A DNA stretch of 50,825 bases from positions 1 to 50,825 of the IMG/VR virus record IMGVR_UViG_3300036780_000409. One strand, 5' to 3'. This DNA is from a virus (Duplodnaviria > Caudoviricetes). Each line of letters starts with the position of its first letter. The first letter of the stretch is position 1. The position numbers were made by a program, and so were the translations under genes. Below the pieces are notes generated by a model. That model was not told the origin of the DNA, searched no databases, and saw nothing but the letters and a program-made list of their open reading frames with translations. This document shows, in pieces, positions 1 through 50,825 of the stretch.

Positions 1-210
1 ATGAGCGATCTCACAAAAGATCAAGTGATGGGAATCGCGGGATCCGCCTCCGTTCCATCTGATGTCGAAATGCTCGGCCTGCAGGATTGCGAAGCGTGCG
101 GCCATGCGCTTGACCGTCATGGGGTAGAAGGTTGCGAAGTTGAGATGGCTGCGCTTGATGGCACGGCTTACGGACCCTGCAGATGCCAATCGTACGAGGT
201 GATCGCGTGA
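1..210 (+). CDS. Hypothetical protein, Cys/His-rich (CxxCxH...H...C...CxC)
   Basis: ORF track; stop overlaps the next GTG (GTGA). Confidence 0.6.
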   Translation: MSDLTKDQVMGIAGSASVPSDVEMLGLQDCEACGHALDRHGVEGCEVEMAALDGTAYGPCRCQSYEVIA

Positions 211-302
211 GCCTACTTCTCGAAATCATCTCGTCCTTCACGGGCCTGATTCTCTTTTTGATCTATCTCTACCGCGAAACGCTCGGGAGGTATGGCCGAT
301 GA
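207..302 (+). CDS. Small single-TM peptide (31 aa, MSLLLEIISSFTGLILFLIYLYRETLGRYGR)
   Basis: Not in the ORF track. Fills the gap exactly, with GTGA and ATGA overlaps at both ends; hydrophobic stretch followed by a basic tail. Confidence 0.6.
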   Translation: MSLLLEIISSFTGLILFLIYLYRETLGRYGR

Positions 303-700
303 ACGCATCAGAGATTCGCTATCTGGCGCGCCACATCATCGGTGGCAGCCCTGCCGATCAGGAGGGTTACTTAACACTGCTTGGGGAAATCGCCGCCCAA
401 CTCGCCGAACAAAACGATATCAGCCGCAACATTTTGGGACAAAGCGCGCAACTCGCGGCAATCAGAGAACACGAAACCGCCTTAATTGAGAGCGAAAACG
501 CTCGTCGCGCCGTGGTTGATGACAGGTTGCAGGCGTCGATGGACCGCTCCGATTCGCGCCACGAAAGCGGAGCTGAAATTATCGGCAAGGCGATGGCTGA
601 AGTTCTCATGAAAATCGATGAGATCAGCAAAACGCTTTCCAGGATGGCCTCAGGGCAACGCGTATCGAACGAACTCAAGGCGGGAGGCGATCCGCGATGA
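299..700 (+). CDS. Hypothetical helical/coiled-coil protein
   Basis: GGAGG upstream; ATGA overlaps on both sides. Confidence 0.7.
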   Translation: MNASEIRYLARHIIGGSPADQEGYLTLLGEIAAQLAEQNDISRNILGQSAQLAAIREHETALIESENARRAVVDDRLQASMDRSDSRHESGAEIIGKAMAEVLMKIDEISKTLSRMASGQRVSNELKAGGDPR

Positions 701-1041
701 AACCTGCTCCCTCCAAGCGAATTGACATCGACCCTCTCGACTCCGAGTGGCTATCGATGCAGCGCCGCCAAGCCGCCGACGAAGCGCGCGACTCGGCCGA
801 CATGCAGGAATTGCGCGACAGGTCCCGCGTGGCCGCCGTGCGCTATCAAGCAGCTAAGAAAGAGTTGGTTGACGAAGCCATGATCGCCTTTGCGGACGAA
901 GCGCCACTGATCACGCCGAGGCCTTCGGTCTATCTTGCGACGTTCGCCAGCGTTCTCGTTCTAGGCGCTGTGGTGTTTGTGGGATGGGCCGTAGCGCGAT
1001 TCCCGAGCTGGCACGAAATGGTGCGGAGATTTTTGCAGTGA
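697..1041 (+). CDS. Hypothetical protein with C-terminal TM helix
   Basis: GGAGG upstream; hydrophobic segment VYLATFASVLVLGAVVFVGWAV. Confidence 0.7.
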   Translation: MKPAPSKRIDIDPLDSEWLSMQRRQAADEARDSADMQELRDRSRVAAVRYQAAKKELVDEAMIAFADEAPLITPRPSVYLATFASVLVLGAVVFVGWAVARFPSWHEMVRRFLQ

Positions 1042-1199
1042 ATCATTTTTCGTGGCGCGGCGTGGAAGGACACGCGGGAAGTGCGGGAACAAGCGCACAG
1101 GGATGTTCCGGTCGGTTTCAAGGCCTGGGCCGGTTAGAGCGCACCCTCGACGCAGCCGGTATCGAGTCCGGTCGCCACGCGATTTCTGTTTCGGAATAA
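1038..1199 (+). CDS. Possible 53-aa ORF overlapping the tRNA-like structure
   Basis: GTG coupled to the upstream stop with GGAG upstream. The sequence looks constrained by RNA structure, so coding status is doubtful. Confidence 0.3.
   Translation: MNHFSWRGVEGHAGSAGTSAQGCSGRFQGLGRLERTLDAAGIESGRHAISVSE
1051..1180 (+). ncRNA. tRNA-like structured RNA with expanded, branched anticodon domain
   Basis: 7-bp acceptor-like stem CGTGGCG/CGCCACG; D-like arm GCGT-GGAAGGAC-ACGC; T-like arm GCCGG-TATCGAGT-CCGGT directly before the 3' acceptor strand; no encoded CCA. Confidence 0.55.
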
Positions 1200-1217
1200 T
1201 TCGAAGGGAGAAAAAAG

Positions 1218-2291
1218 ATGGCAACGGCAAGAGAAGCTTTAACACCAACGGCGGTTCAGCCGATGCGCGTTCGAGAAATCGGCGGTGGTGCGCTCGCTCA
1301 AATGAGCACGTCGGCTGCAATCACGATGGCCGAGGTCGATAAACAAATCAGCACGGCCCACGCCTACCCGCGAGACATCACAACCTTTCGGCAGGAGGCT
1401 TTGGAACTCGTGACGTTGAACCAATCCATCGCCGATGAGTGCATTTACGCTCTGCCGCGCGGCGGAAAAGTGATCGAAGGGCCGAGCGCGCGTTTTGCCG
1501 AGATCATCGCGAGTTGTTGGGGAAACTCCCGCGCTGGCGCCCGCGTGATGGCCGAGGAGCGCAATTTCATCGTTGCCCAGGGCGTCTTCCACGATCTGCA
1601 GCGCAACGTCGCCATCAATTACGAAGTGAAGCGCCGGATCACCGACCGCGAGGGTGGCCGCTATAACGACGACATGATTTCCGTCACGGCGAATGCGGCA
1701 TGCTCGATCGCCTTGCGCAATGCCGTGCTCAAGGGCGTGCCGAAAGCTTTCTGGTCCGATATTTACGAAGCCGCGAAGAAAGTGGCTGAGGGCAGCGCGC
1801 AGACCCTCGAAAAGCGCCGCATGGATTGGATCACGATCTTCGAGAAGCAGGGAATCACACGCGCGCAAATTTTCAAAACGCTCAACGTGAAGGGCCTGCC
1901 GGACATCGGCCTCGAACAGCTCGTGATCCTCAAGGGGATTCAGAACGCCGTAAAGAACGGGGAATACACGGTCGAACAGGCTTTCTCCGCGCAAGGCGTT
2001 CCCGCGCCGGGAGATCCAGAGGATGCCGCGCAACATGAAATCTCCGAAGCGGAAGCGGCGCAACTTACGAAGGTCAAGGAACTCTGCCAGGAACTCGGTC
2101 ACACCGAAGGCAACATGAACATGTTGATCGGTCAATACCAAGATCACATCGACGCGCTCATCGAAAAGCTCACGTCCGATGTTGAGGCGAAGCGCAAATA
2201 CGAACGCGAGGAAGTCGAGAAAGGCGCCGCGAAGCCCGTTGCGGAAACAGCGAAACAGAAGTCGGGCAAGGGCGGCAAAGCCCTGTTCTAG
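1218..2291 (+). CDS. Probable single-strand annealing/recombination protein
   Basis: AYPRD...YALPRGGKVIEGPSARFAE...WGN motif set, typical of phage proteins encoded next to exonucleases; charged flexible C-terminus; good RBS. Confidence 0.6.
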   Translation: MATAREALTPTAVQPMRVREIGGGALAQMSTSAAITMAEVDKQISTAHAYPRDITTFRQEALELVTLNQSIADECIYALPRGGKVIEGPSARFAEIIASCWGNSRAGARVMAEERNFIVAQGVFHDLQRNVAINYEVKRRITDREGGRYNDDMISVTANAACSIALRNAVLKGVPKAFWSDIYEAAKKVAEGSAQTLEKRRMDWITIFEKQGITRAQIFKTLNVKGLPDIGLEQLVILKGIQNAVKNGEYTVEQAFSAQGVPAPGDPEDAAQHEISEAEAAQLTKVKELCQELGHTEGNMNMLIGQYQDHIDALIEKLTSDVEAKRKYEREEVEKGAAKPVAETAKQKSGKGGKALF

Positions 2292-2325
2292 AAATCCCCG
2301 CCGAACACTCCGGCAGGGAGACGAA

Positions 2326-2379
2326 GCGGGGAGCGGAAGCATCATCGCCCAAACGGTGACTGCCCAATCCGTTCCCCGC
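2326..2379 (+). promoter_or_regulatory. Long intergenic hairpin directly upstream of the exonuclease RBS
   Basis: GCGGGGAGCGGA (2326-2337) pairs with TCCGTTCCCCGC (2368-2379); inner stem TCATCG/CGGTGA; AGGAG follows at 2381. Confidence 0.4.
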
Positions 2380-2393
2380 CAGGAGATTTGAAA

Positions 2394-3539
2394 ATGTCGC
2401 AAACGCTACGCCAGATTCAGACGCAAGAGCAAACGGCAATCCCGGCCCTCAGTCAATCGAAATACGAGGACATGGGCTGCGAGGTTTTGTACGTCGCCAA
2501 ACACATCGACGGCATGCGCTCGGACAATGCCGCATCGCGCCGGGGCTCGGAAGTTCACGACATCCTGAAAACCTACATTCAGGGTTTGGTCGCCTCGAAG
2601 CTCCGCGCGGACGTGGTTTTCTTTGCGCAGCTTCTTGAAACCGCCAGTCAGGACGCTTTTGACGCGTTGGAGAATTTCGGTGATCGCTATGAGATCGATT
2701 ACGACAAAGTGGCCGGGACCGAAATGCGTATCAGTCTTGACGCGGACTTCAAGCCGTGCCGACACGAAGACGCCGTGTACGAAGGAACCATCGATCTCCT
2801 GTTGATGCTCTCGCCGAAGAAGGCTGTCATCCCGGACTATAAGTCTTATTTTTCCATCATTGATGCCGACACTTTCCAATCTTCTTTTTACCCGATGCTC
2901 GTGATGTGCGCGATTGAATCGATAGAGGAAGTCGAATTCGTCCTTGAGTTCATCCGTTATGGAGCAGCTCGCAGCGTGACGTACACGCGAGACGATTTGC
3001 CTAAGCTCAAGCGGAAAGCGGAAGCGGCGCGCGCGCGGCAACTATCGCTTCACGGATATAACTATCCGCATTCTGCCACTCCGGGCCGTCATTGCACCTT
3101 CTGCCCGAAGCTCACGCACGGATGCCCGGTTGCGCAGACCAATCGCTACGCGACGATGACGCCGGCAGAGCGCGTTTCGTTCGGCGTGTGGCTCAAAGAG
3201 GCCACGAAAGAGAATACCGAAGTCCTCAAGGGCTTCGTGGTCGAAGGCGGTTCAGTCACCTGCGAAGACGCGAACGGCACGAAGTACGAGGCTGGATTCA
3301 AAAAGCAGGATCGGCGCTCGTTTCCACTCAACGGCGCATTTCGGATTCTCAATTCGTATTTCGAGCTACATCCGGGCGACCGCGCGTTCTCGGAAAAACT
3401 CACCATCGGCGGGATGTCCAGTTACCTGAAAGCCAAGATGCGCGCTCCGCTCGCGGCGCAGATGGCGGACGTGGCGAAGATCAAATCCATAACGAAATTC
3501 ACGATTGGCGATCCCGACGACGAGGACGAAGAGGAATAG
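2394..3539 (+). CDS. PD-(D/E)XK exonuclease, RecB/Cas4-like, probable Fe-S cluster
   Basis: LSQS..C, RGSEVH, GTIDLL, DYKS, FQ..FY and C-terminal CTFC...GC motifs. An alternative TTG start lies at 2388. Confidence 0.85.
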   Translation: MSQTLRQIQTQEQTAIPALSQSKYEDMGCEVLYVAKHIDGMRSDNAASRRGSEVHDILKTYIQGLVASKLRADVVFFAQLLETASQDAFDALENFGDRYEIDYDKVAGTEMRISLDADFKPCRHEDAVYEGTIDLLLMLSPKKAVIPDYKSYFSIIDADTFQSSFYPMLVMCAIESIEEVEFVLEFIRYGAARSVTYTRDDLPKLKRKAEAARARQLSLHGYNYPHSATPGRHCTFCPKLTHGCPVAQTNRYATMTPAERVSFGVWLKEATKENTEVLKGFVVEGGSVTCEDANGTKYEAGFKKQDRRSFPLNGAFRILNSYFELHPGDRAFSEKLTIGGMSSYLKAKMRAPLAAQMADVAKIKSITKFTIGDPDDEDEEE

Positions 3540-3541
3540 CG

Positions 3542-4513
3542 ATGAGCGAAGCCGCAAAGACGTGTGGTTATAAGGCGAAGACGATCAAGAGTGTCATCCG
3601 CCGAAAGGTAGACCACTGGCTAAAAAGCATTGACGACGAATCGCTACGTTCGGCGCTTGCGGACAAGGTGATCGTTACCGGCGGCTGCGTCGCCTCGATG
3701 CTCCTTGGTGAAGAAGTGAAAGATTTTGATATCTATCTGCGTGATCACGACAGCGTTTTGGCTCTTGCGAATTATTACCTGGGAAAGTTTTCAACTCGCA
3801 AGCATGCCGGAATCGATGTGCCTCTCTCCGTCGAAGATGACGGAATCCGCATTCGCATAGTGGCCAAATCCTCGGGGATAGCCAGCGAAGAGGGCACCGA
3901 AAAGCCGTACCAATATTTCGAATCTCAGCCGGACCAAGAGAGCGGCGAGTACGTTTCGGACGTCATCACCGATCCGGGAACGATTGAAGAGGCTTACGAA
4001 GAGACTGAGGAAAAGGCTCAAAAAACGAAGGGCGACGCCAAGGCGAAATACCGCCCAGTTTTTATGACCAGCAATGCAATCACTCTCAGCGATAGAGTCC
4101 AGATAATCCTTCGTTTCTACGGCGAGCCCGACACGATTCACGAAAACTACGATTACGTTCACTGCACCAACTATTGGAAGAGTTGGGATGGCGGGGAACT
4201 CGTTTTGCGGCCCGCTGCGTTGGAAGCGCTCTTGTCCCGCACGCTGAATTACGTGGGCAGCAAGTATCCCATTTGCTCGGCCGTGCGCATGCGCAAATTC
4301 GTTCAGCGCGGATGGCGGATAAACGCAGGGCAAATTCTCAAGATGTCTATGCAGATTAGCTCACTGGACCTTACGGACATAAAGGTGCTTGAGGATCAAC
4401 TTACGGGCGTCGATACCGCGTATTTCGTGCAATTGATTGAAAGGCTCAAGGAAAAAGACCCGGAGAAAGTGGATTCGGCTTATTTGGTCGAGATCATCGA
4501 CAGGATTTTTTAG
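3542..4513 (+). CDS. Nucleotidyltransferase, CCA-adding/poly(A) polymerase head-like
   Basis: IVTGGCVASMLLGEEVKDFDIYL (GG...DxD), YDYVHC and RMRKFVQRGW motifs. Start moved from 3092 to the ATG at 3542, after GAGG. Confidence 0.75.
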   Translation: MSEAAKTCGYKAKTIKSVIRRKVDHWLKSIDDESLRSALADKVIVTGGCVASMLLGEEVKDFDIYLRDHDSVLALANYYLGKFSTRKHAGIDVPLSVEDDGIRIRIVAKSSGIASEEGTEKPYQYFESQPDQESGEYVSDVITDPGTIEEAYEETEEKAQKTKGDAKAKYRPVFMTSNAITLSDRVQIILRFYGEPDTIHENYDYVHCTNYWKSWDGGELVLRPAALEALLSRTLNYVGSKYPICSAVRMRKFVQRGWRINAGQILKMSMQISSLDLTDIKVLEDQLTGVDTAYFVQLIERLKEKDPEKVDSAYLVEIIDRIF

Positions 4514-4534
4514 GCGGTCAAAAGGAATAGAACC

Positions 4535-6502
4535 ATGCGAATTAATTCAATAAAGCTACGCGATTTCCGCTGCCATCACAGCTTCTCGACGACGCTGGAC
4601 GATCTTAACTTTTTCGTCGGGGCAAACGCTTCGGGCAAAACGTCGATTGCCCAAGCCGTGGAATTCGCTCTCACCGGCAAATGCTCCGTGACCGACGCAG
4701 CCGGCCGCAACGCCGAGGATCTCATTTTGATCGGCGCGAAGGAGTTTGAAATCGTCCTCGACGTGACGAAGGACGACGTTTCGGGAAAGGTCGCGCGGAG
4801 CAAGAGCGCGCGCGCCCACGAACTCACGTTGAATGATCGGGCGTTGCCCTTGCCGGAAGCGCAGCGCCGGATTTACGAGGTGCTAGGCGTTACGGGCGAC
4901 GTACTTTCGGCGTGCCTGAACTCGGGCAGGTTTCTCGCGATGGACGAGAAGGCCCAAAAAACGCTGCTGGCTCAGGTGTTGGCTAGCGATAGCGCGAAGG
5001 CCCCGCAGTCCATCGTGGACGATGTTAAGCACACCACCGGCGAGTGGGGATTGGGAACGCCTGACGGAGTGATCGATTCCATCGACAACATCGACATGTA
5101 CCACAAATTTTTCTACGAAAAGCGCACCGAAACCAACCGCGACCTGAAATCCCTCGGCTCGATGGAAGAACCAAGCGAGCCCGTCGCGGGATACGCCGAT
5201 CAAAAGAGCGCCTTGGACGATCTCCGCCGCCAGCTCACGCTCGCCGAGAAGTCCAAGAGCGGCGCCGAACAGCGCCATTCCAGCCTGATCGAATCGAACA
5301 AGCGCACGCGCCGCATGATCGACGCGCGCAAGAGCGAGGCCGAAGCGCGGACGCTCACCGATCTCGCGGTAAAGGATTTCGAGGCGCGCATCGCCGACGC
5401 AGACAAAGCGAAGGGCATTGCTGCAAAGATCAAAGCACTCGAATCCAATCTCGTAACCAAGAAGGGCAAGATCGACCGGGAAAACGCGGCGGAAGTCGCG
5501 CGCCTCACGCAAGCCTCTTCCGATCTTCGCGCCTCCATTGAGGAGACGGAATCGGTAGTTGCGCTCCTGGTTGCCATCAAAGCCACCTGCCCGGCGTGCC
5601 AGCGCGTGCTCAAGGCGTCCGAGAAGGCCGAGATCACTTCCACCCTCGGGGCGAAGCTGAAGCTCAACCGGAGCTTGCTCGAAGAGGCCGAACGCGAATT
5701 AAAGGCCGCGAACGAACGTGAATATCCTGAGGAAATCACGCAAATCTCCCGCGCCATTGCCGACGAGAAGCGTTCCCTCGAAAACATCGGCGACGTCGCC
5801 CAAGTCGAATCGCAACTCCGCGCACACCGCGAAGCCATCGTGGAAATGGGCCGCTGCGACCGCGACCTGAAGGAAATCAAGGACCCTCCCGCGCTCGACA
5901 CGTCCGAAAGTGACAAAACGATTGACGAGCTTACCGCGCGCATCCGTAAGGGCGAGGAAGTGATCAGCGGCTTGCGCGAGGCCGAACAGAAGCGCGAAGC
6001 CTACAAATCGTGGCAGGACCGCAAGGCGTCTCTCGAATCGCGCGTGGTGGTGCTCACGGGGCTGATCGATTTCTTCGGGCCGAACGGAATCAAAAGTCAA
6101 ATGGTCGGGGATAAGATCGGCCCCTTCACTGCCGCGATCAACGAATCGCTCCGCGCGTTTGGCTATGCCGTGCGCTTCACGCTCGAACCGTACAGTTTCC
6201 AGGTGGGCGCTTTTGAGCGCGAGGGATGGCGCACGCTACGTCAATTGTCCGAGTCCGAGCAATTCCGCTTCGGCGTTTCCTTCCAGATCGCGCTGGCGAA
6301 GGCGACCGGCCTCAATTTCGCGCTCATCGACCGGGCGGACGTGCTGGATTCCGACAGCCGCGCCGAATTGACCGAAATGTTGCAGGCGAGCGGCCTCGAG
6401 CAAGTGATCGTTTTCAGCACGAGCGATAAGCCCATTCCTCAGGAAGCGCCGGCAGGCATGAAGTTTGTGCAGCTTGGGGCGAAGGAAGAGGTTGCGGCGT
6501 GA
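4535..6502 (+). CDS. Rad50/SbcC-like SMC ATPase with zinc hook
   Basis: Walker A GANASGKTS; long coiled coil with central CPAC; variant signature LSESE; variant Walker B ALIDRAD. Confidence 0.9.
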   Translation: MRINSIKLRDFRCHHSFSTTLDDLNFFVGANASGKTSIAQAVEFALTGKCSVTDAAGRNAEDLILIGAKEFEIVLDVTKDDVSGKVARSKSARAHELTLNDRALPLPEAQRRIYEVLGVTGDVLSACLNSGRFLAMDEKAQKTLLAQVLASDSAKAPQSIVDDVKHTTGEWGLGTPDGVIDSIDNIDMYHKFFYEKRTETNRDLKSLGSMEEPSEPVAGYADQKSALDDLRRQLTLAEKSKSGAEQRHSSLIESNKRTRRMIDARKSEAEARTLTDLAVKDFEARIADADKAKGIAAKIKALESNLVTKKGKIDRENAAEVARLTQASSDLRASIEETESVVALLVAIKATCPACQRVLKASEKAEITSTLGAKLKLNRSLLEEAERELKAANEREYPEEITQISRAIADEKRSLENIGDVAQVESQLRAHREAIVEMGRCDRDLKEIKDPPALDTSESDKTIDELTARIRKGEEVISGLREAEQKREAYKSWQDRKASLESRVVVLTGLIDFFGPNGIKSQMVGDKIGPFTAAINESLRAFGYAVRFTLEPYSFQVGAFEREGWRTLRQLSESEQFRFGVSFQIALAKATGLNFALIDRADVLDSDSRAELTEMLQASGLEQVIVFSTSDKPIPQEAPAGMKFVQLGAKEEVAA

Positions 6503-6750
6503 GCGAGTGGCAACCGGCAATTTTTATCGAGGCACATCCTGACGGCCAAGGGCACGCGCCGTACGGGAAAAGAATATGGATTTGCCAGACTGACGCAGAT
6601 TCAGATTTAGTCGCGTATTACCGAAGTCTAGGGTGCGACTCGAGCAGGTTTTTCCACATCTCCCCAGTCCCGCGATTGTTTGTCAATCACGATGCAGTGC
6701 TGGGAACGGGATTGGCAACCGTCTGCGAACACGAGGTTTTAACGGACTAA
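6499..6750 (+). CDS. Hypothetical protein
   Basis: GTGA overlap and GAGG upstream; ends VCEHEVLTD. Confidence 0.65.
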   Translation: MSEWQPAIFIEAHPDGQGHAPYGKRIWICQTDADSDLVAYYRSLGCDSSRFFHISPVPRLFVNHDAVLGTGLATVCEHEVLTD

Positions 6751-6989
6751 TGAAGAAGCCGCGCATACCGCTTTCGATCACGGCAGCCCACGCCGTCGGC
6801 GACACCGTGCGCACGTTTCGCGGCGAGGCGCTGAAGGTGGTGCGCGTGATCGGAGGCTTTTCTTACTGGCTCAACGATTACGAAACCAAATATCCGTACT
6901 GCGAAGACGAGATCGCCAAGCCGGGGCAGATGACTGCGAGCGAGAAGAAGTTAGAGAAGTTCAAATTGCGCAAGGCGGGAAGACGGTGA
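6750..6989 (+). CDS. Hypothetical protein (possible SH3/KOW-like fold)
   Basis: TAATG coupling at 6750; HAVGDTVR motif. Confidence 0.6.
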   Translation: MKKPRIPLSITAAHAVGDTVRTFRGEALKVVRVIGGFSYWLNDYETKYPYCEDEIAKPGQMTASEKKLEKFKLRKAGRR

Positions 6990-7489
6990 TTCTGCCATTC
7001 ACTTCGGGATTGATGCGCACCACGCATTTCGACCAAGAGTGCCGGATGCTCGCAGATCGGCACTACTCGCGCCAGACCCCGGGAGCTGCGCAGTTCTGCG
7101 GGAACGGGGAAAAGATCGTCCTGCGCGATGCGCAAGGACTCGTCTTGTTCGTTTGGCTATACGAAAAACAGGAGCGCTGGGACGGTCGTAGGGGGATTCA
7201 ATGCCAATGGTTCCGTAATGAGTCGTCGCGCCTGTCTAGCGAAATAATCCGCGAGGCCGAGACATTTGCCGTAGAGCGTTGGGGAATGGGACTAGCTTTT
7301 ACCTTCGTGGACTCGACAAAAATCAAGAGCGTTCACCCGGGATACTGTTTCCGCATGGCCGGATGGGATTTTGTGCGCGACCAAGAAACCGATAGGCCTC
7401 TACTGACTTCGCGCGGAAAGCATGTTCTTGAAAAGAGACTGGATATGACGCCGTTCCCGGAAGTCCTCCAAATCGCGGAGCGCGTGTAA
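6986..7489 (+). CDS. Mom-like GNAT-fold protein (putative DNA modification)
   Basis: ADRHYSR, FRNE..LSSEII, TFVD...HPGYCFRMAGW pattern, recalled as a Mom-related family. Confidence 0.55.
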   Translation: MILPFTSGLMRTTHFDQECRMLADRHYSRQTPGAAQFCGNGEKIVLRDAQGLVLFVWLYEKQERWDGRRGIQCQWFRNESSRLSSEIIREAETFAVERWGMGLAFTFVDSTKIKSVHPGYCFRMAGWDFVRDQETDRPLLTSRGKHVLEKRLDMTPFPEVLQIAERV

Positions 7490-7542
7490 TGGCCCTCCAC
7501 TGGGATTACGGCAAGCGGAGCGCGCGGAAGGTGGCGGCGTAG
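7489..7542 (+). CDS. 17-aa coupled mini-ORF (MALHWDYGKRSARKVAA)
   Basis: TAATG overlap upstream; its stop abuts the next ATG at 7543. Confidence 0.35.
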   Translation: MALHWDYGKRSARKVAA

Positions 7543-7767
7543 ATGCCTGGAACGCAATGCGAATTTATCGAGCGCACACCGATCTACATCAAGGAAATGC
7601 GCATGCCGGACGGTCGCGTGATTCAAATCGACCGCAGCGAGTGGGCCAACGAAAACGGCGCGTTCTTTCGATACAACGAGGTTCAGTGCCAATACGTCGC
7701 TGATACCGGTAAGAGATATTGCCCGCGCCACGAACTGGAATTGGCGACGAAAGGTGAAGCGGCGTGA
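7543..7767 (+). CDS. Hypothetical protein (C...C...YCPRH)
   Basis: ORF track; coupled to neighbours. Confidence 0.6.
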   Translation: MPGTQCEFIERTPIYIKEMRMPDGRVIQIDRSEWANENGAFFRYNEVQCQYVADTGKRYCPRHELELATKGEAA

Positions 7768-7982
7768 CCGTGCGCGTCAATCCCGCAGCCGACAAGTTCC
7801 ACGATCACCTCGACGCCTGCGAGCAGTGCCGCAACAAACCGTTCGATCTCTGCCCGGTCGGAGCGGCGCTTCTGATTGCCTGCGTCGATTGCGATTGCAA
7901 TCCCTGCTGTTGCGACGATCCGCCGCGCGGGGAAGTGATTGAAGAGGAAGACGAATCGGAGATGGGCGAAGGGAAAGAATGA
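7764..7982 (+). CDS. Small Cys-rich metal-binding protein with acidic tail
   Basis: HLDACEQC...LCP...CVDCDCNPCCC. Confidence 0.6.
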   Translation: MTVRVNPAADKFHDHLDACEQCRNKPFDLCPVGAALLIACVDCDCNPCCCDDPPRGEVIEEEDESEMGEGKE

Positions 7983-8185
7983 GCTGCTCGAAAATTTACG
8001 TGATTCAGCTTTGGGACTCCCGATTCGGATGGCTGTTTGTGAACGAAGGCGGCAGACCTTTGGCGTTTTTCAAGAAGCGTGATGCGGACGAAAAGTGCAA
8101 GGCGCTCAAGGCGAATGCGCACTTCCGCTCGAAATTCAAGGGACGTCTTTTCGTTGATGCGACGATACCCGAGATTCTTAGATGA
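7979..8185 (+). CDS. Hypothetical protein
   Basis: ATGA overlaps on both sides. Confidence 0.55.
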   Translation: MSCSKIYVIQLWDSRFGWLFVNEGGRPLAFFKKRDADEKCKALKANAHFRSKFKGRLFVDATIPEILR

Positions 8186-8316
8186 TCTGCCCACGCTGCA
8201 ATTCGCTCTTGCGCGAGCACGAACCTAGCCTCGATTGGCTGCGCTATTTCGAGTGCGGCGATTGCCTCTCGGTCTGGCACATCGAGGTCGTGGGGGGGGC
8301 AGCTATTTGGCTTTAG
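8182..8316 (+). CDS. Zinc-ribbon mini-protein (44 aa, MICPRC...ECGDC)
   Basis: Not in the ORF track. ATGA overlap; two CxxC pairs; contains a G8 tract at 8292-8299. Confidence 0.6.
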   Translation: MICPRCNSLLREHEPSLDWLRYFECGDCLSVWHIEVVGGAAIWL

Positions 8317-8354
8317 GTAGATCGAAACGCGAGAAGGAAGCGAAAGGAGAAACG

Positions 8355-8939
8355 ATGGTCGTAAAGGGAAAAGGCGGGAATTTTAGAGAGAACGTTGTAG
8401 CGGCAGCAAAAGCGGACGGGCAAACGGTCGAGCCGGTCGCCGAGCAGCAACAGCTTATCGACACCACCGCGCCGGTGCCGAGCGTGATCGGGGAAAAGTT
8501 CCTGGTGCGCTTCGTGCGCGAAGGCGGTTTCAAAAAAGAAGAAAACGAGAGAACGGTGGGCATCGATTTCTCGACGGCCTTGACGGCGGCGCACGACGAT
8601 CTTCTCGATCCGAACGTGCTCTCGTCTGTGAAGTTTCTGCGCAAGAACCACGCGGGCGGAGTCAGCGATATTGAGATTCCCGCCCAGACCATTGAAATCT
8701 TCCTCGCGCCGGAAATGCCCAACATCCTGAAGCTGATCGGCGTCGAAGCGGTGCGCGTGAACGTCGATTACATCCTCGAAAAAGGCTCAGGGAAAGAGAC
8801 CAAGGCGCTGCGTCTTTCGTGGCGGACGATTGCCGAGGCCACCCAGGAAGTCGTGGAATTCATTCGCACGCACTTTGACGAGAGCTTGTGGATGGAGATG
8901 CGGCCTAGTCAGGGAGTTTTGAAGGAACAGGCGGCGTAG
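8355..8939 (+). CDS. Hypothetical protein
   Basis: AAGGAGA RBS before the ATG at 8355 (the track start at 8235 is less likely). Confidence 0.75.
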   Translation: MVVKGKGGNFRENVVAAAKADGQTVEPVAEQQQLIDTTAPVPSVIGEKFLVRFVREGGFKKEENERTVGIDFSTALTAAHDDLLDPNVLSSVKFLRKNHAGGVSDIEIPAQTIEIFLAPEMPNILKLIGVEAVRVNVDYILEKGSGKETKALRLSWRTIAEATQEVVEFIRTHFDESLWMEMRPSQGVLKEQAA

Positions 8940-11567
8940 TTGCGCCAATCGGCCCAAGTCGAAACGCGGCTCGCGGAGTACCGCGCGTTCCTGGAAGCGA
9001 AGCGTGTAGCGGCCCCGGAGCGCGGCATTGCGGTACCCGCGACGGCGTTGAGAGATGTCCTCAAACCGTTCCAGCGGGACATTGTGGCCTGGGCCTTGCG
9101 CCGGGGATGCGCGGCGATCTTTGCCTCCTTCGGATTGGGCAAGACGCTTATGCAACTGGAGATTGCCGCGCATATCGTGGACCGCTGCGAGGGGAACTTT
9201 CTGATCGTGACGCCGCTTGGAGTTCGTCAGGAGTTCACGCGAGATGCGGCGCTATTGGGCGTGCGGACCAAATTCATCCGGTCGATCGATGAGTGCGATT
9301 CGGAGCATTCGATCTACCTCACCAATTACGAGACGATCCGCGATGGCAAATTGGATCCTCGCAAATTCACTGGCGTGAGCCTGGACGAAGCGGCCATCCT
9401 TCGCGGTTTCGGAGGCTCGAAAACGTTCCGCGAATTCATGCGGCTATTTGAGAACGGGCAGGTGCGCTACAAGTTCGTGGCCACGGCTACGCCTTCGCCG
9501 AACGAATTTATTGAACTGTTGGCCTACTCCGCGTTCCTCGACGTAATGGACGTTGGGCAGGCGAAGACCCGATTCTTCAAGCGCGATTCGACCAATGCCG
9601 ACAATCTGACCTTGCATCCGCACAAAGAGCGCGAATTCTGGCTGTGGATGTCCACTTGGGCGATCTTCCTGCAGAAGCCATCAGAATTGGGCTATTCCGA
9701 CGAAGGCTACGAACTCCCGGAGATGGATATCCGCTGGCACGAAATCCCCACGGACCACGCGGATGCCGGCGAGGAAGTCTCGGGACAGAAGCGGCTCGTG
9801 CGCAATGCCGCGATTGGCGTGACCGACGCCTCGCGCGAGAAGAGGCGATCGCTGCCCGGGCGCCTAGCGAAGCTGATGGAGATTCGCGCGGAGGACTTGG
9901 AAGCACACCGGGTGATCTGGCACGACCTGGAAGATGAGCGCCGTGCGATTGAGAGCGCCATTCCCGCGTGCGCCACCGTTTACGGCAGTCAACCCTTAGA
10001 CGAGCGCGAGGAAATCGTTATCGACTTCTCGGAAGGCAAGATTCAGGAACTCGCCAGTAAGCCGGTGATGCTTGGGTCAGGTTGCAATTTTCAACGCCAC
10101 TGCCATTGGGCCGTATTCCTGGGCATCGGCTTCAAATTCAACGACTTCATACAGGCCATCCACAGGTGCCATCGCTTCTTGCAAACGAAGAAAGTCCGGG
10201 TCGACCTGATCTACACCGAAGCCGAGCGCGAAGTGCGCCGCACGCTCGAACGCAAATGGGATGAGCACAAAAAGCTCGTGGCCAAGATGAGCGAAATCAT
10301 CCGCGAATACGGACTGGCGGCGAACGCGCTGCACGCGGAGATGTCGCGCGGCATGGGAATCGATCGGCACGAAGAATCGGGCGATTCTTGGCGCATGGTG
10401 AACGCCGATTGCGTGGAAGAGGCCGCGGCGCTTGCCTCTGACTCGGCCGGCCTGATCCTCACGTCGATTCCGTTCTCAACGCAGTACGAGTACAGCCCGA
10501 ACTATTCCGACTTCGGACACTCGGACGACAACGGACATTTTTTCCGGCAGATGGACTTTCTGACTCCGGAACTCTATCGCGTGCTCAAGCCCGGGCGCGT
10601 GGCGGCGATTCACGTGAAGGACCGCATCGTGCCGGGCGGCATGACGGGCCTGGGATTCCAGACGGTCTACCCATTCCACGCCGATTGCATCGCCCACTAC
10701 ACCAAGCACGGTTTCGCGTATCTCGGAATGAAGACCATCGTCACGGACGTGGTGCGCGAGAACAATCAGACCTATCGCCTGGGCTGGACCGAACAGTGCA
10801 AGGACGGCTCGCGCATGGGCGTGGGGATGCCGGAATACCTACTGCTATTCCGCAAGCCGCCTACCGATGGCGCCAATGGCTACGCGGACGAGCCGGTCGT
10901 CAAGTCGAAGGCCGAGTACTCGAGATCGCGCTGGCAGATTGACGCGCACGGCTTCGCACGGTCGAGCGGGGATCGCCTGCTCGCGCCGGAAGATTTGACC
11001 GCGCTGCCCCACGAGCGCATTTCCAAACTTTTCCGCAGCTTTTCCACCGGCGAAGTCTACGACTACGAGCGCCACGTCGCGTTGAGCGAATCGCTGGAAA
11101 CCTGCCCAGAGTGCCATCACATTCACATCGGCTCGGAAGTTTGCGGACGCAACGGGAACGGCACGCCAAAGTGCGAATGCCGGGGAAGCGGCCGCTTGCC
11201 GGTCACGTTCATGCTGATGCAGCCGCAAAGTTGGCACCCGGACGTGTACACCGACATAACGCGCATGCGCACGCTCAACGGAGCGCAACAAGCCAAAGGG
11301 CGCGAGATGCATTTGTGCCCGATGCAGTTCGATCTGGCGGACCGGGTAATTGCGCAATTCTCGCGACCGGGTGAAACCGTTTTCGACCCCTTCGCGGGAA
11401 TCGGAACTTGTCCAATGCGAGCGGTAAAGCTCGGGCGCTTCGGCCTGGGAATCGAGCTGAGCGAACGCTATTTCGTGGACGCGGTTTATTACTGCCGCGA
11501 GGCCGAGCGTGGCCGCAACGTTCCGGCGTTGTTTGATTTAGAAGTGGAAGCCGAGGTCTCTCTGTGA
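8940..11567 (+). CDS. SNF2-like helicase fused to a beta-class amino-DNA methyltransferase
   Basis: Helicase motifs FGLGKT, LDEAA, TATPSPN, QAIHRCHR; MTase motif IV TSIPF precedes motif I DPFAGIGT. Confidence 0.9.
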   Translation: MRQSAQVETRLAEYRAFLEAKRVAAPERGIAVPATALRDVLKPFQRDIVAWALRRGCAAIFASFGLGKTLMQLEIAAHIVDRCEGNFLIVTPLGVRQEFTRDAALLGVRTKFIRSIDECDSEHSIYLTNYETIRDGKLDPRKFTGVSLDEAAILRGFGGSKTFREFMRLFENGQVRYKFVATATPSPNEFIELLAYSAFLDVMDVGQAKTRFFKRDSTNADNLTLHPHKEREFWLWMSTWAIFLQKPSELGYSDEGYELPEMDIRWHEIPTDHADAGEEVSGQKRLVRNAAIGVTDASREKRRSLPGRLAKLMEIRAEDLEAHRVIWHDLEDERRAIESAIPACATVYGSQPLDEREEIVIDFSEGKIQELASKPVMLGSGCNFQRHCHWAVFLGIGFKFNDFIQAIHRCHRFLQTKKVRVDLIYTEAEREVRRTLERKWDEHKKLVAKMSEIIREYGLAANALHAEMSRGMGIDRHEESGDSWRMVNADCVEEAAALASDSAGLILTSIPFSTQYEYSPNYSDFGHSDDNGHFFRQMDFLTPELYRVLKPGRVAAIHVKDRIVPGGMTGLGFQTVYPFHADCIAHYTKHGFAYLGMKTIVTDVVRENNQTYRLGWTEQCKDGSRMGVGMPEYLLLFRKPPTDGANGYADEPVVKSKAEYSRSRWQIDAHGFARSSGDRLLAPEDLTALPHERISKLFRSFSTGEVYDYERHVALSESLETCPECHHIHIGSEVCGRNGNGTPKCECRGSGRLPVTFMLMQPQSWHPDVYTDITRMRTLNGAQQAKGREMHLCPMQFDLADRVIAQFSRPGETVFDPFAGIGTCPMRAVKLGRFGLGIELSERYFVDAVYYCREAERGRNVPALFDLEVEAEVSL

Positions 11568-11752
11568 CCGACTCTCTCCCCGCCAAAGGCCAAATGTGGC
11601 TCAGAAGCTCCGGCCCCAACAAAGGCGCGCGCGTCGAAGTGGTCAAGGCGGACAAGCGCACCGTCGAGTACCGGGCGTATGCGGGAGGGAAAGTGCTGGC
11701 GATGTTCCCGGAGGATTTTTGCAATTCGTTCGAGATGGAGAGGAAGGCGTGA
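11564..11752 (+). CDS. Hypothetical small beta-barrel protein
   Basis: GTGA coupling; KGQMW...F...F pattern. Confidence 0.6.
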   Translation: MTDSLPAKGQMWLRSSGPNKGARVEVVKADKRTVEYRAYAGGKVLAMFPEDFCNSFEMERKA

Positions 11753-11793
11753 GCCAAATCGTTCTAGGTAAAGCGGGGAACGCAAAGGTATGA
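11749..11793 (+). pseudogene. 14-codon stub (MSQIVLGKAGNAKV), possible N-terminal remnant of a replaced ATPase gene
   Basis: Strong RBS, GTGA and ATGA coupling. Resembles the I-x-LG-x(5)-V lead-in of HerA/DUF87 proteins. Confidence 0.35.
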
Positions 11794-13544
11794 GCGATCC
11801 ACTAATGCCCGCAGCCGCTCTCGATCAGCATTTAATTGCGCTCGGGAAGACCGGCGCCGGCAAATCCTCTGCCGTGCGCGTTCTGGTCGAGGACCTGCTT
11901 GAGCGGAAAGAGCGTGTGGTTGTCATAACCCCAAAGAGCGATTGGTGGGGAATCAAGCTGGCCGCCGATGGAAAACACGCCGGATATCCGCTCGTAGTTT
12001 TTGGAGGAGATCACGCCGACATGCCGCTCAACCACACGAGTGGGAAGATGATGGCGGAGCTTCTGGCCTCCGGGAACCGCTCGGCCGTTTTGCAGATGCG
12101 CGAATTCATGCCAGCCGAGCGTGAGCAGTTTTGGGGCGATTTCGCGATGGGCCTTTTTCGATTACTGGAAGGAAAAATGTATCTGGTTATCGATGAGGTT
12201 CATAATTTCGCGCCGAAAGGCAAGGTCGAGGGAAAAGCCGCGACCATGCTCCATTGGTCCAACAAACTCGCGAGCGAGTCGCGTGGCCTCGGTATAACGC
12301 TAATCGCAGCGTCCCAGCGCCCCCAAAAAGTTCACAACGATTTTCTGACCTCCTGTGAAACGTTGATCGCAATGCGCGTCACGACGCAATGGGACCGGCA
12401 GGCCATCAAGGATTGGATCGATGGTTGCGGTGATAAGGAAACGGGCGCCGAGGTCTTGAGCACTTTGGCGCAGATGAAACGCGGCGACGCCTGGGTGTGG
12501 TCCCCGGAGATCGAGTTTGGTCCGAAGCAGATTCACTTCCCCATGTTCAGGACCTACGACTCTTTTAAGCCGCAAGAGCCAAAGGCGGTTAAATCGCTCA
12601 GTGGATGGGCAGAGGTGAATCTGGAGGATGTCCGCAAGAAGCTGGACTATGTTGTCAAGGAAGCCGAGGCGAACGATCCGAATAAACTTCGCACCCGCAT
12701 CGCGCAGCTTGAGGCAGAAGCGCGCAAGAAGCCCGCAGCCACGAAGGAAGTTGCTGTCGCTGACGCCAAGGCCATCGAACGCGCGGCGCGACAAGTCGAA
12801 CAGGGATTTCGAACGCAACTCGGTCAATTGGAGAAAGGGATGAAATCCGCGCAACGGACACTTTCACTGATTGCTGAGGCTGCGAGTTCGGCGAGCGCAA
12901 AGATGGGACCCATTAAGCCGTTCGTTCTGCCGCAAGTTTCGGGAGCGGAAATCCAACAGAAAGGGCTCGCGCTGGAACGGGCTGCGCAAAACCTATCGCA
13001 TGCAGCGCCCATCCGCTCCCGTCAATTACCGCCGATTGCCACGGAAGCCCACACCAATGGCGATTCGGAACTGACTGGCCCGATGCGCAAGATCCTCCGC
13101 GCGCTGGCTGAACTCTCCGCCATCGGCAAGGATGCGCCGCCCAAAGCGATGGCCGCGGCGTGGGCTGGTTACTCCGCGCAAGGTGGTGCCTTTGGCAATC
13201 CCATCGGCACGCTGAATAGTTTGGGCCTGGTGCGCTATCCGCAACCGGGATTCGTTTCGTTGACCGAGGAAGGCGCGTCCGCAATTGGCGCGCAAGATGT
13301 GCCGGATTCATCCGAAGTGAGACGAAGAATCGAGTCGATTTGCACCGGACCGGAGCGAAAGATTCTCACGGCGCTTCTGGAAAATGGCGAGGGGGAAATC
13401 TCCAAAGAGGAACTTGCGGAGAAAAGCGGGTACTCGCCGGTGGGCGGCGCTTTCGGGAATCCGATTGGAGCGTTGCGCACGAAAGGGCTGCTCGATTATC
13501 CGCGACCGGGGATGGTCCGAGCGGCGGAGTGGTTGTTCATATGA
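11790..13544 (+). CDS. HerA/FtsK-superfamily (DUF87-like) ATPase with coiled coil and two C-terminal winged-helix-like repeats
   Basis: HLIALGKTGAGKS, LVIDEVH, SRGLG and ASQRP motifs; duplicated TGPxRKIL...GYS..GGAFGNPIGxL...GL..YP.PG. Confidence 0.88.
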   Translation: MSDPLMPAAALDQHLIALGKTGAGKSSAVRVLVEDLLERKERVVVITPKSDWWGIKLAADGKHAGYPLVVFGGDHADMPLNHTSGKMMAELLASGNRSAVLQMREFMPAEREQFWGDFAMGLFRLLEGKMYLVIDEVHNFAPKGKVEGKAATMLHWSNKLASESRGLGITLIAASQRPQKVHNDFLTSCETLIAMRVTTQWDRQAIKDWIDGCGDKETGAEVLSTLAQMKRGDAWVWSPEIEFGPKQIHFPMFRTYDSFKPQEPKAVKSLSGWAEVNLEDVRKKLDYVVKEAEANDPNKLRTRIAQLEAEARKKPAATKEVAVADAKAIERAARQVEQGFRTQLGQLEKGMKSAQRTLSLIAEAASSASAKMGPIKPFVLPQVSGAEIQQKGLALERAAQNLSHAAPIRSRQLPPIATEAHTNGDSELTGPMRKILRALAELSAIGKDAPPKAMAAAWAGYSAQGGAFGNPIGTLNSLGLVRYPQPGFVSLTEEGASAIGAQDVPDSSEVRRRIESICTGPERKILTALLENGEGEISKEELAEKSGYSPVGGAFGNPIGALRTKGLLDYPRPGMVRAAEWLFI

Positions 13545-13951
13545 AGCATTCCAAAATCGATCCGAGCCTCGAACCGCGCAAGCAGCTCGCGACGTTTTAC
13601 ATGCTCGGCTACAGGTCCGAAGGATCGCGTTTCGAGCGCCGGCTGTACCAGCGCATTTGGTGGCGCATTCGTATGTCGGACCCATCGAACCGCGCGGAGA
13701 TAAACGCCAAGCGCCGCGAGAACGCCGCCCGTCACAGGATCAAGAATCGTAGACGCTGCGCAAAGTGGCGCCGCGAAAACCGCGCGTGGATCAGGAAAGC
13801 GACACGCAAGAGATGGAACAAAATCTGCCGGCGATGCGCTTTCTGTCGGGCGCGATCGACGTACCAGAATCGGCTGAAATTGGTCGAGCGGATAGTGCCG
13901 GACGGGAAGGGAAATTGGGAGGCGAGGAAGGTGTATTGGTGCGGTTGTTAG
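13541..13951 (+). CDS. Highly basic protein with C-terminal CxxC...CxC
   Basis: ATGA coupling at 13541; Arg/Lys/Trp-rich helix. Confidence 0.6.
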   Translation: MKHSKIDPSLEPRKQLATFYMLGYRSEGSRFERRLYQRIWWRIRMSDPSNRAEINAKRRENAARHRIKNRRRCAKWRRENRAWIRKATRKRWNKICRRCAFCRARSTYQNRLKLVERIVPDGKGNWEARKVYWCGC

Positions 13952-14048
13952 CACGTTAAAAAAATTTGGTCAAGTTGCGGCATACATTTTTGTACGGATT
14001 TTGGAGTGGGAAATTCGGGTATCTAGGTCTCGCCTGAGGGGGCGATGA

Positions 14049-14837
14049 ATGCCAAAGAGGATTCTTGATTTCGAGGCGATGTGGGCATCAGGAAAGCTCT
14101 CGAAATGTAAACCGCAGAACCGGTCGGAGTACTCGTGGCTTTACGGTTTGGCGGACGTCAATGGGTCATTTGAAATGACGAATATGACCGTTATTTTCGG
14201 GAAGGTGGCCCCGATCCGGCCCGACCTTACCGTCGCCCGCTTGGAGGAGATTTTCAACGATTTCCACAGGAACGACCTTTTGTACAAGTGGCAGGACGAG
14301 GCTTCCGGCAAGGTTTTTGGGCACTGGATAGGCTCAGAAAAGGGCGGAAGACTACCGCCGAAGAGCCAGAGGGAGAAGTACGCAACAAGCGCGCCACCTG
14401 TCCCTAAAGAGAAGACGAAAAGGGCTTTACCTCCCATTACAGAATCTAGATTAAATCTAGAGCCGGTCCAGAGTGAATCTCGACCTGAGTCTAGACAGGA
14501 AGGGTTTGGTTTAGGTTTGGATTCTGATAGGAAGGGAAAGGTAAATACAACTTCTAGGAACGCGCAAAATCAGCGCGTCCCAAGCCTCTCTCTCGTTTCT
14601 GATTTGGCCCGAAAAAAACAACTAACCCCACAGCAAATCGAATACGGCAAGGTCCACACTTTGGCGAATGAAGCCTTGCGCCTGATCGGAAAACAGGAAC
14701 GCGAGACCGGGAAAGTCGACGAGTTTGCGCTCAAAGAAGACTTGAAGCAGTGGTGCGCGAGCTGCGGCATTCCGTACAACGCCGACGAAATCAGGCGGGC
14801 GCTAGATGCCGCGTCCGGAAAGGCAAAGAGCGCATGA
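14049..14837 (+). CDS. Phage replication initiator (lambda O/replisome organiser-like)
   Basis: N-terminal LYGLADVNG wHTH-like region; central iteron-encoded linker followed by GFGLGLD; position before the nucleases. Confidence 0.7.
   Translation: MPKRILDFEAMWASGKLSKCKPQNRSEYSWLYGLADVNGSFEMTNMTVIFGKVAPIRPDLTVARLEEIFNDFHRNDLLYKWQDEASGKVFGHWIGSEKGGRLPPKSQREKYATSAPPVPKEKTKRALPPITESRLNLEPVQSESRPESRQEGFGLGLDSDRKGKVNTTSRNAQNQRVPSLSLVSDLARKKQLTPQQIEYGKVHTLANEALRLIGKQERETGKVDEFALKEDLKQWCASCGIPYNADEIRRALDAASGKAKSA
14442..14495. repeat. Iteron array, probable replication origin
   Basis: TCTAGA, TCTAGA, TCCAGA, TCTCGA, TCTAGA at 14445, 14456, 14467, 14478, 14490 (spacing 11, 11, 11, 12) inside the initiator gene. 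Confidence 0.7.
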
Positions 14838-15244
14838 CCTTCGCCCTAACCGCACCGGCACCCAAAAAAAAGAGCGCCAAGTCCGAACTGGAAGAAGCCT
14901 TGTTCGATGAACTGAAACTCTACGGCTTGCCGGTCCCGATTCGCCAACACAAGTTCCATCCCGAGCGTCTCTGGAAATTCGACTTCGCGTGGCCGAAGCA
15001 CAAGATCGCCATCGAACTGCAAGGCGGAATCTACGTCGGCGGAGCGCACAGCCGCGGCGCCTACCAGGAAGGCGACTACGAAAAACTCAACGAGGCCGCG
15101 CGTCTGGGCTGGAAAGTTTTCCAGTTCGGCCCGAGCCAGGTGCGCCGCAAAAAGCGCACGAACGCCTCCTCGAAAGCCCTCACGTTCATGTACGACATCC
15201 TGCGCGAAGAGGCCATGCCGCTCGTGGGACAGGTGAGCCAGTGA
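14834..15244 (+). CDS. DUF559/Vsr-like PD-(D/E)XK endonuclease
   Basis: FHPERLWKFDFAWP..KIAIELQGG....H.R...DYEKLNEA...GW. Confidence 0.85.
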   Translation: MTFALTAPAPKKKSAKSELEEALFDELKLYGLPVPIRQHKFHPERLWKFDFAWPKHKIAIELQGGIYVGGAHSRGAYQEGDYEKLNEAARLGWKVFQFGPSQVRRKKRTNASSKALTFMYDILREEAMPLVGQVSQ

Positions 15245-15807
15245 GCAAAATCTGGACGCACAGCGATCTCTGTTTGCGTGCGCAACGATGGCTATCCGGC
15301 ACGCGGAGATGCGATCCGGTCTTCGCGAATATCGCGTCATGCGCGGAAATTCCCGACGCAATCGGATGGTCGAGTTCGTATCGAATGGGCGGAAGCACGG
15401 TGATCGAATGCAAAACATCCCTCTCGGATTTTTACGCGGACCAACGGAAATATTCAGTCTGGAGGCACAAAGAGCGCGGTTGGGACGAGTACCGAAACTC
15501 TCGTCGGGGGGTGACCCCGGAGCAGGCGACTGAATTGGGTTATGGGTTGATCGACCTTCCACGCATGGGCGATTACAGATTTTATTTTTGTGAGCCGGGA
15601 ATAATCACACCCGAAAATCTGACGGCGAACGCCCCCGATCACGGCCTCTGCTACGTCACGGCAAATCGCGTGAAGGTCATCGTGCCTGCGCCGGAACGTA
15701 CGAACGTGAACAAGAACGGGGAGATTCGCTATTTGCGATTCGCGATCCTCAACCGGAAGTTGCCGTATTTTCAACCTGAGCCGTTACGTGAGGCGGTGAG
15801 CCAGTGA
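15241..15807 (+). CDS. PD-(D/E)XK-family protein (MmcB-like)
   Basis: EIPDAIGW, VIECKTSLSDFYAD, GDYRFY and HGL motifs; GTG start at 15241. Confidence 0.75.
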   Translation: MSKIWTHSDLCLRAQRWLSGTRRCDPVFANIASCAEIPDAIGWSSSYRMGGSTVIECKTSLSDFYADQRKYSVWRHKERGWDEYRNSRRGVTPEQATELGYGLIDLPRMGDYRFYFCEPGIITPENLTANAPDHGLCYVTANRVKVIVPAPERTNVNKNGEIRYLRFAILNRKLPYFQPEPLREAVSQ

Positions 15808-16247
15808 AAGCCATCACGCTTTGGCAACCGTGGGCCTCGCTCATAGCCTTCGAGGAAAAGCGCGTCGAGACGCGGAGTTGGGCGACGAAGTATCGCGGGA
15901 AGATTGCGATTCACGCGGCGGCGAAAGAAACGAAAGTATGGGCCGAATCTTCGCGCCGTAGAGATTTTCATCTCGCCATGTGTGCAATCACCGAGAAGCA
16001 TTCGTGGGGCGAAGGCTACTGGCCGAACTCGCATCATCGCGTGGGATTCGGAGCAATTCTCTGCGTTGCAACGCTCGCGGGGATCGAGCACACCGAAGCC
16101 GTCCGCGATGATCTTTCCGAGCAAGAGCGCCTTTTCGGAAATTACGAAGACGGCCGCTACGCGTGGTTTTTCGAGAGCGTTGAGCGATTTGAAAAGCCGA
16201 TCCCGGCGAAAGGCAATCGTATGATTTGGAATTGGAAATCGCTATGA
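15804..16247 (+). CDS. ASCH domain protein
   Basis: MKAITLWQPWASLI...KRVETRSW..YRG.IAIHAA; PIPAKG...W. Confidence 0.92.
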   Translation: MKAITLWQPWASLIAFEEKRVETRSWATKYRGKIAIHAAAKETKVWAESSRRRDFHLAMCAITEKHSWGEGYWPNSHHRVGFGAILCVATLAGIEHTEAVRDDLSEQERLFGNYEDGRYAWFFESVERFEKPIPAKGNRMIWNWKSL

Positions 16248-16963
16248 CTAAATACATCTACGCCGCCTGCTCCGTCGCCGTCACCATCTGCCTCTGCCTG
16301 ACGCTGGTAGCCATCCGCGCCAAAGTGAAAGCGGAGACGGTGACTTCCATCGACGGCGCGCAAATCAACGCCGCGATTTCAGCGGTCAAAGATTCGGTGA
16401 CCATCTTCCGAAATGCCGAACAGGAACAAGCCGATGACTACGATCCCAAAAAACCGGGAAGCATTCCGAACCAGATTTTCCGGCTCATCGAAGACACCAA
16501 AACCGCCGTGGGCAAAACCGATCTCAATCTCAACGGTGGACCCGATCTCATGCACCGGGGCGTGGATATTCCTGGAGTGCTGCCCGAACTTGCAAAGGGA
16601 CTGGCCTCCACAAACCAGATGGCACTTGATAGTGACGCCTCGGTCAAAACGGTTACCGGTCAGCTCGTTACCGATCTGGGTTCGCTGGATACTTCGCTTG
16701 GAAATCTGGGCACTGCGAGCGCGGCGGTGGCTGCGCAGACTCCGCCACTGCTTTCGCATCTGAACGACGCGGCGACTTCATCTGCCGTCGCGACGGATCA
16801 AATGGCGCAAGCCACAGCGAACGTGAACGGCATCAGCAAAGACGCGAAGGACATTGCGGACAAAATTCACGACGACTTCATGCACCCGGTTCATCGCGCC
16901 TGGTATTACATCCGGCAAGTTTTGGGGATAGCTTCAGACGCAGGAAATGCTTCAAAAATCTAA
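16244..16963 (+). CDS. Membrane-anchored helical protein in lysis region (possible spanin-like)
   Basis: N-terminal TM segment followed by an Ala/Thr-rich helical region; directly upstream of the holin-like gene. Confidence 0.55.
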   Translation: MTKYIYAACSVAVTICLCLTLVAIRAKVKAETVTSIDGAQINAAISAVKDSVTIFRNAEQEQADDYDPKKPGSIPNQIFRLIEDTKTAVGKTDLNLNGGPDLMHRGVDIPGVLPELAKGLASTNQMALDSDASVKTVTGQLVTDLGSLDTSLGNLGTASAAVAAQTPPLLSHLNDAATSSAVATDQMAQATANVNGISKDAKDIADKIHDDFMHPVHRAWYYIRQVLGIASDAGNASKI

Positions 16964-16974
16964 GGAGGAAACAG

Positions 16975-17412
16975 ATGGCAAGCGCAACGGCAGCACCGGC
17001 AAAAAAAGGCTGGCTTTCATCGGTTGGCCATTTCTTCGGATCGATTCTCAACATCGCAGCGACCAAGGCCGCGCCCGTGGCGGACATGGCGACGAAAGTG
17101 TTTGACGTGATGTTCCCGCAATTCGCCACGGCTGCGAATACGGCCGACAACCTGATCGACAACATCGCCAAAGAAGCGATTGTGACCGAGGGCGTAGTGC
17201 AAGCGGCCGGCACGGCAACGGGAGGCGGCGAAGCGAAGTTGCAGGCCGTTCTCGCAAACGTGGGACCGGCAATCGACCAGTGGGTCGCCTCGCGCTTTCC
17301 GGGATCGACGCAAGTATCCGCAGCGGCGAAAGCTGGCTTGGTGAGCGCCGTTGTGAATATTGCGAACGAAGTAACGGCCCCGATCGGCGCAAGCACACCA
17401 GCAACGGCCTGA
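16975..17412 (+). CDS. Holin-like/lysis-region protein
   Basis: AAGGAGG RBS; amphipathic N-terminus; GGEAKLQAV resembles the GxxK motif of LL-H-type holins. Confidence 0.5.
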   Translation: MASATAAPAKKGWLSSVGHFFGSILNIAATKAAPVADMATKVFDVMFPQFATAANTADNLIDNIAKEAIVTEGVVQAAGTATGGGEAKLQAVLANVGPAIDQWVASRFPGSTQVSAAAKAGLVSAVVNIANEVTAPIGASTPATA

Positions 17413-17487
17413 ACTCAGCGGTTACATTTTAACCGGGCCGTTAAATTTCACGCGGCCCGTTAAATTTCGAGCAGCAAAAGGAGAAAC

Positions 17488-17790
17488 ATGCACTACGCGA
17501 ATGGCAGGGAAGCAAAGAATGGCGACAAGGTTGTACTGTTCGGCTATGGCGGTCCCGTGTTCGGAATTTTGTATGACGCGACCGCTGGGAACGATTACTG
17601 CAACGGGAAAATGGCGGTTACCAAGCCGAATGACCCGTGTCCGAATCTGAAAGAATGCCTGCACGTGGAAGATATGCTGGCGCTGCTTCCTCCGCAGGGT
17701 GGAGTTTTGGCCCAGACGCATCCCGACATATTCAAGCGAATTGCCCTTGCGCCAGATACGTCGGCGGCAGTTAAGCCAGCAACGGCCTAA
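17488..17790 (+). CDS. Conserved phage hypothetical protein (MHYANGREAKNGD)
   Basis: AAGGAG RBS; bounded by 13-bp direct repeats. Confidence 0.8.
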   Translation: MHYANGREAKNGDKVVLFGYGGPVFGILYDATAGNDYCNGKMAVTKPNDPCPNLKECLHVEDMLALLPPQGGVLAQTHPDIFKRIALAPDTSAAVKPATA

Positions 17791-17985
17791 CCAAGATTCG
17801 TGGCGGCACGGCCCTCCGAGAAGATCGGAGCAAGGACGAATAAGGGAAAACAGCACGCATGAGCCGAAGTGCTGAGCCTATAAACCGACCGTCACGAAGA
17901 ATGCGCCCTGAGCCAGTGGCCGGAGAAAAACCGGATAAAGAGATACGCTGGCTCTCGGCGCAGGAACCGGAAAGGGAAACGATAT

Positions 17986-18051
17986 ATGCAAATCACCCAG
18001 CACTTCTCGCTCGACGAATTCGAACGCGACGGCGCAAATGCAAAACTCTAA
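17986..18051 (+). pseudogene. N-terminal remnant of a peptidase M15-type endolysin (MQITQHFSLDEFERDG)
   Basis: Matches the MxLTxHFSLxEF start of M15 endolysins; stops after 21 codons and overlaps the SLT gene start. Confidence 0.55.
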
Positions 18052-18499
18052 TCTCATATTTCTGGCTAGGTCTGCGGCGCTCAAGCACCAACTCTACGAT
18101 TACATCATCTGCGGAATCTGCGAGCGAGAAAGCTCTTGGAATCCGTGGGCGATTCGCTACGAGCCGGCGTTTCAAGAGCACTACGTGGCGAAATTAAATC
18201 TCCCTCCGACCGAATCGGTGGCGCGTTCGACCTCGTGGGGCCTGATGCAAACGCTCGGCGAGAGCGTCTACGAAATCGGGTATCGCGGAGACTTCCCGGC
18301 ACTGTGCGATCCGGCAACGGGTATCGAATGGGGCTGCCAGCTATTCGCGAAGAAGCTCAGTCAAGCCGGTGGCGATTATGCGAGGGCGCTACTGTTGTGG
18401 AACGGCGGAGGAAATCCTTCGTACGGGCCGGACGTGCTGGCGCTGTCGGCGAAGTATGGTGGGCCTTCGAGTGCGGGGGCGGACACGGCTGTAGCGTAA
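18038..18499 (+). CDS. Endolysin, lytic transglycosylase (SLT) family
   Basis: Catalytic ES in CERESSWNP; SWGLMQ; DPATGIEWG; ALLLWNGG. Confidence 0.9.
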   Translation: MQNSNLIFLARSAALKHQLYDYIICGICERESSWNPWAIRYEPAFQEHYVAKLNLPPTESVARSTSWGLMQTLGESVYEIGYRGDFPALCDPATGIEWGCQLFAKKLSQAGGDYARALLLWNGGGNPSYGPDVLALSAKYGGPSSAGADTAVA

Positions 18500-18541
18500 G
18501 CACACCTTGCGCGGGATGCATATTTTTCGGGGAGTTCATGA

Positions 18542-18907
18542 ATGAACGATTCCAAAAACTCAGATTGGCTGCTTTCTTCTATTGTTCGATCCGCCGCTGT
18601 CAAGGAAGGGCTGCAGCGCGCGCGTAATCGAGGAAGGAAACTTGGGAGGCCGTTCGTGCGAGTTAACATTGCAGAGTTCATGCGGCTTCGCACGGAGGGC
18701 TGGGGCGTTAAACGACTGGCGCGACATTTTCATATCGGGGTCGGGACCGCGTTTCGCATCGCGCACAATTGGAATCTGTATCTAGAAGTCGATCCGCAGC
18801 AACAAAGGAGAGAAAGAAAATGGCTAAGAATGGCAAGAATAAAATTAAGGGAAGCAAACCGGCTACTGAAGAACCTCGATCGCTTCCGGTCTTCGACCGC
18901 GGCGTGA
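18542..18907 (+). CDS. Resolvase/invertase C-terminal HTH-only protein with basic C-terminal helix
   Basis: EGLQRARNRGRKLGRP followed by a Hin-type HTH; no catalytic serine-recombinase domain. Confidence 0.65.
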   Translation: MNDSKNSDWLLSSIVRSAAVKEGLQRARNRGRKLGRPFVRVNIAEFMRLRTEGWGVKRLARHFHIGVGTAFRIAHNWNLYLEVDPQQQRRERKWLRMARIKLREANRLLKNLDRFRSSTAA

Positions 18908-19092
18908 AAACGGCGCATCAACTTTGCGGCGGAATGAGCTTGTTAATAGGCGATGTGATTTCCCGGCGCGTTGCTCCTAATCTGGCGAATGCGGCGTGTA
19001 ATGCCGCCGGGAAGTTATTGAAGTCCGCAGAGATGCAGCAAAAATACGGAATAAAATCTGAAGGACAAGACAAAATTCTTATACTGGCCTAG
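18820..19092 (+). CDS. Hypothetical protein (ANAACNAAGKLL motif)
   Basis: AAGGAG RBS; overlaps the preceding gene by 88 nt. Confidence 0.7.
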   Translation: MAKNGKNKIKGSKPATEEPRSLPVFDRGVKTAHQLCGGMSLLIGDVISRRVAPNLANAACNAAGKLLKSAEMQQKYGIKSEGQDKILILA

Positions 19093-19131
19093 GGGCTGGG
19101 CGGCTATTCACATAGGCGATCTTGCGCGGGA

Positions 19132-19140
19132 TGGTAAGAT
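19132..19140 (+). promoter_or_regulatory. Possible extended -10 promoter (TGG-TAAGAT) for a leaderless terS transcript
   Basis: Ends 6 nt before the ATG at 19147, which lacks a Shine-Dalgarno sequence. Confidence 0.35.
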
Positions 19141-19146
19141 TCGATC

Positions 19147-19539
19147 ATGGCCAGCAAAGGGCGTAAAAAGGGCGGCGTTATGCGTTCTGGCGTGAGTCCC
19201 GATGTTGGTAAGGCCACGCAATTCAAAATCGGCCACAAGTCTGTTCCAGGTCCCGGACGCCCGAAGACAAAAATCCTTCGCGAGATCGCCCGCGAAATCG
19301 TTGAGGAAGTTAATCCGAAGAAAAAGAAAATCCGCGCGCGCATCCTGCTCGAAAAACTTATTTCGCAAGCCGAGAAAGGCAGCCTCGGGCATTTTCAGCA
19401 AGTCCTGCAACTGCTTGAGGCCGATGCCAGTGGAGCGAATTGGCCCGGCGCAAATTCTGCTGGCGATGGCAGTGCAAGCGTCAAAGACTTCAGCAAGGCC
19501 GAACTTACGGCAATCCTCCGCGCGAGGACCGCAAAGTGA
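19147..19539 (+). CDS. terS: Terminase small subunit (DUF5681-like)
   Basis: ATQFKIG...PGPGRPK motif; directly upstream of terL. Confidence 0.8.
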   Translation: MASKGRKKGGVMRSGVSPDVGKATQFKIGHKSVPGPGRPKTKILREIAREIVEEVNPKKKKIRARILLEKLISQAEKGSLGHFQQVLQLLEADASGANWPGANSAGDGSASVKDFSKAELTAILRARTAK

Positions 19540-20993
19540 TCGCCGATGCATTGTCGGACGCAGAAATCGCCGCAGAACTCTTGGCGATCGATTCCGCCTG
19601 CGAGAGACTTGCGGATTACATTCAGTACACATTTCCCGCCTACACCCGCTCGCATTTTTCCGATTCCGTTTGCGCGGCACTAGACCAATTCATCGCCGAC
19701 ATCGAAGCAGGGAAACGGCCGATATTGGTTTTGCAGAGCCCGCCGCAAACTGGGAAAAGCGAAATCGTTTCGCGCAAGTTGCCGGCGTTCCTGCTCGGTA
19801 AACATCCCGAATGGCGCATCGGTGCGGCCAGCTATTCGGACGAATTGGCAAATTCCATGGCGCAAGATGTGCGCCGCGTACTGGCCTCGCCAGAGCATCA
19901 ACGCCTATTCCCCGCGCCGCAGGAGAAAGAGAAATTTTCCGTCAGTCGCATCGGCGAATTCACGGCGCCCGGAGGAAGGGGAAGCTACATGGCCGTGGGC
20001 ATCGGTTCCGGTTTGACCGGGCGCGCTCTAACGGTCGGAATCATCGACGATCCCACGCGCGACGCCAAAGATGCGTTGAGTGAAACCGTGAAAGAAAGCC
20101 AGTGGAATTGGTATCAGGGCGTATTCGCCACGCGCTTGAGTGAGCGTTCGGGACAAATCGTAATGGCGACGAGCTGGGCGCAAGACGATCTGCCCGCGCG
20201 CATCCTCGCTCAATTCGACGGTAACCCGCGATTGACGCATCTGCGCTTTCCAGCCATCAACGATCCGCATGAGGCTGGATACAATCCCGATTTGCCGCTC
20301 GGCCCGCTCTGCCCCGAGTTTCGCAGCATGAAATTCTTCCTCGAACAAAAAGCGCTGTGCTCGGATTACTGGTTCGCCGCGCTGTATCAGCAAAGCCCGC
20401 GGCCTCTGGGCGGGAACGTATTCAAGGCCGATGGCGTGCAGCACTATGCGCCCAAGGATCTTCCGCAACGCTTCGACAAAGTGATCAACTCGTGGGATTG
20501 CACGTTCAAAGACACCGATGGCACCGATTTCGTGGTCGGTCAAGCGTGGGGCAAAGCCGGAGCGAATTCCTACTTGCTCGATCAGATTCGCGACCGCATG
20601 GGTTTCAGTGCGACGGTAGAAAACGTAATCGCGTTGCGCAAGCGTTGGCCGCAGACTTCCGAAGTGTTGATCGAGGACAAGGCCAACGGTCCCGCAGTGA
20701 TCGACGTGCTCAAATCGCAAGTGCCTGGACTGATCGCCATTGAGCCGGATGGATCAAAGTTGGCACGCGCGCATGCTATTACGTGGGTATGGGAGGCGCG
20801 CAATGTTTTGCTGCCCTACCCTCAGATAACTCCATGGATGAAACAGTTTCTGTCCGAAATATTGTCTTTCCCGGCCGCCGCTAACGATGATCAAGTCGAT
20901 GCGATGAGTCAAGCCCTGCGCAGGCTATACCCGCTGCATCAAAGGCTTAAGATTATGCAGAGCGCAATTGATAAGGCGATGGGCAGGATGTAA
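19536..20993 (+). CDS. terL: Terminase large subunit
   Basis: PPQTGKS Walker A, IIDDP Walker B, SWDCTFK, IEDKANG, DDQVDA; GTG start at 19536. Confidence 0.95.
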   Translation: MIADALSDAEIAAELLAIDSACERLADYIQYTFPAYTRSHFSDSVCAALDQFIADIEAGKRPILVLQSPPQTGKSEIVSRKLPAFLLGKHPEWRIGAASYSDELANSMAQDVRRVLASPEHQRLFPAPQEKEKFSVSRIGEFTAPGGRGSYMAVGIGSGLTGRALTVGIIDDPTRDAKDALSETVKESQWNWYQGVFATRLSERSGQIVMATSWAQDDLPARILAQFDGNPRLTHLRFPAINDPHEAGYNPDLPLGPLCPEFRSMKFFLEQKALCSDYWFAALYQQSPRPLGGNVFKADGVQHYAPKDLPQRFDKVINSWDCTFKDTDGTDFVVGQAWGKAGANSYLLDQIRDRMGFSATVENVIALRKRWPQTSEVLIEDKANGPAVIDVLKSQVPGLIAIEPDGSKLARAHAITWVWEARNVLLPYPQITPWMKQFLSEILSFPAAANDDQVDAMSQALRRLYPLHQRLKIMQSAIDKAMGRM

Positions 20994-20996
20994 AAT
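20968..20996 (+). promoter_or_regulatory. Sigma70-like promoter for the HNH gene, embedded in the terL 3' end
   Basis: TTGATA-N17-TAAAAT. Confidence 0.6.
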
Positions 20997-21031
20997 GGCG
21001 GCCGCATCACAATCTCATTAGAGGTGAGATT

Positions 21032-21574
21032 ATGAAACGACGTGTGGTTAGACACGAAGTAGTGCAGCCGCCGGACCAATCCTACCGACTTATCGCTCTG
21101 ACTCAAAATCAAAACGCAGCTGTGGACGCCGAAGACTTTGAGTTCCTCAATCAATGGAATTGGTGTGCCACTTGGGACCCAACCACAAAATCCTTCTACG
21201 CTGTCCGTGACCACGGAAGGATCAGAATGCACCGTCAAATTCTTGGTTGCCGACCAGAAGAGGAAGGTGACCATCGCAACAACGACACGCTCGACAATCG
21301 CCGCAGTAATCTGCGCGCATGTACTCGCCGACAAAATGGCGCGAATAGAACAATGCGAGTGATGACACAAAGCAGTAAATTCAGAGGAGTCTATTGGAAT
21401 AAGCATGCGGGCAAATGGATAAGCCAAATTGGCGGGTCGGGATTTCATCAGTATCTCGGACTTTTCGTTAACGAAGAAGACGCTGCCCGCGCCTACGATG
21501 TTGCGGCCAGCGCGAAGTTCGGTGAATTCGCCAAGCTCAATTTTCCGAATTTGGTTGTAGAATCGCGGCCATGA
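21032..21574 (+). CDS. HNH endonuclease with AP2 domain (putative homing endonuclease)
   Basis: MHRQIL..DHRNNDTLDNRRSNLR and SKFRGV..W....YLGLF..EEDAARAYD.A...FGEFAKLNF. Confidence 0.93.
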   Translation: MKRRVVRHEVVQPPDQSYRLIALTQNQNAAVDAEDFEFLNQWNWCATWDPTTKSFYAVRDHGRIRMHRQILGCRPEEEGDHRNNDTLDNRRSNLRACTRRQNGANRTMRVMTQSSKFRGVYWNKHAGKWISQIGGSGFHQYLGLFVNEEDAARAYDVAASAKFGEFAKLNFPNLVVESRP

Positions 21575-23019
21575 AGAAACCGAAGCCCGCCCCTAAAACA
21601 AATAGCCTAGCCATCGCTGCACTGAAAGCGCTCACGCCCGATGAAAATCTAAAGCCGACTCGCTGGCCGATCAAACCTCCCGAGTTATTTCCCGGAGTCG
21701 TCCCGAAAGGAAAAACAGCGCAAGTCGCGATGGACTCCGGCCCGTACAATTACGCATCGTCTTCGATGTATATTTCCGGCGACGTCGGCGGATTTCCCGG
21801 CTATCCGTTCCTGATGATGCTGGCCTTGCGCGCTGAATACCGCAACATGGCCTCGGCCCTCGCGACCGAATTAACCCGCGAATGGATCACGCTCAACAGC
21901 AGCGAGACGGCGGGCGAGTCGACCAAGAAAAAAGTGAAGGAGATCGATCAGGAACTCAAACGCCTAGGCCTGCAGCAGACAATTCGCTTGGCGGCGGAGC
22001 AGGACGCCTTCTACGGAAGCGGCCAGATTCTTATCGACCTCAAGGGCCATGATGTCGAAGTGCCGCTGGTTCTCGATAAAGCAACTATTGCTAAAAAAAC
22101 TCTCGTCGGGTTTCGCGTAGTCGAGCCGATCTGGACCACGCCGCTGATGTACAACGCGCTCGATCCGTCGAAAGCCGATTTCTACAAGCCTTCGTCGTGG
22201 TGGGTGATGGGGCAGCACTGGCACGCCACGCGGATGCTGATTATCATCACGCGCTGGGTTCCGGATATCCTGAAGCCTGCGTTCAATTTTTCGGGCATCA
22301 GCCTCAGCCAGCTCGCCGAGCCTTACGTCAATAACTGGCTGCGCACGCGGCAGAGCGTCTCGGACCTCATCAACAATTTTTCGATCGTCGTGCTCAAAAC
22401 GGCAATGGATCAAGTGCTGGCTGGTGGAGACGATGGCAGCGATCTTTTCGCGCGCATCAAGCTCTTCACTGCCACGCGCAGCAACAAGGGCGTGATGACG
22501 GTAGACAAAGAGCGCGAGGAACTGGAACAACTCGCCGTTCCGCTTGGCGGATTGCACGAATTGCAATCGCAAGCGCAAGAGCACATGTGTTCCGTCTCGC
22601 ACGAACCGGCCATCATCATGACCGGAATTTCTCCCGCCGGACTCAATGCGTCGAGCGAGGGAGAGATTCGCGTCTGGTACGACTGGATCGCGGCGCAGCA
22701 GGAAGCCCACTATCGCGTACCGATTGATGCGGCGATCAAAATCGTGCAGCTTTCGCTGTATGGAGAAATCGATCCCGATATCAGTTTCGAATTTAATCCA
22801 CTGTTCCAACTGACCGACAAAGAGCTTGCGGAGATTCGCGTCAACGAAAGCATCGAAGCCGGGAATTACCTGGATCGGCAAGTTGTGGATGCTCCAGAAG
22901 TGCGCGAGCAAATCGCACGCAATCCCGAATCCCGATGGAACGGCATTGACGTCAGCAAAGTTATACAACCACCTCCGGGGCAGGAACTAGACGAGCCGTT
23001 GGCAAGAGGAAATGCGTAA
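21571..23019 (+). CDS. Portal protein (DUF1073-like)
   Basis: Position after terL; about 480 aa; TREWI, FYGSG, GISPAGLNASSEGE..WYD and FNPL motifs. Confidence 0.9.
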   Translation: MKKPKPAPKTNSLAIAALKALTPDENLKPTRWPIKPPELFPGVVPKGKTAQVAMDSGPYNYASSSMYISGDVGGFPGYPFLMMLALRAEYRNMASALATELTREWITLNSSETAGESTKKKVKEIDQELKRLGLQQTIRLAAEQDAFYGSGQILIDLKGHDVEVPLVLDKATIAKKTLVGFRVVEPIWTTPLMYNALDPSKADFYKPSSWWVMGQHWHATRMLIIITRWVPDILKPAFNFSGISLSQLAEPYVNNWLRTRQSVSDLINNFSIVVLKTAMDQVLAGGDDGSDLFARIKLFTATRSNKGVMTVDKEREELEQLAVPLGGLHELQSQAQEHMCSVSHEPAIIMTGISPAGLNASSEGEIRVWYDWIAAQQEAHYRVPIDAAIKIVQLSLYGEIDPDISFEFNPLFQLTDKELAEIRVNESIEAGNYLDRQVVDAPEVREQIARNPESRWNGIDVSKVIQPPPGQELDEPLARGNA

Positions 23020-23857
23020 GCAGGCCATCGCTCGTCCCGTCCACGCTAACGCTGGCACCGAAGCCCGCTACCGCCGCGCGCTACTTTCCGCCATCTCCGA
23101 AATGGTCAAGGACGTAACCGACCTGATCACCGAGCAGCGCGAATCGAATCCTCCGGTCCTCGCCGAAGACGCCTCGCACGTCAATCCTCCGCAGCCTCCG
23201 CCCAGGCCGCTGATCGGCACGTCTCCCTCCGTTGCCATGCGCGAGGAGCTAAATAAAATAGCCGCGCGCTGGCAGAAGCGATTCGCCGAAATGTCCGACA
23301 CGGTAGCCTCCAGCTTCCTGCGCAATTCGTTTCGCGGCACCGATAACGCCATGCGCGCGGCCTTGAAATCGGCCGGCTGGAGTATCGAATTCAAGATGAC
23401 CCCGGCGGTGCGCGATGCGTTCGAGGCCTCATTGGCAGAAAACGTGGGGCTGATCCGCTCCATCCCGGAAAAGTATTTGCAGCAGGTCGAGGGAATCGTG
23501 ATGCGGAACTACGCGGCGGGCCGCGACCTGCAGACGATGACGCGCGAAATCAAGGCGCTCTCTCCGAAGACGCAGGACCGCGCCGCGCTGATTGCACGCG
23601 ATCAATCGAACAAAGCAAATGCCGTGGTGACGCGTGCGCGGCAGAAAGAATTAGGAATTGCCGAGGCGGTGTGGATGCATTCGCATGCGGGAAAAGAGCC
23701 GAGGCCAACGCACGTCGCGATGAACGGGAAACGCTACGATGTTTCGAAGGGGATGTACGACAGCGCGGTCAAGAAATGGATTTTCCCGGGAGAACTTGTT
23801 TCCTGCAGATGCACGAGTCGGTCGGTATTGCCGTGGACTCCTGCCGAGAAAAATTAA
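23012..23857 (+). CDS. Minor head/morphogenesis protein (Mu F, SPP1 gp7-like)
   Basis: RAALIARDQ..K, W......RPTH...NGK, PGE...CRC. Confidence 0.92.
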   Translation: MRKQAIARPVHANAGTEARYRRALLSAISEMVKDVTDLITEQRESNPPVLAEDASHVNPPQPPPRPLIGTSPSVAMREELNKIAARWQKRFAEMSDTVASSFLRNSFRGTDNAMRAALKSAGWSIEFKMTPAVRDAFEASLAENVGLIRSIPEKYLQQVEGIVMRNYAAGRDLQTMTREIKALSPKTQDRAALIARDQSNKANAVVTRARQKELGIAEAVWMHSHAGKEPRPTHVAMNGKRYDVSKGMYDSAVKKWIFPGELVSCRCTSRSVLPWTPAEKN

Positions 23858-24027
23858 CTGTGGATCAGCCAAGATTTATTATTCGGGCTGGATTCGAAGT
23901 CGTTGCAATGATCGAAGAAGAAGTTTGTGTCCGCATTTACATCGAACCCGGGGATTGGGATGCGTATCTTATCGTTTCCGGCGAGGACGGACGCGATGCC
24001 TAGAGCGCGGAGAAGCCTTAATCTGAA

Positions 24028-24123
24028 TCAGTGGTAATGGCGGTCGCGTCTCATCCAAAATCCCAAGAGAACTCCACCAACAGCCGTCGCGGCACCAGCG
24101 AACCATGATAGCAAGATAATCAT
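24028..24123 (-). CDS. Small single-TM peptide (31 aa, MIILLSWFAGAATAVGGVLLGFWMRRDRHYH)
   Basis: Not in the ORF track. GAAAGGAA RBS on the minus strand; follows the RHH gene. Confidence 0.6.
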   Translation of the reverse strand: MIILLSWFAGAATAVGGVLLGFWMRRDRHYH

Positions 24124-24141
24124 CGCACTTCCTTTCCCGTA

Positions 24142-24315
24142 CTAGACTGAAGTTGTTATCTGATTCGCTTCGGCAAACTTCCTCAGCGCCAATTCAATCA
24201 CTTGCGACTCGCCAATTCCCAGCTTGTCTTTGGCTGCTTTCATAATCAGTGCGGCGTGGACGGTGATGCGCAGGTCTTTTCTGATTCGCTTGTTTAGCGG
24301 AACCTTGCCCGTCAT
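24142..24315 (-). CDS. Ribbon-helix-helix DNA-binding protein (57 aa)
   Basis: Not in the ORF track. MTGKVPLNKRIRKDLRITVHAALIMKAAKDKLGIGESQVIELALRKFAE shows the alternating beta strand, helix, G-x-x-x-S turn, helix pattern. Confidence 0.7.
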   Translation of the reverse strand: MTGKVPLNKRIRKDLRITVHAALIMKAAKDKLGIGESQVIELALRKFAEANQITTSV

Positions 24316-24350
24316 TTGACGTAAAAGTACCGGAATCGCTCCACAAAATC
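24305..24350 (+). repeat. 46-bp perfect direct repeat, copy 1
   Basis: TTGCCCGTCATTTGACGTAAAAGTACCGGAATCGCTCCACAAAATC, identical to 28671-28716. Confidence 0.97.
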
Positions 24351-24413
24351 AATATGCAATCAGTGAAATTGCTGATTTTTAGTCAGGTCCCTGCCGTACA
24401 GTCCATTTCGTAT

Positions 24414-24803
24414 ATGTCCACCATCGCAGTTTTCGCCCAGGGGCATTCCCAGCCAGACATCCTGCCCGATTGCCGCTTGAAGAATCCCACGAACGTCATC
24501 CGCGATGCGTACGCAGGGATGGGCCTCAACTGGCAGCCGATCTTTTGCGCCAACTGCGGTGCGGACGGAGGACTCGTTCCCGCCGAGAATTGCGATTTCG
24601 CCTTCTATCTCTGCAATCCCTGCGCGGAAAAGTGGGGGCCGATCGCCGGAACTTACGCCGAGCCCGACGCCATATTCTTCGCCAAAGTGAAGGCCGCGCA
24701 AATTGAGAAGTATGGGCGCGAACTCGAGCCGCCCGAAATTATCGAACTCCTGAATGACGAAAATAGCTTTCTCAGCAAACTCGCCAAAGAGCGAAAGGGG
24801 TAA
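24414..24803 (+). CDS. Zinc-finger protein (CANC...CNPC), first gene of the repeat-bounded cassette
   Basis: Two CxxC pairs; start is 24414 or 24354. Confidence 0.7.
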   Translation: MSTIAVFAQGHSQPDILPDCRLKNPTNVIRDAYAGMGLNWQPIFCANCGADGGLVPAENCDFAFYLCNPCAEKWGPIAGTYAEPDAIFFAKVKAAQIEKYGRELEPPEIIELLNDENSFLSKLAKERKG

Positions 24804-24808
24804 CTGCC

Positions 24809-25279
24809 ATGCCGATGATCTACGGGATTTCTCTTGCAACGGCCGGAAACACGGCGACCAGCGGCACGGCGAATACCGAGGTCAACACATTCTCGATCAA
24901 GCCCGGCGTGCGCAACGTAGGCTTGCAATCCCTCTATATCGTTGGCAAGGGCGCTGGCCTCACGGCTATCTCTGGAATCGTGATGCGCATCGTTGGCTGG
25001 GCCACGGCCTCGACGGGTGGCGTTGCTGTTACGCCGACGCCGAAAGACCCGGGCATGCAAGCGGCCAAGGCTGCGGTACTTTCCGGCGCAACGAACGGCA
25101 CTACGCGCGTGAATCACCTTTCGATCGGTTGCGGAGCTGCGGGTCCCGGTGGCTGGGTTGCGCCCAATCCCGACTCGGTGATCTACCAGCAAGGCGGCGG
25201 CGCGGGCTCGACCGATGGCTTGAACGCTTCCGGAACAACTGGTCTCAACTTCGAGTGGTCTGGCGAGATCGTCGAATAA
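24809..25279 (+). CDS. Gly/Thr/Ala-rich beta-sandwich protein, putative virion structural subunit
   Basis: Composition, GGxAVTPTPxD motif, C-terminal beta strand ending EIVE. Confidence 0.65.
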   Translation: MPMIYGISLATAGNTATSGTANTEVNTFSIKPGVRNVGLQSLYIVGKGAGLTAISGIVMRIVGWATASTGGVAVTPTPKDPGMQAAKAAVLSGATNGTTRVNHLSIGCGAAGPGGWVAPNPDSVIYQQGGGAGSTDGLNASGTTGLNFEWSGEIVE

Positions 25280-25297
25280 TCGATAAGGCGGTGCGGC

Positions 25298-26689
25298 ATG
25301 TGGGGTCGTCGCAAACTCGCATTGCTCGCACTTGCTTTCCTGTGTGGCAGTGCTGAATTCCTCATAATTGCGCCTCCGCACAGCAATGCGGATCAAGGTC
25401 CACTTTTACTCGGGGTGGGTGGGGCCTCCGGTTGCAGCCCAGCCGCCGGCCACACTTACTCGACTACTTTCCCCGCGACGGAAAATCCCATCTCGGAATG
25501 CAGCTCGTGGCTGAATGGCGCGTTGAACGGCACTGACTGGTCCAACGTGCGCACCACCACGAACTTTGCATTCGGCACCGAGAATCCGCAAAGCGGAGTA
25601 GACGACGATTCCACGGCGACGATTGTTGGCACGTGGGGCGGCAATCAACAAGTTGTCGGGACGGTCGTCGCGCCCACTACCAGCGACACCATCCAGCAGG
25701 AAGTGGAGCTGCGGTTACTGACCACGATCACGTCGGGCACGATTACCGGCTACGAGGCGGACTATATCGGTTTCACAACGACCGCTGCCGATTGCGGCGT
25801 GACGGTGCAGCGCTGGAATGGCGCGCTAAACAGCTTCACCTCGCTGGCGGGTGGAGTAGGTGGCAGCCAAACTTGCCTGCATACCGGAGACATCGTTCGC
25901 GCGGTGGTTATCGGCGGAAAATTCACCACCTACATCAACGACGTGATCGCGGCGACCGGCACCGACTCGACCTTCACCACGGGCAAGCCGGGGATGGGGA
26001 TGTATCTGGAGGCGTCCTCGGGAGGCGCGAACACTTTCGGCTTCAGCGCGTGGCGCGCGAGCGACAATCCCATCGCCTACGTGCAGTCCGGGTCCAACGA
26101 TACGAGCTCGTCGGGAACCACGGCAGCCATAACCAACATCCCCGCCGCAACCACCACCGGGGATTTGATGGCCTGCATGGGCTACTGGAACTCGACCACG
26201 CTTACCGCTTCGGTTGCCGACAGCACCAACGGCACGTACACGGCCATCGGCACACCGACGAGCGGAGCTGGGGCACTTTCGGCTTATCGGGCGCAGATGT
26301 TTTATAAAAGCGGCATCACGGGCTTTGCCACAACGGTTCATCCCACGCTGACCACTTCGGGGACCACTAGCGATCGAGGCTTGGCCTGCCACGAGGCGCG
26401 CGGCGTAACCACGCTCGATCAATCCCCGGCAGTCAAGGCAGGATCGGGCGCAACGGCGACCTCGACGGCCACGAGCACCACCACGGCAGTCGATGAGTAT
26501 GCAGCGGGATTTGCCGTATTTGGCAATACCGGCAGCGGCATAACCTCGCCGTGGGTAGAACGGGAGAGCACTAATTTCGGCGCGAATACCACGGGGGATT
26601 TCGAGCCGTCGAAAGAAGAAATCGTGCAGTTTTCGGCTCCGCAAAGCGGGTCCAGCAATTATCTCGCAGGAGTGGCGACGTTTAAGTGA
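25298..26689 (+). CDS. Thr/Gly/Ser-rich two-domain protein with signal-peptide-like leader (lectin/adhesin-like)
   Basis: MWGRRKLALLALAFL leader; ConA-like first domain (TGTDSTFTTGKPGM); second domain begins IAYVQS...TTTGDL. Confidence 0.75.
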   Translation: MWGRRKLALLALAFLCGSAEFLIIAPPHSNADQGPLLLGVGGASGCSPAAGHTYSTTFPATENPISECSSWLNGALNGTDWSNVRTTTNFAFGTENPQSGVDDDSTATIVGTWGGNQQVVGTVVAPTTSDTIQQEVELRLLTTITSGTITGYEADYIGFTTTAADCGVTVQRWNGALNSFTSLAGGVGGSQTCLHTGDIVRAVVIGGKFTTYINDVIAATGTDSTFTTGKPGMGMYLEASSGGANTFGFSAWRASDNPIAYVQSGSNDTSSSGTTAAITNIPAATTTGDLMACMGYWNSTTLTASVADSTNGTYTAIGTPTSGAGALSAYRAQMFYKSGITGFATTVHPTLTTSGTTSDRGLACHEARGVTTLDQSPAVKAGSGATATSTATSTTTAVDEYAAGFAVFGNTGSGITSPWVERESTNFGANTTGDFEPSKEEIVQFSAPQSGSSNYLAGVATFK

Positions 26690-26709
26690 AGCGCTACATA
26701 GGAGAGAAT

Positions 26710-27138
26710 ATGCGTAACCCTTTCAAGTACTCCATCGTTGCTATCGCCACAATTCTAATGGTCGCTTTCTATGGGATGCGCCAACCGTTTCCAGTTCACG
26801 CGCAGCAATCCTCGTCCGGGTATGCAATGTCCGCCTTCGATCTGAGCGCAACTGGCGCGACAAATATAAAAGGTAGCGGAGGGAATGTCTTCGGCTGGTA
26901 CGGATACAATCCGAACGCTTCGGCCTGCTTTCTGCAATTTTACAATTCCGCGACTCCGACACTCGGAACGGGTGCGCTTCACCCGTTCGGAGTTCCGGCC
27001 GGCGCGGCCTTCAATGCGGCTCCGGGAAGTTTGGCCTTCTTCAATTTGAGCGCGGCGATATCGACCGGCGAAACGACGACGGCTACGGGCGGCACGGCGT
27101 GCGCTAGCGCGATGGTTATCACGATTCTCTACCAGTAA
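26710..27138 (+). CDS. Small beta-sandwich protein with signal-peptide-like leader
   Basis: GGAGAG RBS; leader ends VHA-QQ; IKGSGG.VFGWY.YN.N....FLQFYN motif recalled from phage decoration/fibre proteins. Confidence 0.7.
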   Translation: MRNPFKYSIVAIATILMVAFYGMRQPFPVHAQQSSSGYAMSAFDLSATGATNIKGSGGNVFGWYGYNPNASACFLQFYNSATPTLGTGALHPFGVPAGAAFNAAPGSLAFFNLSAAISTGETTTATGGTACASAMVITILYQ

Positions 27139-27143
27139 AAATC

Positions 27144-28259
27144 ATGGCTTATCTCGACGACGATTCGGCATGGTGGTCAGGGCTTCAGCATTGCGCTGCC
27201 GTCGTAGCGCTGGCAGCGGCTTCCGTTGTCGCGCCCGTGCAAGCCATTCAAGTTGCCGATCAGCCGCAAGATGAACCCATTCCGCCATCAACGTTCCATC
27301 TTGACGAGGATCTCTATCAACCACCTGCCGCCTGGATCGTCCCGGTTGAATATCCGCAACCGTATTCTTTCGAGCAAAACGAATCTGGAAATCTGAGGGG
27401 CCATCCCGACGAAGACTATTGGCAAAATACTGCGGCACCGCAAGAGGCAACTCTAGAATATCCGCAGCAATTTAGCTTCGAGCAAAACGAAACCGCAGGA
27501 TCGTTGCGTGGGCAGCCGGATGAAGATTTCTGGATACCGCGGGCGCAGCCTGCAATTCCAAACGTAGCGCCCTGGCCGTTCAGCTTCGATGCGGGAGAAA
27601 TTGCCTTCGCCTCGGCACCAAGCTTTATTCCCGCCGAGGGCTTTTGGAGACCGTCCCCACCACCAGGATCCTATTGGAATTGCCGGCCATTTTCGGAAGA
27701 TGGCTCGTTCGTCACTTCGGCCGCTCCGCCGTTCGCGCCCGAAGAAGCCTTCTGGGAAATAGCCAATCAGTCTGCATCCGCAAACCTCTACCCGCAGCCG
27801 TGGCTCTTCGACACGCAGGAAGCGGCAGGCGATCTATTCGGCTTGTCCGATGGCGACGCATGGAGCGCGCCGCTGCCGATGGCGCAATATCAGGCGCCGC
27901 TCGTATTTCGCGATGAGGACGTGCTGTCGCATGCTCCGGTCGAAGGGGATTTCTGGTCTATCGCGCCCAGGCCGGCACAATTGCCATTCTCCCCTCTCTA
28001 CCTGCCGGACGGCGGCCTATTCGAATTCACCCCTCCGGGGAACCTGCACGTTGACGAGGATGCATGGATCAATCCGGTAGCGTCGGCTTCTGGATGGGCG
28101 AACTATATTCCAACGTTCTCGGAAGCGGATTGGGTGAGAGCGTACGGTCCGATTTCCATTCTCGGCGCCAACACAATTCCGGCGCTTGCGATATTGGACG
28201 CCAGCGCGGTTCCGGCAATGGCGATTCTCGGAGCTTCGGTTGTGCCGAAAGGATGGTGA
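27144..28259 (+). CDS. Acidic Pro/Trp/Phe-rich repeat protein
   Basis: About eight imperfect ~30-40 aa repeats (D/E-E-D-F/Y-W...YPQP.SF.Q.E); only one Lys. Confidence 0.75.
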   Translation: MAYLDDDSAWWSGLQHCAAVVALAAASVVAPVQAIQVADQPQDEPIPPSTFHLDEDLYQPPAAWIVPVEYPQPYSFEQNESGNLRGHPDEDYWQNTAAPQEATLEYPQQFSFEQNETAGSLRGQPDEDFWIPRAQPAIPNVAPWPFSFDAGEIAFASAPSFIPAEGFWRPSPPPGSYWNCRPFSEDGSFVTSAAPPFAPEEAFWEIANQSASANLYPQPWLFDTQEAAGDLFGLSDGDAWSAPLPMAQYQAPLVFRDEDVLSHAPVEGDFWSIAPRPAQLPFSPLYLPDGGLFEFTPPGNLHVDEDAWINPVASASGWANYIPTFSEADWVRAYGPISILGANTIPALAILDASAVPAMAILGASVVPKGW

Positions 28260-28262
28260 AAA

Positions 28263-28661
28263 ATGCCGCGCGTATTGCTGACTTTTTTGATTAACAATTC
28301 GGAATTTGAAGGCAGCTCCGATCAGGACTTTCAGATCGGACCGGTTGCGACGGGCCTATCGCTGCTCAACGGACCTCCGCTCGCCTACGTCAACGATGCC
28401 AGCGGGATCGCCACGCTCTTTGATATCTGCGGGAATCCAGTGCCCGGCGCCGAGAATATTTCGCTGGCATACGAGGCGGGAAGCGGCGGCCTTTACGTCG
28501 GCACGATCGTCGGCGCGAGCTTCAATCCTCCGAACATTGGCTTCGGATACACGCTCGTGGTATCTCTCGAATCACCCTCGCAGGGAAACCGTCAGGCTTC
28601 CTTTCCGGCGCAAGTCGTGGCAAGTACGCAACCGGAATGTGCGCTCGCCGTCGACGGGTAA
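28263..28661 (+). CDS. Ig-like (BppU N-terminal-like) protein, last gene of the cassette
   Basis: LAYEAGSGGLYVGTI...GYTLVV beta-strand pattern. Confidence 0.6.
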   Translation: MPRVLLTFLINNSEFEGSSDQDFQIGPVATGLSLLNGPPLAYVNDASGIATLFDICGNPVPGAENISLAYEAGSGGLYVGTIVGASFNPPNIGFGYTLVVSLESPSQGNRQASFPAQVVASTQPECALAVDG

Positions 28662-28670
28662 TCCGTGAGG

Positions 28671-28716
28671 TTGCCCGTCATTTGACGTAAAAGTACCGGA
28701 ATCGCTCCACAAAATC
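28671..28716 (+). repeat. 46-bp perfect direct repeat, copy 2
   Basis: Identical to 24305-24350. Confidence 0.97.
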
Positions 28717-28795
28717 CTAAAGCCATCCCTTGATTCCCCTATTTTTGCTACAGGATGCACGGTAGGGTGCGTTTTGTATATGCCCGCTACCGCAG

Positions 28796-30076
28796 ATGAG
28801 TCAACCCGCCCACGACGCCGCGTTAGCGAACCGTCGGTACGACGAAAAGACGGGGCGCATGAACATTATGCGCTCGCGGATTTCCAAGGCGACGGTCAAT
28901 CCCTACTACGGACACGAGATTCCCGAGGCGAATACTCTCGGCCTCGATCCCAACCGAATTTACTATCTGCTGCGCGATCCGGAAGAGCTGGAAAAAGCGG
29001 CTCCATCCTTCGCACGGGTCCCGCTGATGTTCAAGCACATCGCCGTGAGCGCGGACGATCCGCAACAGGATCAGATCGCCGGGACGATCGGCTCGGACGT
29101 GGAGTTCGAATATCCGTATTTGATTTCCGATCTGAGCGTGTGGGACGCCAAGGCCATCGCGGGGATCGAAACGGATACGGTCCGCGAACTCTCCTGCTCC
29201 TATCACTACACGGCGGACATGACGCCAGGCGTTTTCGAAGGGACGAGCTTCGACGGGGTGATGCGGAATATTTCCGGCAATCACGTCGCATTGGTCCAAT
29301 CGGGACGGGCGGGTTCGGACGTAATGGCCGCGGACAGCGGACTGGAGATTAACGTGAAAGAAACCAGATTCGGAAAAGCCCTTTACGCGATGCTCTGTGC
29401 GATCTCCCCGAAACTGGCGAAGGACGCCGCGCTGAAACCGCTCGTGATCGCAGCCGATCCCAAAACATTCGACGCGAAATCGCTCGAGCCGAAATTGCTC
29501 GCGATGGATGCGGATATGCCCGGACCTCAGACGTTGGCTGCAATGGCAGCGGCCAAGGATGCCTCCGAAGAGGAACCGGTCGCGAAAGAGCCGGAAAAAA
29601 CCGCCAAGGATTGCAGCTATTGCAACGCCAAAGACGGCCAGCCGCATGCCGATGGATGCAAGACCGCGGCGGACGAAAAGGCAGCCTCCGAAAAAGCCGC
29701 GGCAGACAAGGCCGCGAAAGACGCCGAGATGAAGGCCGCGGAAGAAAAAAAGAACAAAGAAGCGGAGGATGCGCGCATGAAGACCGCGATGGATTCATTC
29801 AAGATCGAACTCCGGGAAGCGGAGGAAGCGCGCCGGGCCGTACGTCCGGTCGTCGGGGATGTACTGATGGCGCACGATTCGGCAGGAGATATCTACGCCT
29901 TTGCGCTCGATCAGATGAAGGTCGAACACAAGGACGTGACGGGCGTACCGGCCTTGCGCGCGCTATTCAATCTGGCTTCGTCCTCCAAGGCACCCGCGCC
30001 GCGGCCGGCCTTCGACGGGATCGCGGACATGGACAAAAAGTTCCCCAACGCTTCGCGCGAAATTCGAGTTCTGTAG
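28796..30076 (+). CDS. Head maturation protease/scaffold (DUF2213-like)
   Basis: ISKATVNPYYG.EIP, RELSCSY, NHVALV..GRAG; charged scaffold-like C-terminus with AMD repeats. Confidence 0.9.
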   Translation: MSQPAHDAALANRRYDEKTGRMNIMRSRISKATVNPYYGHEIPEANTLGLDPNRIYYLLRDPEELEKAAPSFARVPLMFKHIAVSADDPQQDQIAGTIGSDVEFEYPYLISDLSVWDAKAIAGIETDTVRELSCSYHYTADMTPGVFEGTSFDGVMRNISGNHVALVQSGRAGSDVMAADSGLEINVKETRFGKALYAMLCAISPKLAKDAALKPLVIAADPKTFDAKSLEPKLLAMDADMPGPQTLAAMAAAKDASEEEPVAKEPEKTAKDCSYCNAKDGQPHADGCKTAADEKAASEKAAADKAAKDAEMKAAEEKKNKEAEDARMKTAMDSFKIELREAEEARRAVRPVVGDVLMAHDSAGDIYAFALDQMKVEHKDVTGVPALRALFNLASSSKAPAPRPAFDGIADMDKKFPNASREIRVL

Positions 30077-30125
30077 TTCGCTGTCAGCAACGCGGCTGGA
30101 TTTGGAAACAGAGGAGAGACGATAA

Positions 30126-31088
30126 ATGGCCCCGACACCGCCAAGCGGAAATAGCATCGGCAGCTTTCAGACGAGCGTCAACAATTTCAACCCGATCGGA
30201 GCCGAGGGTGATTTCGCCAGCGCAAATCCACGCGCGACAGCTCTGACGACAAGTATCGATGCGAACGGTAATCAGACGAGTGGTCTGATCGCAGGGCCGC
30301 AAGGCGTCATCATCGGTAACTTTGCTTGGATCGAAGCCGATGGCGTCACCGTCAACAGTTTTGCTACGGGCAACGTCAAGCCGACCGGCTTCGTTCACCG
30401 CGATCAGCAAGGCTTGAACACGGCCTATTTGCAGGCTGCGGGCACATTCATTCCTCCCGGGTTTCCCGTCACGCTGATGACCGAAGGCGATTTCTTCGAT
30501 CTCATCGTGGGTGGTTCGGCAGCCGTTTACGGCTCCGCCTGCTACGCGCGCTATTCGGACGGCGCTCTGTTTGTTGGCTCTTTGCCTACGGGCGGAAGTT
30601 CAACCGGTTCGATCGGTGCAACCTTCACCGGAGCTGGCAGCGGAACTAATCTTACCGCCAGCGCTGTGACTGGATTGATTTCGATAGGCGACACGATCTC
30701 TGGATCCGGAATTACAGCCGGAACTACGATCCTATCCCAGACGAGCGGAACAACTGGAAGCGCGGGCGTCTACGTGACCAGCGCGGCCACAACCGTAGCC
30801 GGAACGACGACGAGCTTCGGGATCGTTCTCGACATCACCGCGGTCAGCAGCGGGACGCTCGCGCCCGGCGATTCGGTCACCGGAACGAACGTGCCGAGCG
30901 GCGCAACGATTGCATCGCAAATCAGCGGCGCTATCGGAGGAATCGGAATTTACACGATCGATATTCCGGCCACGCAATACGTGGCTTCGACCACAATAAC
31001 GATTGTCGCCGGGATTCTGACGGGCTGGGTAGCGAAGACTGCCGCAGCAGTTGGGACACTCACAAAAATTTCAAGCTGGGGCGTTTAG
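30126..31088 (+). CDS. Head decoration/cement protein with two inserted Thr/Gly-rich repeats
   Basis: FQTSVN...GAEGDFASANP, GFVHRDQQG, GDF, C-terminal KISSW; lies between scaffold and capsid. Confidence 0.8.
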   Translation: MAPTPPSGNSIGSFQTSVNNFNPIGAEGDFASANPRATALTTSIDANGNQTSGLIAGPQGVIIGNFAWIEADGVTVNSFATGNVKPTGFVHRDQQGLNTAYLQAAGTFIPPGFPVTLMTEGDFFDLIVGGSAAVYGSACYARYSDGALFVGSLPTGGSSTGSIGATFTGAGSGTNLTASAVTGLISIGDTISGSGITAGTTILSQTSGTTGSAGVYVTSAATTVAGTTTSFGIVLDITAVSSGTLAPGDSVTGTNVPSGATIASQISGAIGGIGIYTIDIPATQYVASTTITIVAGILTGWVAKTAAAVGTLTKISSWGV

Positions 31089-31125
31089 GGCTTAGCGCAA
31101 GCCTATTCTTTCGGAGGCAAACAAG

Positions 31126-32187
31126 ATGGACCCGATCCTACAGGCTATTCAGCAGAAGTGGGGCGTTACCTTTGAGGGAATCAGGGGGATCAGCCCACGT
31201 CTACAGCTTGACGAAAAAGAGCGCGGCGGGCGGCTTGCGATGGACGCGCAGCCGGAACTTATCACCATTTCGAACTCCGGCATTCCTGCGTTCCTTTCGA
31301 CGTACATCGACCCGAAGATCATCGAGATTCTCGTCCGTCCGATGAAGGCCACGGAGATTGTCGGGGAGGAAACGAAAAAGGGCGATTGGACGCTGGAAAC
31401 GGCAATGTTCCCGGTAGTCGAATCGACCGGTGAGGTTAGTTCTTACGGTGATTACTCCCAAACAGGTGTGGCGAATGCAAACGTCAACTGGGTATCAAGA
31501 CAGTCATATGTATACCAGGTGATTACGCAGTGGGGCGAACGCGAACTCGAAAAGATGGGCCTCGCGCGCATCGACTGGGCGAATCGCATGAATATCGCTT
31601 CCGTCCTCACGCTAAACCTATTTCAAAACAAGTCATATTTCTTCGGAGTAAACGGTCTCGCCAACTACGGCCTGCTCAACGATCCGACACTTCCCGCAGC
31701 CATTACGCCGCTTGTGTATGAGACCGTCACCACGTGGGCCAACAAGGCGGCGCTATCGGACGGCACTGGACCACTCGCCATTTTGAACGACGTTAGGGCG
31801 CTCTACGAACAACTTGTTTCGCAGGCAAACGGTAACATCGATCTCGAAACGGATTCGCCGATGACTCTTGCAATGTCGCCTGGGTCGGAGGTCTATCTGA
31901 CGGCCTCGACAATCTACAACATGAGCGCCAAAAATATGATTGAGAAGAACTTCCCCCGCATCAAGTTCAAAACGGCGCCGGAATATGCGACCGCTTCCGG
32001 AAATCTGGTGCAGCTCATAGCCGATGAAATGCTGGGGCAGCGCACGGCCACCACGGCCTTTACCGAGAAGTTGCGCGCGCACCCGATCATCGTGAAGTCT
32101 TCGAGCTTCGAGCAGAAAAAGAGCCAGGGAACCTGGGGCTGCATCATCTTCCGCCCGTTCCTGATCGCTCAAATGCTCGGCGTGTAA
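31126..32187 (+). CDS. Major capsid protein (DUF2184-like)
   Basis: AMDAQP, KKGDW, YGDY, GLLNDP, GTWGCIIFRP...MLGV. Confidence 0.92.
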   Translation: MDPILQAIQQKWGVTFEGIRGISPRLQLDEKERGGRLAMDAQPELITISNSGIPAFLSTYIDPKIIEILVRPMKATEIVGEETKKGDWTLETAMFPVVESTGEVSSYGDYSQTGVANANVNWVSRQSYVYQVITQWGERELEKMGLARIDWANRMNIASVLTLNLFQNKSYFFGVNGLANYGLLNDPTLPAAITPLVYETVTTWANKAALSDGTGPLAILNDVRALYEQLVSQANGNIDLETDSPMTLAMSPGSEVYLTASTIYNMSAKNMIEKNFPRIKFKTAPEYATASGNLVQLIADEMLGQRTATTAFTEKLRAHPIIVKSSSFEQKKSQGTWGCIIFRPFLIAQMLGV

Positions 32188-32221
32188 GCGAAAAATTCCG
32201 AGAGGGGATGAGGGAAAACCA

Positions 32222-32563
32222 ATGCCAGGAAAAGAAACGGTGGTGATCGGCTGCAGGTTGCCACAGGGATTAATTCTTACACTTCCGAAGAAGACCGCTC
32301 GGGTGATGCTTGCGGGTCCGAAACTTGTGATTGTCGAGGGCAAGAAACTCAGTTCGAGCTTCGCCACGACCCAGGTAGATGCCGACTTCTGGACCACATG
32401 GAAAGCCGCTTATGCGGATAGCCCATTTCTTTCCGCGCGAACCATTTTCGAGGCAAAGACGGAAACCGAAGCGGCCGCGAAGGGAAAAGAGTTAGCGAAG
32501 GAAAAAACCGGCTTCGAACAAATGCCCCAAGAGGCGATGGGCGTCGAGAAGGCAGCGGTCTAA
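32222..32563 (+). CDS. Conserved post-capsid hypothetical protein
   Basis: VIGCRLPQGL, T.VDADFW..W, KTGFEQ. Confidence 0.75.
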   Translation: MPGKETVVIGCRLPQGLILTLPKKTARVMLAGPKLVIVEGKKLSSSFATTQVDADFWTTWKAAYADSPFLSARTIFEAKTETEAAAKGKELAKEKTGFEQMPQEAMGVEKAAV

Positions 32564-32577
32564 CTAAGGAACTTAAC

Positions 32578-32874
32578 TTGAGCGATGCACATGAACGTCA
32601 CGTTTGGCATTTGGGCCGACAGGAATACGAATCTCTCCTGAAGCGGATTTCTGATCTTGAGGCCAAAATCCAGCCGATGCATGACGAATACAAGGAATAC
32701 GAAGAGCGCGAATCGCGTCGAGTGCAAGCGCTTTCGGTTTCTGATCCTATTCCGCAGAGCGCGCCATCCGCACCAGCGCCGGAAAGCCCAGTTGGGGATG
32801 CCGAAATTACAGCAGCCAACGATTCCGATGATTCGAGCGAAGGAACGGCGGGGGATTCTTCGGAGAATGCCTGA
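32578..32874 (+). CDS. Hypothetical protein, coiled coil with acidic tail
   Basis: AAGGA RBS and TTG start; TGATG coupling to the next gene. Confidence 0.55.
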   Translation: MSDAHERHVWHLGRQEYESLLKRISDLEAKIQPMHDEYKEYEERESRRVQALSVSDPIPQSAPSAPAPESPVGDAEITAANDSDDSSEGTAGDSSENA

Positions 32875-33350
32875 TGTCGACATGTCCGAATCCAGCCAAT
32901 TGCGTCGGAGTCGCGGTCTTCGACGCGCCGCTGTTTCTCGCCCGCTATCCTGAATTCGGCAAGGTCCCGACGCCTACCCTTCAAGCTTACTTTTACGAAG
33001 CACAGTTGTATCTGAATAACACGCCACGAAGCATCGTGCGGGGCGTTTTCAAGCGCCTGATCCTGCTGAATATGCTCACCGCGCACATCGCGTTTCTGGG
33101 AGGCGCGTTGACCGCTGACGGACAACCGCGGCCAGTGGGACGGGTAAGCCAAGCCGCAGAAGGCAGTGTAAGCGCGGCATTCGAATATACCGAACCGACT
33201 CCGGGAAGCGGCCCGTGGTTCGCGCAATCGCAGTACGGCGCGGCGTTTTGGCAAGCCACCACGTGCTATCGCGGCGCGTTTTATTCTCCGCAACCGACGC
33301 GCGTCGAAGGATTCACCGGAACGGGGCTGCTGCAGAGGTTCACGGTATGA
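32874..33350 (+). CDS. Head-tail adaptor (DUF4054-like)
   Basis: F..RYPEF, LTAHIA.L, GRVS.A.EGSVS, WF.QS.YG..FW. Confidence 0.9.
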   Translation: MSTCPNPANCVGVAVFDAPLFLARYPEFGKVPTPTLQAYFYEAQLYLNNTPRSIVRGVFKRLILLNMLTAHIAFLGGALTADGQPRPVGRVSQAAEGSVSAAFEYTEPTPGSGPWFAQSQYGAAFWQATTCYRGAFYSPQPTRVEGFTGTGLLQRFTV

Positions 33351-33517
33351 AGCTTTTGCATTTCGACTGCCCGGCGAAATCTTCGGACAACTGGAGAGCT
33401 CCTGAATTTGTGGAGTGCGCGAAACAGGGGCATTTTGCGCTTCACCTGCAGTGCCCGGCATGCCACATGGTCATCGCGGTTACGGTGTTGAAACCGTTCG
33501 GACTGGTGCCATCGTGA
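33347..33517 (+). CDS. Small Cys-containing protein inserted in the neck genes
   Basis: ATGA and GTGA coupling; CPAC motif. Confidence 0.5.
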   Translation: MKLLHFDCPAKSSDNWRAPEFVECAKQGHFALHLQCPACHMVIAVTVLKPFGLVPS

Positions 33518-34011
33518 GCCTCAGCGCAACGCTCAACGCGAAGCTCAAAGAAATCGCGAGCAACGCTTCCGGTTTTGTATCCGTGGGATTTCTCGCGGGC
33601 GCGACCTATCCGGACGGCACGCCGGTTGCGACCGTCGCTTTCTGGAATGAGTTCGGGACCAAGGGACGAGCCATCGGAGATGCGCCGCATCCGGAAGCGA
33701 TCGCGGAAGGCGTACGGCGCGAACCGCAGCGACTTGGAGGATCTCCGCCGCGGCCATTCTTCCGGCGCATGATCGCCAAAGACTCGCCGATGTGGGGAAA
33801 GGATTTGGGACAGGCTTTGATTTCAACCCGCGGAAACGGAGCAAAGGCTCTTGCATTCATGGGCGAAGAAATCAAAGGCGAACTCGTGCAGAGCATCAAC
33901 GATTTAACGAGTCCGCCGCTGAAACCAAGCACGATCCGGCGCAAAGGATTCGCGAAGCCGCTGATCGACACCGGCGACATGTTGCGTTCGGTGGACTACC
34001 GGGTGGAGTGA
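33514..34011 (+). CDS. Neck/tail completion protein
   Basis: VGFL.GATYPDG..VA.VA..NEFG, PPRPFFR, KGF.KPLIDTG. Confidence 0.85.
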   Translation: MSLSATLNAKLKEIASNASGFVSVGFLAGATYPDGTPVATVAFWNEFGTKGRAIGDAPHPEAIAEGVRREPQRLGGSPPRPFFRRMIAKDSPMWGKDLGQALISTRGNGAKALAFMGEEIKGELVQSINDLTSPPLKPSTIRRKGFAKPLIDTGDMLRSVDYRVE

Positions 34012-34400
34012 TGGACTTACAGACGCTAGCCAATCCGCTCGCAGAAAGCGTGAATCCCAACGTGGCCGTGACCATTTGGGCCTCGACGGGATACACGAAC
34101 ACCGGTGCGGGCCTCCGGCAAGTTCCCACGTATGCCGCTCCGGTAACCGGATTCGCGCAAGTACAGGCGCTCACAAGCTCCGAATTGCGGCAGGCGGAAG
34201 GATTGAATTTGCAAGGCGTGCTGCGCACGATTTACTTTCGCGGAAAACTGAATGGAATCGTTCGTCCCAACGGGCAGGGCGGCGACCTCGTGGCGATTGC
34301 CGGCATGTACCAATCGCGGAAATGGCTTGTGGTGAAGACACTCGAACTGTGGCCGACGTGGAGCAAGGCGTTGATCGTCCTTCAGGAGCCAACGGCGTGA
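34011..34400 (+). CDS. Head closure/head-tail connector
   Basis: VNPN, QVQAL, GGDL, WLVV..LE.WP.W; position in the neck cluster. Confidence 0.8.
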   Translation: MDLQTLANPLAESVNPNVAVTIWASTGYTNTGAGLRQVPTYAAPVTGFAQVQALTSSELRQAEGLNLQGVLRTIYFRGKLNGIVRPNGQGGDLVAIAGMYQSRKWLVVKTLELWPTWSKALIVLQEPTA

Positions 34401-34915
34401 GCGCCCCGACACCATACGTTCCTTCGATCACCATCGACGACGTGATCGCCGCGCTCGGCGCGTTCATTCAACCTTTCGTGGGTTCGGCGCAAATCATCCG
34501 TGGGCAAGTGAATCGCGTGGCCCCGCCGGTCGGATCGTTCGTCGAACTCACGGAGATTTTGCAATGCGATCTGGAATACCCGCGCAACTGGTACGACAAC
34601 ACTAATCAGCAGCGGAACATGATCGGTCCCAAGCGCATCGTGATTCAGGCCGATTTCTACGGAATGCAGTCGGGCGATTGGTGCTCCACGGTTAAAACGG
34701 CGTTCAGGACGGATTACGGAGTCAGTCAATTTCCTGCAGGAATCGCGCCTCTCTATACCGATGACGGGCACGAAGCGCCCCTAATGACCGGAGAACAGCA
34801 GTACGAGCGGAGATGGGTGCTTACGCTCTCGCTTCAAATGAATCCGATTGTGGTGGTCCCAACGCAATCCGCAGACACGTTGAGCATGAATCTCACGGAG
34901 GACGTCACGGCATGA
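34397..34915 (+). CDS. Tail terminator/neck protein
   Basis: RGQVNRV.PP, Q.DFYG, PLY.DD, EQQYE.RW; directly upstream of the sheath. Confidence 0.8.
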   Translation: MSAPTPYVPSITIDDVIAALGAFIQPFVGSAQIIRGQVNRVAPPVGSFVELTEILQCDLEYPRNWYDNTNQQRNMIGPKRIVIQADFYGMQSGDWCSTVKTAFRTDYGVSQFPAGIAPLYTDDGHEAPLMTGEQQYERRWVLTLSLQMNPIVVVPTQSADTLSMNLTEDVTA

Positions 34916-36441
34916 CAATACCAGCGAGTGCAATCGTATCGGTAACTCCGGGAGTTCTTTCGCCGGGCGGCGCCGCTCTGACCATGAGCGGCTTGGTCCT
35001 CACCGAAAATCTATTGATGCCGACGGGCAGCGTGCTCAGCTTCGCGAACGCGCAAGCGGTTTCGAATTTCTTCGGCCCGTCATCGGCGGAATTTGCTTAC
35101 GCTGAGATTTACTTCGCTGGCTACAACAACGCGACCCAGCAGCCCTCCGCGATTCTCTTCGCTCCATACAACGCGGCGGCGCGCGCGGGATGGCTGCAAT
35201 CGGGATCGTTCGTCAACGTAACCTTGGCCGAATTGCAGGCGATCACTCCCGGTACGCTGACCATTACATTCGCCGGAACGCCGCTCACGTCTTCGTCCAT
35301 CAATCTGTCTTCGGCCTCCAGTTTTACCGCCGCCGCGACCGCAATTCAGGCTGCCTTCACGTCTCCACCGTTCGCCGTCACCTGGGATGCCGTGCAAAGC
35401 GTCTTCATTTTCACGAGCACGTCCACCGGGGCGACCGAAACGATCATCTTCGCCACGGGCGCTATCGCGGCTTCGCTGTTTCTGACGCAAGCCACTGGGG
35501 CAACGCTCTCGCAGGGTGCGGTTCTCGATACGCCAGCGAGCGCCATGGGCAACGCGGTTGCGATCAGCCAGAACTGGGCGACCGTCAGCTACATCGTGGA
35601 ACTCTCGCTCGCCAACAAGGAAGCATTGGCCGCGTGGCTCAGCAGTGAGGACGATGAATATCTCGGCGTCATCTGGGACAGCGATACGCAAGCGAGCGTG
35701 CAGGGCGCGACCGAGCCCTTTGGCGTGGTAGCCAAGGCCGGTGCTTTCAACGGCGTGATGTGCATCGGCGGCGATCCCGCGGCGGTGCCATCCGGATCAA
35801 CACTCGCCGCTCTGAACCTCAATATCGCGGCGTTCGTGCAGGGCATGATCGCTTCGATTAACTTCTCGGCTCCGAACGGGCGCATCACTTTGGCCGGCAA
35901 GGGCGCGGCATCGTCCGCAGTCGTGGTGAATTGCGCGAACCTGCAGACGTACGAAAACTTGCTCGCGAACGGCTATAGCTGCTACGGGGCATTCGCTTCG
36001 CGCAACCAAGGCTTCGTGTTCTTTTCGAACGGGAACATGCCCGGAGATTTCCCCTGGGCCGATCAGTACGTTGATGAGATTTGGCTGAGCGCCGCACTGC
36101 AGGCCGCTTTGCTTTCGCTGTACACGACCGTCAACAGCATTCCCTACGATCCCACCGGCTACGGCTTGATCCGCGCGGCGCTCTTGGGGCCAATCGACGC
36201 GGCGCTCAGTTTTGGCGCGATCCAGACCGGCGTGACGCTCTCGCAGGCGCAAGCTGCGGAACTCAATTCTTTGGCGGGAGTGAATGCCGCACCAATCGTC
36301 GAATCGAATGGCTACTACCTCCAGATTCTCGATCCCGGCGCGACGGCGCGGAACGCCAGGCAAACGCCAATAATCAACCTGTTCTATACGGACGGCGGCG
36401 CGGTGCAAGTCGTCGCGATGGCATCGATCGACATTCTGTAG
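34912..36441 (+). CDS. Tail sheath protein (DUF3383-like)
   Basis: IPAS.IV.V.PGV, V..FFG..S.E, IPY...G...I, YTDGGAVQ. Confidence 0.92.
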   Translation: MTIPASAIVSVTPGVLSPGGAALTMSGLVLTENLLMPTGSVLSFANAQAVSNFFGPSSAEFAYAEIYFAGYNNATQQPSAILFAPYNAAARAGWLQSGSFVNVTLAELQAITPGTLTITFAGTPLTSSSINLSSASSFTAAATAIQAAFTSPPFAVTWDAVQSVFIFTSTSTGATETIIFATGAIAASLFLTQATGATLSQGAVLDTPASAMGNAVAISQNWATVSYIVELSLANKEALAAWLSSEDDEYLGVIWDSDTQASVQGATEPFGVVAKAGAFNGVMCIGGDPAAVPSGSTLAALNLNIAAFVQGMIASINFSAPNGRITLAGKGAASSAVVVNCANLQTYENLLANGYSCYGAFASRNQGFVFFSNGNMPGDFPWADQYVDEIWLSAALQAALLSLYTTVNSIPYDPTGYGLIRAALLGPIDAALSFGAIQTGVTLSQAQAAELNSLAGVNAAPIVESNGYYLQILDPGATARNARQTPIINLFYTDGGAVQVVAMASIDIL

Positions 36442-36454
36442 TTAAGGAGCTTTC

Positions 36455-36919
36455 ATGGGCGGCTTTCGAAATGCAATCACCGGCGGCGCGAGCACCATCA
36501 CGTCTGCCAATTCGGTCGTGTCAATCACGGTGCCCGGGCTGTACGGCTTCCCCGTGCAACTCCAAGGCTATTCCGCCGACAAGGCCTGGAGCACGGACAA
36601 TCTGGACATCGCCGAGACGCAAATTGGCGTGGATGGCCGGATGACCGCCGGCTACATCTTCAACACCGTCAAGCAGACCTTCTCTTTCCAAGCCGACTCC
36701 CCAAGCATCGCTATTTTTCAGTCGATATGGGCGGCGATGGCCACGGTGCGCGATATCTACTACCTCAGCGGCACGATCGACATTCCGTCCACGGGCGAGA
36801 GTTTCATTTGCAGCAAGGGCGTGCTCAAGGCCGTGAAGACGATACCGGACGCCAACAAAGTGCTGGCCGCGATGGAATTTTCCATTGAGTGGCAGAGCGT
36901 TCGAGTTTCACTGAATTAG
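36455..36919 (+). CDS. Tail tube protein
   Basis: ITSANS, LQGYSAD, GVDG..AG, QADSPS; follows the sheath. Confidence 0.88.
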   Translation: MGGFRNAITGGASTITSANSVVSITVPGLYGFPVQLQGYSADKAWSTDNLDIAETQIGVDGRMTAGYIFNTVKQTFSFQADSPSIAIFQSIWAAMATVRDIYYLSGTIDIPSTGESFICSKGVLKAVKTIPDANKVLAAMEFSIEWQSVRVSLN

Positions 36920-36927
36920 GAGGCACC

Positions 36928-37401
36928 GTGGCGCGCAAAACCGAAACGTACGTCGTCGCCGACGAGGGCCGCGACAAAGGCAAATCCTTTCTGTTGACTG
37001 AGTGGCCGTCATCGAAGGCCGAATCTTGGGCAACGCGCGCCATATTGGGTCTTTTGAATGCGAACGTAGAAATTCCCGATGGCGCTCTGGACGGCGGCAT
37101 GGCAGCGCTGCTACAGATCGGCATCAAGAAGCTCTTTGCGCTTCCATATTCTTCGGCAGGCCCGCTCTTAATCGAGCTGATGGAATGCGTCCAGGTAGTT
37201 CCCGACGCGAAGCGCCCACAGGTGAAGCGCGCCCTGATCGAAGAAGACATCGAGGAAGTCAAGACGCGCCTCAAGCTCAAGTCCGCAGTCCTGAATTTGC
37301 ACCTGGATTTTTCCATCGCCGACGCCCTCTCAAAATTAACAGCCAAGGCCAAGGCGTCGGCGGAAGAAGGGCGGCCACATACGCGAATGTCCCGCAAGTG
37401 A
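36928..37401 (+). CDS. Tail assembly chaperone (G-like)
   Basis: AGGAGG RBS; GRDKGK.F..TE, DIEEV.TRL.L...V..LH.DF. Confidence 0.85.
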   Translation: MARKTETYVVADEGRDKGKSFLLTEWPSSKAESWATRAILGLLNANVEIPDGALDGGMAALLQIGIKKLFALPYSSAGPLLIELMECVQVVPDAKRPQVKRALIEEDIEEVKTRLKLKSAVLNLHLDFSIADALSKLTAKAKASAEEGRPHTRMSRK

Positions 37402-37523
37402 TCGGACTTATCGTGAGCCATCGGCTCGCGACTCTCCACGAGTTACAGACGATCTACAGCGTGGAAGACACTTACGATTTACTGGAAATACTTGCAGTCG
37501 AAGCAGCTAACCGGAGCGAGTAA
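36928..37523 (+). CDS. Tail assembly chaperone, -1 frameshifted GT-like form
   Basis: G GAT TTT at 37305-37311; the -1 frame stays open to 37523 and encodes ATLHELQTIYSVED.YDLLEI. Confidence 0.75.
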
Positions 37524-39094
37524 TGCCGACCGTAATCGATGAATTGATCGTCAAGCTGGGCCTCGACAGCAAGGATCTCGTCAACAAATCCCCTCAGGCC
37601 AAAAAACAATTAGACGACCTGGACGAGGGCGCTAAAGACCTCGCCAAATCCACCAAAAGCGCTGCGGGGGGGCTTTCGGAAGTCGCCGGCAAGCTGGGCG
37701 CGTTTCTCGCTTTGCTCGGCGGAACGGCCGCGCTCAAGGATTTCGTCCGCGACACCATCGAAACCAACACCCAGCTCCACTACCTTGCCGCGAATCTTGG
37801 AATGGCGGTGCGCGAACTGTCTTCCTGGGGAACGGTCGCCGAGGAATTTGGCGGAAGCGCCAAGGGATTGCAAGCAACGCTGAGCCATCTATCGATGGAG
37901 GCGACCAATTTTGCCCTGCGAGGCCAGTCCAGTTTGATTCCATTTTTGTCGATGATGGGGATCAAATTCGATCAGGCGCATCCCGACAATGTATTGCTGC
38001 AGATAGCCGGCTGGGTCCAAAAAGCGCAAGCGATGGGGCTCGCGCGCCCCGCCGTTCACAACATCCTTCAGCAGATGGGAATCGATGAAGGAACGATCAA
38101 TGCGATGTGGGGCGGAACGGCCGCGCTCAAAGCCTACCTCGAGCAGGCGGGGAAATTGGCGGCGACCGACGCCGAGGCGAAGCACGCCGCGCAAGCCAAG
38201 GCGCAACTCGTCATACTCGGCGCACAATTCGCAAAGATCGGCTACGACCTACTGGAAAAGGCCTATCCCGCGTTAGAGAAGTTCATCGCCCTACTGCAGA
38301 AATTCGGCGCATGGGTGCGGGAACATGAAACCATCGCCGGAGTTTTCTCCGCCATTACGCTTGCCGTCATAGCGTTGGCCGGCTCGGCTGGAGTCCTCTC
38401 ACTCGCGCTTGGCGCATTGTCCGCTTTCGCTCCCGAAGCCATTCTGGCTGGACTTGGAGCTATCGTCGCCGCCGCTCCCGAGATTCTCCTGGTCGCTGCG
38501 GCGGTCGCAGCTCTTGTGGGTGGCGGAATCTGGATCGCCAAGGGCTTTACCAAAGGAAAATCCGCGACGGGCGGAAACTCCGTCAATGCCGCGAACGTTC
38601 CCGACGTCGCTCAGGCCATCGCGCGGCAGGAGGGCTTCTATACGCCCGGAACGATTCCGCGGCGCGCCAATAACCCCGGAGACATCGAGTACGGCCATTT
38701 CGCGATCCGTCACGGTGCAACCGGCTCGATGACGGCGGCCGGCGGAAAACAGATCGCCATCTTTCCGAGCGAGCAGGCCGGCTGGGAAGCGATGTACGCG
38801 CTTCTGCAGGGCAACTACCTCGGGATGAACCTTTCCGATGCGCTCAATAAGTGGCAGGGGAAGGGCACTCAGGCGAGCCTGTTGACGGGGCACCGGAATT
38901 CCATTGCGGCGCAGTTGGCGATGCTTCAATCGAGTGCGCCGGCCGCGCGATCCTCTTCAAAAAGCATCACCAATCACATCGGAGAGGTCAACGTCTACAC
39001 CCAGGCTACCGATGCGAAAAAGATGGCCGCAGACCTCGGCCGCGGCACCGACTGGCTGACCTTCGCGAGCCAAGCCAATTCGGCGGTGGTGTGA
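37523..39094 (+). CDS. Tape measure protein with C-terminal lysozyme-like domain
   Basis: MPTVIDELIVKLGLD start; helical and hydrophobic middle; AIARQEG...RANNPGDI...F.S...G..AM. Confidence 0.88.
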   Translation: MPTVIDELIVKLGLDSKDLVNKSPQAKKQLDDLDEGAKDLAKSTKSAAGGLSEVAGKLGAFLALLGGTAALKDFVRDTIETNTQLHYLAANLGMAVRELSSWGTVAEEFGGSAKGLQATLSHLSMEATNFALRGQSSLIPFLSMMGIKFDQAHPDNVLLQIAGWVQKAQAMGLARPAVHNILQQMGIDEGTINAMWGGTAALKAYLEQAGKLAATDAEAKHAAQAKAQLVILGAQFAKIGYDLLEKAYPALEKFIALLQKFGAWVREHETIAGVFSAITLAVIALAGSAGVLSLALGALSAFAPEAILAGLGAIVAAAPEILLVAAAVAALVGGGIWIAKGFTKGKSATGGNSVNAANVPDVAQAIARQEGFYTPGTIPRRANNPGDIEYGHFAIRHGATGSMTAAGGKQIAIFPSEQAGWEAMYALLQGNYLGMNLSDALNKWQGKGTQASLLTGHRNSIAAQLAMLQSSAPAARSSSKSITNHIGEVNVYTQATDAKKMAADLGRGTDWLTFASQANSAVV

Positions 39095-39792
39095 TGCCGC
39101 TCATTCCGTTTCCGAATATCCCTAACTACCCGGGCGTTCCGTCCATTCCGAGAAGGGCGCCAGGCTCTCCCAACATTTCGATATCGCTCGCGAGTCCGCA
39201 AAATCCTCCGGCGCAGACGACACCCTACGCCGACAACTGGGGCATTTTTAATTCAGTCACCGGCACCGCCCTCTATACGCCCGCGAACGGCGGAACGCTT
39301 TCTTTCTTTTCGTTCTCCTTTTCTAAAAAAATGGAGATATCCGATTTCCCGATCGAGGCCAATTCGCCGGACCAAGGCGCGGCGTTCGCCAGCTTCAACA
39401 AGGTATTTACGCCCGCAAATCCGACCGTGACTTTGGCGATCAGCGGCGCTGAAACCGATAAGCAAGGGTTCCTCGCGGCCTTGGACGACGCCTGCGAGTC
39501 GACGAATCTGTACATCGTGACCACGCCGGAAGGGAGCTTCGGTTCGTACAGCATCGAGAGTTATTCCTACGAACGCACGGCCCAGCGCGGCGCCACGATG
39601 CTGACGGTTGATGTCTCGCTAAAGGAAATTCTGCAAGTGCAGCCGTACTACTCCAATCCCGATGCATCGACGGCGATCAATTCGCCGCAATCGCCCAGTT
39701 CCGTTTCGCAGGCGAACGGCGGCCTTACGCAAGCTCAACCGTACGCGGGATCTTCGTCCGGAGTCATTAGCGTGCTGGGAGGGCCTAACTGA
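39094..39792 (+). CDS. Baseplate/tube-initiator protein
   Basis: P.PNIP.YPGVP, ISDFPIE..AFASFNKV, VTTPE; follows the tape measure gene. Confidence 0.8.
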   Translation: MPLIPFPNIPNYPGVPSIPRRAPGSPNISISLASPQNPPAQTTPYADNWGIFNSVTGTALYTPANGGTLSFFSFSFSKKMEISDFPIEANSPDQGAAFASFNKVFTPANPTVTLAISGAETDKQGFLAALDDACESTNLYIVTTPEGSFGSYSIESYSYERTAQRGATMLTVDVSLKEILQVQPYYSNPDASTAINSPQSPSSVSQANGGLTQAQPYAGSSSGVISVLGGPN

Positions 39793-40109
39793 TGCAGCAA
39801 ATAGTCCTCCAGCCGGTTCCTTCGCAGCAATTGCAGGTGGTGCTTGACGGCCAGCAATGTCAGATCGCCGTGTACGTGAAGATGCAGTGCATGTTTTTCG
39901 ACATCACCGTCAACGGCGTGCCGCTGGCTTACGCGGTGCAGGCGAAGAATCTCGTCAACCTCGTGCCGACGTCTTATCTGGGATTCGCGGGCTGGCTTGT
40001 GTTTTTTGATACCCAGGGCAGCGACGACCCGGAATATTCCGGCCTGGGAACCCGGTGGGTGCTTTTGTACGTAGACGCGGAGGACGTGGCCGATGGCCTC
40101 GCAGCCTAA
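39792..40109 (+). CDS. Baseplate protein
   Basis: I.L.PVPSQ...V.L.GQ.C, F.DTQG..DP.Y.GLG.RW.L.Y. Confidence 0.82.
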   Translation: MQQIVLQPVPSQQLQVVLDGQQCQIAVYVKMQCMFFDITVNGVPLAYAVQAKNLVNLVPTSYLGFAGWLVFFDTQGSDDPEYSGLGTRWVLLYVDAEDVADGLAA

Positions 40110-41067
40110 ATCCTTCGCCAATCCCAAAAAACTGAAGTTCGTTTTCACGCTCGCGATCGGCTTGCCCAATCGCTTTCTGGCCGGAGGCAGCCAGCAATTT
40201 CTGACGCTCACGATTCAAGGCCTTCGCGCTTCGGTGCATGTGGACAACGGCGGCGGAAACATGATGCCGCAATTGCAGGCTCAGATTTACGGGATGACCG
40301 CGAGCGATATGAACGCGGTAACCACGATCAATTGGGCCACGCAAGGGATCGCCGCACTCGCGAACGTCCTTCCCAACATCGTCGCGGTTTACGCCGTCGA
40401 GGGCCCCGGCCAGGAAGTTCTAGTTTTTTCCGGGAACATCGTCAACGCCTGGGGCATTTACACCGGCATGCCGGATGTTTTTCTGACGGTCGAAGCGAGG
40501 GGATTTTATTTCGCGCAGCTCACTCCCTCGCAACGCACCACGATCAAAACGAATACCGACATCGCGACGGTGATGGAGCAGCTCGCCAACAATCTCGGGA
40601 TGATTTTCGAGAATAACGGAGTCACCGGAACGGTGCGCGCGGGGCAGACGCTCAGCGGAAGCTGGCTCGATCAGGCTAATCAAATGGCGGATGCCTACCG
40701 CGATCGATTCACCCTGTACAGAGACACTTCGACGGCTTCATTGAGCACCATCGGCACTCTGGCGATAACGCCTCCGAACGTTGCTCGTCCCGGTGGAACG
40801 CCGGTGGTAAATCCCCGAAGCGGACTGATCGGCTATCCCGCTTTCAACGGGTACGGTGGGATTTTGTTCGACACGTACTTCAATCCGGCGATCAAGTTTG
40901 GCGGGCAGGTCGAGATTCAATCGGCGATTCCGAAGGCGAGCGGGAAGGCCTACGTCAGTTCTTTGTCGCACGATCTGGAAAGTCAAACACCGGGCGGCCG
41001 GTGGCGATCCACCGTCACCGCCTATAGCACCCAAGGCGCGGCGGCGCTGGCCGCGGCGGGAGGCTAG
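40093..41067 (+). CDS. Baseplate hub protein
   Basis: IYGMT, VF.GNI..A, FENNGV, GLIGYP, FNPAI..GG, H.LE...PGG.W. Confidence 0.85.
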   Translation: MASQPKSFANPKKLKFVFTLAIGLPNRFLAGGSQQFLTLTIQGLRASVHVDNGGGNMMPQLQAQIYGMTASDMNAVTTINWATQGIAALANVLPNIVAVYAVEGPGQEVLVFSGNIVNAWGIYTGMPDVFLTVEARGFYFAQLTPSQRTTIKTNTDIATVMEQLANNLGMIFENNGVTGTVRAGQTLSGSWLDQANQMADAYRDRFTLYRDTSTASLSTIGTLAITPPNVARPGGTPVVNPRSGLIGYPAFNGYGGILFDTYFNPAIKFGGQVEIQSAIPKASGKAYVSSLSHDLESQTPGGRWRSTVTAYSTQGAAALAAAGG

Positions 41068-41070
41068 AGA

Positions 41071-41718
41071 ATGTCTTCGACCTCAACGCCGGGAGTTCTG
41101 CAGCCACAAAACGTGTGGGGCGAATACAACAATCTCATTTTTGCGATACGCCAGTTGATGGCTAAGATGCAGACCGCAACGCTCGTCCAGGTTGTCTCCT
41201 GCACCAACGATGGCGGGGTTTCCGCCGTCGGTTCCGTCGACGTGCTGATTCTGGTCAATCAAATCAACGGGAACGGGCAGGGAATCAGCGAAGGCCAGCT
41301 CGTCAATCTGCCGTACATGCGCATGCAGGGCGGCGCGAACGCCGTCATTCTCGACCCGCAGCCGGGCGACATCGGGATAGCGGTCTTTTGCAGCCGCGAT
41401 ATTTCCACCGTCGTGGCCACGAAGGCGCAAGCAAATCCGGCCACGTTCCGCATGTACGATTTTTCGGATGGACTCTACCTTGGCGGCGTTCTGAATGGAG
41501 CGCCGACTTCCTTCGTGCAGTTCGTCTCCGGAGGAATCAATGTCACCTCTCCCAATCAAATTACGCTCCAAGCGCCGACCGTGACCGTGGAAGGGAATTT
41601 GGTGGTGACGGGCACCACGCAAGGCAGCGATGACGGAACGTTCGAGGGAATTAGCGTGAAGACGCACATTCACAGCGGCGTTACAACCGGCGGCGGGAAC
41701 ACGGGGATTCCGGTATGA
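41071..41718 (+). CDS. Baseplate central spike (gpV/Gp138-like)
   Basis: PY.R.QGG.NA.I.DP..GDIG...F.RDIS; C-terminal HIHSGV metal-binding tip. Confidence 0.9.
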   Translation: MSSTSTPGVLQPQNVWGEYNNLIFAIRQLMAKMQTATLVQVVSCTNDGGVSAVGSVDVLILVNQINGNGQGISEGQLVNLPYMRMQGGANAVILDPQPGDIGIAVFCSRDISTVVATKAQANPATFRMYDFSDGLYLGGVLNGAPTSFVQFVSGGINVTSPNQITLQAPTVTVEGNLVVTGTTQGSDDGTFEGISVKTHIHSGVTTGGGNTGIPV

Positions 41719-42074
41719 GCGCCCTTTCGACGCTGCTTCTCGACGCGACCGCATGGGATCTCGTCCTTGATTCCAGTGGGAATATCGCGCTGGCGGAACC
41801 TCCCTACGCCACGGCACAAGACGTGGCATCGGCGATCAAGCTTTTCCTGGCCGAGCTTTGGTTCAACACGACGCAAGGTGTCCCGTATTGGAGTGAGGTT
41901 CTGGGGCGTGCGCCGTCGCTTTCGCAACTGGCGCAATCGATGAATCAGGCCGCACTTTCGGTTCCTGGGGTTGTGGCGGCGAATACGATCATTACCGGAT
42001 TCGTGGATCGCCAGGTGACCGGGCAAGTGCAGTTCACGACGGCGGATGGAACCGAAACCACGGTGACTTTTTAA
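41715..42074 (+). CDS. Baseplate wedge protein (gp25/W-like)
   Basis: WDL.LD..GNIA, AQDVASAI..F..E.W.....GVPY, VPGV. Confidence 0.85.
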   Translation: MSALSTLLLDATAWDLVLDSSGNIALAEPPYATAQDVASAIKLFLAELWFNTTQGVPYWSEVLGRAPSLSQLAQSMNQAALSVPGVVAANTIITGFVDRQVTGQVQFTTADGTETTVTF

Positions 42075-43294
42075 TGAGCAGCGTACCGCCAATTCAGTTT
42101 ACGACCGAAGGCGTGATCCTTCCGACCGACGCGGCCATTCTTACCGGCGTCCAGACCGATATCGACACCGCTTTCGGTGGCGGCGTGAATCCGTCGCTCT
42201 CTACTCCGCAAGGGCAACTCGCCACGAGCGAAGCGGCCATCGTCGCGGAAAAGAATTCGGAAATCGCCTACGTCGCGAACCAAGTCGATCCGCAATATGC
42301 GAGCGGGCGCTTTCAGGACGCGATTGGCCGCATTTATTTCATGACGCGGCAGCCCGCGCAACCCACGGTCGTCATCTGCACGCTGGGAGGAATCTCCGGA
42401 ACTGTGATTGCGGCCGGCGCCCTGGCGCTCGACACTTCGGGAAACACCTACCAATTGCTCGATGCGGTCACCATCGGCGGCGGCGGAACGGTTTCGGGAG
42501 AATTCGCAAACCTGGTTACCGGGCCGATCCCTTGCCCTACCGGAACCCTTACGCAGATTTATCAAGCGATTTCAGGCTGGGATACGATCACCAATCCGGG
42601 CGACGGAACCTTGGGAAATTTAGTGGAGAGTTCTCAAGCGTTCGAGCATCGGCGGCAGGCCTCGGTCGCAGCGAACAGCCACGGAACCACGGACGCCATT
42701 TTAGCGGCCGTCTTTGCGGTTCCCGGCGTCCTCAATTGCTACGTGATCGACAATCCCTCGGGAAACACGGTGAACTATGGATCGACAAATTATCCGCTGG
42801 CCCCGCACTCGATCTACGTCGCGGTCGTTGGCGGCGAAGCGGCCGCCATCGCCCAAGCGATCTGGCAATTCAAAGACGCCGGATGTTCCTATCAAAGCGC
42901 AGCCGGGGAAGGCAGCGTCGAAACCGTCACCATCTTCGACACGAACTATCCCAGTCCGCAACCGGCCTACCCGGTAAGCTTCATCATTCCTGGAACCGTG
43001 GCCATTTATTTCGCGGTCACGCTCACGTCCCTGCCGAGCGGCCTCGCGGCTTTAATTCAGGCCGCGATCATCGCGCAATTCAACGGCGAGAACGATAACA
43101 CTCCAGCGGGAATCGCCTCGCTCATCACCGCAAGCAGTTATTACGCCGCAGTCCTCACGGCCCTTGCGGGCAGCGGGGCCACACTCGTCAGCATTTTCGT
43201 GGGCATCGCGCCTTCTCCCAGCGGATTCGATACGCAAATAGGCATCGATCAGGAGCCTACGCTGAGCGCCGGAAATATTTCGGTGAGCACATGA
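42074..43294 (+). CDS. Baseplate J-like wedge protein
   Basis: TPQGQLA, DP..A.GR.QDAI..IYF..R, G...ES...FE.RR, PHSIYV.V.GG. Confidence 0.92.
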   Translation: MSSVPPIQFTTEGVILPTDAAILTGVQTDIDTAFGGGVNPSLSTPQGQLATSEAAIVAEKNSEIAYVANQVDPQYASGRFQDAIGRIYFMTRQPAQPTVVICTLGGISGTVIAAGALALDTSGNTYQLLDAVTIGGGGTVSGEFANLVTGPIPCPTGTLTQIYQAISGWDTITNPGDGTLGNLVESSQAFEHRRQASVAANSHGTTDAILAAVFAVPGVLNCYVIDNPSGNTVNYGSTNYPLAPHSIYVAVVGGEAAAIAQAIWQFKDAGCSYQSAAGEGSVETVTIFDTNYPSPQPAYPVSFIIPGTVAIYFAVTLTSLPSGLAALIQAAIIAQFNGENDNTPAGIASLITASSYYAAVLTALAGSGATLVSIFVGIAPSPSGFDTQIGIDQEPTLSAGNISVST

Positions 43295-44154
43295 CGCCGC
43301 TCGTCCTTCAGGATTCAACCGGACTGCTTTGGACGATATCGGTCAATGCCTGGGGCCAAATCGTCGCCACGGGCGGAGCGACTGGCATTGCCGTAGGTGT
43401 TTACATCAACGATTCCAGCGGCGCCTCGTACCTGCTTTCGTTCAACCCCACGGTGCGGAACATCCAGACTTCGCGCGTGTCTGTCGCCAGAAATTTCCCA
43501 ACATCCATTGCCATCGATGACTCATGGCTTATCGGGGTCGACACGTCCGGCCTGGTAGTGATTTCGCCATCCTCGCAGCTCGCACTGTGGCAGCAAACCG
43601 TGATTTCGCAGTACGCCAACAGTCCCACGCTGCTCGCGCTGATCGAGGATTTCAATTCGGCGGTCGATCCGAGCGGCGACATCGACAATTTTTATTCGTG
43701 GATTTGGAATATCGACACCGCGCAAGGATTCGGCTTGGATATCTGGGGCCGGATCGTGGGCGTGGGCCGCGCGATTCAGACGAGTCCGCCTACAATTTTG
43801 ACCGACTCTCAATTTCGCTCGCTGATTCTGCTGAAGGCGTTGAGCAATATTTCGATTGCGACCTCTCCGGCCATCAACTCGCTCTTGCGGAATTGGATGG
43901 CCGGGCGCGGCAAGGCTTACGTGAACGACCTCGGCGAGATGGAAATTCGCTACTCGTTCGAATTCGACCTGGAGCCGTTCGAAATTCTCATCATCACCGA
44001 GAGCGGTATTTTCCTGAGGCCTGCCGGAGTAGGCGGCTGGGCCGTAGCGACGACCTATCCGGTTTTCGGATTCAAAGAAATGGGAACGACTTGGGCAGCG
44101 CCATTCGATCAGGAGCCATTTATGCCAGCGGGAAATCCTTATGCTGTTAGCTAA
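43291..44154 (+). CDS. DUF2612-like baseplate protein with ~98-aa N-terminal extension
   Basis: TVISQYANSP.L, WNIDTA.GFGLDIWGRIVG, RPAGV. Confidence 0.85.
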   Translation: MTPLVLQDSTGLLWTISVNAWGQIVATGGATGIAVGVYINDSSGASYLLSFNPTVRNIQTSRVSVARNFPTSIAIDDSWLIGVDTSGLVVISPSSQLALWQQTVISQYANSPTLLALIEDFNSAVDPSGDIDNFYSWIWNIDTAQGFGLDIWGRIVGVGRAIQTSPPTILTDSQFRSLILLKALSNISIATSPAINSLLRNWMAGRGKAYVNDLGEMEIRYSFEFDLEPFEILIITESGIFLRPAGVGGWAVATTYPVFGFKEMGTTWAAPFDQEPFMPAGNPYAVS

Positions 44155-45043
44155 CGCGCCAGCCCAACTCGTTCTTCCGTGGGGCAACGGAGATTCTTCG
44201 AAGACGAACCCGATTCCGGTTCCCTCGCAAATCAGCATCACGCCGGGAGCGGCGAGCTGGACCGATGGATTCCCGCCGCTCTGTGCAACCGCAGTTACAT
44301 CTGGCGGCGTCCCGCCGACGAAGGCCGACATGAACGGTGGTCTGTTCCAGATGTCCGCCGTAGACGTTTGGATTTGCGCGGGCGGCGGATTCCCCTATTC
44401 GAGCGCATTCAGCACGGCCATTGGCGGATACCCGAAGGGCGCGCGCGTCCTGATGGCGAGCGGCCTGAGCTACTGGCGATCGATTGTCGACAACAATACA
44501 ACCGATCCCGATACGGGCGGAGCGGGATGGGTTGGCGAGCCGGGAACGGAGAGCGTAAACACAACTGCGGTCACGGTGAACGGCGGAAGCCTTGCGCTGC
44601 AAAACCTGATGTCCTATGCGATTCCCGCCGGAAGTTTGAATGTTGCCAGAAAAGTAAAGCGGATCACTATGTCTGGAAACGGGAACATCGCAGGGGCGGT
44701 CAACTTCAATTTAGGTTTTGCTCTTCCAGGCGGTGGCGGAACGGGACTCCCATGGAACGTCGCAAATTCTTCAGGCTCCATAGATTTATCGTGGCGAATA
44801 GTGGTGGAAATTACGACGCTAACGACAGGGGCAAGTGGATCAGTGCTCGTTTCGTCTGCGTTGCAAGTCGGGCAGGGCGCTCCGAACCTATCGGTAGCCA
44901 ACGGTGAGGCTTATGTTTTCATAGGGACCGGCATCGATTTAACCAGTTCCGTAACTCTGCAGGTCCAAGCCGAATTCGCCTCCGGTGCCGGCAGCGGCGA
45001 CACCGTAATTCAAGAGGGCATGATCGTGGAGGCTCTAAATTGA
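44141..45043 (+). CDS. Tail fibre protein
   Basis: GAASWTDGFPP, GG.PP...DMNG, IGGYPKGA, W.S..DNN..DP N-terminal anchor; variable beta-rich C-terminus. Confidence 0.85.
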   Translation: MLLANAPAQLVLPWGNGDSSKTNPIPVPSQISITPGAASWTDGFPPLCATAVTSGGVPPTKADMNGGLFQMSAVDVWICAGGGFPYSSAFSTAIGGYPKGARVLMASGLSYWRSIVDNNTTDPDTGGAGWVGEPGTESVNTTAVTVNGGSLALQNLMSYAIPAGSLNVARKVKRITMSGNGNIAGAVNFNLGFALPGGGGTGLPWNVANSSGSIDLSWRIVVEITTLTTGASGSVLVSSALQVGQGAPNLSVANGEAYVFIGTGIDLTSSVTLQVQAEFASGAGSGDTVIQEGMIVEALN

Positions 45044-47553
45044 AACAGCTAACCATCTGGGATCGCCGTCTTCTCGCCATTCTCTATCTGGTATTTCTCG
45101 CAGCCGTCGTCCAATGGGCGCTCGGGCCGCACGACGCGATGGCCGCGCAAACGCACACGTTCCCCGCGACGGATACGAACAATACCTTCACGGGCACCAA
45201 TACGTTCGGTCCAATTGTTATCAACGGTCCTTGCACCGGGGCGGTCGGCTGCGGAGGGCAAATCGTCACCACGATTCCCATTGCCGGTTCTTACGCAAGC
45301 AAAGGCACGACCGTCTCGGTAACGAACGGCGCGAATGCGAATGACTGCACGGCGGGCGGAGGGACCACGCCGGTATTCTGCCAGTACAGCGGCTCGGCGT
45401 GGGCGGCGGTGGCGAGTTCGGTTGCAGGGAATCCAGGCGGGTCGGATACCAACATTCAGTGTAATAAATCGGGAGTTTTCAGTGGCAATTGCTTGCTTTC
45501 GGTAAACAGCAGTACGTCTCCGACGCAGTTAAATATTCTCGGAGACGTAGCTTTCGCCGGGCCCCGGCCTTACATCGATGTGACCGCACCGCCGTATAAT
45601 TGCGATCCAAACAGCGGCGCCGATTGCACTGCGGGAATCCAATTAGCGATCAACGATGCGTGCGCCTATTCAGGTAACGCGGCCCCGGCGATTTATTTTC
45701 CATTTGGCTTTGACGCCTACAAGGTAAGCCAGCCGCAAGCACCGGATAACAGCCCTATTTTTGACTTGCCTGCAAACTGTGCCGGTTTGCACCCTATCGG
45801 CGAAGGCTTCAGCAAGCAAGCCCCGCAGTTTTCGCGCTCGCCACAGGCCGTTATTCAAGTTGGTCATTGTGGCACTCCCGGTACGGGGCCAGTGTTCAAG
45901 GTGGATACCAACGCCAACGCGATTACTTTCGAGAATCTAGCGATTGAGGGTTGCAATCAAGGCGTAGAAGTTACGGGCGCGTCTGGCACAACTTTCAAGA
46001 ATACCTGCGTGTCCAACTTCGGCTCCGGCGGCACCGGCCTCGCCGCGAATACGGCTCTCTATCTCCTCGATTCGGTTCAGTTCCTGGATTTCTACGGCGG
46101 CTGCATCACGGCTGGCGGGCCTACGGCCGTGCTGATGCAGGACGATAGTTCCGGGACCCCCATCGCCAATATAAACTTTTACGGCACGCGCATGGCCGGG
46201 GACGGCATGGAGTACCTGACCACTGCGTTAGGGCATCCGACCGGCGGCGGCGGGGACATCACGCTCGATCACATCGTAGACGAAGATTGCAACGCGCCGC
46301 TGTTTTCGGTGGTGGATTCCAGCGGCAGCCAGAATATGGGAGGTTTTGGCAACCTGATACTGACAAATCCGGTGATGGCGGATTGCGGCGCAACCTATCC
46401 CATCTTGCAGTTGAACATGCCGGGGGACTATTTGTTTGGCGTGGATATTTCCTTGCCGCAAGGCAGTAATAGCGCCGCTCAGGCAATTCAGGCTTTGTCT
46501 GTTGGCTCTATAGGATTCATCCATATTTCGGGATGTGGTGGTTTTTGTACCACGGCGGCGGTGGATGGCAGCGGCAACCCACTCGCGGGTGTCGTAGAGG
46601 ACAATCAATTTGGACACGACTACCAGGTGAGCGCTTACGCGGGCCGCCTGCGCACCGACACGATTGGATTTGTGGGTGATCCGCTGCGCATTTTTCCATC
46701 GGGCGTGAATCCATCCTTCGCCACGCTGGGCCTCGATTTGACCGAGGGCTTGCTTTTCAACCAGGCGCAAGGCTTGGGGTATTCCGGTGGAGTGGCACAA
46801 TTCGCGCCGAACAGCGTAGGGATTGAATTTCCCACGGTGCTGCCTCCTGCGAGCGTAGCGGCTGCACCAACCACCGGCGGAACGCTGCCTAACGGCACCT
46901 ACTACGTCGCCGTCTACGGTGAAATCGGCGGTAGCGGTTGCAGCGGGGGAACTACAGAATCGGCCCCGTCGTCTCCGGTTGTGCCAATCACTCTTTCCGG
47001 CTCGAACGACGCAATCAGTGTGACCTGGAGTTTGCCCACGCCAAACATGTCCTCTGATTTTTGCGCAGTGGCTTCGTCCGGGCCGATACCGGGTGCCGAT
47101 GGAAACATGCCCACGGTACACGTATCCAGCAGTTCCACCAATGCCACGATTATCACGAACAACGCGCTGAATCCTAATCCGATCCCCGTCGCACCGATGA
47201 CCGAGTATCACCGCTACACCTACAACGCGTTCGGCGTTAACACCACTTCTCCCGTCCCCGGAACGCTCACGGACAATGGTGGTTTCGTCGCCCAGAAAAA
47301 TACTTACTCTTCCGCGCACACGCTGCTGGTTTCCGAGCACACCGTTTTCGTGACCGGCACAACCACGATCACGGTTTTGCATGCGCTGCCGACGTCGGGC
47401 CTCGCGAGCGAATGGCTCGTAATCAACTCGGGGACGAACACCGTCACGCTCGCTTGCGACAGCGGAAATATCAACGGCGGAGCGACGGTGACGCTAGCCG
47501 CGAACGCGAGCGGCATTGTAACCGCAGATGGCACCAATTGCTGGGAGCACTAA
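45040..47553 (+). CDS. Tailspike/depolymerase-like protein (pectin-lyase-type beta helix) with signal-peptide-like leader
   Basis: IDVTAPPYN...DCTAGIQLAIND..AIYFP beta-helix cap; GGTL.NGTYY..ESAPS module; C-terminal fibre module; hydrophobic leader ending AMA-AQ. Confidence 0.8.
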   Translation: MKQLTIWDRRLLAILYLVFLAAVVQWALGPHDAMAAQTHTFPATDTNNTFTGTNTFGPIVINGPCTGAVGCGGQIVTTIPIAGSYASKGTTVSVTNGANANDCTAGGGTTPVFCQYSGSAWAAVASSVAGNPGGSDTNIQCNKSGVFSGNCLLSVNSSTSPTQLNILGDVAFAGPRPYIDVTAPPYNCDPNSGADCTAGIQLAINDACAYSGNAAPAIYFPFGFDAYKVSQPQAPDNSPIFDLPANCAGLHPIGEGFSKQAPQFSRSPQAVIQVGHCGTPGTGPVFKVDTNANAITFENLAIEGCNQGVEVTGASGTTFKNTCVSNFGSGGTGLAANTALYLLDSVQFLDFYGGCITAGGPTAVLMQDDSSGTPIANINFYGTRMAGDGMEYLTTALGHPTGGGGDITLDHIVDEDCNAPLFSVVDSSGSQNMGGFGNLILTNPVMADCGATYPILQLNMPGDYLFGVDISLPQGSNSAAQAIQALSVGSIGFIHISGCGGFCTTAAVDGSGNPLAGVVEDNQFGHDYQVSAYAGRLRTDTIGFVGDPLRIFPSGVNPSFATLGLDLTEGLLFNQAQGLGYSGGVAQFAPNSVGIEFPTVLPPASVAAAPTTGGTLPNGTYYVAVYGEIGGSGCSGGTTESAPSSPVVPITLSGSNDAISVTWSLPTPNMSSDFCAVASSGPIPGADGNMPTVHVSSSSTNATIITNNALNPNPIPVAPMTEYHRYTYNAFGVNTTSPVPGTLTDNGGFVAQKNTYSSAHTLLVSEHTVFVTGTTTITVLHALPTSGLASEWLVINSGTNTVTLACDSGNINGGATVTLAANASGIVTADGTNCWEH

Positions 47554-47555
47554 AG

Positions 47556-48035
47556 ATGAAACGCCTTTTTCTGGTTCTGACTCTCGCGGTACTTTCAGCC
47601 CCGCCAATCTCGGCCGACAATCTCGCGCGCAAGTTCGTCCACTCCGTTTCTCATCACAAAGAGACTTTCGTCCGCAGCGGCATTCTCACCGCCTACATTT
47701 CCGTCGATGTTTGGTCGACCAATCGCTGCCAAAGAATCAGCGCGTACTGCATCGAGACGAATCCCGTTCTCGGGCAGCATCCCTCGCCGCAAGCGACCTG
47801 GGGATACGCGCTCGGAATCGATGGCGTTCTCATCGCGCTCGATGCCGTTGCCGCGCATTACGCGCCATCGCGCTTGGGCAGGCAAATTCCGTGGGCCTGG
47901 ACCATTCCCATCGCGGCGTACGAGACGGTGAACGTGCGCTCGAATATCGAAGTGACCGGACGGCTGGAGAACCTGAATCAGATTTTGAATCGGCCGACGC
48001 ACAGGCCGGGGAATCTGGAATGGCGAAACCGCTAG
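47556..48035 (+). CDS. Exported/membrane protein with D..ST...E.NP motif (DUF5658-like)
   Basis: MKRLFLVLTLAVLSA leader; VDVWST...IETNPVLG. Confidence 0.7.
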   Translation: MKRLFLVLTLAVLSAPPISADNLARKFVHSVSHHKETFVRSGILTAYISVDVWSTNRCQRISAYCIETNPVLGQHPSPQATWGYALGIDGVLIALDAVAAHYAPSRLGRQIPWAWTIPIAAYETVNVRSNIEVTGRLENLNQILNRPTHRPGNLEWRNR

Positions 48036-48202
48036 GCCTATGCGAGCGATGCGGTGAGCAAACGATCCATCCGCACCCAGCGCGATTCGCGGACAAGACC
48101 GAGAAGCTTTGCTGCAACTGTTACGACGCGGCGGTACTGGAGATCCTGTTGCACTTTCACAACGTCGCCGCTTGGATCGAGGGACGGAGGGCTGAACCAT
48201 GA
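48020..48202 (+). CDS. Small zinc-finger protein (CERC...CCNC)
   Basis: ATG at 48020; coupled to the next gene. Confidence 0.5.
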   Translation: MAKPLGLCERCGEQTIHPHPARFADKTEKLCCNCYDAAVLEILLHFHNVAAWIEGRRAEP

Positions 48203-48525
48203 AAGAATCTTGGCTATCGCATAACACCGACAAGATGCTGCTTTTCTTGCTCGTGATCCTTGGCGCCGTTCTCGTTCTGGTAATCAATTACCACGGCGGC
48301 GACGAGAAATTGCTCGAGTGGGCCGAGACATCCTGTAGCACGGTCCTCGGCGCACTCATCCTGATCCTGACCGGACGCATCGCGCGCTCAGATGGGCAGA
48401 CAGCGAACGGATTGCCACCCGGGATGGGCTCGCTCGCTCCGCCATACCCAACGTCATTGCCGGTCGCACCGGCGCCCGCAGCAACGCCCGCAACGCCCAA
48501 GGAGGGCCTTCCCAATGGCAAGTGA
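48199..48525 (+). CDS. Two-TM holin-like membrane protein with Pro-rich tail
   Basis: GGAGG RBS; two hydrophobic helices. Confidence 0.65.
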   Translation: MKESWLSHNTDKMLLFLLVILGAVLVLVINYHGGDEKLLEWAETSCSTVLGALILILTGRIARSDGQTANGLPPGMGSLAPPYPTSLPVAPAPAATPATPKEGLPNGK

Positions 48526-48853
48526 CGCGCCGCTCACGCCACAAGAGCAAACCAAGGACGCCGGCCAGGTCGCGCGCGAAGGCTACATTCACCGCGTACT
48601 GGTGGGCTTCGATCAATTCATGGGTTCGGTGATCGGCCTCCAAAACGATCAAACGATCTCTTCGGCCACGGAAATCGCCGCGCACAAGAAGGTCTGGTAC
48701 TCCGCGGCAGCCAAAGCCTTGAACGATGGCCTTGACGTCATCCAGAAATCGCACGGCCAACAGGCCCAAGTGGGCGACATCGTGCGCGCGGAGGAAGTCA
48801 TTAAGACCGATACTGCCGCGCTCCAAAAGGAAACGGGAACCGTGAAGCCATGA
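48515..48853 (+). CDS. Conserved phage protein (DQ...DxTISS...H motif)
   Basis: AAGGAGG RBS; LVGFDQF..VIG..NDQTISS. Confidence 0.7.
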   Translation: MASDAPLTPQEQTKDAGQVAREGYIHRVLVGFDQFMGSVIGLQNDQTISSATEIAAHKKVWYSAAAKALNDGLDVIQKSHGQQAQVGDIVRAEEVIKTDTAALQKETGTVKP

Positions 48854-49077
48854 GCGCGGCGACCGTACTCCGCGAAAAGATGGGGACCACCATGAAACCA
48901 GGCGACCTGTGGGATTGGATCAAGCTCGTGGCGCTGGTGGGCGGAATGCTCCTCGGCTACTACCAACTCGTCGGTAAGGTGAGCGAGTTGCAGCGGCAGA
49001 CCACGCGGATCGAACGCTACCTGTCCTCGAAGGACACGAACTATTGGCAGGCCGCGCGGTCGCTGGACGAGCCATAG
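48850..49077 (+). CDS. Small single-TM protein with coiled segment
   Basis: WIKLVALVGGMLLGYY followed by a heptad-like segment. Confidence 0.6.
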   Translation: MSAATVLREKMGTTMKPGDLWDWIKLVALVGGMLLGYYQLVGKVSELQRQTTRIERYLSSKDTNYWQAARSLDEP

Positions 49078-49079
49078 GT

Positions 49080-49376
49080 ATGGGCGCGAAATTCAAAGAC
49101 TTCGGCATCCAGGAAGACAGCGAGCAGTGGATTGCGTTTCACTGCCCAGGCTGCGAACACGCCCACTCGATTCCGGTCACCGGGCCGCGCCTGTGGAAGT
49201 GGAACGCGTCGTTTGACAAGCCGACCATCACGCCGTCGATTCTCGTGAATCGCGGGAGAGAGAATCCGACCGTGCCGGTTTGTCACTCTCACATAAGCGA
49301 TGGCCGCATCCAGTTTTTGAACGATTGCACGCACAAACTCTCCGGGCAGACCGTCGAATTGCCCGATTGGGATTAG
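49080..49376 (+). CDS. DUF6527-like protein
   Basis: CPGC..AH, W.WN....PT.TPSI, CHS.I.DGRIQFL.DC.H.L.GQTV.LP. Confidence 0.8.
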   Translation: MGAKFKDFGIQEDSEQWIAFHCPGCEHAHSIPVTGPRLWKWNASFDKPTITPSILVNRGRENPTVPVCHSHISDGRIQFLNDCTHKLSGQTVELPDWD

Positions 49377-49407
49377 CGATGGAAGACGCGCACTAAGGAG
49401 CAAGGCG

Positions 49408-49707
49408 ATGAAATACATAGCAAATCCGGTCGAAGTGGATGCGTTTCGGATCGTTGGAGTTTTCGGCTATCAGGACGAAATCTCTAAAGACGGGCTTGGC
49501 CTCAAATTGGAAGGTGGCGAAGTGCAGCAGGCTACGCCAGAAATGTGCGCGCGGATGACACCTCGAATCGGGGACTACTTCGTGATTCAATCTGACGGCT
49601 ATGCATACCTGAATCCAAAGGAAGTTTTCGAGCGCAAGTACTCCCCGGCCCCGCTCAACGCTCTACAGCTAGGGGCAGCCGCACGCGCAGCCGGAATCGT
49701 TCGCTGA
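49408..49707 (+). CDS. Conserved phage protein (PV.V.A...GDY.V...DGY....PK.VFE..Y)
   Basis: AAGGAG RBS; motif pattern. Confidence 0.75.
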   Translation: MKYIANPVEVDAFRIVGVFGYQDEISKDGLGLKLEGGEVQQATPEMCARMTPRIGDYFVIQSDGYAYLNPKEVFERKYSPAPLNALQLGAAARAAGIVR

Positions 49708-49843
49708 CCTCGTACGGGGCGTCCGGAGGGAAGGACCTCGCACCGACAGGAGAGCGGGGTCCTTGGACGCTTTTCGGGTGGCAGGCCAGACCTTCCGTGA
49801 TAGGATGCGCCGCAAAAGCTTTCCCTTCAACTTAACCCGCTTC

Positions 49844-49885
49844 GGGCGCTGTGCGGGTCGCCTACAGCGCCCAAGGTTTCAATTT
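49844..49885. terminator. Possible terminator between convergent genes
   Basis: GGGCGCTGT/ACAGCGCCC 9-bp stem; the T-tail is imperfect. Confidence 0.35.
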
Positions 49886-49906
49886 TGAGATGGGGTCCTT
49901 GGAAGC

Positions 49907-50593
49907 TTAATTGACTGGCGGGGCATCCAGACGCAGCGCGACTATCGCTTTCGTCCCCGAAACGATTCCGCCAGACACGGCTAACTCGTACGTTCTATTC
50001 ATCGGTACGTCGAACGCAACGAACGCGGTTTTCGAAACTCCCGGATTCAGTTCCTCAAGCACGCTGAAGAATCCTCCGTTTAGCATCCCGGCAGAACTCT
50101 CGTCGTACGTCCTGCCTTCGGCGTCCATCAGCTTGAACGGCGGTATCGTGCTCGCGCTCGTATCATCGTTCCGCGCCGTGATCTGAATCACCACGAACTG
50201 CGCATTTGCTCTTTCAAACGTGAACGCGTCTGACCCGATAAACGGCGTCCGAAACGCTCTCTGGCAAAGATAGGTCCAGTAACCTACCGAAAATTGCTGC
50301 CCTAATTCGTAAGTTTGGAATGTGGGCGCAGGATCGACTTGCGGATCATCCCGCGTCTCCGGCTGAACGGTAACCTCATGCGCCGCGCGAGTTTCCGGAG
50401 AGACTATAGCGACGGCACCTTCGGGTTGATTTGGGCTGAGAACCCAAACGCCCACCGGGACAATGACAGCCGCCGAAAGCAGGACCAATCCAAGTATTCC
50501 AGGCCACCGCTTTGAGATAGAAGTTCCACAAAAACCGCAGAACCTACCGGCGCTGGCTGTTTCTTCGCCGCAATTAGGGCAGCATTCTGGCAC
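49907..50593 (-). CDS. Zinc-ribbon + TM + DUF4352-like extracytoplasmic Ig domain (moron/superinfection-exclusion candidate)
   Basis: CPNCG...FCGFCG; TM segment; FVVI.IT.RN, FKL.D.EGRTYD, LNPG......VAFDVP. Confidence 0.8.
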   Translation of the reverse strand: MPECCPNCGEETASAGRFCGFCGTSISKRWPGILGLVLLSAAVIVPVGVWVLSPNQPEGAVAIVSPETRAAHEVTVQPETRDDPQVDPAPTFQTYELGQQFSVGYWTYLCQRAFRTPFIGSDAFTFERANAQFVVIQITARNDDTSASTIPPFKLMDAEGRTYDESSAGMLNGGFFSVLEELNPGVSKTAFVAFDVPMNRTYELAVSGGIVSGTKAIVALRLDAPPVN

Positions 50594-50636
50594 TTTGACT
50601 TCTTGGAAAATAAACTAAATCAGGCCCAATTAGTGC

Positions 50637-50666
50637 TTGACACGAATGTGCACACAAGCGTATAAC
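50637..50666 (+). promoter_or_regulatory. Sigma70-like promoter with internal palindromic operator candidate
   Basis: TTGACA-N18-TATAAC; TGTGCACA palindrome at 50647-50654; ATG 7 nt downstream. Confidence 0.55.
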
Positions 50667-50673
50667 ATTGTGC

Positions 50674-50825
50674 ATGGCAACAACGGTGCAACAAAAGACC
50701 AACACCGAAAACGAGACGATGGGCGAGAACAGAGACGTCCGTATCGTCGTGCGAGCAACCGAATCTGAAAAGCGCAAGTTCGATAAGTTGGCCAAAGCCA
50801 ACCACACCGACCTGAGCGAGATCAT
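50674..50825 (+). CDS. Ribbon-helix-helix regulator (Arc/CopG-like), truncated at the window end
   Basis: Not in the ORF track. MATTVQQKTNTENETMGENRDVRIVVRATESEKRKFDKLAKANHTDLSEI. Confidence 0.7.
   Translation, partial: MATTVQQKTNTENETMGENRDVRIVVRATESEKRKFDKLAKANHTDLSEI

What the first reader, a model, noticed from the sequence alone, without database searches (positions are those of the whole stretch)
1051..1180. tRNA mimic with a branched insert replacing the anticodon arm, upstream of the recombination operon
Seen: acceptor-like stem CGTGGCG (1051-1057)/CGCCACG (1173-1179), then a 2-nt linker, then a D-like arm GCGT-GGAAGGAC-ACGC with GG in the loop. A T-like arm GCCGG-TATCGAGT-CCGGT has an 8-nt loop. 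Between the arms lie about 80 nt that can fold as GTGCG/CGCAC enclosing GGAACA/TGTTCC and CCGGTC/GGCCGG hairpins. There is no anticodon loop and no CCA. Inference: this may be an RNase P/Z-processed regulatory RNA (compare the P1 C4 and P4 CI RNAs), an mRNA processing signal, or a decoy for tRNA-targeting defence nucleases.
Basis: partly seen in the sequence, partly recalled or inferred. Interest (0 to 1): 0.7.

Follow-up and report, generated by a model that had tools for sequence, protein, structure and literature searches.

The report
tRNA-shaped spacer before phage recombination genes
A 130-base non-coding stretch in a soil prophage folds into three of the four arms of a transfer RNA just ahead of its DNA-recombination genes; it may be a cutting signal for the cell's tRNA-trimming enzymes, but with no relatives to compare it could still be a chance look-alike.

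Summary
The acceptor-, D- and T-like helices dominate the local fold, with pair probabilities 0.8-1.0. The proposed inner fold is not supported: two hairpins (1081-1098, 1099-1147) replace the anticodon arm.

Against a tRNA mimic:
- ARAGORN, with or without introns, and Rfam find nothing.
- Folding energy is ordinary, z -0.7.
- The T loop has 8 nt, and U8, A14, A21 and U33 are absent.
- No homologue exists in 185 related loci, so covariation is untestable.

For it:
- A strict, post hoc tRNA-core descriptor fires in 6 of 60,000 shuffles of this gap and in 7.6% of whole-window shuffles.
- In 1.4 Mb of related phage DNA, 8 of its 9 hits are tRNA(-like) genes that ARAGORN calls.
- The block is non-coding and has 68% GC between AT-rich flanks.
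- Some relatives carry odd tRNA-like genes at the same junction.
- The operon encodes a CCA-adding-enzyme-like protein.

Verdict: a plausible tRNA-like processing module (about 0.4). Chance resemblance is a near-equal rival (about 0.35).

The parts
697..1041 (+). Upstream ORF (114 aa, no family; C-terminal hydrophobic segment). Its TGA stop at 1039-1041 opens the 176-nt gap.
   Evidence: No relative in IMG/VR.
1042..1050 (+). AT-rich 9-nt spacer (ATCATTTTT). T1050 would be the -1 base of an RNase P site.
   Evidence: GC 0.11.
1051..1057 (+). Acceptor-like stem, 5' strand CGTGGCG.
   Evidence: pair probabilities 0.81-1.0 locally, 0 in contexts of 500 nt or more.
1060..1075 (+). D-like hairpin GCGT-GGAAGGAC-ACGC (GG in the loop; G at position 14 and C at position 21 where tRNAs have A).
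   Evidence: pair probabilities 0.98-0.99.
1081..1098 (+). Hairpin GTGCG-GGAACAAG-CGCAC (5 bp, 8-nt loop, no U33). It stands where an anticodon arm would.
   Evidence: MFE; pair probability 0.94-0.95.
1099..1147 (+). Extended irregular hairpin (49 nt). It stands where a long variable arm would.
   Evidence: MFE and centroid.
1155..1172 (+). T-like hairpin GCCGG-TATCGAGT-CCGGT. This is a G53-C61-type closing pair and a TTCGA motif with one extra A (1161).
   Evidence: pair probabilities 0.86-0.94 in every context tested.
1173..1180 (+). Acceptor-like 3' strand CGCCACG plus discriminator-like C1180. With the T stem it gives a 12-bp stack. No CCA follows.
1189..1206 (+). Hairpin TTTCGGA-ATAA-TTCGAAG abutting the Shine-Dalgarno GGAG (1207-1210); ATG at 1218.
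   Evidence: Pair probabilities 0.74-0.98 in all contexts. A like hairpin sits in 23 of 80 relatives' leaders, against 14 of 316 other ORFs.
1218..2291 (+). Rad52/Sak-like single-strand annealing protein (phrog_3657).
2388..3539 (+). PD-(D/E)XK exonuclease.
3536..4513 (+). Class II nucleotidyltransferase-like protein with a CCA-adding enzyme / poly(A) polymerase fold.
   Evidence: Foldseek top 13 rows are CCA-adding or related tRNA nucleotidyltransferases, E 1.7e-4 to 9e-4. PF01743 head motif at 3674-3742, E 6.2e-4, below cut-off. phrog_4400.
4535..6502 (+). SbcC/Rad50-like ATPase.

Best explanation
The 130 nt at 1051-1180 are a non-coding, non-decoding, tRNA-shaped RNA module. It is embedded in the transcript that runs from the upstream small genes into the recombination operon.

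Shown here:
- A 7-bp acceptor-like helix stacks on a 5-bp T-like helix, giving the 12-bp minihelix that tRNA-end enzymes measure.
- There is a D-like hairpin with GG in its loop.
- Two hairpins stand in place of the anticodon arm.
- The block is GC-rich between AT-rich flanks.
- A separate hairpin abuts the ribosome-binding site.

Inferred:
- The module works like a plant-mitochondrial t-element, or like a tRNA inside a tRNA-mRNA co-transcript.
- Host RNase P cuts between T1050 and C1051. RNase Z or RNase E cuts at or just after C1180.
- These cuts uncouple the upstream message. They leave an operon mRNA whose 5' end lies 20-38 nt before the ATG, capped by the 1189-1206 hairpin.
- The released RNA lacks CCA. 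It could be tailed by the host enzyme or by the operon's own CCA-adding-like protein.

I put about 0.5 on the element being a genuine tRNA-derived structure, and about 0.4 on this statement as a whole.
For: - Core helices are present and dominate the local ensemble.
- The strict tRNA-core descriptor hits in 6 of 60,000 dinucleotide shuffles of the gap, and gives 0.094 hits per whole-window shuffle.
- In 539,731 + 864,462 bp of related phage loci, both strands, the descriptor with a D arm hits 9 distinct elements. ARAGORN of them as tRNA or tRNA-like (7 by default, L100 with the intron option). One, L167, it does not call.
- The element is 68% GC, against 11% and 35% in its flanks. Other gaps are mostly 45-58%; one has 66%.
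- It is non-coding by codon usage.
- Relatives carry odd tRNA-like genes beside the same gene. L039/L043/L044 have a tRNA-Lys-like sequence with CCA 41 nt upstream (ARAGORN calls it in L043/L044, not L039). L004/L026 have a 59-nt mini element. L100 has a tRNA-like gene with an 81-nt insert directly downstream.
- ARAGORN intron-type calls number 3 in the loci, against 2 in 5 shuffles of 607 kb.
- The operon encodes a CCA-adding-like protein. Its family sits among tRNA genes in 8 of 78 loci and abuts one in L142, L168 and L173.
- Precedent: t-elements direct RNase P/Z cleavage of mRNAs and receive non-templated C/A (PMC1920247, passages read).
Against: - ARAGORN does not report this structure by default, with introns, or at lowered thresholds of 60-80%. 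At those thresholds it gives other, mutually overlapping models.
- Rfam gives nothing even at E <= 10.
- MFE z is -0.7.
- The T loop has 8 nt, which breaks the canonical T-loop register.
- Position 8 is C, 14 is G and 21 is C. There is no U33. The first pair is C-G.
- Linkers of 5 and 7 nt do not fit tRNA geometry.
- Acceptor pairing vanishes in 500-900-nt folds.
- There is no homologue anywhere searched, so no covariation.
- The only syntenic relative (L115, gap 36 nt) and the nearest relative of the gene (L009, gap 17 nt) have no such element.
- The median upstream gap in 79 relatives is 9 nt.
- The strict descriptor was defined after the fact.
- 70 of 78 loci with the nucleotidyltransferase have no tRNA gene within 6 kb.
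Confidence: 0.4

Rival explanations
1. Chance look-alike. The gap is an ordinary promoter or 5'-UTR spacer. In a GC-rich 130 nt, three short helices happen to fall in tRNA order. The only functional parts are the ribosome-binding site and perhaps the hairpin at 1189-1206.
For: - z -0.7.
- The loose descriptor is at chance: 7 against 9.4 +/- 3.7, and 225 hits in 553 kb of loci.
- The strict descriptor still hits in 7.6% of whole-window shuffles and was tailored post hoc.
- All tRNA and RNA-family tools are blank.
- tRNA-invariant bases are missing and the T loop has 8 nt.
- No conservation anywhere.
- 14 of 79 relatives also have gaps of 150 nt or more before this gene.
Against: - Shuffles of the gap itself reach the strict descriptor in 6 of 60,000.
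- In natural phage DNA the descriptor fires almost only on real tRNA genes.
- There is a sharp GC island exactly between the stem ends.
Confidence: 0.35
2. A decaying remnant of a phage tRNA (or tRNA-like) gene that once stood at this junction, now without function.
For: - tRNA-like genes occupy the same junction in some relatives.
- The T loop differs from canonical TTCGAGT by one inserted A.
- Invariant D-loop and position-8 bases are lost.
Against: - All 16 pairs of the three core helices are intact, one of them G-U. Neutral decay should break pairs as readily as loops.
- No sequence likeness to the relatives' tRNA-like genes.
Confidence: 0.1
3. A trans-acting tRNA mimic. It is matured and CCA-tailed by the operon's own nucleotidyltransferase. 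It then acts as a decoy or sponge for enzymes that attack tRNA acceptor ends, or as a regulator.
For: - A CCA-less minihelix and a CCA-adding-like gene lie in one operon.
- The record has no canonical tRNA gene.
- Phage tRNAs are reported to counter tRNA-targeting defences (PMC10264068, abstract seen in the listing).
Against: - No anticodon loop, so it is no bait for anticodon nucleases.
- The syntenic relative L115 has the enzyme but no element.
- The enzyme family mostly occurs without nearby tRNA genes.
- Pure inference.
Confidence: 0.08
4. A DNA-level site (operator, origin, or att or tRNA-gene fragment left by integration), not an RNA.
For: - IMG/VR classes the record as a provirus.
- The region is rich in inverted repeats.
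Against: - No tyrosine integrase, serine recombinase or rve transposase anywhere in the record.
- No repeat of the element elsewhere in the record.
- Genes on both sides are phage-like and co-oriented.
Confidence: 0.05

Closest known systems
Plant-mitochondrial t-elements (tRNA-like elements in mRNA leaders and trailers)
   Same: - A non-canonical cloverleaf inside an mRNA leader.
- No decoding role.
- Proposed cleavage by RNase P at the 5' end and RNase Z at the 3' end sets mRNA ends.
- The released piece can receive non-templated C/A (PMC1920247, passages read).
   Different: - They are in an organelle, not a phage.
- t-elements keep the exact GGTTCRANYCC T-arm motif and are about 74 nt. Here the motif carries an inserted A and the element is 130 nt with two extra arms.
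- Processing is not shown here.
tRNA(-like) genes with large inserts or odd shapes in related phages (L100 3821-3972, L088 375-530, L043/L044 2381-2469)
   Same: - Same phage gene neighbourhood.
- 7-8-bp acceptor, D arm and T arm closing a long interior (81- and 62-nt inserts).
- They sit directly before an ORF start.
   Different: - Those have canonical 7-nt T loops and an anticodon-type stem, and pass ARAGORN. The window's element does not.
- No sequence homology.
YrlA / bacterial Y RNA
   Same: A tRNA-like D/T/acceptor module joined to a non-tRNA domain. A weak YrlA-like match occurs in relative L003 (24.8 bits, E 0.24).
   Different: - YrlA is circularly permuted: its ends lie in the Ro-binding stem and its acceptor is closed by a loop. 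Here the ends form the acceptor.
- No YrlA hit in the window at E <= 10.
- No TROVE/Ro gene.
tmRNA tRNA-like domain
   Same: Acceptor plus T arm closing a large interior, with no anticodon arm.
   Different: - 130 nt is far shorter than a tmRNA. That tmRNAs also carry pseudoknots and a tag reading frame is from memory; neither was looked for here.
- ARAGORN tmRNA mode and Rfam are blank.
Phage P1 C4 / P4 CI antisense RNAs and phage T4 stable 'species 1' RNA (names and properties recalled, not checked)
   Same: Small phage RNAs said to be matured by RNase P thanks to tRNA-like ends.
   Different: - No Rfam family matched.
- My literature search for T4 'species 1 RNA' found no paper holding that phrase, so this comparison rests on memory alone.

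Membership tests
Canonical (decoding) tRNA | 7-bp acceptor stem abutting a 5-bp T stem | tested here: met
   1051-1057/1173-1179 and 1155-1159/1168-1172, with no spacer.
Canonical (decoding) tRNA | 7-nt T loop of TTCRA type | tested here: not met
   The loop is TATCGAGT, 8 nt, with an extra A after the first T.
Canonical (decoding) tRNA | Anticodon arm: 5-bp stem and 7-nt loop with U33, one base after the D arm | tested here: not met
   The nearest candidate, 1081-1098, has an 8-nt loop GGAACAAG without U33. It lies 5 nt after the D arm.
Canonical (decoding) tRNA | Invariant U8, A14, G18-G19, A21 | tested here: not met
   C8, G14 and C21; only GG is present. The list of invariant positions is from established knowledge.
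Canonical (decoding) tRNA | Recognised by tRNA finders or the Rfam tRNA clan | tested here: not met
   ARAGORN by default, with introns, and at thresholds of 60-80% does not report it. Rfam gives no hit at E <= 10. Rfam also missed L100, which ARAGORN calls.
tmRNA | tRNA-like domain plus tag ORF and pseudoknots; detected by ARAGORN -m or Rfam | tested here: not met
YrlA / Y RNA | Permuted tRNA-like module, Ro-binding stem, neighbouring rsr (TROVE) gene | tested here: not met
   No YrlA match; TROVE absent from the record; the topology is not permuted.
t-element-like processing signal | Non-canonical cloverleaf inside an mRNA leader or trailer | tested here: met
t-element-like processing signal | Transcript ends coincide with the element's ends; cleavage by RNase P/Z | not testable with these tools
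   No RNA run holds the sequence. Only DNA contigs could be laid.
Conserved structured RNA (any family) | Homologues with compensatory base changes | not testable with these tools
   No homologue in 27 + 80 + 78 loci, nor by an exact 28-mer scan of IMG/VR.
Intrinsic terminator | GC-rich hairpin immediately followed by a U run | tested here: inconclusive
   The scan lists a weak site at 1170-1184 (6 pairs, tail TCTGTTTCGG), while the count of sites equals the shuffles.

The most novel reading that the evidence does not exclude
A temperate soil phage carries, in one operon, two things. One is a non-decoding tRNA-shaped RNA with two extra arms in place of the anticodon arm. The other is its own CCA-adding-like nucleotidyltransferase. 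Host RNase P/Z excise the RNA and the phage enzyme tails it. It then acts in trans as a tRNA acceptor-end mimic, for instance to soak up host defence enzymes that modify or cut tRNA 3' ends, while its excision also sets the 5' end of the recombination mRNA. Related phages swap different tRNA-like cassettes into the same junction.
Probability: 0.08. Interest if true: 0.8.

Novelty: new variant of a known kind. Interest (0 to 1): 0.45.

Why it matters
If it is real, it would be a phage example of tRNA-like punctuation of an mRNA. That mechanism is documented for organelles and for bacterial tRNA-mRNA co-transcripts. It would also be a tRNA-shaped RNA that standard tRNA finders and Rfam miss.

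The wider pattern seen here may matter more than this single element:
- Non-canonical tRNA-like cassettes occur beside one annealing-protein gene in several phage lineages.
- A CCA-adding-like enzyme family is scattered through phage genomes.

Together these suggest phages use tRNA-shaped RNAs for purposes other than decoding, which bears on the current question of why phages carry tRNA genes. If it is chance, the case is a useful calibration. Three short helices in tRNA order are common; only the T-loop sequence and the abutting perfect acceptor make this one unusual.

Tried and rejected
- Expression: no RNA holder listed. Only DNA contigs could be laid. One contig of the probable source sample covers 600-2225 with no difference, so the extra A in the T loop is not an obvious assembly slip. 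This is not independent evidence.
- Homologue hunts that found nothing for the gap: blastn and nhmmer against 26, 80 and 78 loci; an exact 28-mer in IMG/VR; the upstream 114-aa protein in IMG/VR; GenBank phages, where the only match (Microcystis phage Mae-JY30) lies inside the annealing-protein gene, not the gap.
- Family-wide leader idea: I asked whether a T-arm motif upstream of this gene is general. It is not. Canonical T-arm-like hairpins in 553 kb number about what chance predicts (22 rows), and none of the 80 closer relatives has one just upstream.
- Small-protein reading: ORFs 984-1199 (+) and 961-1320 (-) have no Pfam family, and no frame of the element looks coding. ORF 1052-1342 (+) overlaps the annealing-protein gene by 125 nt and was not scanned.
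- tmRNA-like tag: the frame after the TGA stop at 1039-1041 stays open for 31 codons to TAG 1135-1137. I saw nothing to support read-through or a tag.
- Start-codon masking: the pairing 1042-1051 with 1210-1219 has probability 0.04 or less.
- L100's tRNA-like element has no relative by blastn in the held loci or by one exact 23-mer scan of IMG/VR, so it could not supply a covariance model. No covariance model was built.

Full report
SETTING. The window is a complete IMG/VR provirus record of 50,825 bases. Only soil-metagenome DNA runs hold it. The early-region genes around the finding lie on the + strand. The first 17 kb hold replication and recombination genes. Terminase, portal, sheath, tape measure and baseplate genes follow. 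The finding lies in a 176-nt gap (1042-1217) between a 114-aa ORF of no known family (697-1041) and a 357-aa gene (1218-2291).

The 357-aa protein belongs to phrog_3657. Its AlphaFold model (pLDDT 81) resembles Rad52-type annealing proteins. Foldseek gives only weak hits: 80-alpha Sak, Mgm101, RAD52 and Red-beta at E 0.04-0.3. VIA-align gives Z 6.3 (RAD52), 5.8 (Mgm101), 5.4 (Sak) and 4.6 (Red-beta). Downstream lie a PD-(D/E)XK exonuclease, a nucleotidyltransferase-like gene and an SbcC-like ATPase. 'Recombination operon' is therefore a fair label. The fold match is middling.

THE OBSERVATION. The MFE fold of the gap and of 1051-1180 contains the acceptor-, D- and T-like helices. Their pair probabilities are 0.8-1.0 in isolation and in a 260-nt context.

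Two of its helices share C1108-C1109. It scores -39.5 against -55.3 kcal/mol, and its pairs have probability 0.03 or less. The interior is predicted as a 5-bp hairpin with an 8-nt loop (1081-1098, p 0.94) followed by a 49-nt extended hairpin (1099-1147). The shape is thus a five-way junction, laid out like a class II tRNA with an oversized variable arm. In 500- and 900-nt contexts the acceptor pairing is lost, while the T-like hairpin and a hairpin at 1189-1206 persist.

IS IT MORE THAN CHANCE? By stability, no: z is -0.66 and -0.68, and -0.70 for the opposite strand. None of ten other gaps I tested in the window is strongly structured either.

By arm layout alone, no. A loose descriptor (perfect 7-bp acceptor, any D-like arm, any T-like arm) hits 7 times in the window. 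Dinucleotide shuffles give 9.4 +/- 3.7. With a slightly wider span range (55-200 nt) it hits 225 times in 553 kb of related loci.

The sequence of the T loop changes the picture. A strict descriptor requires TTCRA with at most one inserted base in a 5-bp hairpin. It also requires a perfect 7-bp acceptor abutting within 0-1 nt, and a D arm. It hits once in the window, at 1051-1179.
- At least one hit occurs in 7.6% of 1000 whole-window shuffles, with a mean of 0.094.
- It hits in 6 of 60,000 shuffles of the gap itself.
- In related phage DNA (539,731 and 864,462 bp, both strands) it hits 9 distinct elements. Seven are tRNA genes that ARAGORN calls by default. One (L100) ARAGORN calls with the intron option. 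One (L167) is uncalled.

I wrote this descriptor after seeing the element, so these figures overstate the significance by an unknown factor. I take them as moderate evidence, not proof.

Two further direct observations fit an RNA gene. The block is 68% GC between flanks of 11% (9 nt) and 35% (37 nt), while other gaps are mostly 45-58%; one has 66%. Its best reading frame scores below 97.7% of in-frame coding windows.

WHAT SPEAKS AGAINST A tRNA MIMIC.
- ARAGORN finds no tRNA or tmRNA in the window and none with introns. At thresholds lowered to 60-80% it reports only other, mutually overlapping models.
- Rfam finds nothing at gathering scores, nor at E <= 10 in 451 nt. Rfam also missed L100's ARAGORN-called element.
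- The T loop has 8 nt. Positions 8, 14 and 21 are C, G and C. There is no U33. The first pair is C-G. The linkers around the interior are too long for tRNA geometry.

RELATIVES. No homologue of the gap exists in 26 loci found with the protein. There is none in 80 closer loci found with a family alignment, at 47-63% identity. There is none in 78 loci found with the nucleotidyltransferase. An exact 28-mer scan of IMG/VR also found none. Covariation cannot be tested.

The nearest relative of the gene (L009, 56%) has a 17-nt gap. The only syntenic relative (L115) has a 36-nt gap. In 79 relatives the median upstream gap is 9 nt, and 14 have gaps of 150 nt or more.

The junction is nevertheless a recurrent home for odd tRNA-like sequences:
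- L043/L044 carry an 89-nt tRNA-Lys(CUU)-like gene with encoded CCA, 41 nt before the start codon. L039 holds the same sequence at 98.6% identity, but ARAGORN does not call it. Rfam scores it only 26 bits against tRNA-Sec.
- L004/L026 carry a 59-nt element with a 7-bp acceptor, one hairpin and a canonical T arm about 20 nt before the start.
- L100 has a tRNA-like gene with an 81-nt insert directly after the gene and 3 nt before the next ATG, z -2.4.
- L088 has one with a 62-nt insert 2 kb upstream.
- ARAGORN's intron-type calls number 3 in these loci, against 2 in five shuffles of the same 607 kb.
- In one subgroup (L031, L032, L037, L039, L041, L043, L044, L053, L060) a conserved 74-nt 5' module and a conserved hairpin-plus-SD 3' module are found, most loci holding both. 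Between them lie interchangeable cassettes, one of which is that tRNA-like gene.

THE NEIGHBOURING ENZYME. The product of 3536-4513 has 5,247 database relatives. Its model (pLDDT 71) matches class II CCA-adding enzymes and related tRNA nucleotidyltransferases in the top 13 Foldseek rows: E 1.7e-4 to 9e-4, about 300 aligned columns, but TM only 0.32-0.38. The PolyA_pol head motif matches at 3674-3742 below the cut-off (15.5 bits, E 6.2e-4). In 8 of 78 loci the family lies within 6 kb of tRNA genes that ARAGORN calls. It abuts one in L142, L168 and L173. The window's record has this enzyme, no canonical tRNA gene, and a CCA-less tRNA-shaped element in the same operon. That is suggestive, not evidence of a link: 70 of 78 loci show no nearby tRNA gene.

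A 7-bp hairpin (1189-1206) abuts the Shine-Dalgarno GGAG and is stable in every context tested. A 5-7-bp hairpin within 0-3 nt of the SD occurs in 23 of 80 relatives' leaders. It occurs in 14 of 316 other + strand ORFs of 120 aa or more in the same loci (14 of the 158 with an SD-like motif), and in 42 of 1600 random 45-mers. Thirteen of the 23 belong to one related group, so the enrichment is modest.

MECHANISM. I commit to this reading. The element is a non-decoding tRNA-like module that tRNA-end enzymes recognise through its 12-bp acceptor/T stack.
- RNase P would cut before C1051. RNase Z or E would cut after C1180.
- This would free an operon mRNA headed by the 1189-1206 hairpin.
- It works like plant-mitochondrial t-elements. 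Those are non-canonical cloverleaves that set mRNA ends and whose excised pieces carry added C/A (PMC1920247, passages read).
Only the anatomy is shown; the processing is inferred.

Confidence is about 0.4. Pure chance is the main rival at about 0.35. A decayed tRNA gene (0.1), a trans-acting decoy or enzyme substrate (0.08) and a DNA-level site (0.05) follow. The DNA-level rival is weakened because the record holds no integrase, resolvase or rve transposase.

NOVELTY AND VERDICT. The element belongs to no described RNA family. If real, it is a new variant of a known kind: tRNA-like processing signals and tRNA mimics. It is a singleton without expression data, so the claim cannot be settled here. 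The interest score is moderate.

Noticed in passing
window 24305-24350 and 28671-28716: A 46-nt perfect direct repeat (82% over 76 nt). Both copies lie in gaps just upstream of structural-gene blocks. It may be a shared late promoter or regulator site.
   Followed up: no
window 3536-4513: A phage gene with a class II CCA-adding-enzyme-like fold. It has 5,247 relatives carrying the precomputed family PF26128, whose name I could not look up. In other phages it sits among tRNA genes in 8 of 78 loci.
   Followed up: partly
L003 1283-1927 (also L014, L015): A 645-nt region free of ORFs of 70 aa or more, about 1.2-1.4 kb upstream of the annealing-protein gene. It holds two perfect T arms and a third T-arm-like motif, plus a canonical-looking D arm in permuted order. 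There is a weak Rfam YrlA match (24.8 bits, E 0.24). ARAGORN calls nothing.
   Followed up: partly
L031, L032, L037, L039, L041, L043, L044, L053, L060, upstream of the annealing-protein gene: A modular non-coding leader. Most of these loci hold a conserved 74-nt 5' module and a conserved hairpin-SD 3' module, with swapped middle cassettes. One cassette is a tRNA-Lys(CUU)-like gene with CCA (L039/L043/L044). Others are closed by 20-22-bp stems (L037/L041; L053, z -5.0).
   Followed up: partly
L100 3821-3972; L088 375-530; L087 4872-5262: tRNA-like genes that ARAGORN calls only when introns are allowed, with inserts of 81, 62 and 299 nt. L100's insert holds a short ATG...TGA frame. L100 has no relative by blastn in the held loci or by one exact 23-mer scan of IMG/VR.
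   Followed up: partly
L004 / L026 2889-2947: A 59-nt mini tRNA-like element with a 7-bp acceptor, no D arm, one hairpin and a canonical T arm GTGGG-TTCGAGT-CCTGC. It ends about 18 nt before the annealing-protein start codon.
   Followed up: no
window 1189-1206 and leaders of 23 of 80 related loci: A hairpin abutting the Shine-Dalgarno sequence of the annealing-protein gene recurs with different sequences in several lineages. It may be a 5'-end stabiliser or a translational operator.
   Followed up: partly
L003 2286-2392 (= L015 672-778): A sub-threshold match to the purine riboswitch aptamer (31.1 bits against the gathering score of 37, E 0.26).
   Followed up: no
L167 7321-7392: A 72-nt sequence that meets the strict tRNA-core descriptor about 400 nt downstream of the nucleotidyltransferase gene. 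ARAGORN does not call it.
   Followed up: no

Follow-up and report, generated by a model that had tools for sequence, protein, structure and literature searches.

Tailspike depolymerases, such as those of phages Sf6, HK620, CBA120 (TSP2 and TSP3) and phiAB6 and ORF18 of Geobacillus virus E2, consist of a beta-helix core followed by a beta-sandwich, are encoded by a terminal gene of the tail module, lack a signal peptide, and are assembled in the cytoplasm, where tailed-phage spikes normally stay. PblA and PblB of Streptococcus mitis phage SM1 are tail-fiber-like proteins that act on the bacterial surface and not solely in the virion; they leave their monoderm host through holin and lysin and are not known to carry signal peptides. 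Lys44 of Oenococcus phage fOg44 and the SAR endolysins are late proteins whose N-terminal signal addresses them to the host Sec pathway, and they accumulate outside the cytoplasm before lysis (PMC6116005). Among carbohydrate-active enzymes of soil prophages, 3261 of 64,678 have signal peptides (PMC13507307), in a catalogue from which tail-fiber and other structural genes were removed by design, and Porphyromonas gingivalis phages encode five proteins of unknown function that follow the Q-rule, with Gln at +1 (PMC10367356). The accessible text of these two reports mentions neither leaders on proteins of the fiber or spike slot nor a clade-wide pattern. A missing signal peptide is commonly read as identifying a phage protein as structural, a criterion applied in PMC6199706.

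Here we describe a spike-like protein, encoded in the receptor-binding slot of a phage, that combines a conserved export signal with strong comparative signs of disulfide formation, a combination that recurs in related phages. The DNA that we analyzed (the window; 50,825 nucleotides) is a complete myovirus-type provirus, and the final large gene of its tail operon is an ORF of 837 amino acids (45040..47553, plus strand; N terminus, MKQLTIWDRRLLAILYLVFLAAVVQWALGPHDAMAAQ). The product shares the architecture and gene position of the tailspike depolymerases, and Foldseek aligned it with known tailspikes (E values from 5.8e-8 to 1e-4), but it differs from them in its leader, in its 22 cysteines with family-wide pairing signals, in the lack of a detectable virion-anchor domain, and in its sequence kinship to exported cellular proteins. 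Its fold also matches the Vibrio cholerae RbmB lyase, the Azotobacter epimerases AlgE4 and AlgE6, and GH87 alpha-1,3-glucanases, which are exported and act on the producer's exopolysaccharide; unlike these, the window copy is phage encoded and coupled to a tail-fiber gene, and its identity to the solved enzymes is 11 to 14%. With Lys44 and the SAR endolysins it would share the use of host Sec by a late phage protein, although those hydrolyze peptidoglycan and belong to the lysis cassette and the window protein is a large polysaccharide-type beta-helix in the receptor-binding slot. Like the soil and Porphyromonas examples, it is a prophage product predicted to leave the cytoplasm. A likeness to PblA and PblB would lie in their fiber-like character and surface action, with the lack of known signal peptides and the monoderm host setting them apart.

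The initial annotation placed the gene after a tail-fiber gene, and this was confirmed by the upstream ORF (44141..45043, plus strand; 300 amino acids), which matches tail-fiber PHROGs (phrog_12796, E = 1.1e-32 over residues 4 to 156) and is supported by synteny. The N-terminal ∼130 amino acids of this fiber are common to 37 related viral loci, and it has a C-terminal domain of its own; genes for baseplate J and a DUF2612 protein are found upstream. The spike-like ORF thus adjoins baseplate and fiber genes in the tail module, as expected for a tailspike. Its TTG start codon overlaps the TGA stop of the fiber gene (TTGA) and lies 7 nucleotides after a Shine-Dalgarno-like GGAGG (45028..45032, plus strand); GGAG, GAGG, or AGGA occurs upstream of 18 of 31 late ORFs. 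The 44 in-frame codons before the TTG contain no start codon, and the first 70 codons offer only this TTG and an ATG at codon 34, upstream of which nothing resembles GGAGG. The N terminus therefore stands as first read, rather than at the downstream Met of AMAAQ. No terminator-like site separates the two genes, the GC content of the spike gene (0.57 to 0.59) is like that of the rest of the window, and a promoter scan returned 0 sites against 3.3 expected, with a sigma-70-type consensus of limited value for such a host. By these scans, the gene shows neither a promoter nor a preceding terminator of its own, nor the deviant composition of a moron.

Residues 1 to 35 or 1 to 36 (45040..45147, plus strand), delimited by our own n-, h-, and c-region rule and modeled by AlphaFold2 as a helix at residues 2 to 27, resemble a canonical Sec signal peptide. 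The n-region contains K2, R9, and R10, the h-region (L11 to L28; 18 amino acids) has a mean Kyte-Doolittle value of 2.46, and the c-region reads GPHDAMA(A), with cleavage predicted either after A35 (A33-M34-A35 before A36, i.e., AMA before A) or after A36 (A35-A36 before Q37, i.e., AMAA before Q). Under our rule, the leader has the positively charged n-region, the uncharged hydrophobic h-region (about 10 to 20 residues), and the small residues at −3 and −1 of a Sec and signal peptidase I substrate. As the leader is highly hydrophobic, SRP-dependent, cotranslational export is suggested. The twin arginines of the motif R9-R10-L-L directly precede the h-region, which is strongly hydrophobic; Tat signals typically have a weakly hydrophobic one. 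At loci L002 to L025, which are of genome and viral origin, all 24 open frames had a leader, and 87 of the 128 family members of at least 400 amino acids passed the strict rule, which is permissive in that, with internal starts allowed, 32 of 358 upstream tail ORFs (9% of controls) also satisfy it. Furthermore, the mature N terminus of family member P0031, QTHAFPALDTTNAW, matches residues 37 to 52 of the window protein. The expected conservation of the leader in homologues was thus borne out in kind, and a canonical, conserved leader departs from the signal-less cytoplasmic folding of tailspikes.

Downstream of the leader, four regions can be distinguished. The mature N-terminal region (residues 37 to 176; 45148..45567, plus strand; pLDDT below 45) begins with QTHTFPATDTNNTFTGTNTF and continues with three short Cys-pair modules, 65/71, 103/114, and 141/151. 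Its residues 130 to 176 resemble protein P0035; a tblastn search of the retrieved loci gave no match to the region, and its language-model neighbors are all viral, some with fiber N-terminal families (scores of 0.84 to 0.86, a weak lead). Residues ∼177 to 600 (45568..46839, plus strand), with 12 cysteines, form a predicted right-handed beta-helix, in agreement with the initial annotation: AlphaFold2, run on a 41-sequence alignment, produced a strand ladder over residues 178 to 600 (pLDDT of about 85 to 94), and Foldseek matched right-handed beta-helix tailspikes and secreted glycan enzymes, with a probability of 1.00 for many beta-helix enzymes. BFVD likewise contains many matching phage models, labeled "pectate lyase superfamily" or EPS depolymerase. 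The beta-sandwich domain that follows (residues ∼601 to 722; 46840..47205, plus strand; strand pLDDT of about 70 to 94), with the pair C634/C675, appears by eye to be Fibronectin-III-like. The C-terminal module (47206..47553, plus strand; core residues 755 to 837) contains the pair C806/C834 and ends in VTADGTNCWEH before the stop codon. It occurs in 57 of 161 collected proteins, at the C terminus in 50 of the 57, and is a mobile domain at the extreme C terminus of many exported proteins.

The window protein matched 0 Pfam families and no PHROG at an E value of ≤0.01. PF12708 (Pect-lyase_RHGA_epim) was found in 11 of 11 precomputed homologues, and against a cutoff of 27 bits the relatives L027, L031, and L085 scored 36.5, 29.8, and 25.7 (just under). 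D448, D527, D566, E415, and R550 are conserved in the alignments. Enzymatic activity and substrate are predicted from the relatives. A Pfam scan of the whole protein found no Por_Secre_tail or CHU_C C-terminal domain of Type IX secretion cargo, which the protein resembles only in its leader, variable body, conserved ∼85-amino-acid C-terminal module, and the frequent Gln at +1.

The initial annotation counted about 22 cysteines, many of them closely paired. There are exactly 22 (residues 65, 71, 103, 114, 141, 151, 188, 196, 208, 247, 277, 305, 323, 355, 417, 449, 499, 503, 634, 675, 806, and 834), and all five of the quoted local pairs exist, but neighboring cysteines are no closer than chance predicts (6 gaps of ≤12 residues observed versus 6.0 expected; P = 0.60). 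The Cys content is 2.63%, compared to 1.03% in the other 52 translated ORFs of the window (P = 9e-5 by a binomial test); all 22 lie behind the leader, residues 1 to 35 having none, and the counts per region are all even (6, 12, 0, 2, and 2). The case for pairing therefore rests on covariation and parity in homologues, not on spacing. Of the 87 leader-bearing family proteins, 70 have an even and 17 an odd number of mature Cys (P = 4e-9). In the 41-sequence alignment, C188 and C196 co-occur in 4 sequences and are both missing in 37, C277/C305 and C499/C503 have phi values of 0.90 and 0.67, and C208 and C247 are both present in 41 of 41 sequences; C634 is found in 37 of 37 and C675 in 34 of 41 aligned sequences. 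Across the 50 terminal copies of the C-terminal module, the last Cys is always matched by a single partner Cys at either of two sites, except in one copy, where both sites are occupied; a single retained disulfide with a switching partner is thus a well-supported prediction. Cys-free versions of the module end signal-less phage fiber ORFs (L072, L074, L076, and L087).

The window protein belongs, as judged from its sequence, to an exported, PF12708-type beta-helix family found in Acidobacteriota; no GenBank phage matched it, nor did a sequence search of the PDB. The cellular relatives are plainly exported enzymes. One (L085; 742 amino acids, a leader, and 16 Cys) sits within a polysaccharide-synthesis locus, next to three GT4 glycosyltransferases, a GDP-mannose 4,6-dehydratase, NAD-dependent epimerases, and an outer-membrane barrel. 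The closest beta-helix relative (L002; 54% identity) adjoins a response regulator with PilZ and VpsR-like domains, and two homologues (L027 and L028; 713 to 768 amino acids) lie outside tail modules, adjoining a phage-type exonuclease gene. The initially proposed export and subsequent disulfide folding outside the cytoplasm is thus well supported by comparison: the leader is conserved in kind, translation starts at the TTG, the cysteines are even in number and covary, and cellular relatives are exported.

We also compared the slot downstream of the fiber gene in related phages. Canonical leaders occur on fiber- or spike-like slot proteins in all four of the closest relatives with downstream sequence and in three more distant ones, and four other distant relatives have ordinary ORFs of 140 to 190 amino acids in that slot. 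Of the 32 slot ORFs, one from the window and 31 from relatives, the strict rule flagged 11, compared to 32 of 358 upstream tail ORFs (P = 1.9e-4 by Fisher's test), and 8 of the 11 were canonical by eye. The mature Cys counts of these 8 proteins are all even (22, 6, 8, 10, 6, 2, 2, and 16, four from partial sequences). Leader-bearing slot proteins, including those of L034, L036, L050, and L063, match tail-fiber, tail-spike, and virion-structural PHROGs, and that of L037 matches phrog_23837 (E = 1.8e-64) and phrog_4636 (E = 1.8e-25). Across L034 to L037, the N-terminal ∼110 to 140 amino acids are conserved and the C-terminal parts differ. Signal-less slot proteins of other relatives share domain families with leader-bearing ones (L061 versus L036), and four relatives (L040, L057, L065, and L070) have no large second gene after the fiber. 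The C-terminal part of the fiber and the N-terminal part of the spike are both unique to the window phage among the fetched loci. Small leader-bearing ORFs inserted within the baseplate module (L045/L046 and L068) look like cargo, not structure. In the window, the next ORF (159 amino acids; 47556..48035, plus strand) starts 2 nucleotides after the spike stop with a signal-peptide-like N terminus, MKRLFLVLTLAVLSAPPISA before D. It had no Pfam or PHROG match and no homologue but itself, and it is possibly a partner of the spike-like protein; the downstream ORF of L066 (187 amino acids) also carries a leader.

We tentatively favor, at a probability of roughly 40%, the reading that the protein is a Sec-exported, disulfide-stabilized beta-helix enzyme from a family of exported Acidobacteriota enzymes, encoded in the tail operon and acting as a free exopolysaccharide depolymerase. 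The gene would share its transcription with the tail genes, its translation would start at the TTG (45040) in coupling with the fiber gene, the 35- or 36-residue leader would direct the product to Sec, signal peptidase I would cut after AMA or AMAA, and up to 11 disulfides would form among the 22 cysteines in the periplasm; these steps are supported by the sequence and the relatives. The folded enzyme may then build up outside the cytoplasm in late infection, be freed at lysis, and, as a free enzyme rather than a stable virion part, clear the matrix polysaccharide that surrounds the lysing cell and nearby cells, so that progeny carrying only the short 300-amino-acid fiber could escape and reach new cells. 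We favor a free enzyme because the phage-specific regions match no known virion anchor by PHROG search or tblastn, the mature N terminus is common to P0031, the fiber has its own C-terminal domain and several relatives do without a large second gene, homologues occur outside tail modules, and cargo-like leader ORFs occur within them. If this is correct, phages have borrowed a secreted matrix-degrading enzyme of the host and deploy it from the tail operon, which bears on the movement of soil phages through exopolysaccharide and on the mining of stable, disulfide-bonded depolymerases.

Against a free enzyme, the gene position, the coupling to the fiber gene, and the tailspike architecture are what is expected of a virion receptor-binding protein. 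A free role is also harder to picture for the leader-bearing fiber-like slot proteins, and the conserved N and variable C termini of L034 to L037 are the usual pattern of virion-anchored receptor-binding proteins. It is conceivable, if somewhat unlikely, that the protein is exported and oxidatively folded and yet is a true virion spike, one that stays in the periplasm until holin lesions open it to the cytoplasm, or until after lysis, and then attaches to complete but spike-less particles at the fiber C-terminal domain or the baseplate. Such docking would also fit the enrichment of leaders and the even Cys counts in the slot, the structural PHROG matches, the signal-less relatives that fill the slot elsewhere, the unique fiber and spike parts, which look as if swapped jointly, and the viral language-model neighbors of residues 37 to 176. 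However, the search for an anchor gave no homology, the rest of the family is cellular and exported without a virion context, the short fiber alone is enough in several relatives, and dilution at lysis would probably make docking inefficient. No precedent emerged from the literature searched, in which we found no tailed phage described as completing virion assembly outside the cytoplasm; a virion spike of this kind would mean extracytoplasmic virion maturation in bacteria. The leader-bearing downstream ORFs of the window and L066 are about the size of fiber-assembly chaperones. It is rather unlikely that an entire myovirus-type clade sends its distal fibers and spikes through Sec, folds them with disulfides in the periplasm with these small proteins as assembly helpers, and completes its virions at holin lesions or lysis.

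We consider it improbable that the protein is instead expressed from the prophage in lysogens and exported to trim the surface polysaccharide of its own host, thereby blocking superinfection by glycan-using phages or altering the biofilm matrix. The export signal, the exported family with members encoded within polysaccharide loci or beside PilZ/VpsR-like regulators, the homologues in phage-like contexts outside tail modules, and the leader-bearing cargo ORFs of relatives would all suit such a role, as would the leader proteins of P. gingivalis phages, presumed modifiers of the host surface (PMC10367356), and the 5% of prophage carbohydrate-active enzymes with signal peptides (PMC13507307). 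The layout of the gene, with its start overlapping the fiber stop, no terminator before it, and unchanged GC, is that of a late gene and not a moron, and the empty sigma-70-type promoter scan points weakly the same way. The idea that the protein is not exported by Sec at all is very improbable. It could be made as a classical cytoplasmic tailspike from the in-frame ATG34, keep an uncleaved N-terminal helix as a membrane tether or trimer core, or be exported folded through Tat, given the twin arginines before the h-region, and cytoplasmic spikes are the norm in tailed phages. Yet the strong ribosome-binding site precedes TTG1, leaders are family-wide, the mature N terminus matches that of P0031, the h-region appears more hydrophobic than is typical of Tat signals, and the even Cys counts and covarying pairs suit neither a reducing compartment nor prefolding of the Tat type.

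Under either a free or a virion-bound role, pipelines that discard leader-bearing proteins as nonstructural would misclassify such genes, as would depolymerase searches limited to signal-less proteins. Among 401 sampled Acidobacteriota genomes, relatives of the fiber were found in none and relatives of baseplate J, marginally, in two. The DsbA-like family PF13462 is present in all five genomes of the lineage.

The provirus record that makes up the window spans 50.8 kb and is rated complete. Its genes follow the order of contractile-tailed phages: large terminase (start at 19440), portal (21571), protease (28796), major head protein (31126), sheath (34813), tube (36455), tape measure (37523), baseplate hub (40093), wedge proteins (41715), baseplate J (42074), a DUF2612 protein (43291), and a 300-aa tail fiber (44141). 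The gene for the 837-aa spike (45040 to 47553, plus strand) comes next after the fiber gene, and its placement in the late operon is strongly supported. A promoter and terminator scan was uninformative.

The TTG start codon of the spike gene overlaps the TGA stop codon of the fiber gene (TTGA) and has a GGAGG 7 nt upstream. There are no in-frame starts in the 44 codons upstream of this TTG, and TTG1 and ATG34 are the only possible starts within codons 1 to 70. As these are the sole options and ATG34 has no ribosome-binding site (present at 18 of the 31 late ORFs of the phage), we rejected a start at ATG34 and take the long, leader-bearing form to be the real product. The initial annotation had named a true start downstream, for example at the Met in AMAAQ, as a refuting case; the TTG is strongly supported as the start codon. 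Residues 1 to 35 read MKQLTIWDRR-LLAILYLVFLAAVVQWAL-GPHDAMA, with a basic n-region, an uncharged core of 18 residues (mean Kyte-Doolittle value, 2.46), and a helix-breaking c-region with Ala at positions −3 and −1. The mature chain of the family protein P0031 opens with QTHAFPALDTTNAWTG directly after PLYA, and the window protein continues from residue 37 with the similar QTHTFPATDTNNTFTG; the cut (shown here by an arrow) may therefore lie at AMAA↓Q rather than AMA↓A.

A twin-arginine pair precedes the hydrophobic core of the leader. Given the high hydrophobicity of this core and the cysteine data, which favor folding after export, we read the leader as a Sec rather than a Tat signal; a leader of Sec type is strongly supported. 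The spike has no Cys near the cleavage site and no match to type IX sorting domain models, and both a lipoprotein and a type IX substrate were rejected on these grounds. Our strict leader rule is our own rather than a trained predictor, and it is permissive, flagging 32 of 358 upstream tail-module ORFs in a control scan that allowed any start within the first 100 codons; the argument for the leader rests on its canonical appearance and its conservation.

The window protein had no match in Pfam or PHROGs at an E value of ≤0.01, in the PDB by sequence at an E value of ≤1, or in GenBank phages by tblastn. A word-indexed search returned 11 relatives besides the window protein (28 to 41% identity, all with a precomputed PF12708 assignment), and an exhaustive search returned 225 representatives at an E value of ≤0.001. 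When the family alignment was scanned against genome and viral collections, 19 genome loci and 6 IMG/VR loci were obtained; 18 of the 19 genome loci are titled as Acidobacteriota MAGs, several of them Candidatus Acidiferrales or Acidoferrum. All 24 loci scored for leaders (L002 to L025, with the short Planctomycetota match L026 left out) have an open frame in which a hydrophobic stretch leads into A↓QGSR(K/R/H)D and then into a domain that we take, by eye, to be carboxypeptidase-regulatory-like. The strict leader rule was passed by 87 of the 128 stored family proteins of at least 400 aa, so that conservation of the leader in homologues, which the initial annotation had listed as a point to check, is borne out. 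A strict pattern, small-x-[AGS]↓Q just after a leader-type core, was found in 57 of the 91 family proteins that have such a core (P0003 to P0161), compared with a background Gln frequency of 3.6%.

The family loci had no match to any of the remaining 52 window proteins, which places these relatives outside homologous tail modules. At L002, which encodes the beta-helix relative of highest identity (1,546 aa; 54% identity), the adjoining genes are for an NHL-repeat protein and for a response regulator that carries PilZ and VpsR-like domains. At L027 and L028, leader-bearing homologues of 757 to 768 aa adjoin a PD-(D/E)XK exonuclease (phrog_1218), a phrog_17202 protein, and a DUF5681 protein, in a gene order that differs between the two contigs; this context is phage-like, of an early or packaging kind, and not a tail module. 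The window has no tRNA genes. With respect to the host, tail-fiber relatives were found in 0 of 401 sampled Acidobacteriota genomes and baseplate J relatives in 2 of the 401, both marginal (E value of about 4 × 10−4).

An AlphaFold2 model from a 12-sequence alignment was poor (mean pLDDT, 55.4) and was superseded by one from 41 sequences (mean pLDDT, 73.6). The latter has a helix at residues 2 to 27, an unmodeled stretch at residues 27 to 174 (pLDDT below 50), a beta-helix at residues 178 to 600 (pLDDT, 85 to 94), as the initial annotation had proposed, a beta-sandwich at residues ∼600 to 720, and a C-terminal module with a pLDDT of 60 to 87. Foldseek matched both phage tailspikes (Geobacillus virus E2 ORF18 [E value of 5.8 × 10−8], CBA120 TSP2, HK620, and Sf6) and secreted bacterial enzymes (AlgE4/AlgE6, RbmB, and GH87 glucanases), and many phage pectate-lyase-superfamily and EPS-depolymerase models in BFVD matched as well. 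The predicted fold is thus one that cannot separate the two groups. For the region behind the leader, spike residues 37 to 176, like fiber residues 131 to 300, gave nothing at an E value of ≤0.1 by tblastn against all fetched loci, and a language-model search with the spike residues gave scores of 0.84 to 0.86, which serve as leads only. A 1,619-aa relative (P0098), matched in the exhaustive search only via query residues 124 to 167, repeats a ∼50-aa unit containing PGGATTNIQYNNAGSFAGSATLTFNSGTATL about 16 times in tandem; the window protein and the family member P0035 have one copy of a unit of this type with two cysteines added, IQCNKSGVFSGNC.

The C-terminal module (∼85 residues; ...VTGTTTITV.HALP...W.V.NSG.NTVT..CDSGNING.A..T......G..VTADGTNCWEH) closes many otherwise unlike proteins of 84 to 1,168 aa. 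An HMM built from 11 copies matched 57 of 161 stored proteins, in 50 of them at the extreme C terminus. The module was present in 6 of 301 genomes in a denser sample of the order that holds the family locus L013, and in none of the Acidobacteriota genomes of three other samples (0/5, 0/301 [phylum wide], and 0/5); initial, narrow patterns did not find it in viral contigs. In one of the six positive genomes, the member at L085 (742 aa; leader, MMKLMFALTALIFSLTLPLPLQA↓Q; 16 Cys) has as neighbors three GT4 glycosyltransferases, a GDP-mannose 4,6-dehydratase, NAD-dependent epimerases, and an outer membrane barrel of the TonB type, and the locus is thus a cellular one for polysaccharide in a diderm. 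In another of the six, a 441-aa member at L086 lies among housekeeping genes. Cys-free versions of the module end signal-less, fiber-like phage ORFs at L072 (560 to 784), L074 (4218 to 4415), L076 (4215 to 4412), and L087 (10045 to 12693, minus strand), which suggests that the fold comes in two forms, one cytoplasmic and found in phages and the other exported and carrying disulfides.

All 22 cysteines of the window protein lie behind the leader, in even numbers in each region (6, 12, 0, 2, and 2), and Cys is 2.6 times as frequent as in the other window ORFs (P = 9 × 10−5). The initial annotation had described many of them as closely paired; the count of 22 stands, but close spacing does not exceed chance (6 close gaps versus 6.0 expected; P = 0.60). 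We therefore dropped spacing as an argument, and the pairing signal is instead evolutionary. The last Cys of the C-terminal module (in TNC) never varies, and its partner sits at one of two sites: in x-C-D-S-G, with a tail that reads T-A/T/S/V-D-G-T-N-C, or five residues ahead of the last Cys (C-D-G-T-N-C), with Ala at the first site; one protein has both partners. In the 41-sequence alignment, C208 and C247 are invariant (41/41), and C634 and C675 occur in 37/37 and 34/41 sequences, respectively. The pair C188/C196 is complete in 4 sequences and wholly missing in 37; C277/C305 is complete in 5, represented by one Cys in 1, and wholly missing in 35; and C499/C503 is complete in 18, with C499 lacking its partner in 8. 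Among the 87 leader-bearing members, 70 have an even number of Cys in the mature chain and 17 an odd number (P = 4 × 10−9); this set includes fragments and misplaced cleavage sites, whose only effect can be to weaken the signal. Genomes of the lineage encode a DsbA-like family in 5/5 cases and VKOR in 0/5. Taken together, the partner switch, covariation, parity, and DsbA-like proteins indicate that the family, and the window protein with it, naturally folds outside the cytoplasm with disulfide bonds. The membership of the spike in an exported, disulfide-bonded beta-helix family, with cellular members in polysaccharide contexts, is strongly supported.

The N-terminal ∼130 residues of the fiber retrieved 37 viral loci in which the sheath-to-fiber part of the tail module is syntenic with the window, the closest four (L034 to L037) with 58 to 76% identity in the fiber and 63 to 73% in the sheath. 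Sequence extends beyond the fiber gene in 31 of the 37, and none has homology to the window 3′ of that gene. With the same strict rule and start scan, 11 of 32 ORFs in the slot directly after the fiber gene (window included) were flagged, compared with the 32 of 358 upstream tail ORFs (P = 1.9 × 10−4 by Fisher's test), although these slot counts are not fully independent as the set includes the identical pair L045 and L046 and some further near duplicates. Eight of the 11 are canonical by eye; the flagged ORFs of L040 (an 85-aa membrane protein) and L045/L046 were set aside. Beyond the window, the eight comprise L034 (MKRIWISLFLLGSVIFPAMVYA↓Q), L035 (TVYA↓Q), L036 (CAFS↓Q), L037 (MKRIFAALIFLGCMAFPIHA↓Q), L050 (LIAAPAQA↓Q), L063 (MKRLIGVLIAVLLLGLPTAHA↓Q), and L066 (MTKAFLRAFRTICVGAMLLLPALAHA↓Q; start overlapping the fiber stop), with Gln directly behind the predicted cut in 7/7. 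The mature Cys counts of the eight proteins are all even (22, 6, 8, 10, 6, 2, 2, and 16), with four of the sequences cut by contig ends. The signal-bearing spike is real and part of a wider pattern than the initial annotation saw.

Most of these slot proteins resemble fibers or spikes. The L037 protein (1,054 aa) matches phrog_23837 “virion structural protein” (E value of 1.8 × 10−64) and phrog_4636 “tail spike” (E value of 1.8 × 10−25), and its matches in GenBank phages are confined to fiber-repeat regions, never the N terminus. The L050 protein matches tail collar fiber families and those of L063, L034, and L036 match tail fiber families; that of L066 had no match among tail or virion families. 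The proteins of L034 to L037 have residues 1 to 110–140 in common (58 to 80% identity) and diverge beyond. At L050, the fiber gene is followed by a leader-bearing 256-aa ORF (10696 to 11466) and then a leader-bearing 878-aa ORF (11516 to 14152); behind its leader, the latter has a W...KQD.LGYT..NKAGD.M.G.L stretch, also found at L063 and L066, that by eye we presume to be a common tail-fiber shaft motif. At L066, a leader-bearing 187-aa ORF (15472 to 16035) lies behind the large slot protein. Other relatives have in the slot ordinary ORFs of 140 to 190 aa that by eye resemble fiber-assembly proteins, large signal-less fiber proteins (L061, 787 aa, which has PHROG families in common with L036, and L064, 1,020 aa), or nothing large (L040, L057, L065, and L070). 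The recurrence of leader-bearing fiber- or spike-like proteins in the slot is strongly supported. In this phage group, the tail module seems to act as a hotspot for genes of exported proteins.

Spanins are phage proteins that use Sec. Others are exported endolysins, e.g., Lys44 and SAR endolysins (PMC6116005), and the T4 antiholin RI. In published work, 5% of prophage carbohydrate-active enzymes have signal peptides in a set from which structural genes had been removed beforehand (PMC13507307), Porphyromonas gingivalis phages encode leader-bearing proteins of unknown function (PMC10367356), missing signal peptides are taken as support for the phage origin of fiber-like DGR targets (PMC6199706), and SignalP is named in the methods alone (PMC9658697). 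We found no report in the literature on signal peptides of tail fibers or tailspikes, and the supplements of PMC10367356 and PMC13507307 may list cases. The frequent Gln at +1 in the spike family and slot proteins resembles the “Q-rule,” described as specific to Bacteroidetes (PMC5837995), whereas the named genomes of the spike family are Acidobacteriota.

We place first, at a probability of roughly 0.4, the reading that the spike would be a free exported depolymerase acting on host exopolysaccharide, because each of its domains is of the kind seen in exported cellular enzymes and no anchor was detected in it, because the short fiber is self-sufficient in several relatives, and because the homologues and the other leader-bearing ORFs behave like cargo. 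The slot position and the translational coupling to the fiber gene, on the other hand, look like those of a receptor-binding protein, and the fiber-like slot proteins of the relatives, with their mosaic of conserved N and variable C termini, are typical of such proteins. Docking of the exported spike onto virions after holin-triggered mixing therefore comes second, as a tentative alternative. The substrate, the enzymatic activity, and the timing of action are inferred, and so, most of all, would be any incorporation of the exported spike into the virion.

Lysogenic conversion, in which the spike would act on the host envelope in lysogens, is unlikely, and that the spike is not exported is highly improbable, as its leader and cysteines both argue for export. 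As a free depolymerase or as a docked spike, the window protein would be a phage product built for the extracytoplasmic space.

Further ORFs with canonical-looking leaders lie between baseplate J and DUF2612 in related phages, three at L045/L046 (6042 to 8545) and two at L068 (5499 to 8766), and a ∼1,650-aa ORF in the tail module of L040 (574 to 5535) opens with MIRKFVILWLFSCVAALA↓Q. In the window, a 159-aa ORF (47556 to 48035, plus strand), comparable in position to the 187-aa ORF of L066, begins 2 nt past the spike stop; it has a signal-peptide-like N terminus, MKRLFLVLTLAVLSAPPISA↓D, and 2 Cys, had no Pfam or PHROG match, and found only itself as a homologue. No endolysin was recognized among the ORFs 3′ of the tail genes (47556 to 50825), and no lysis genes were located in this phage; the ORFs there include small membrane or unknown-protein ORFs (48199 to 48525 and 48850 to 49077), a DUF6527 ORF (49044 to 49376), a zinc-ribbon/phrog_806 ORF (49907 to 50593, minus strand), and a phrog_3342 ORF. 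Elsewhere in the window, an 875-aa ORF (8940 to 11567, plus strand) matches the phage helicase family phrog_16 (E value of 1.8 × 10−120), and its second half matches DNA methyltransferase families (phrog_67 and others).
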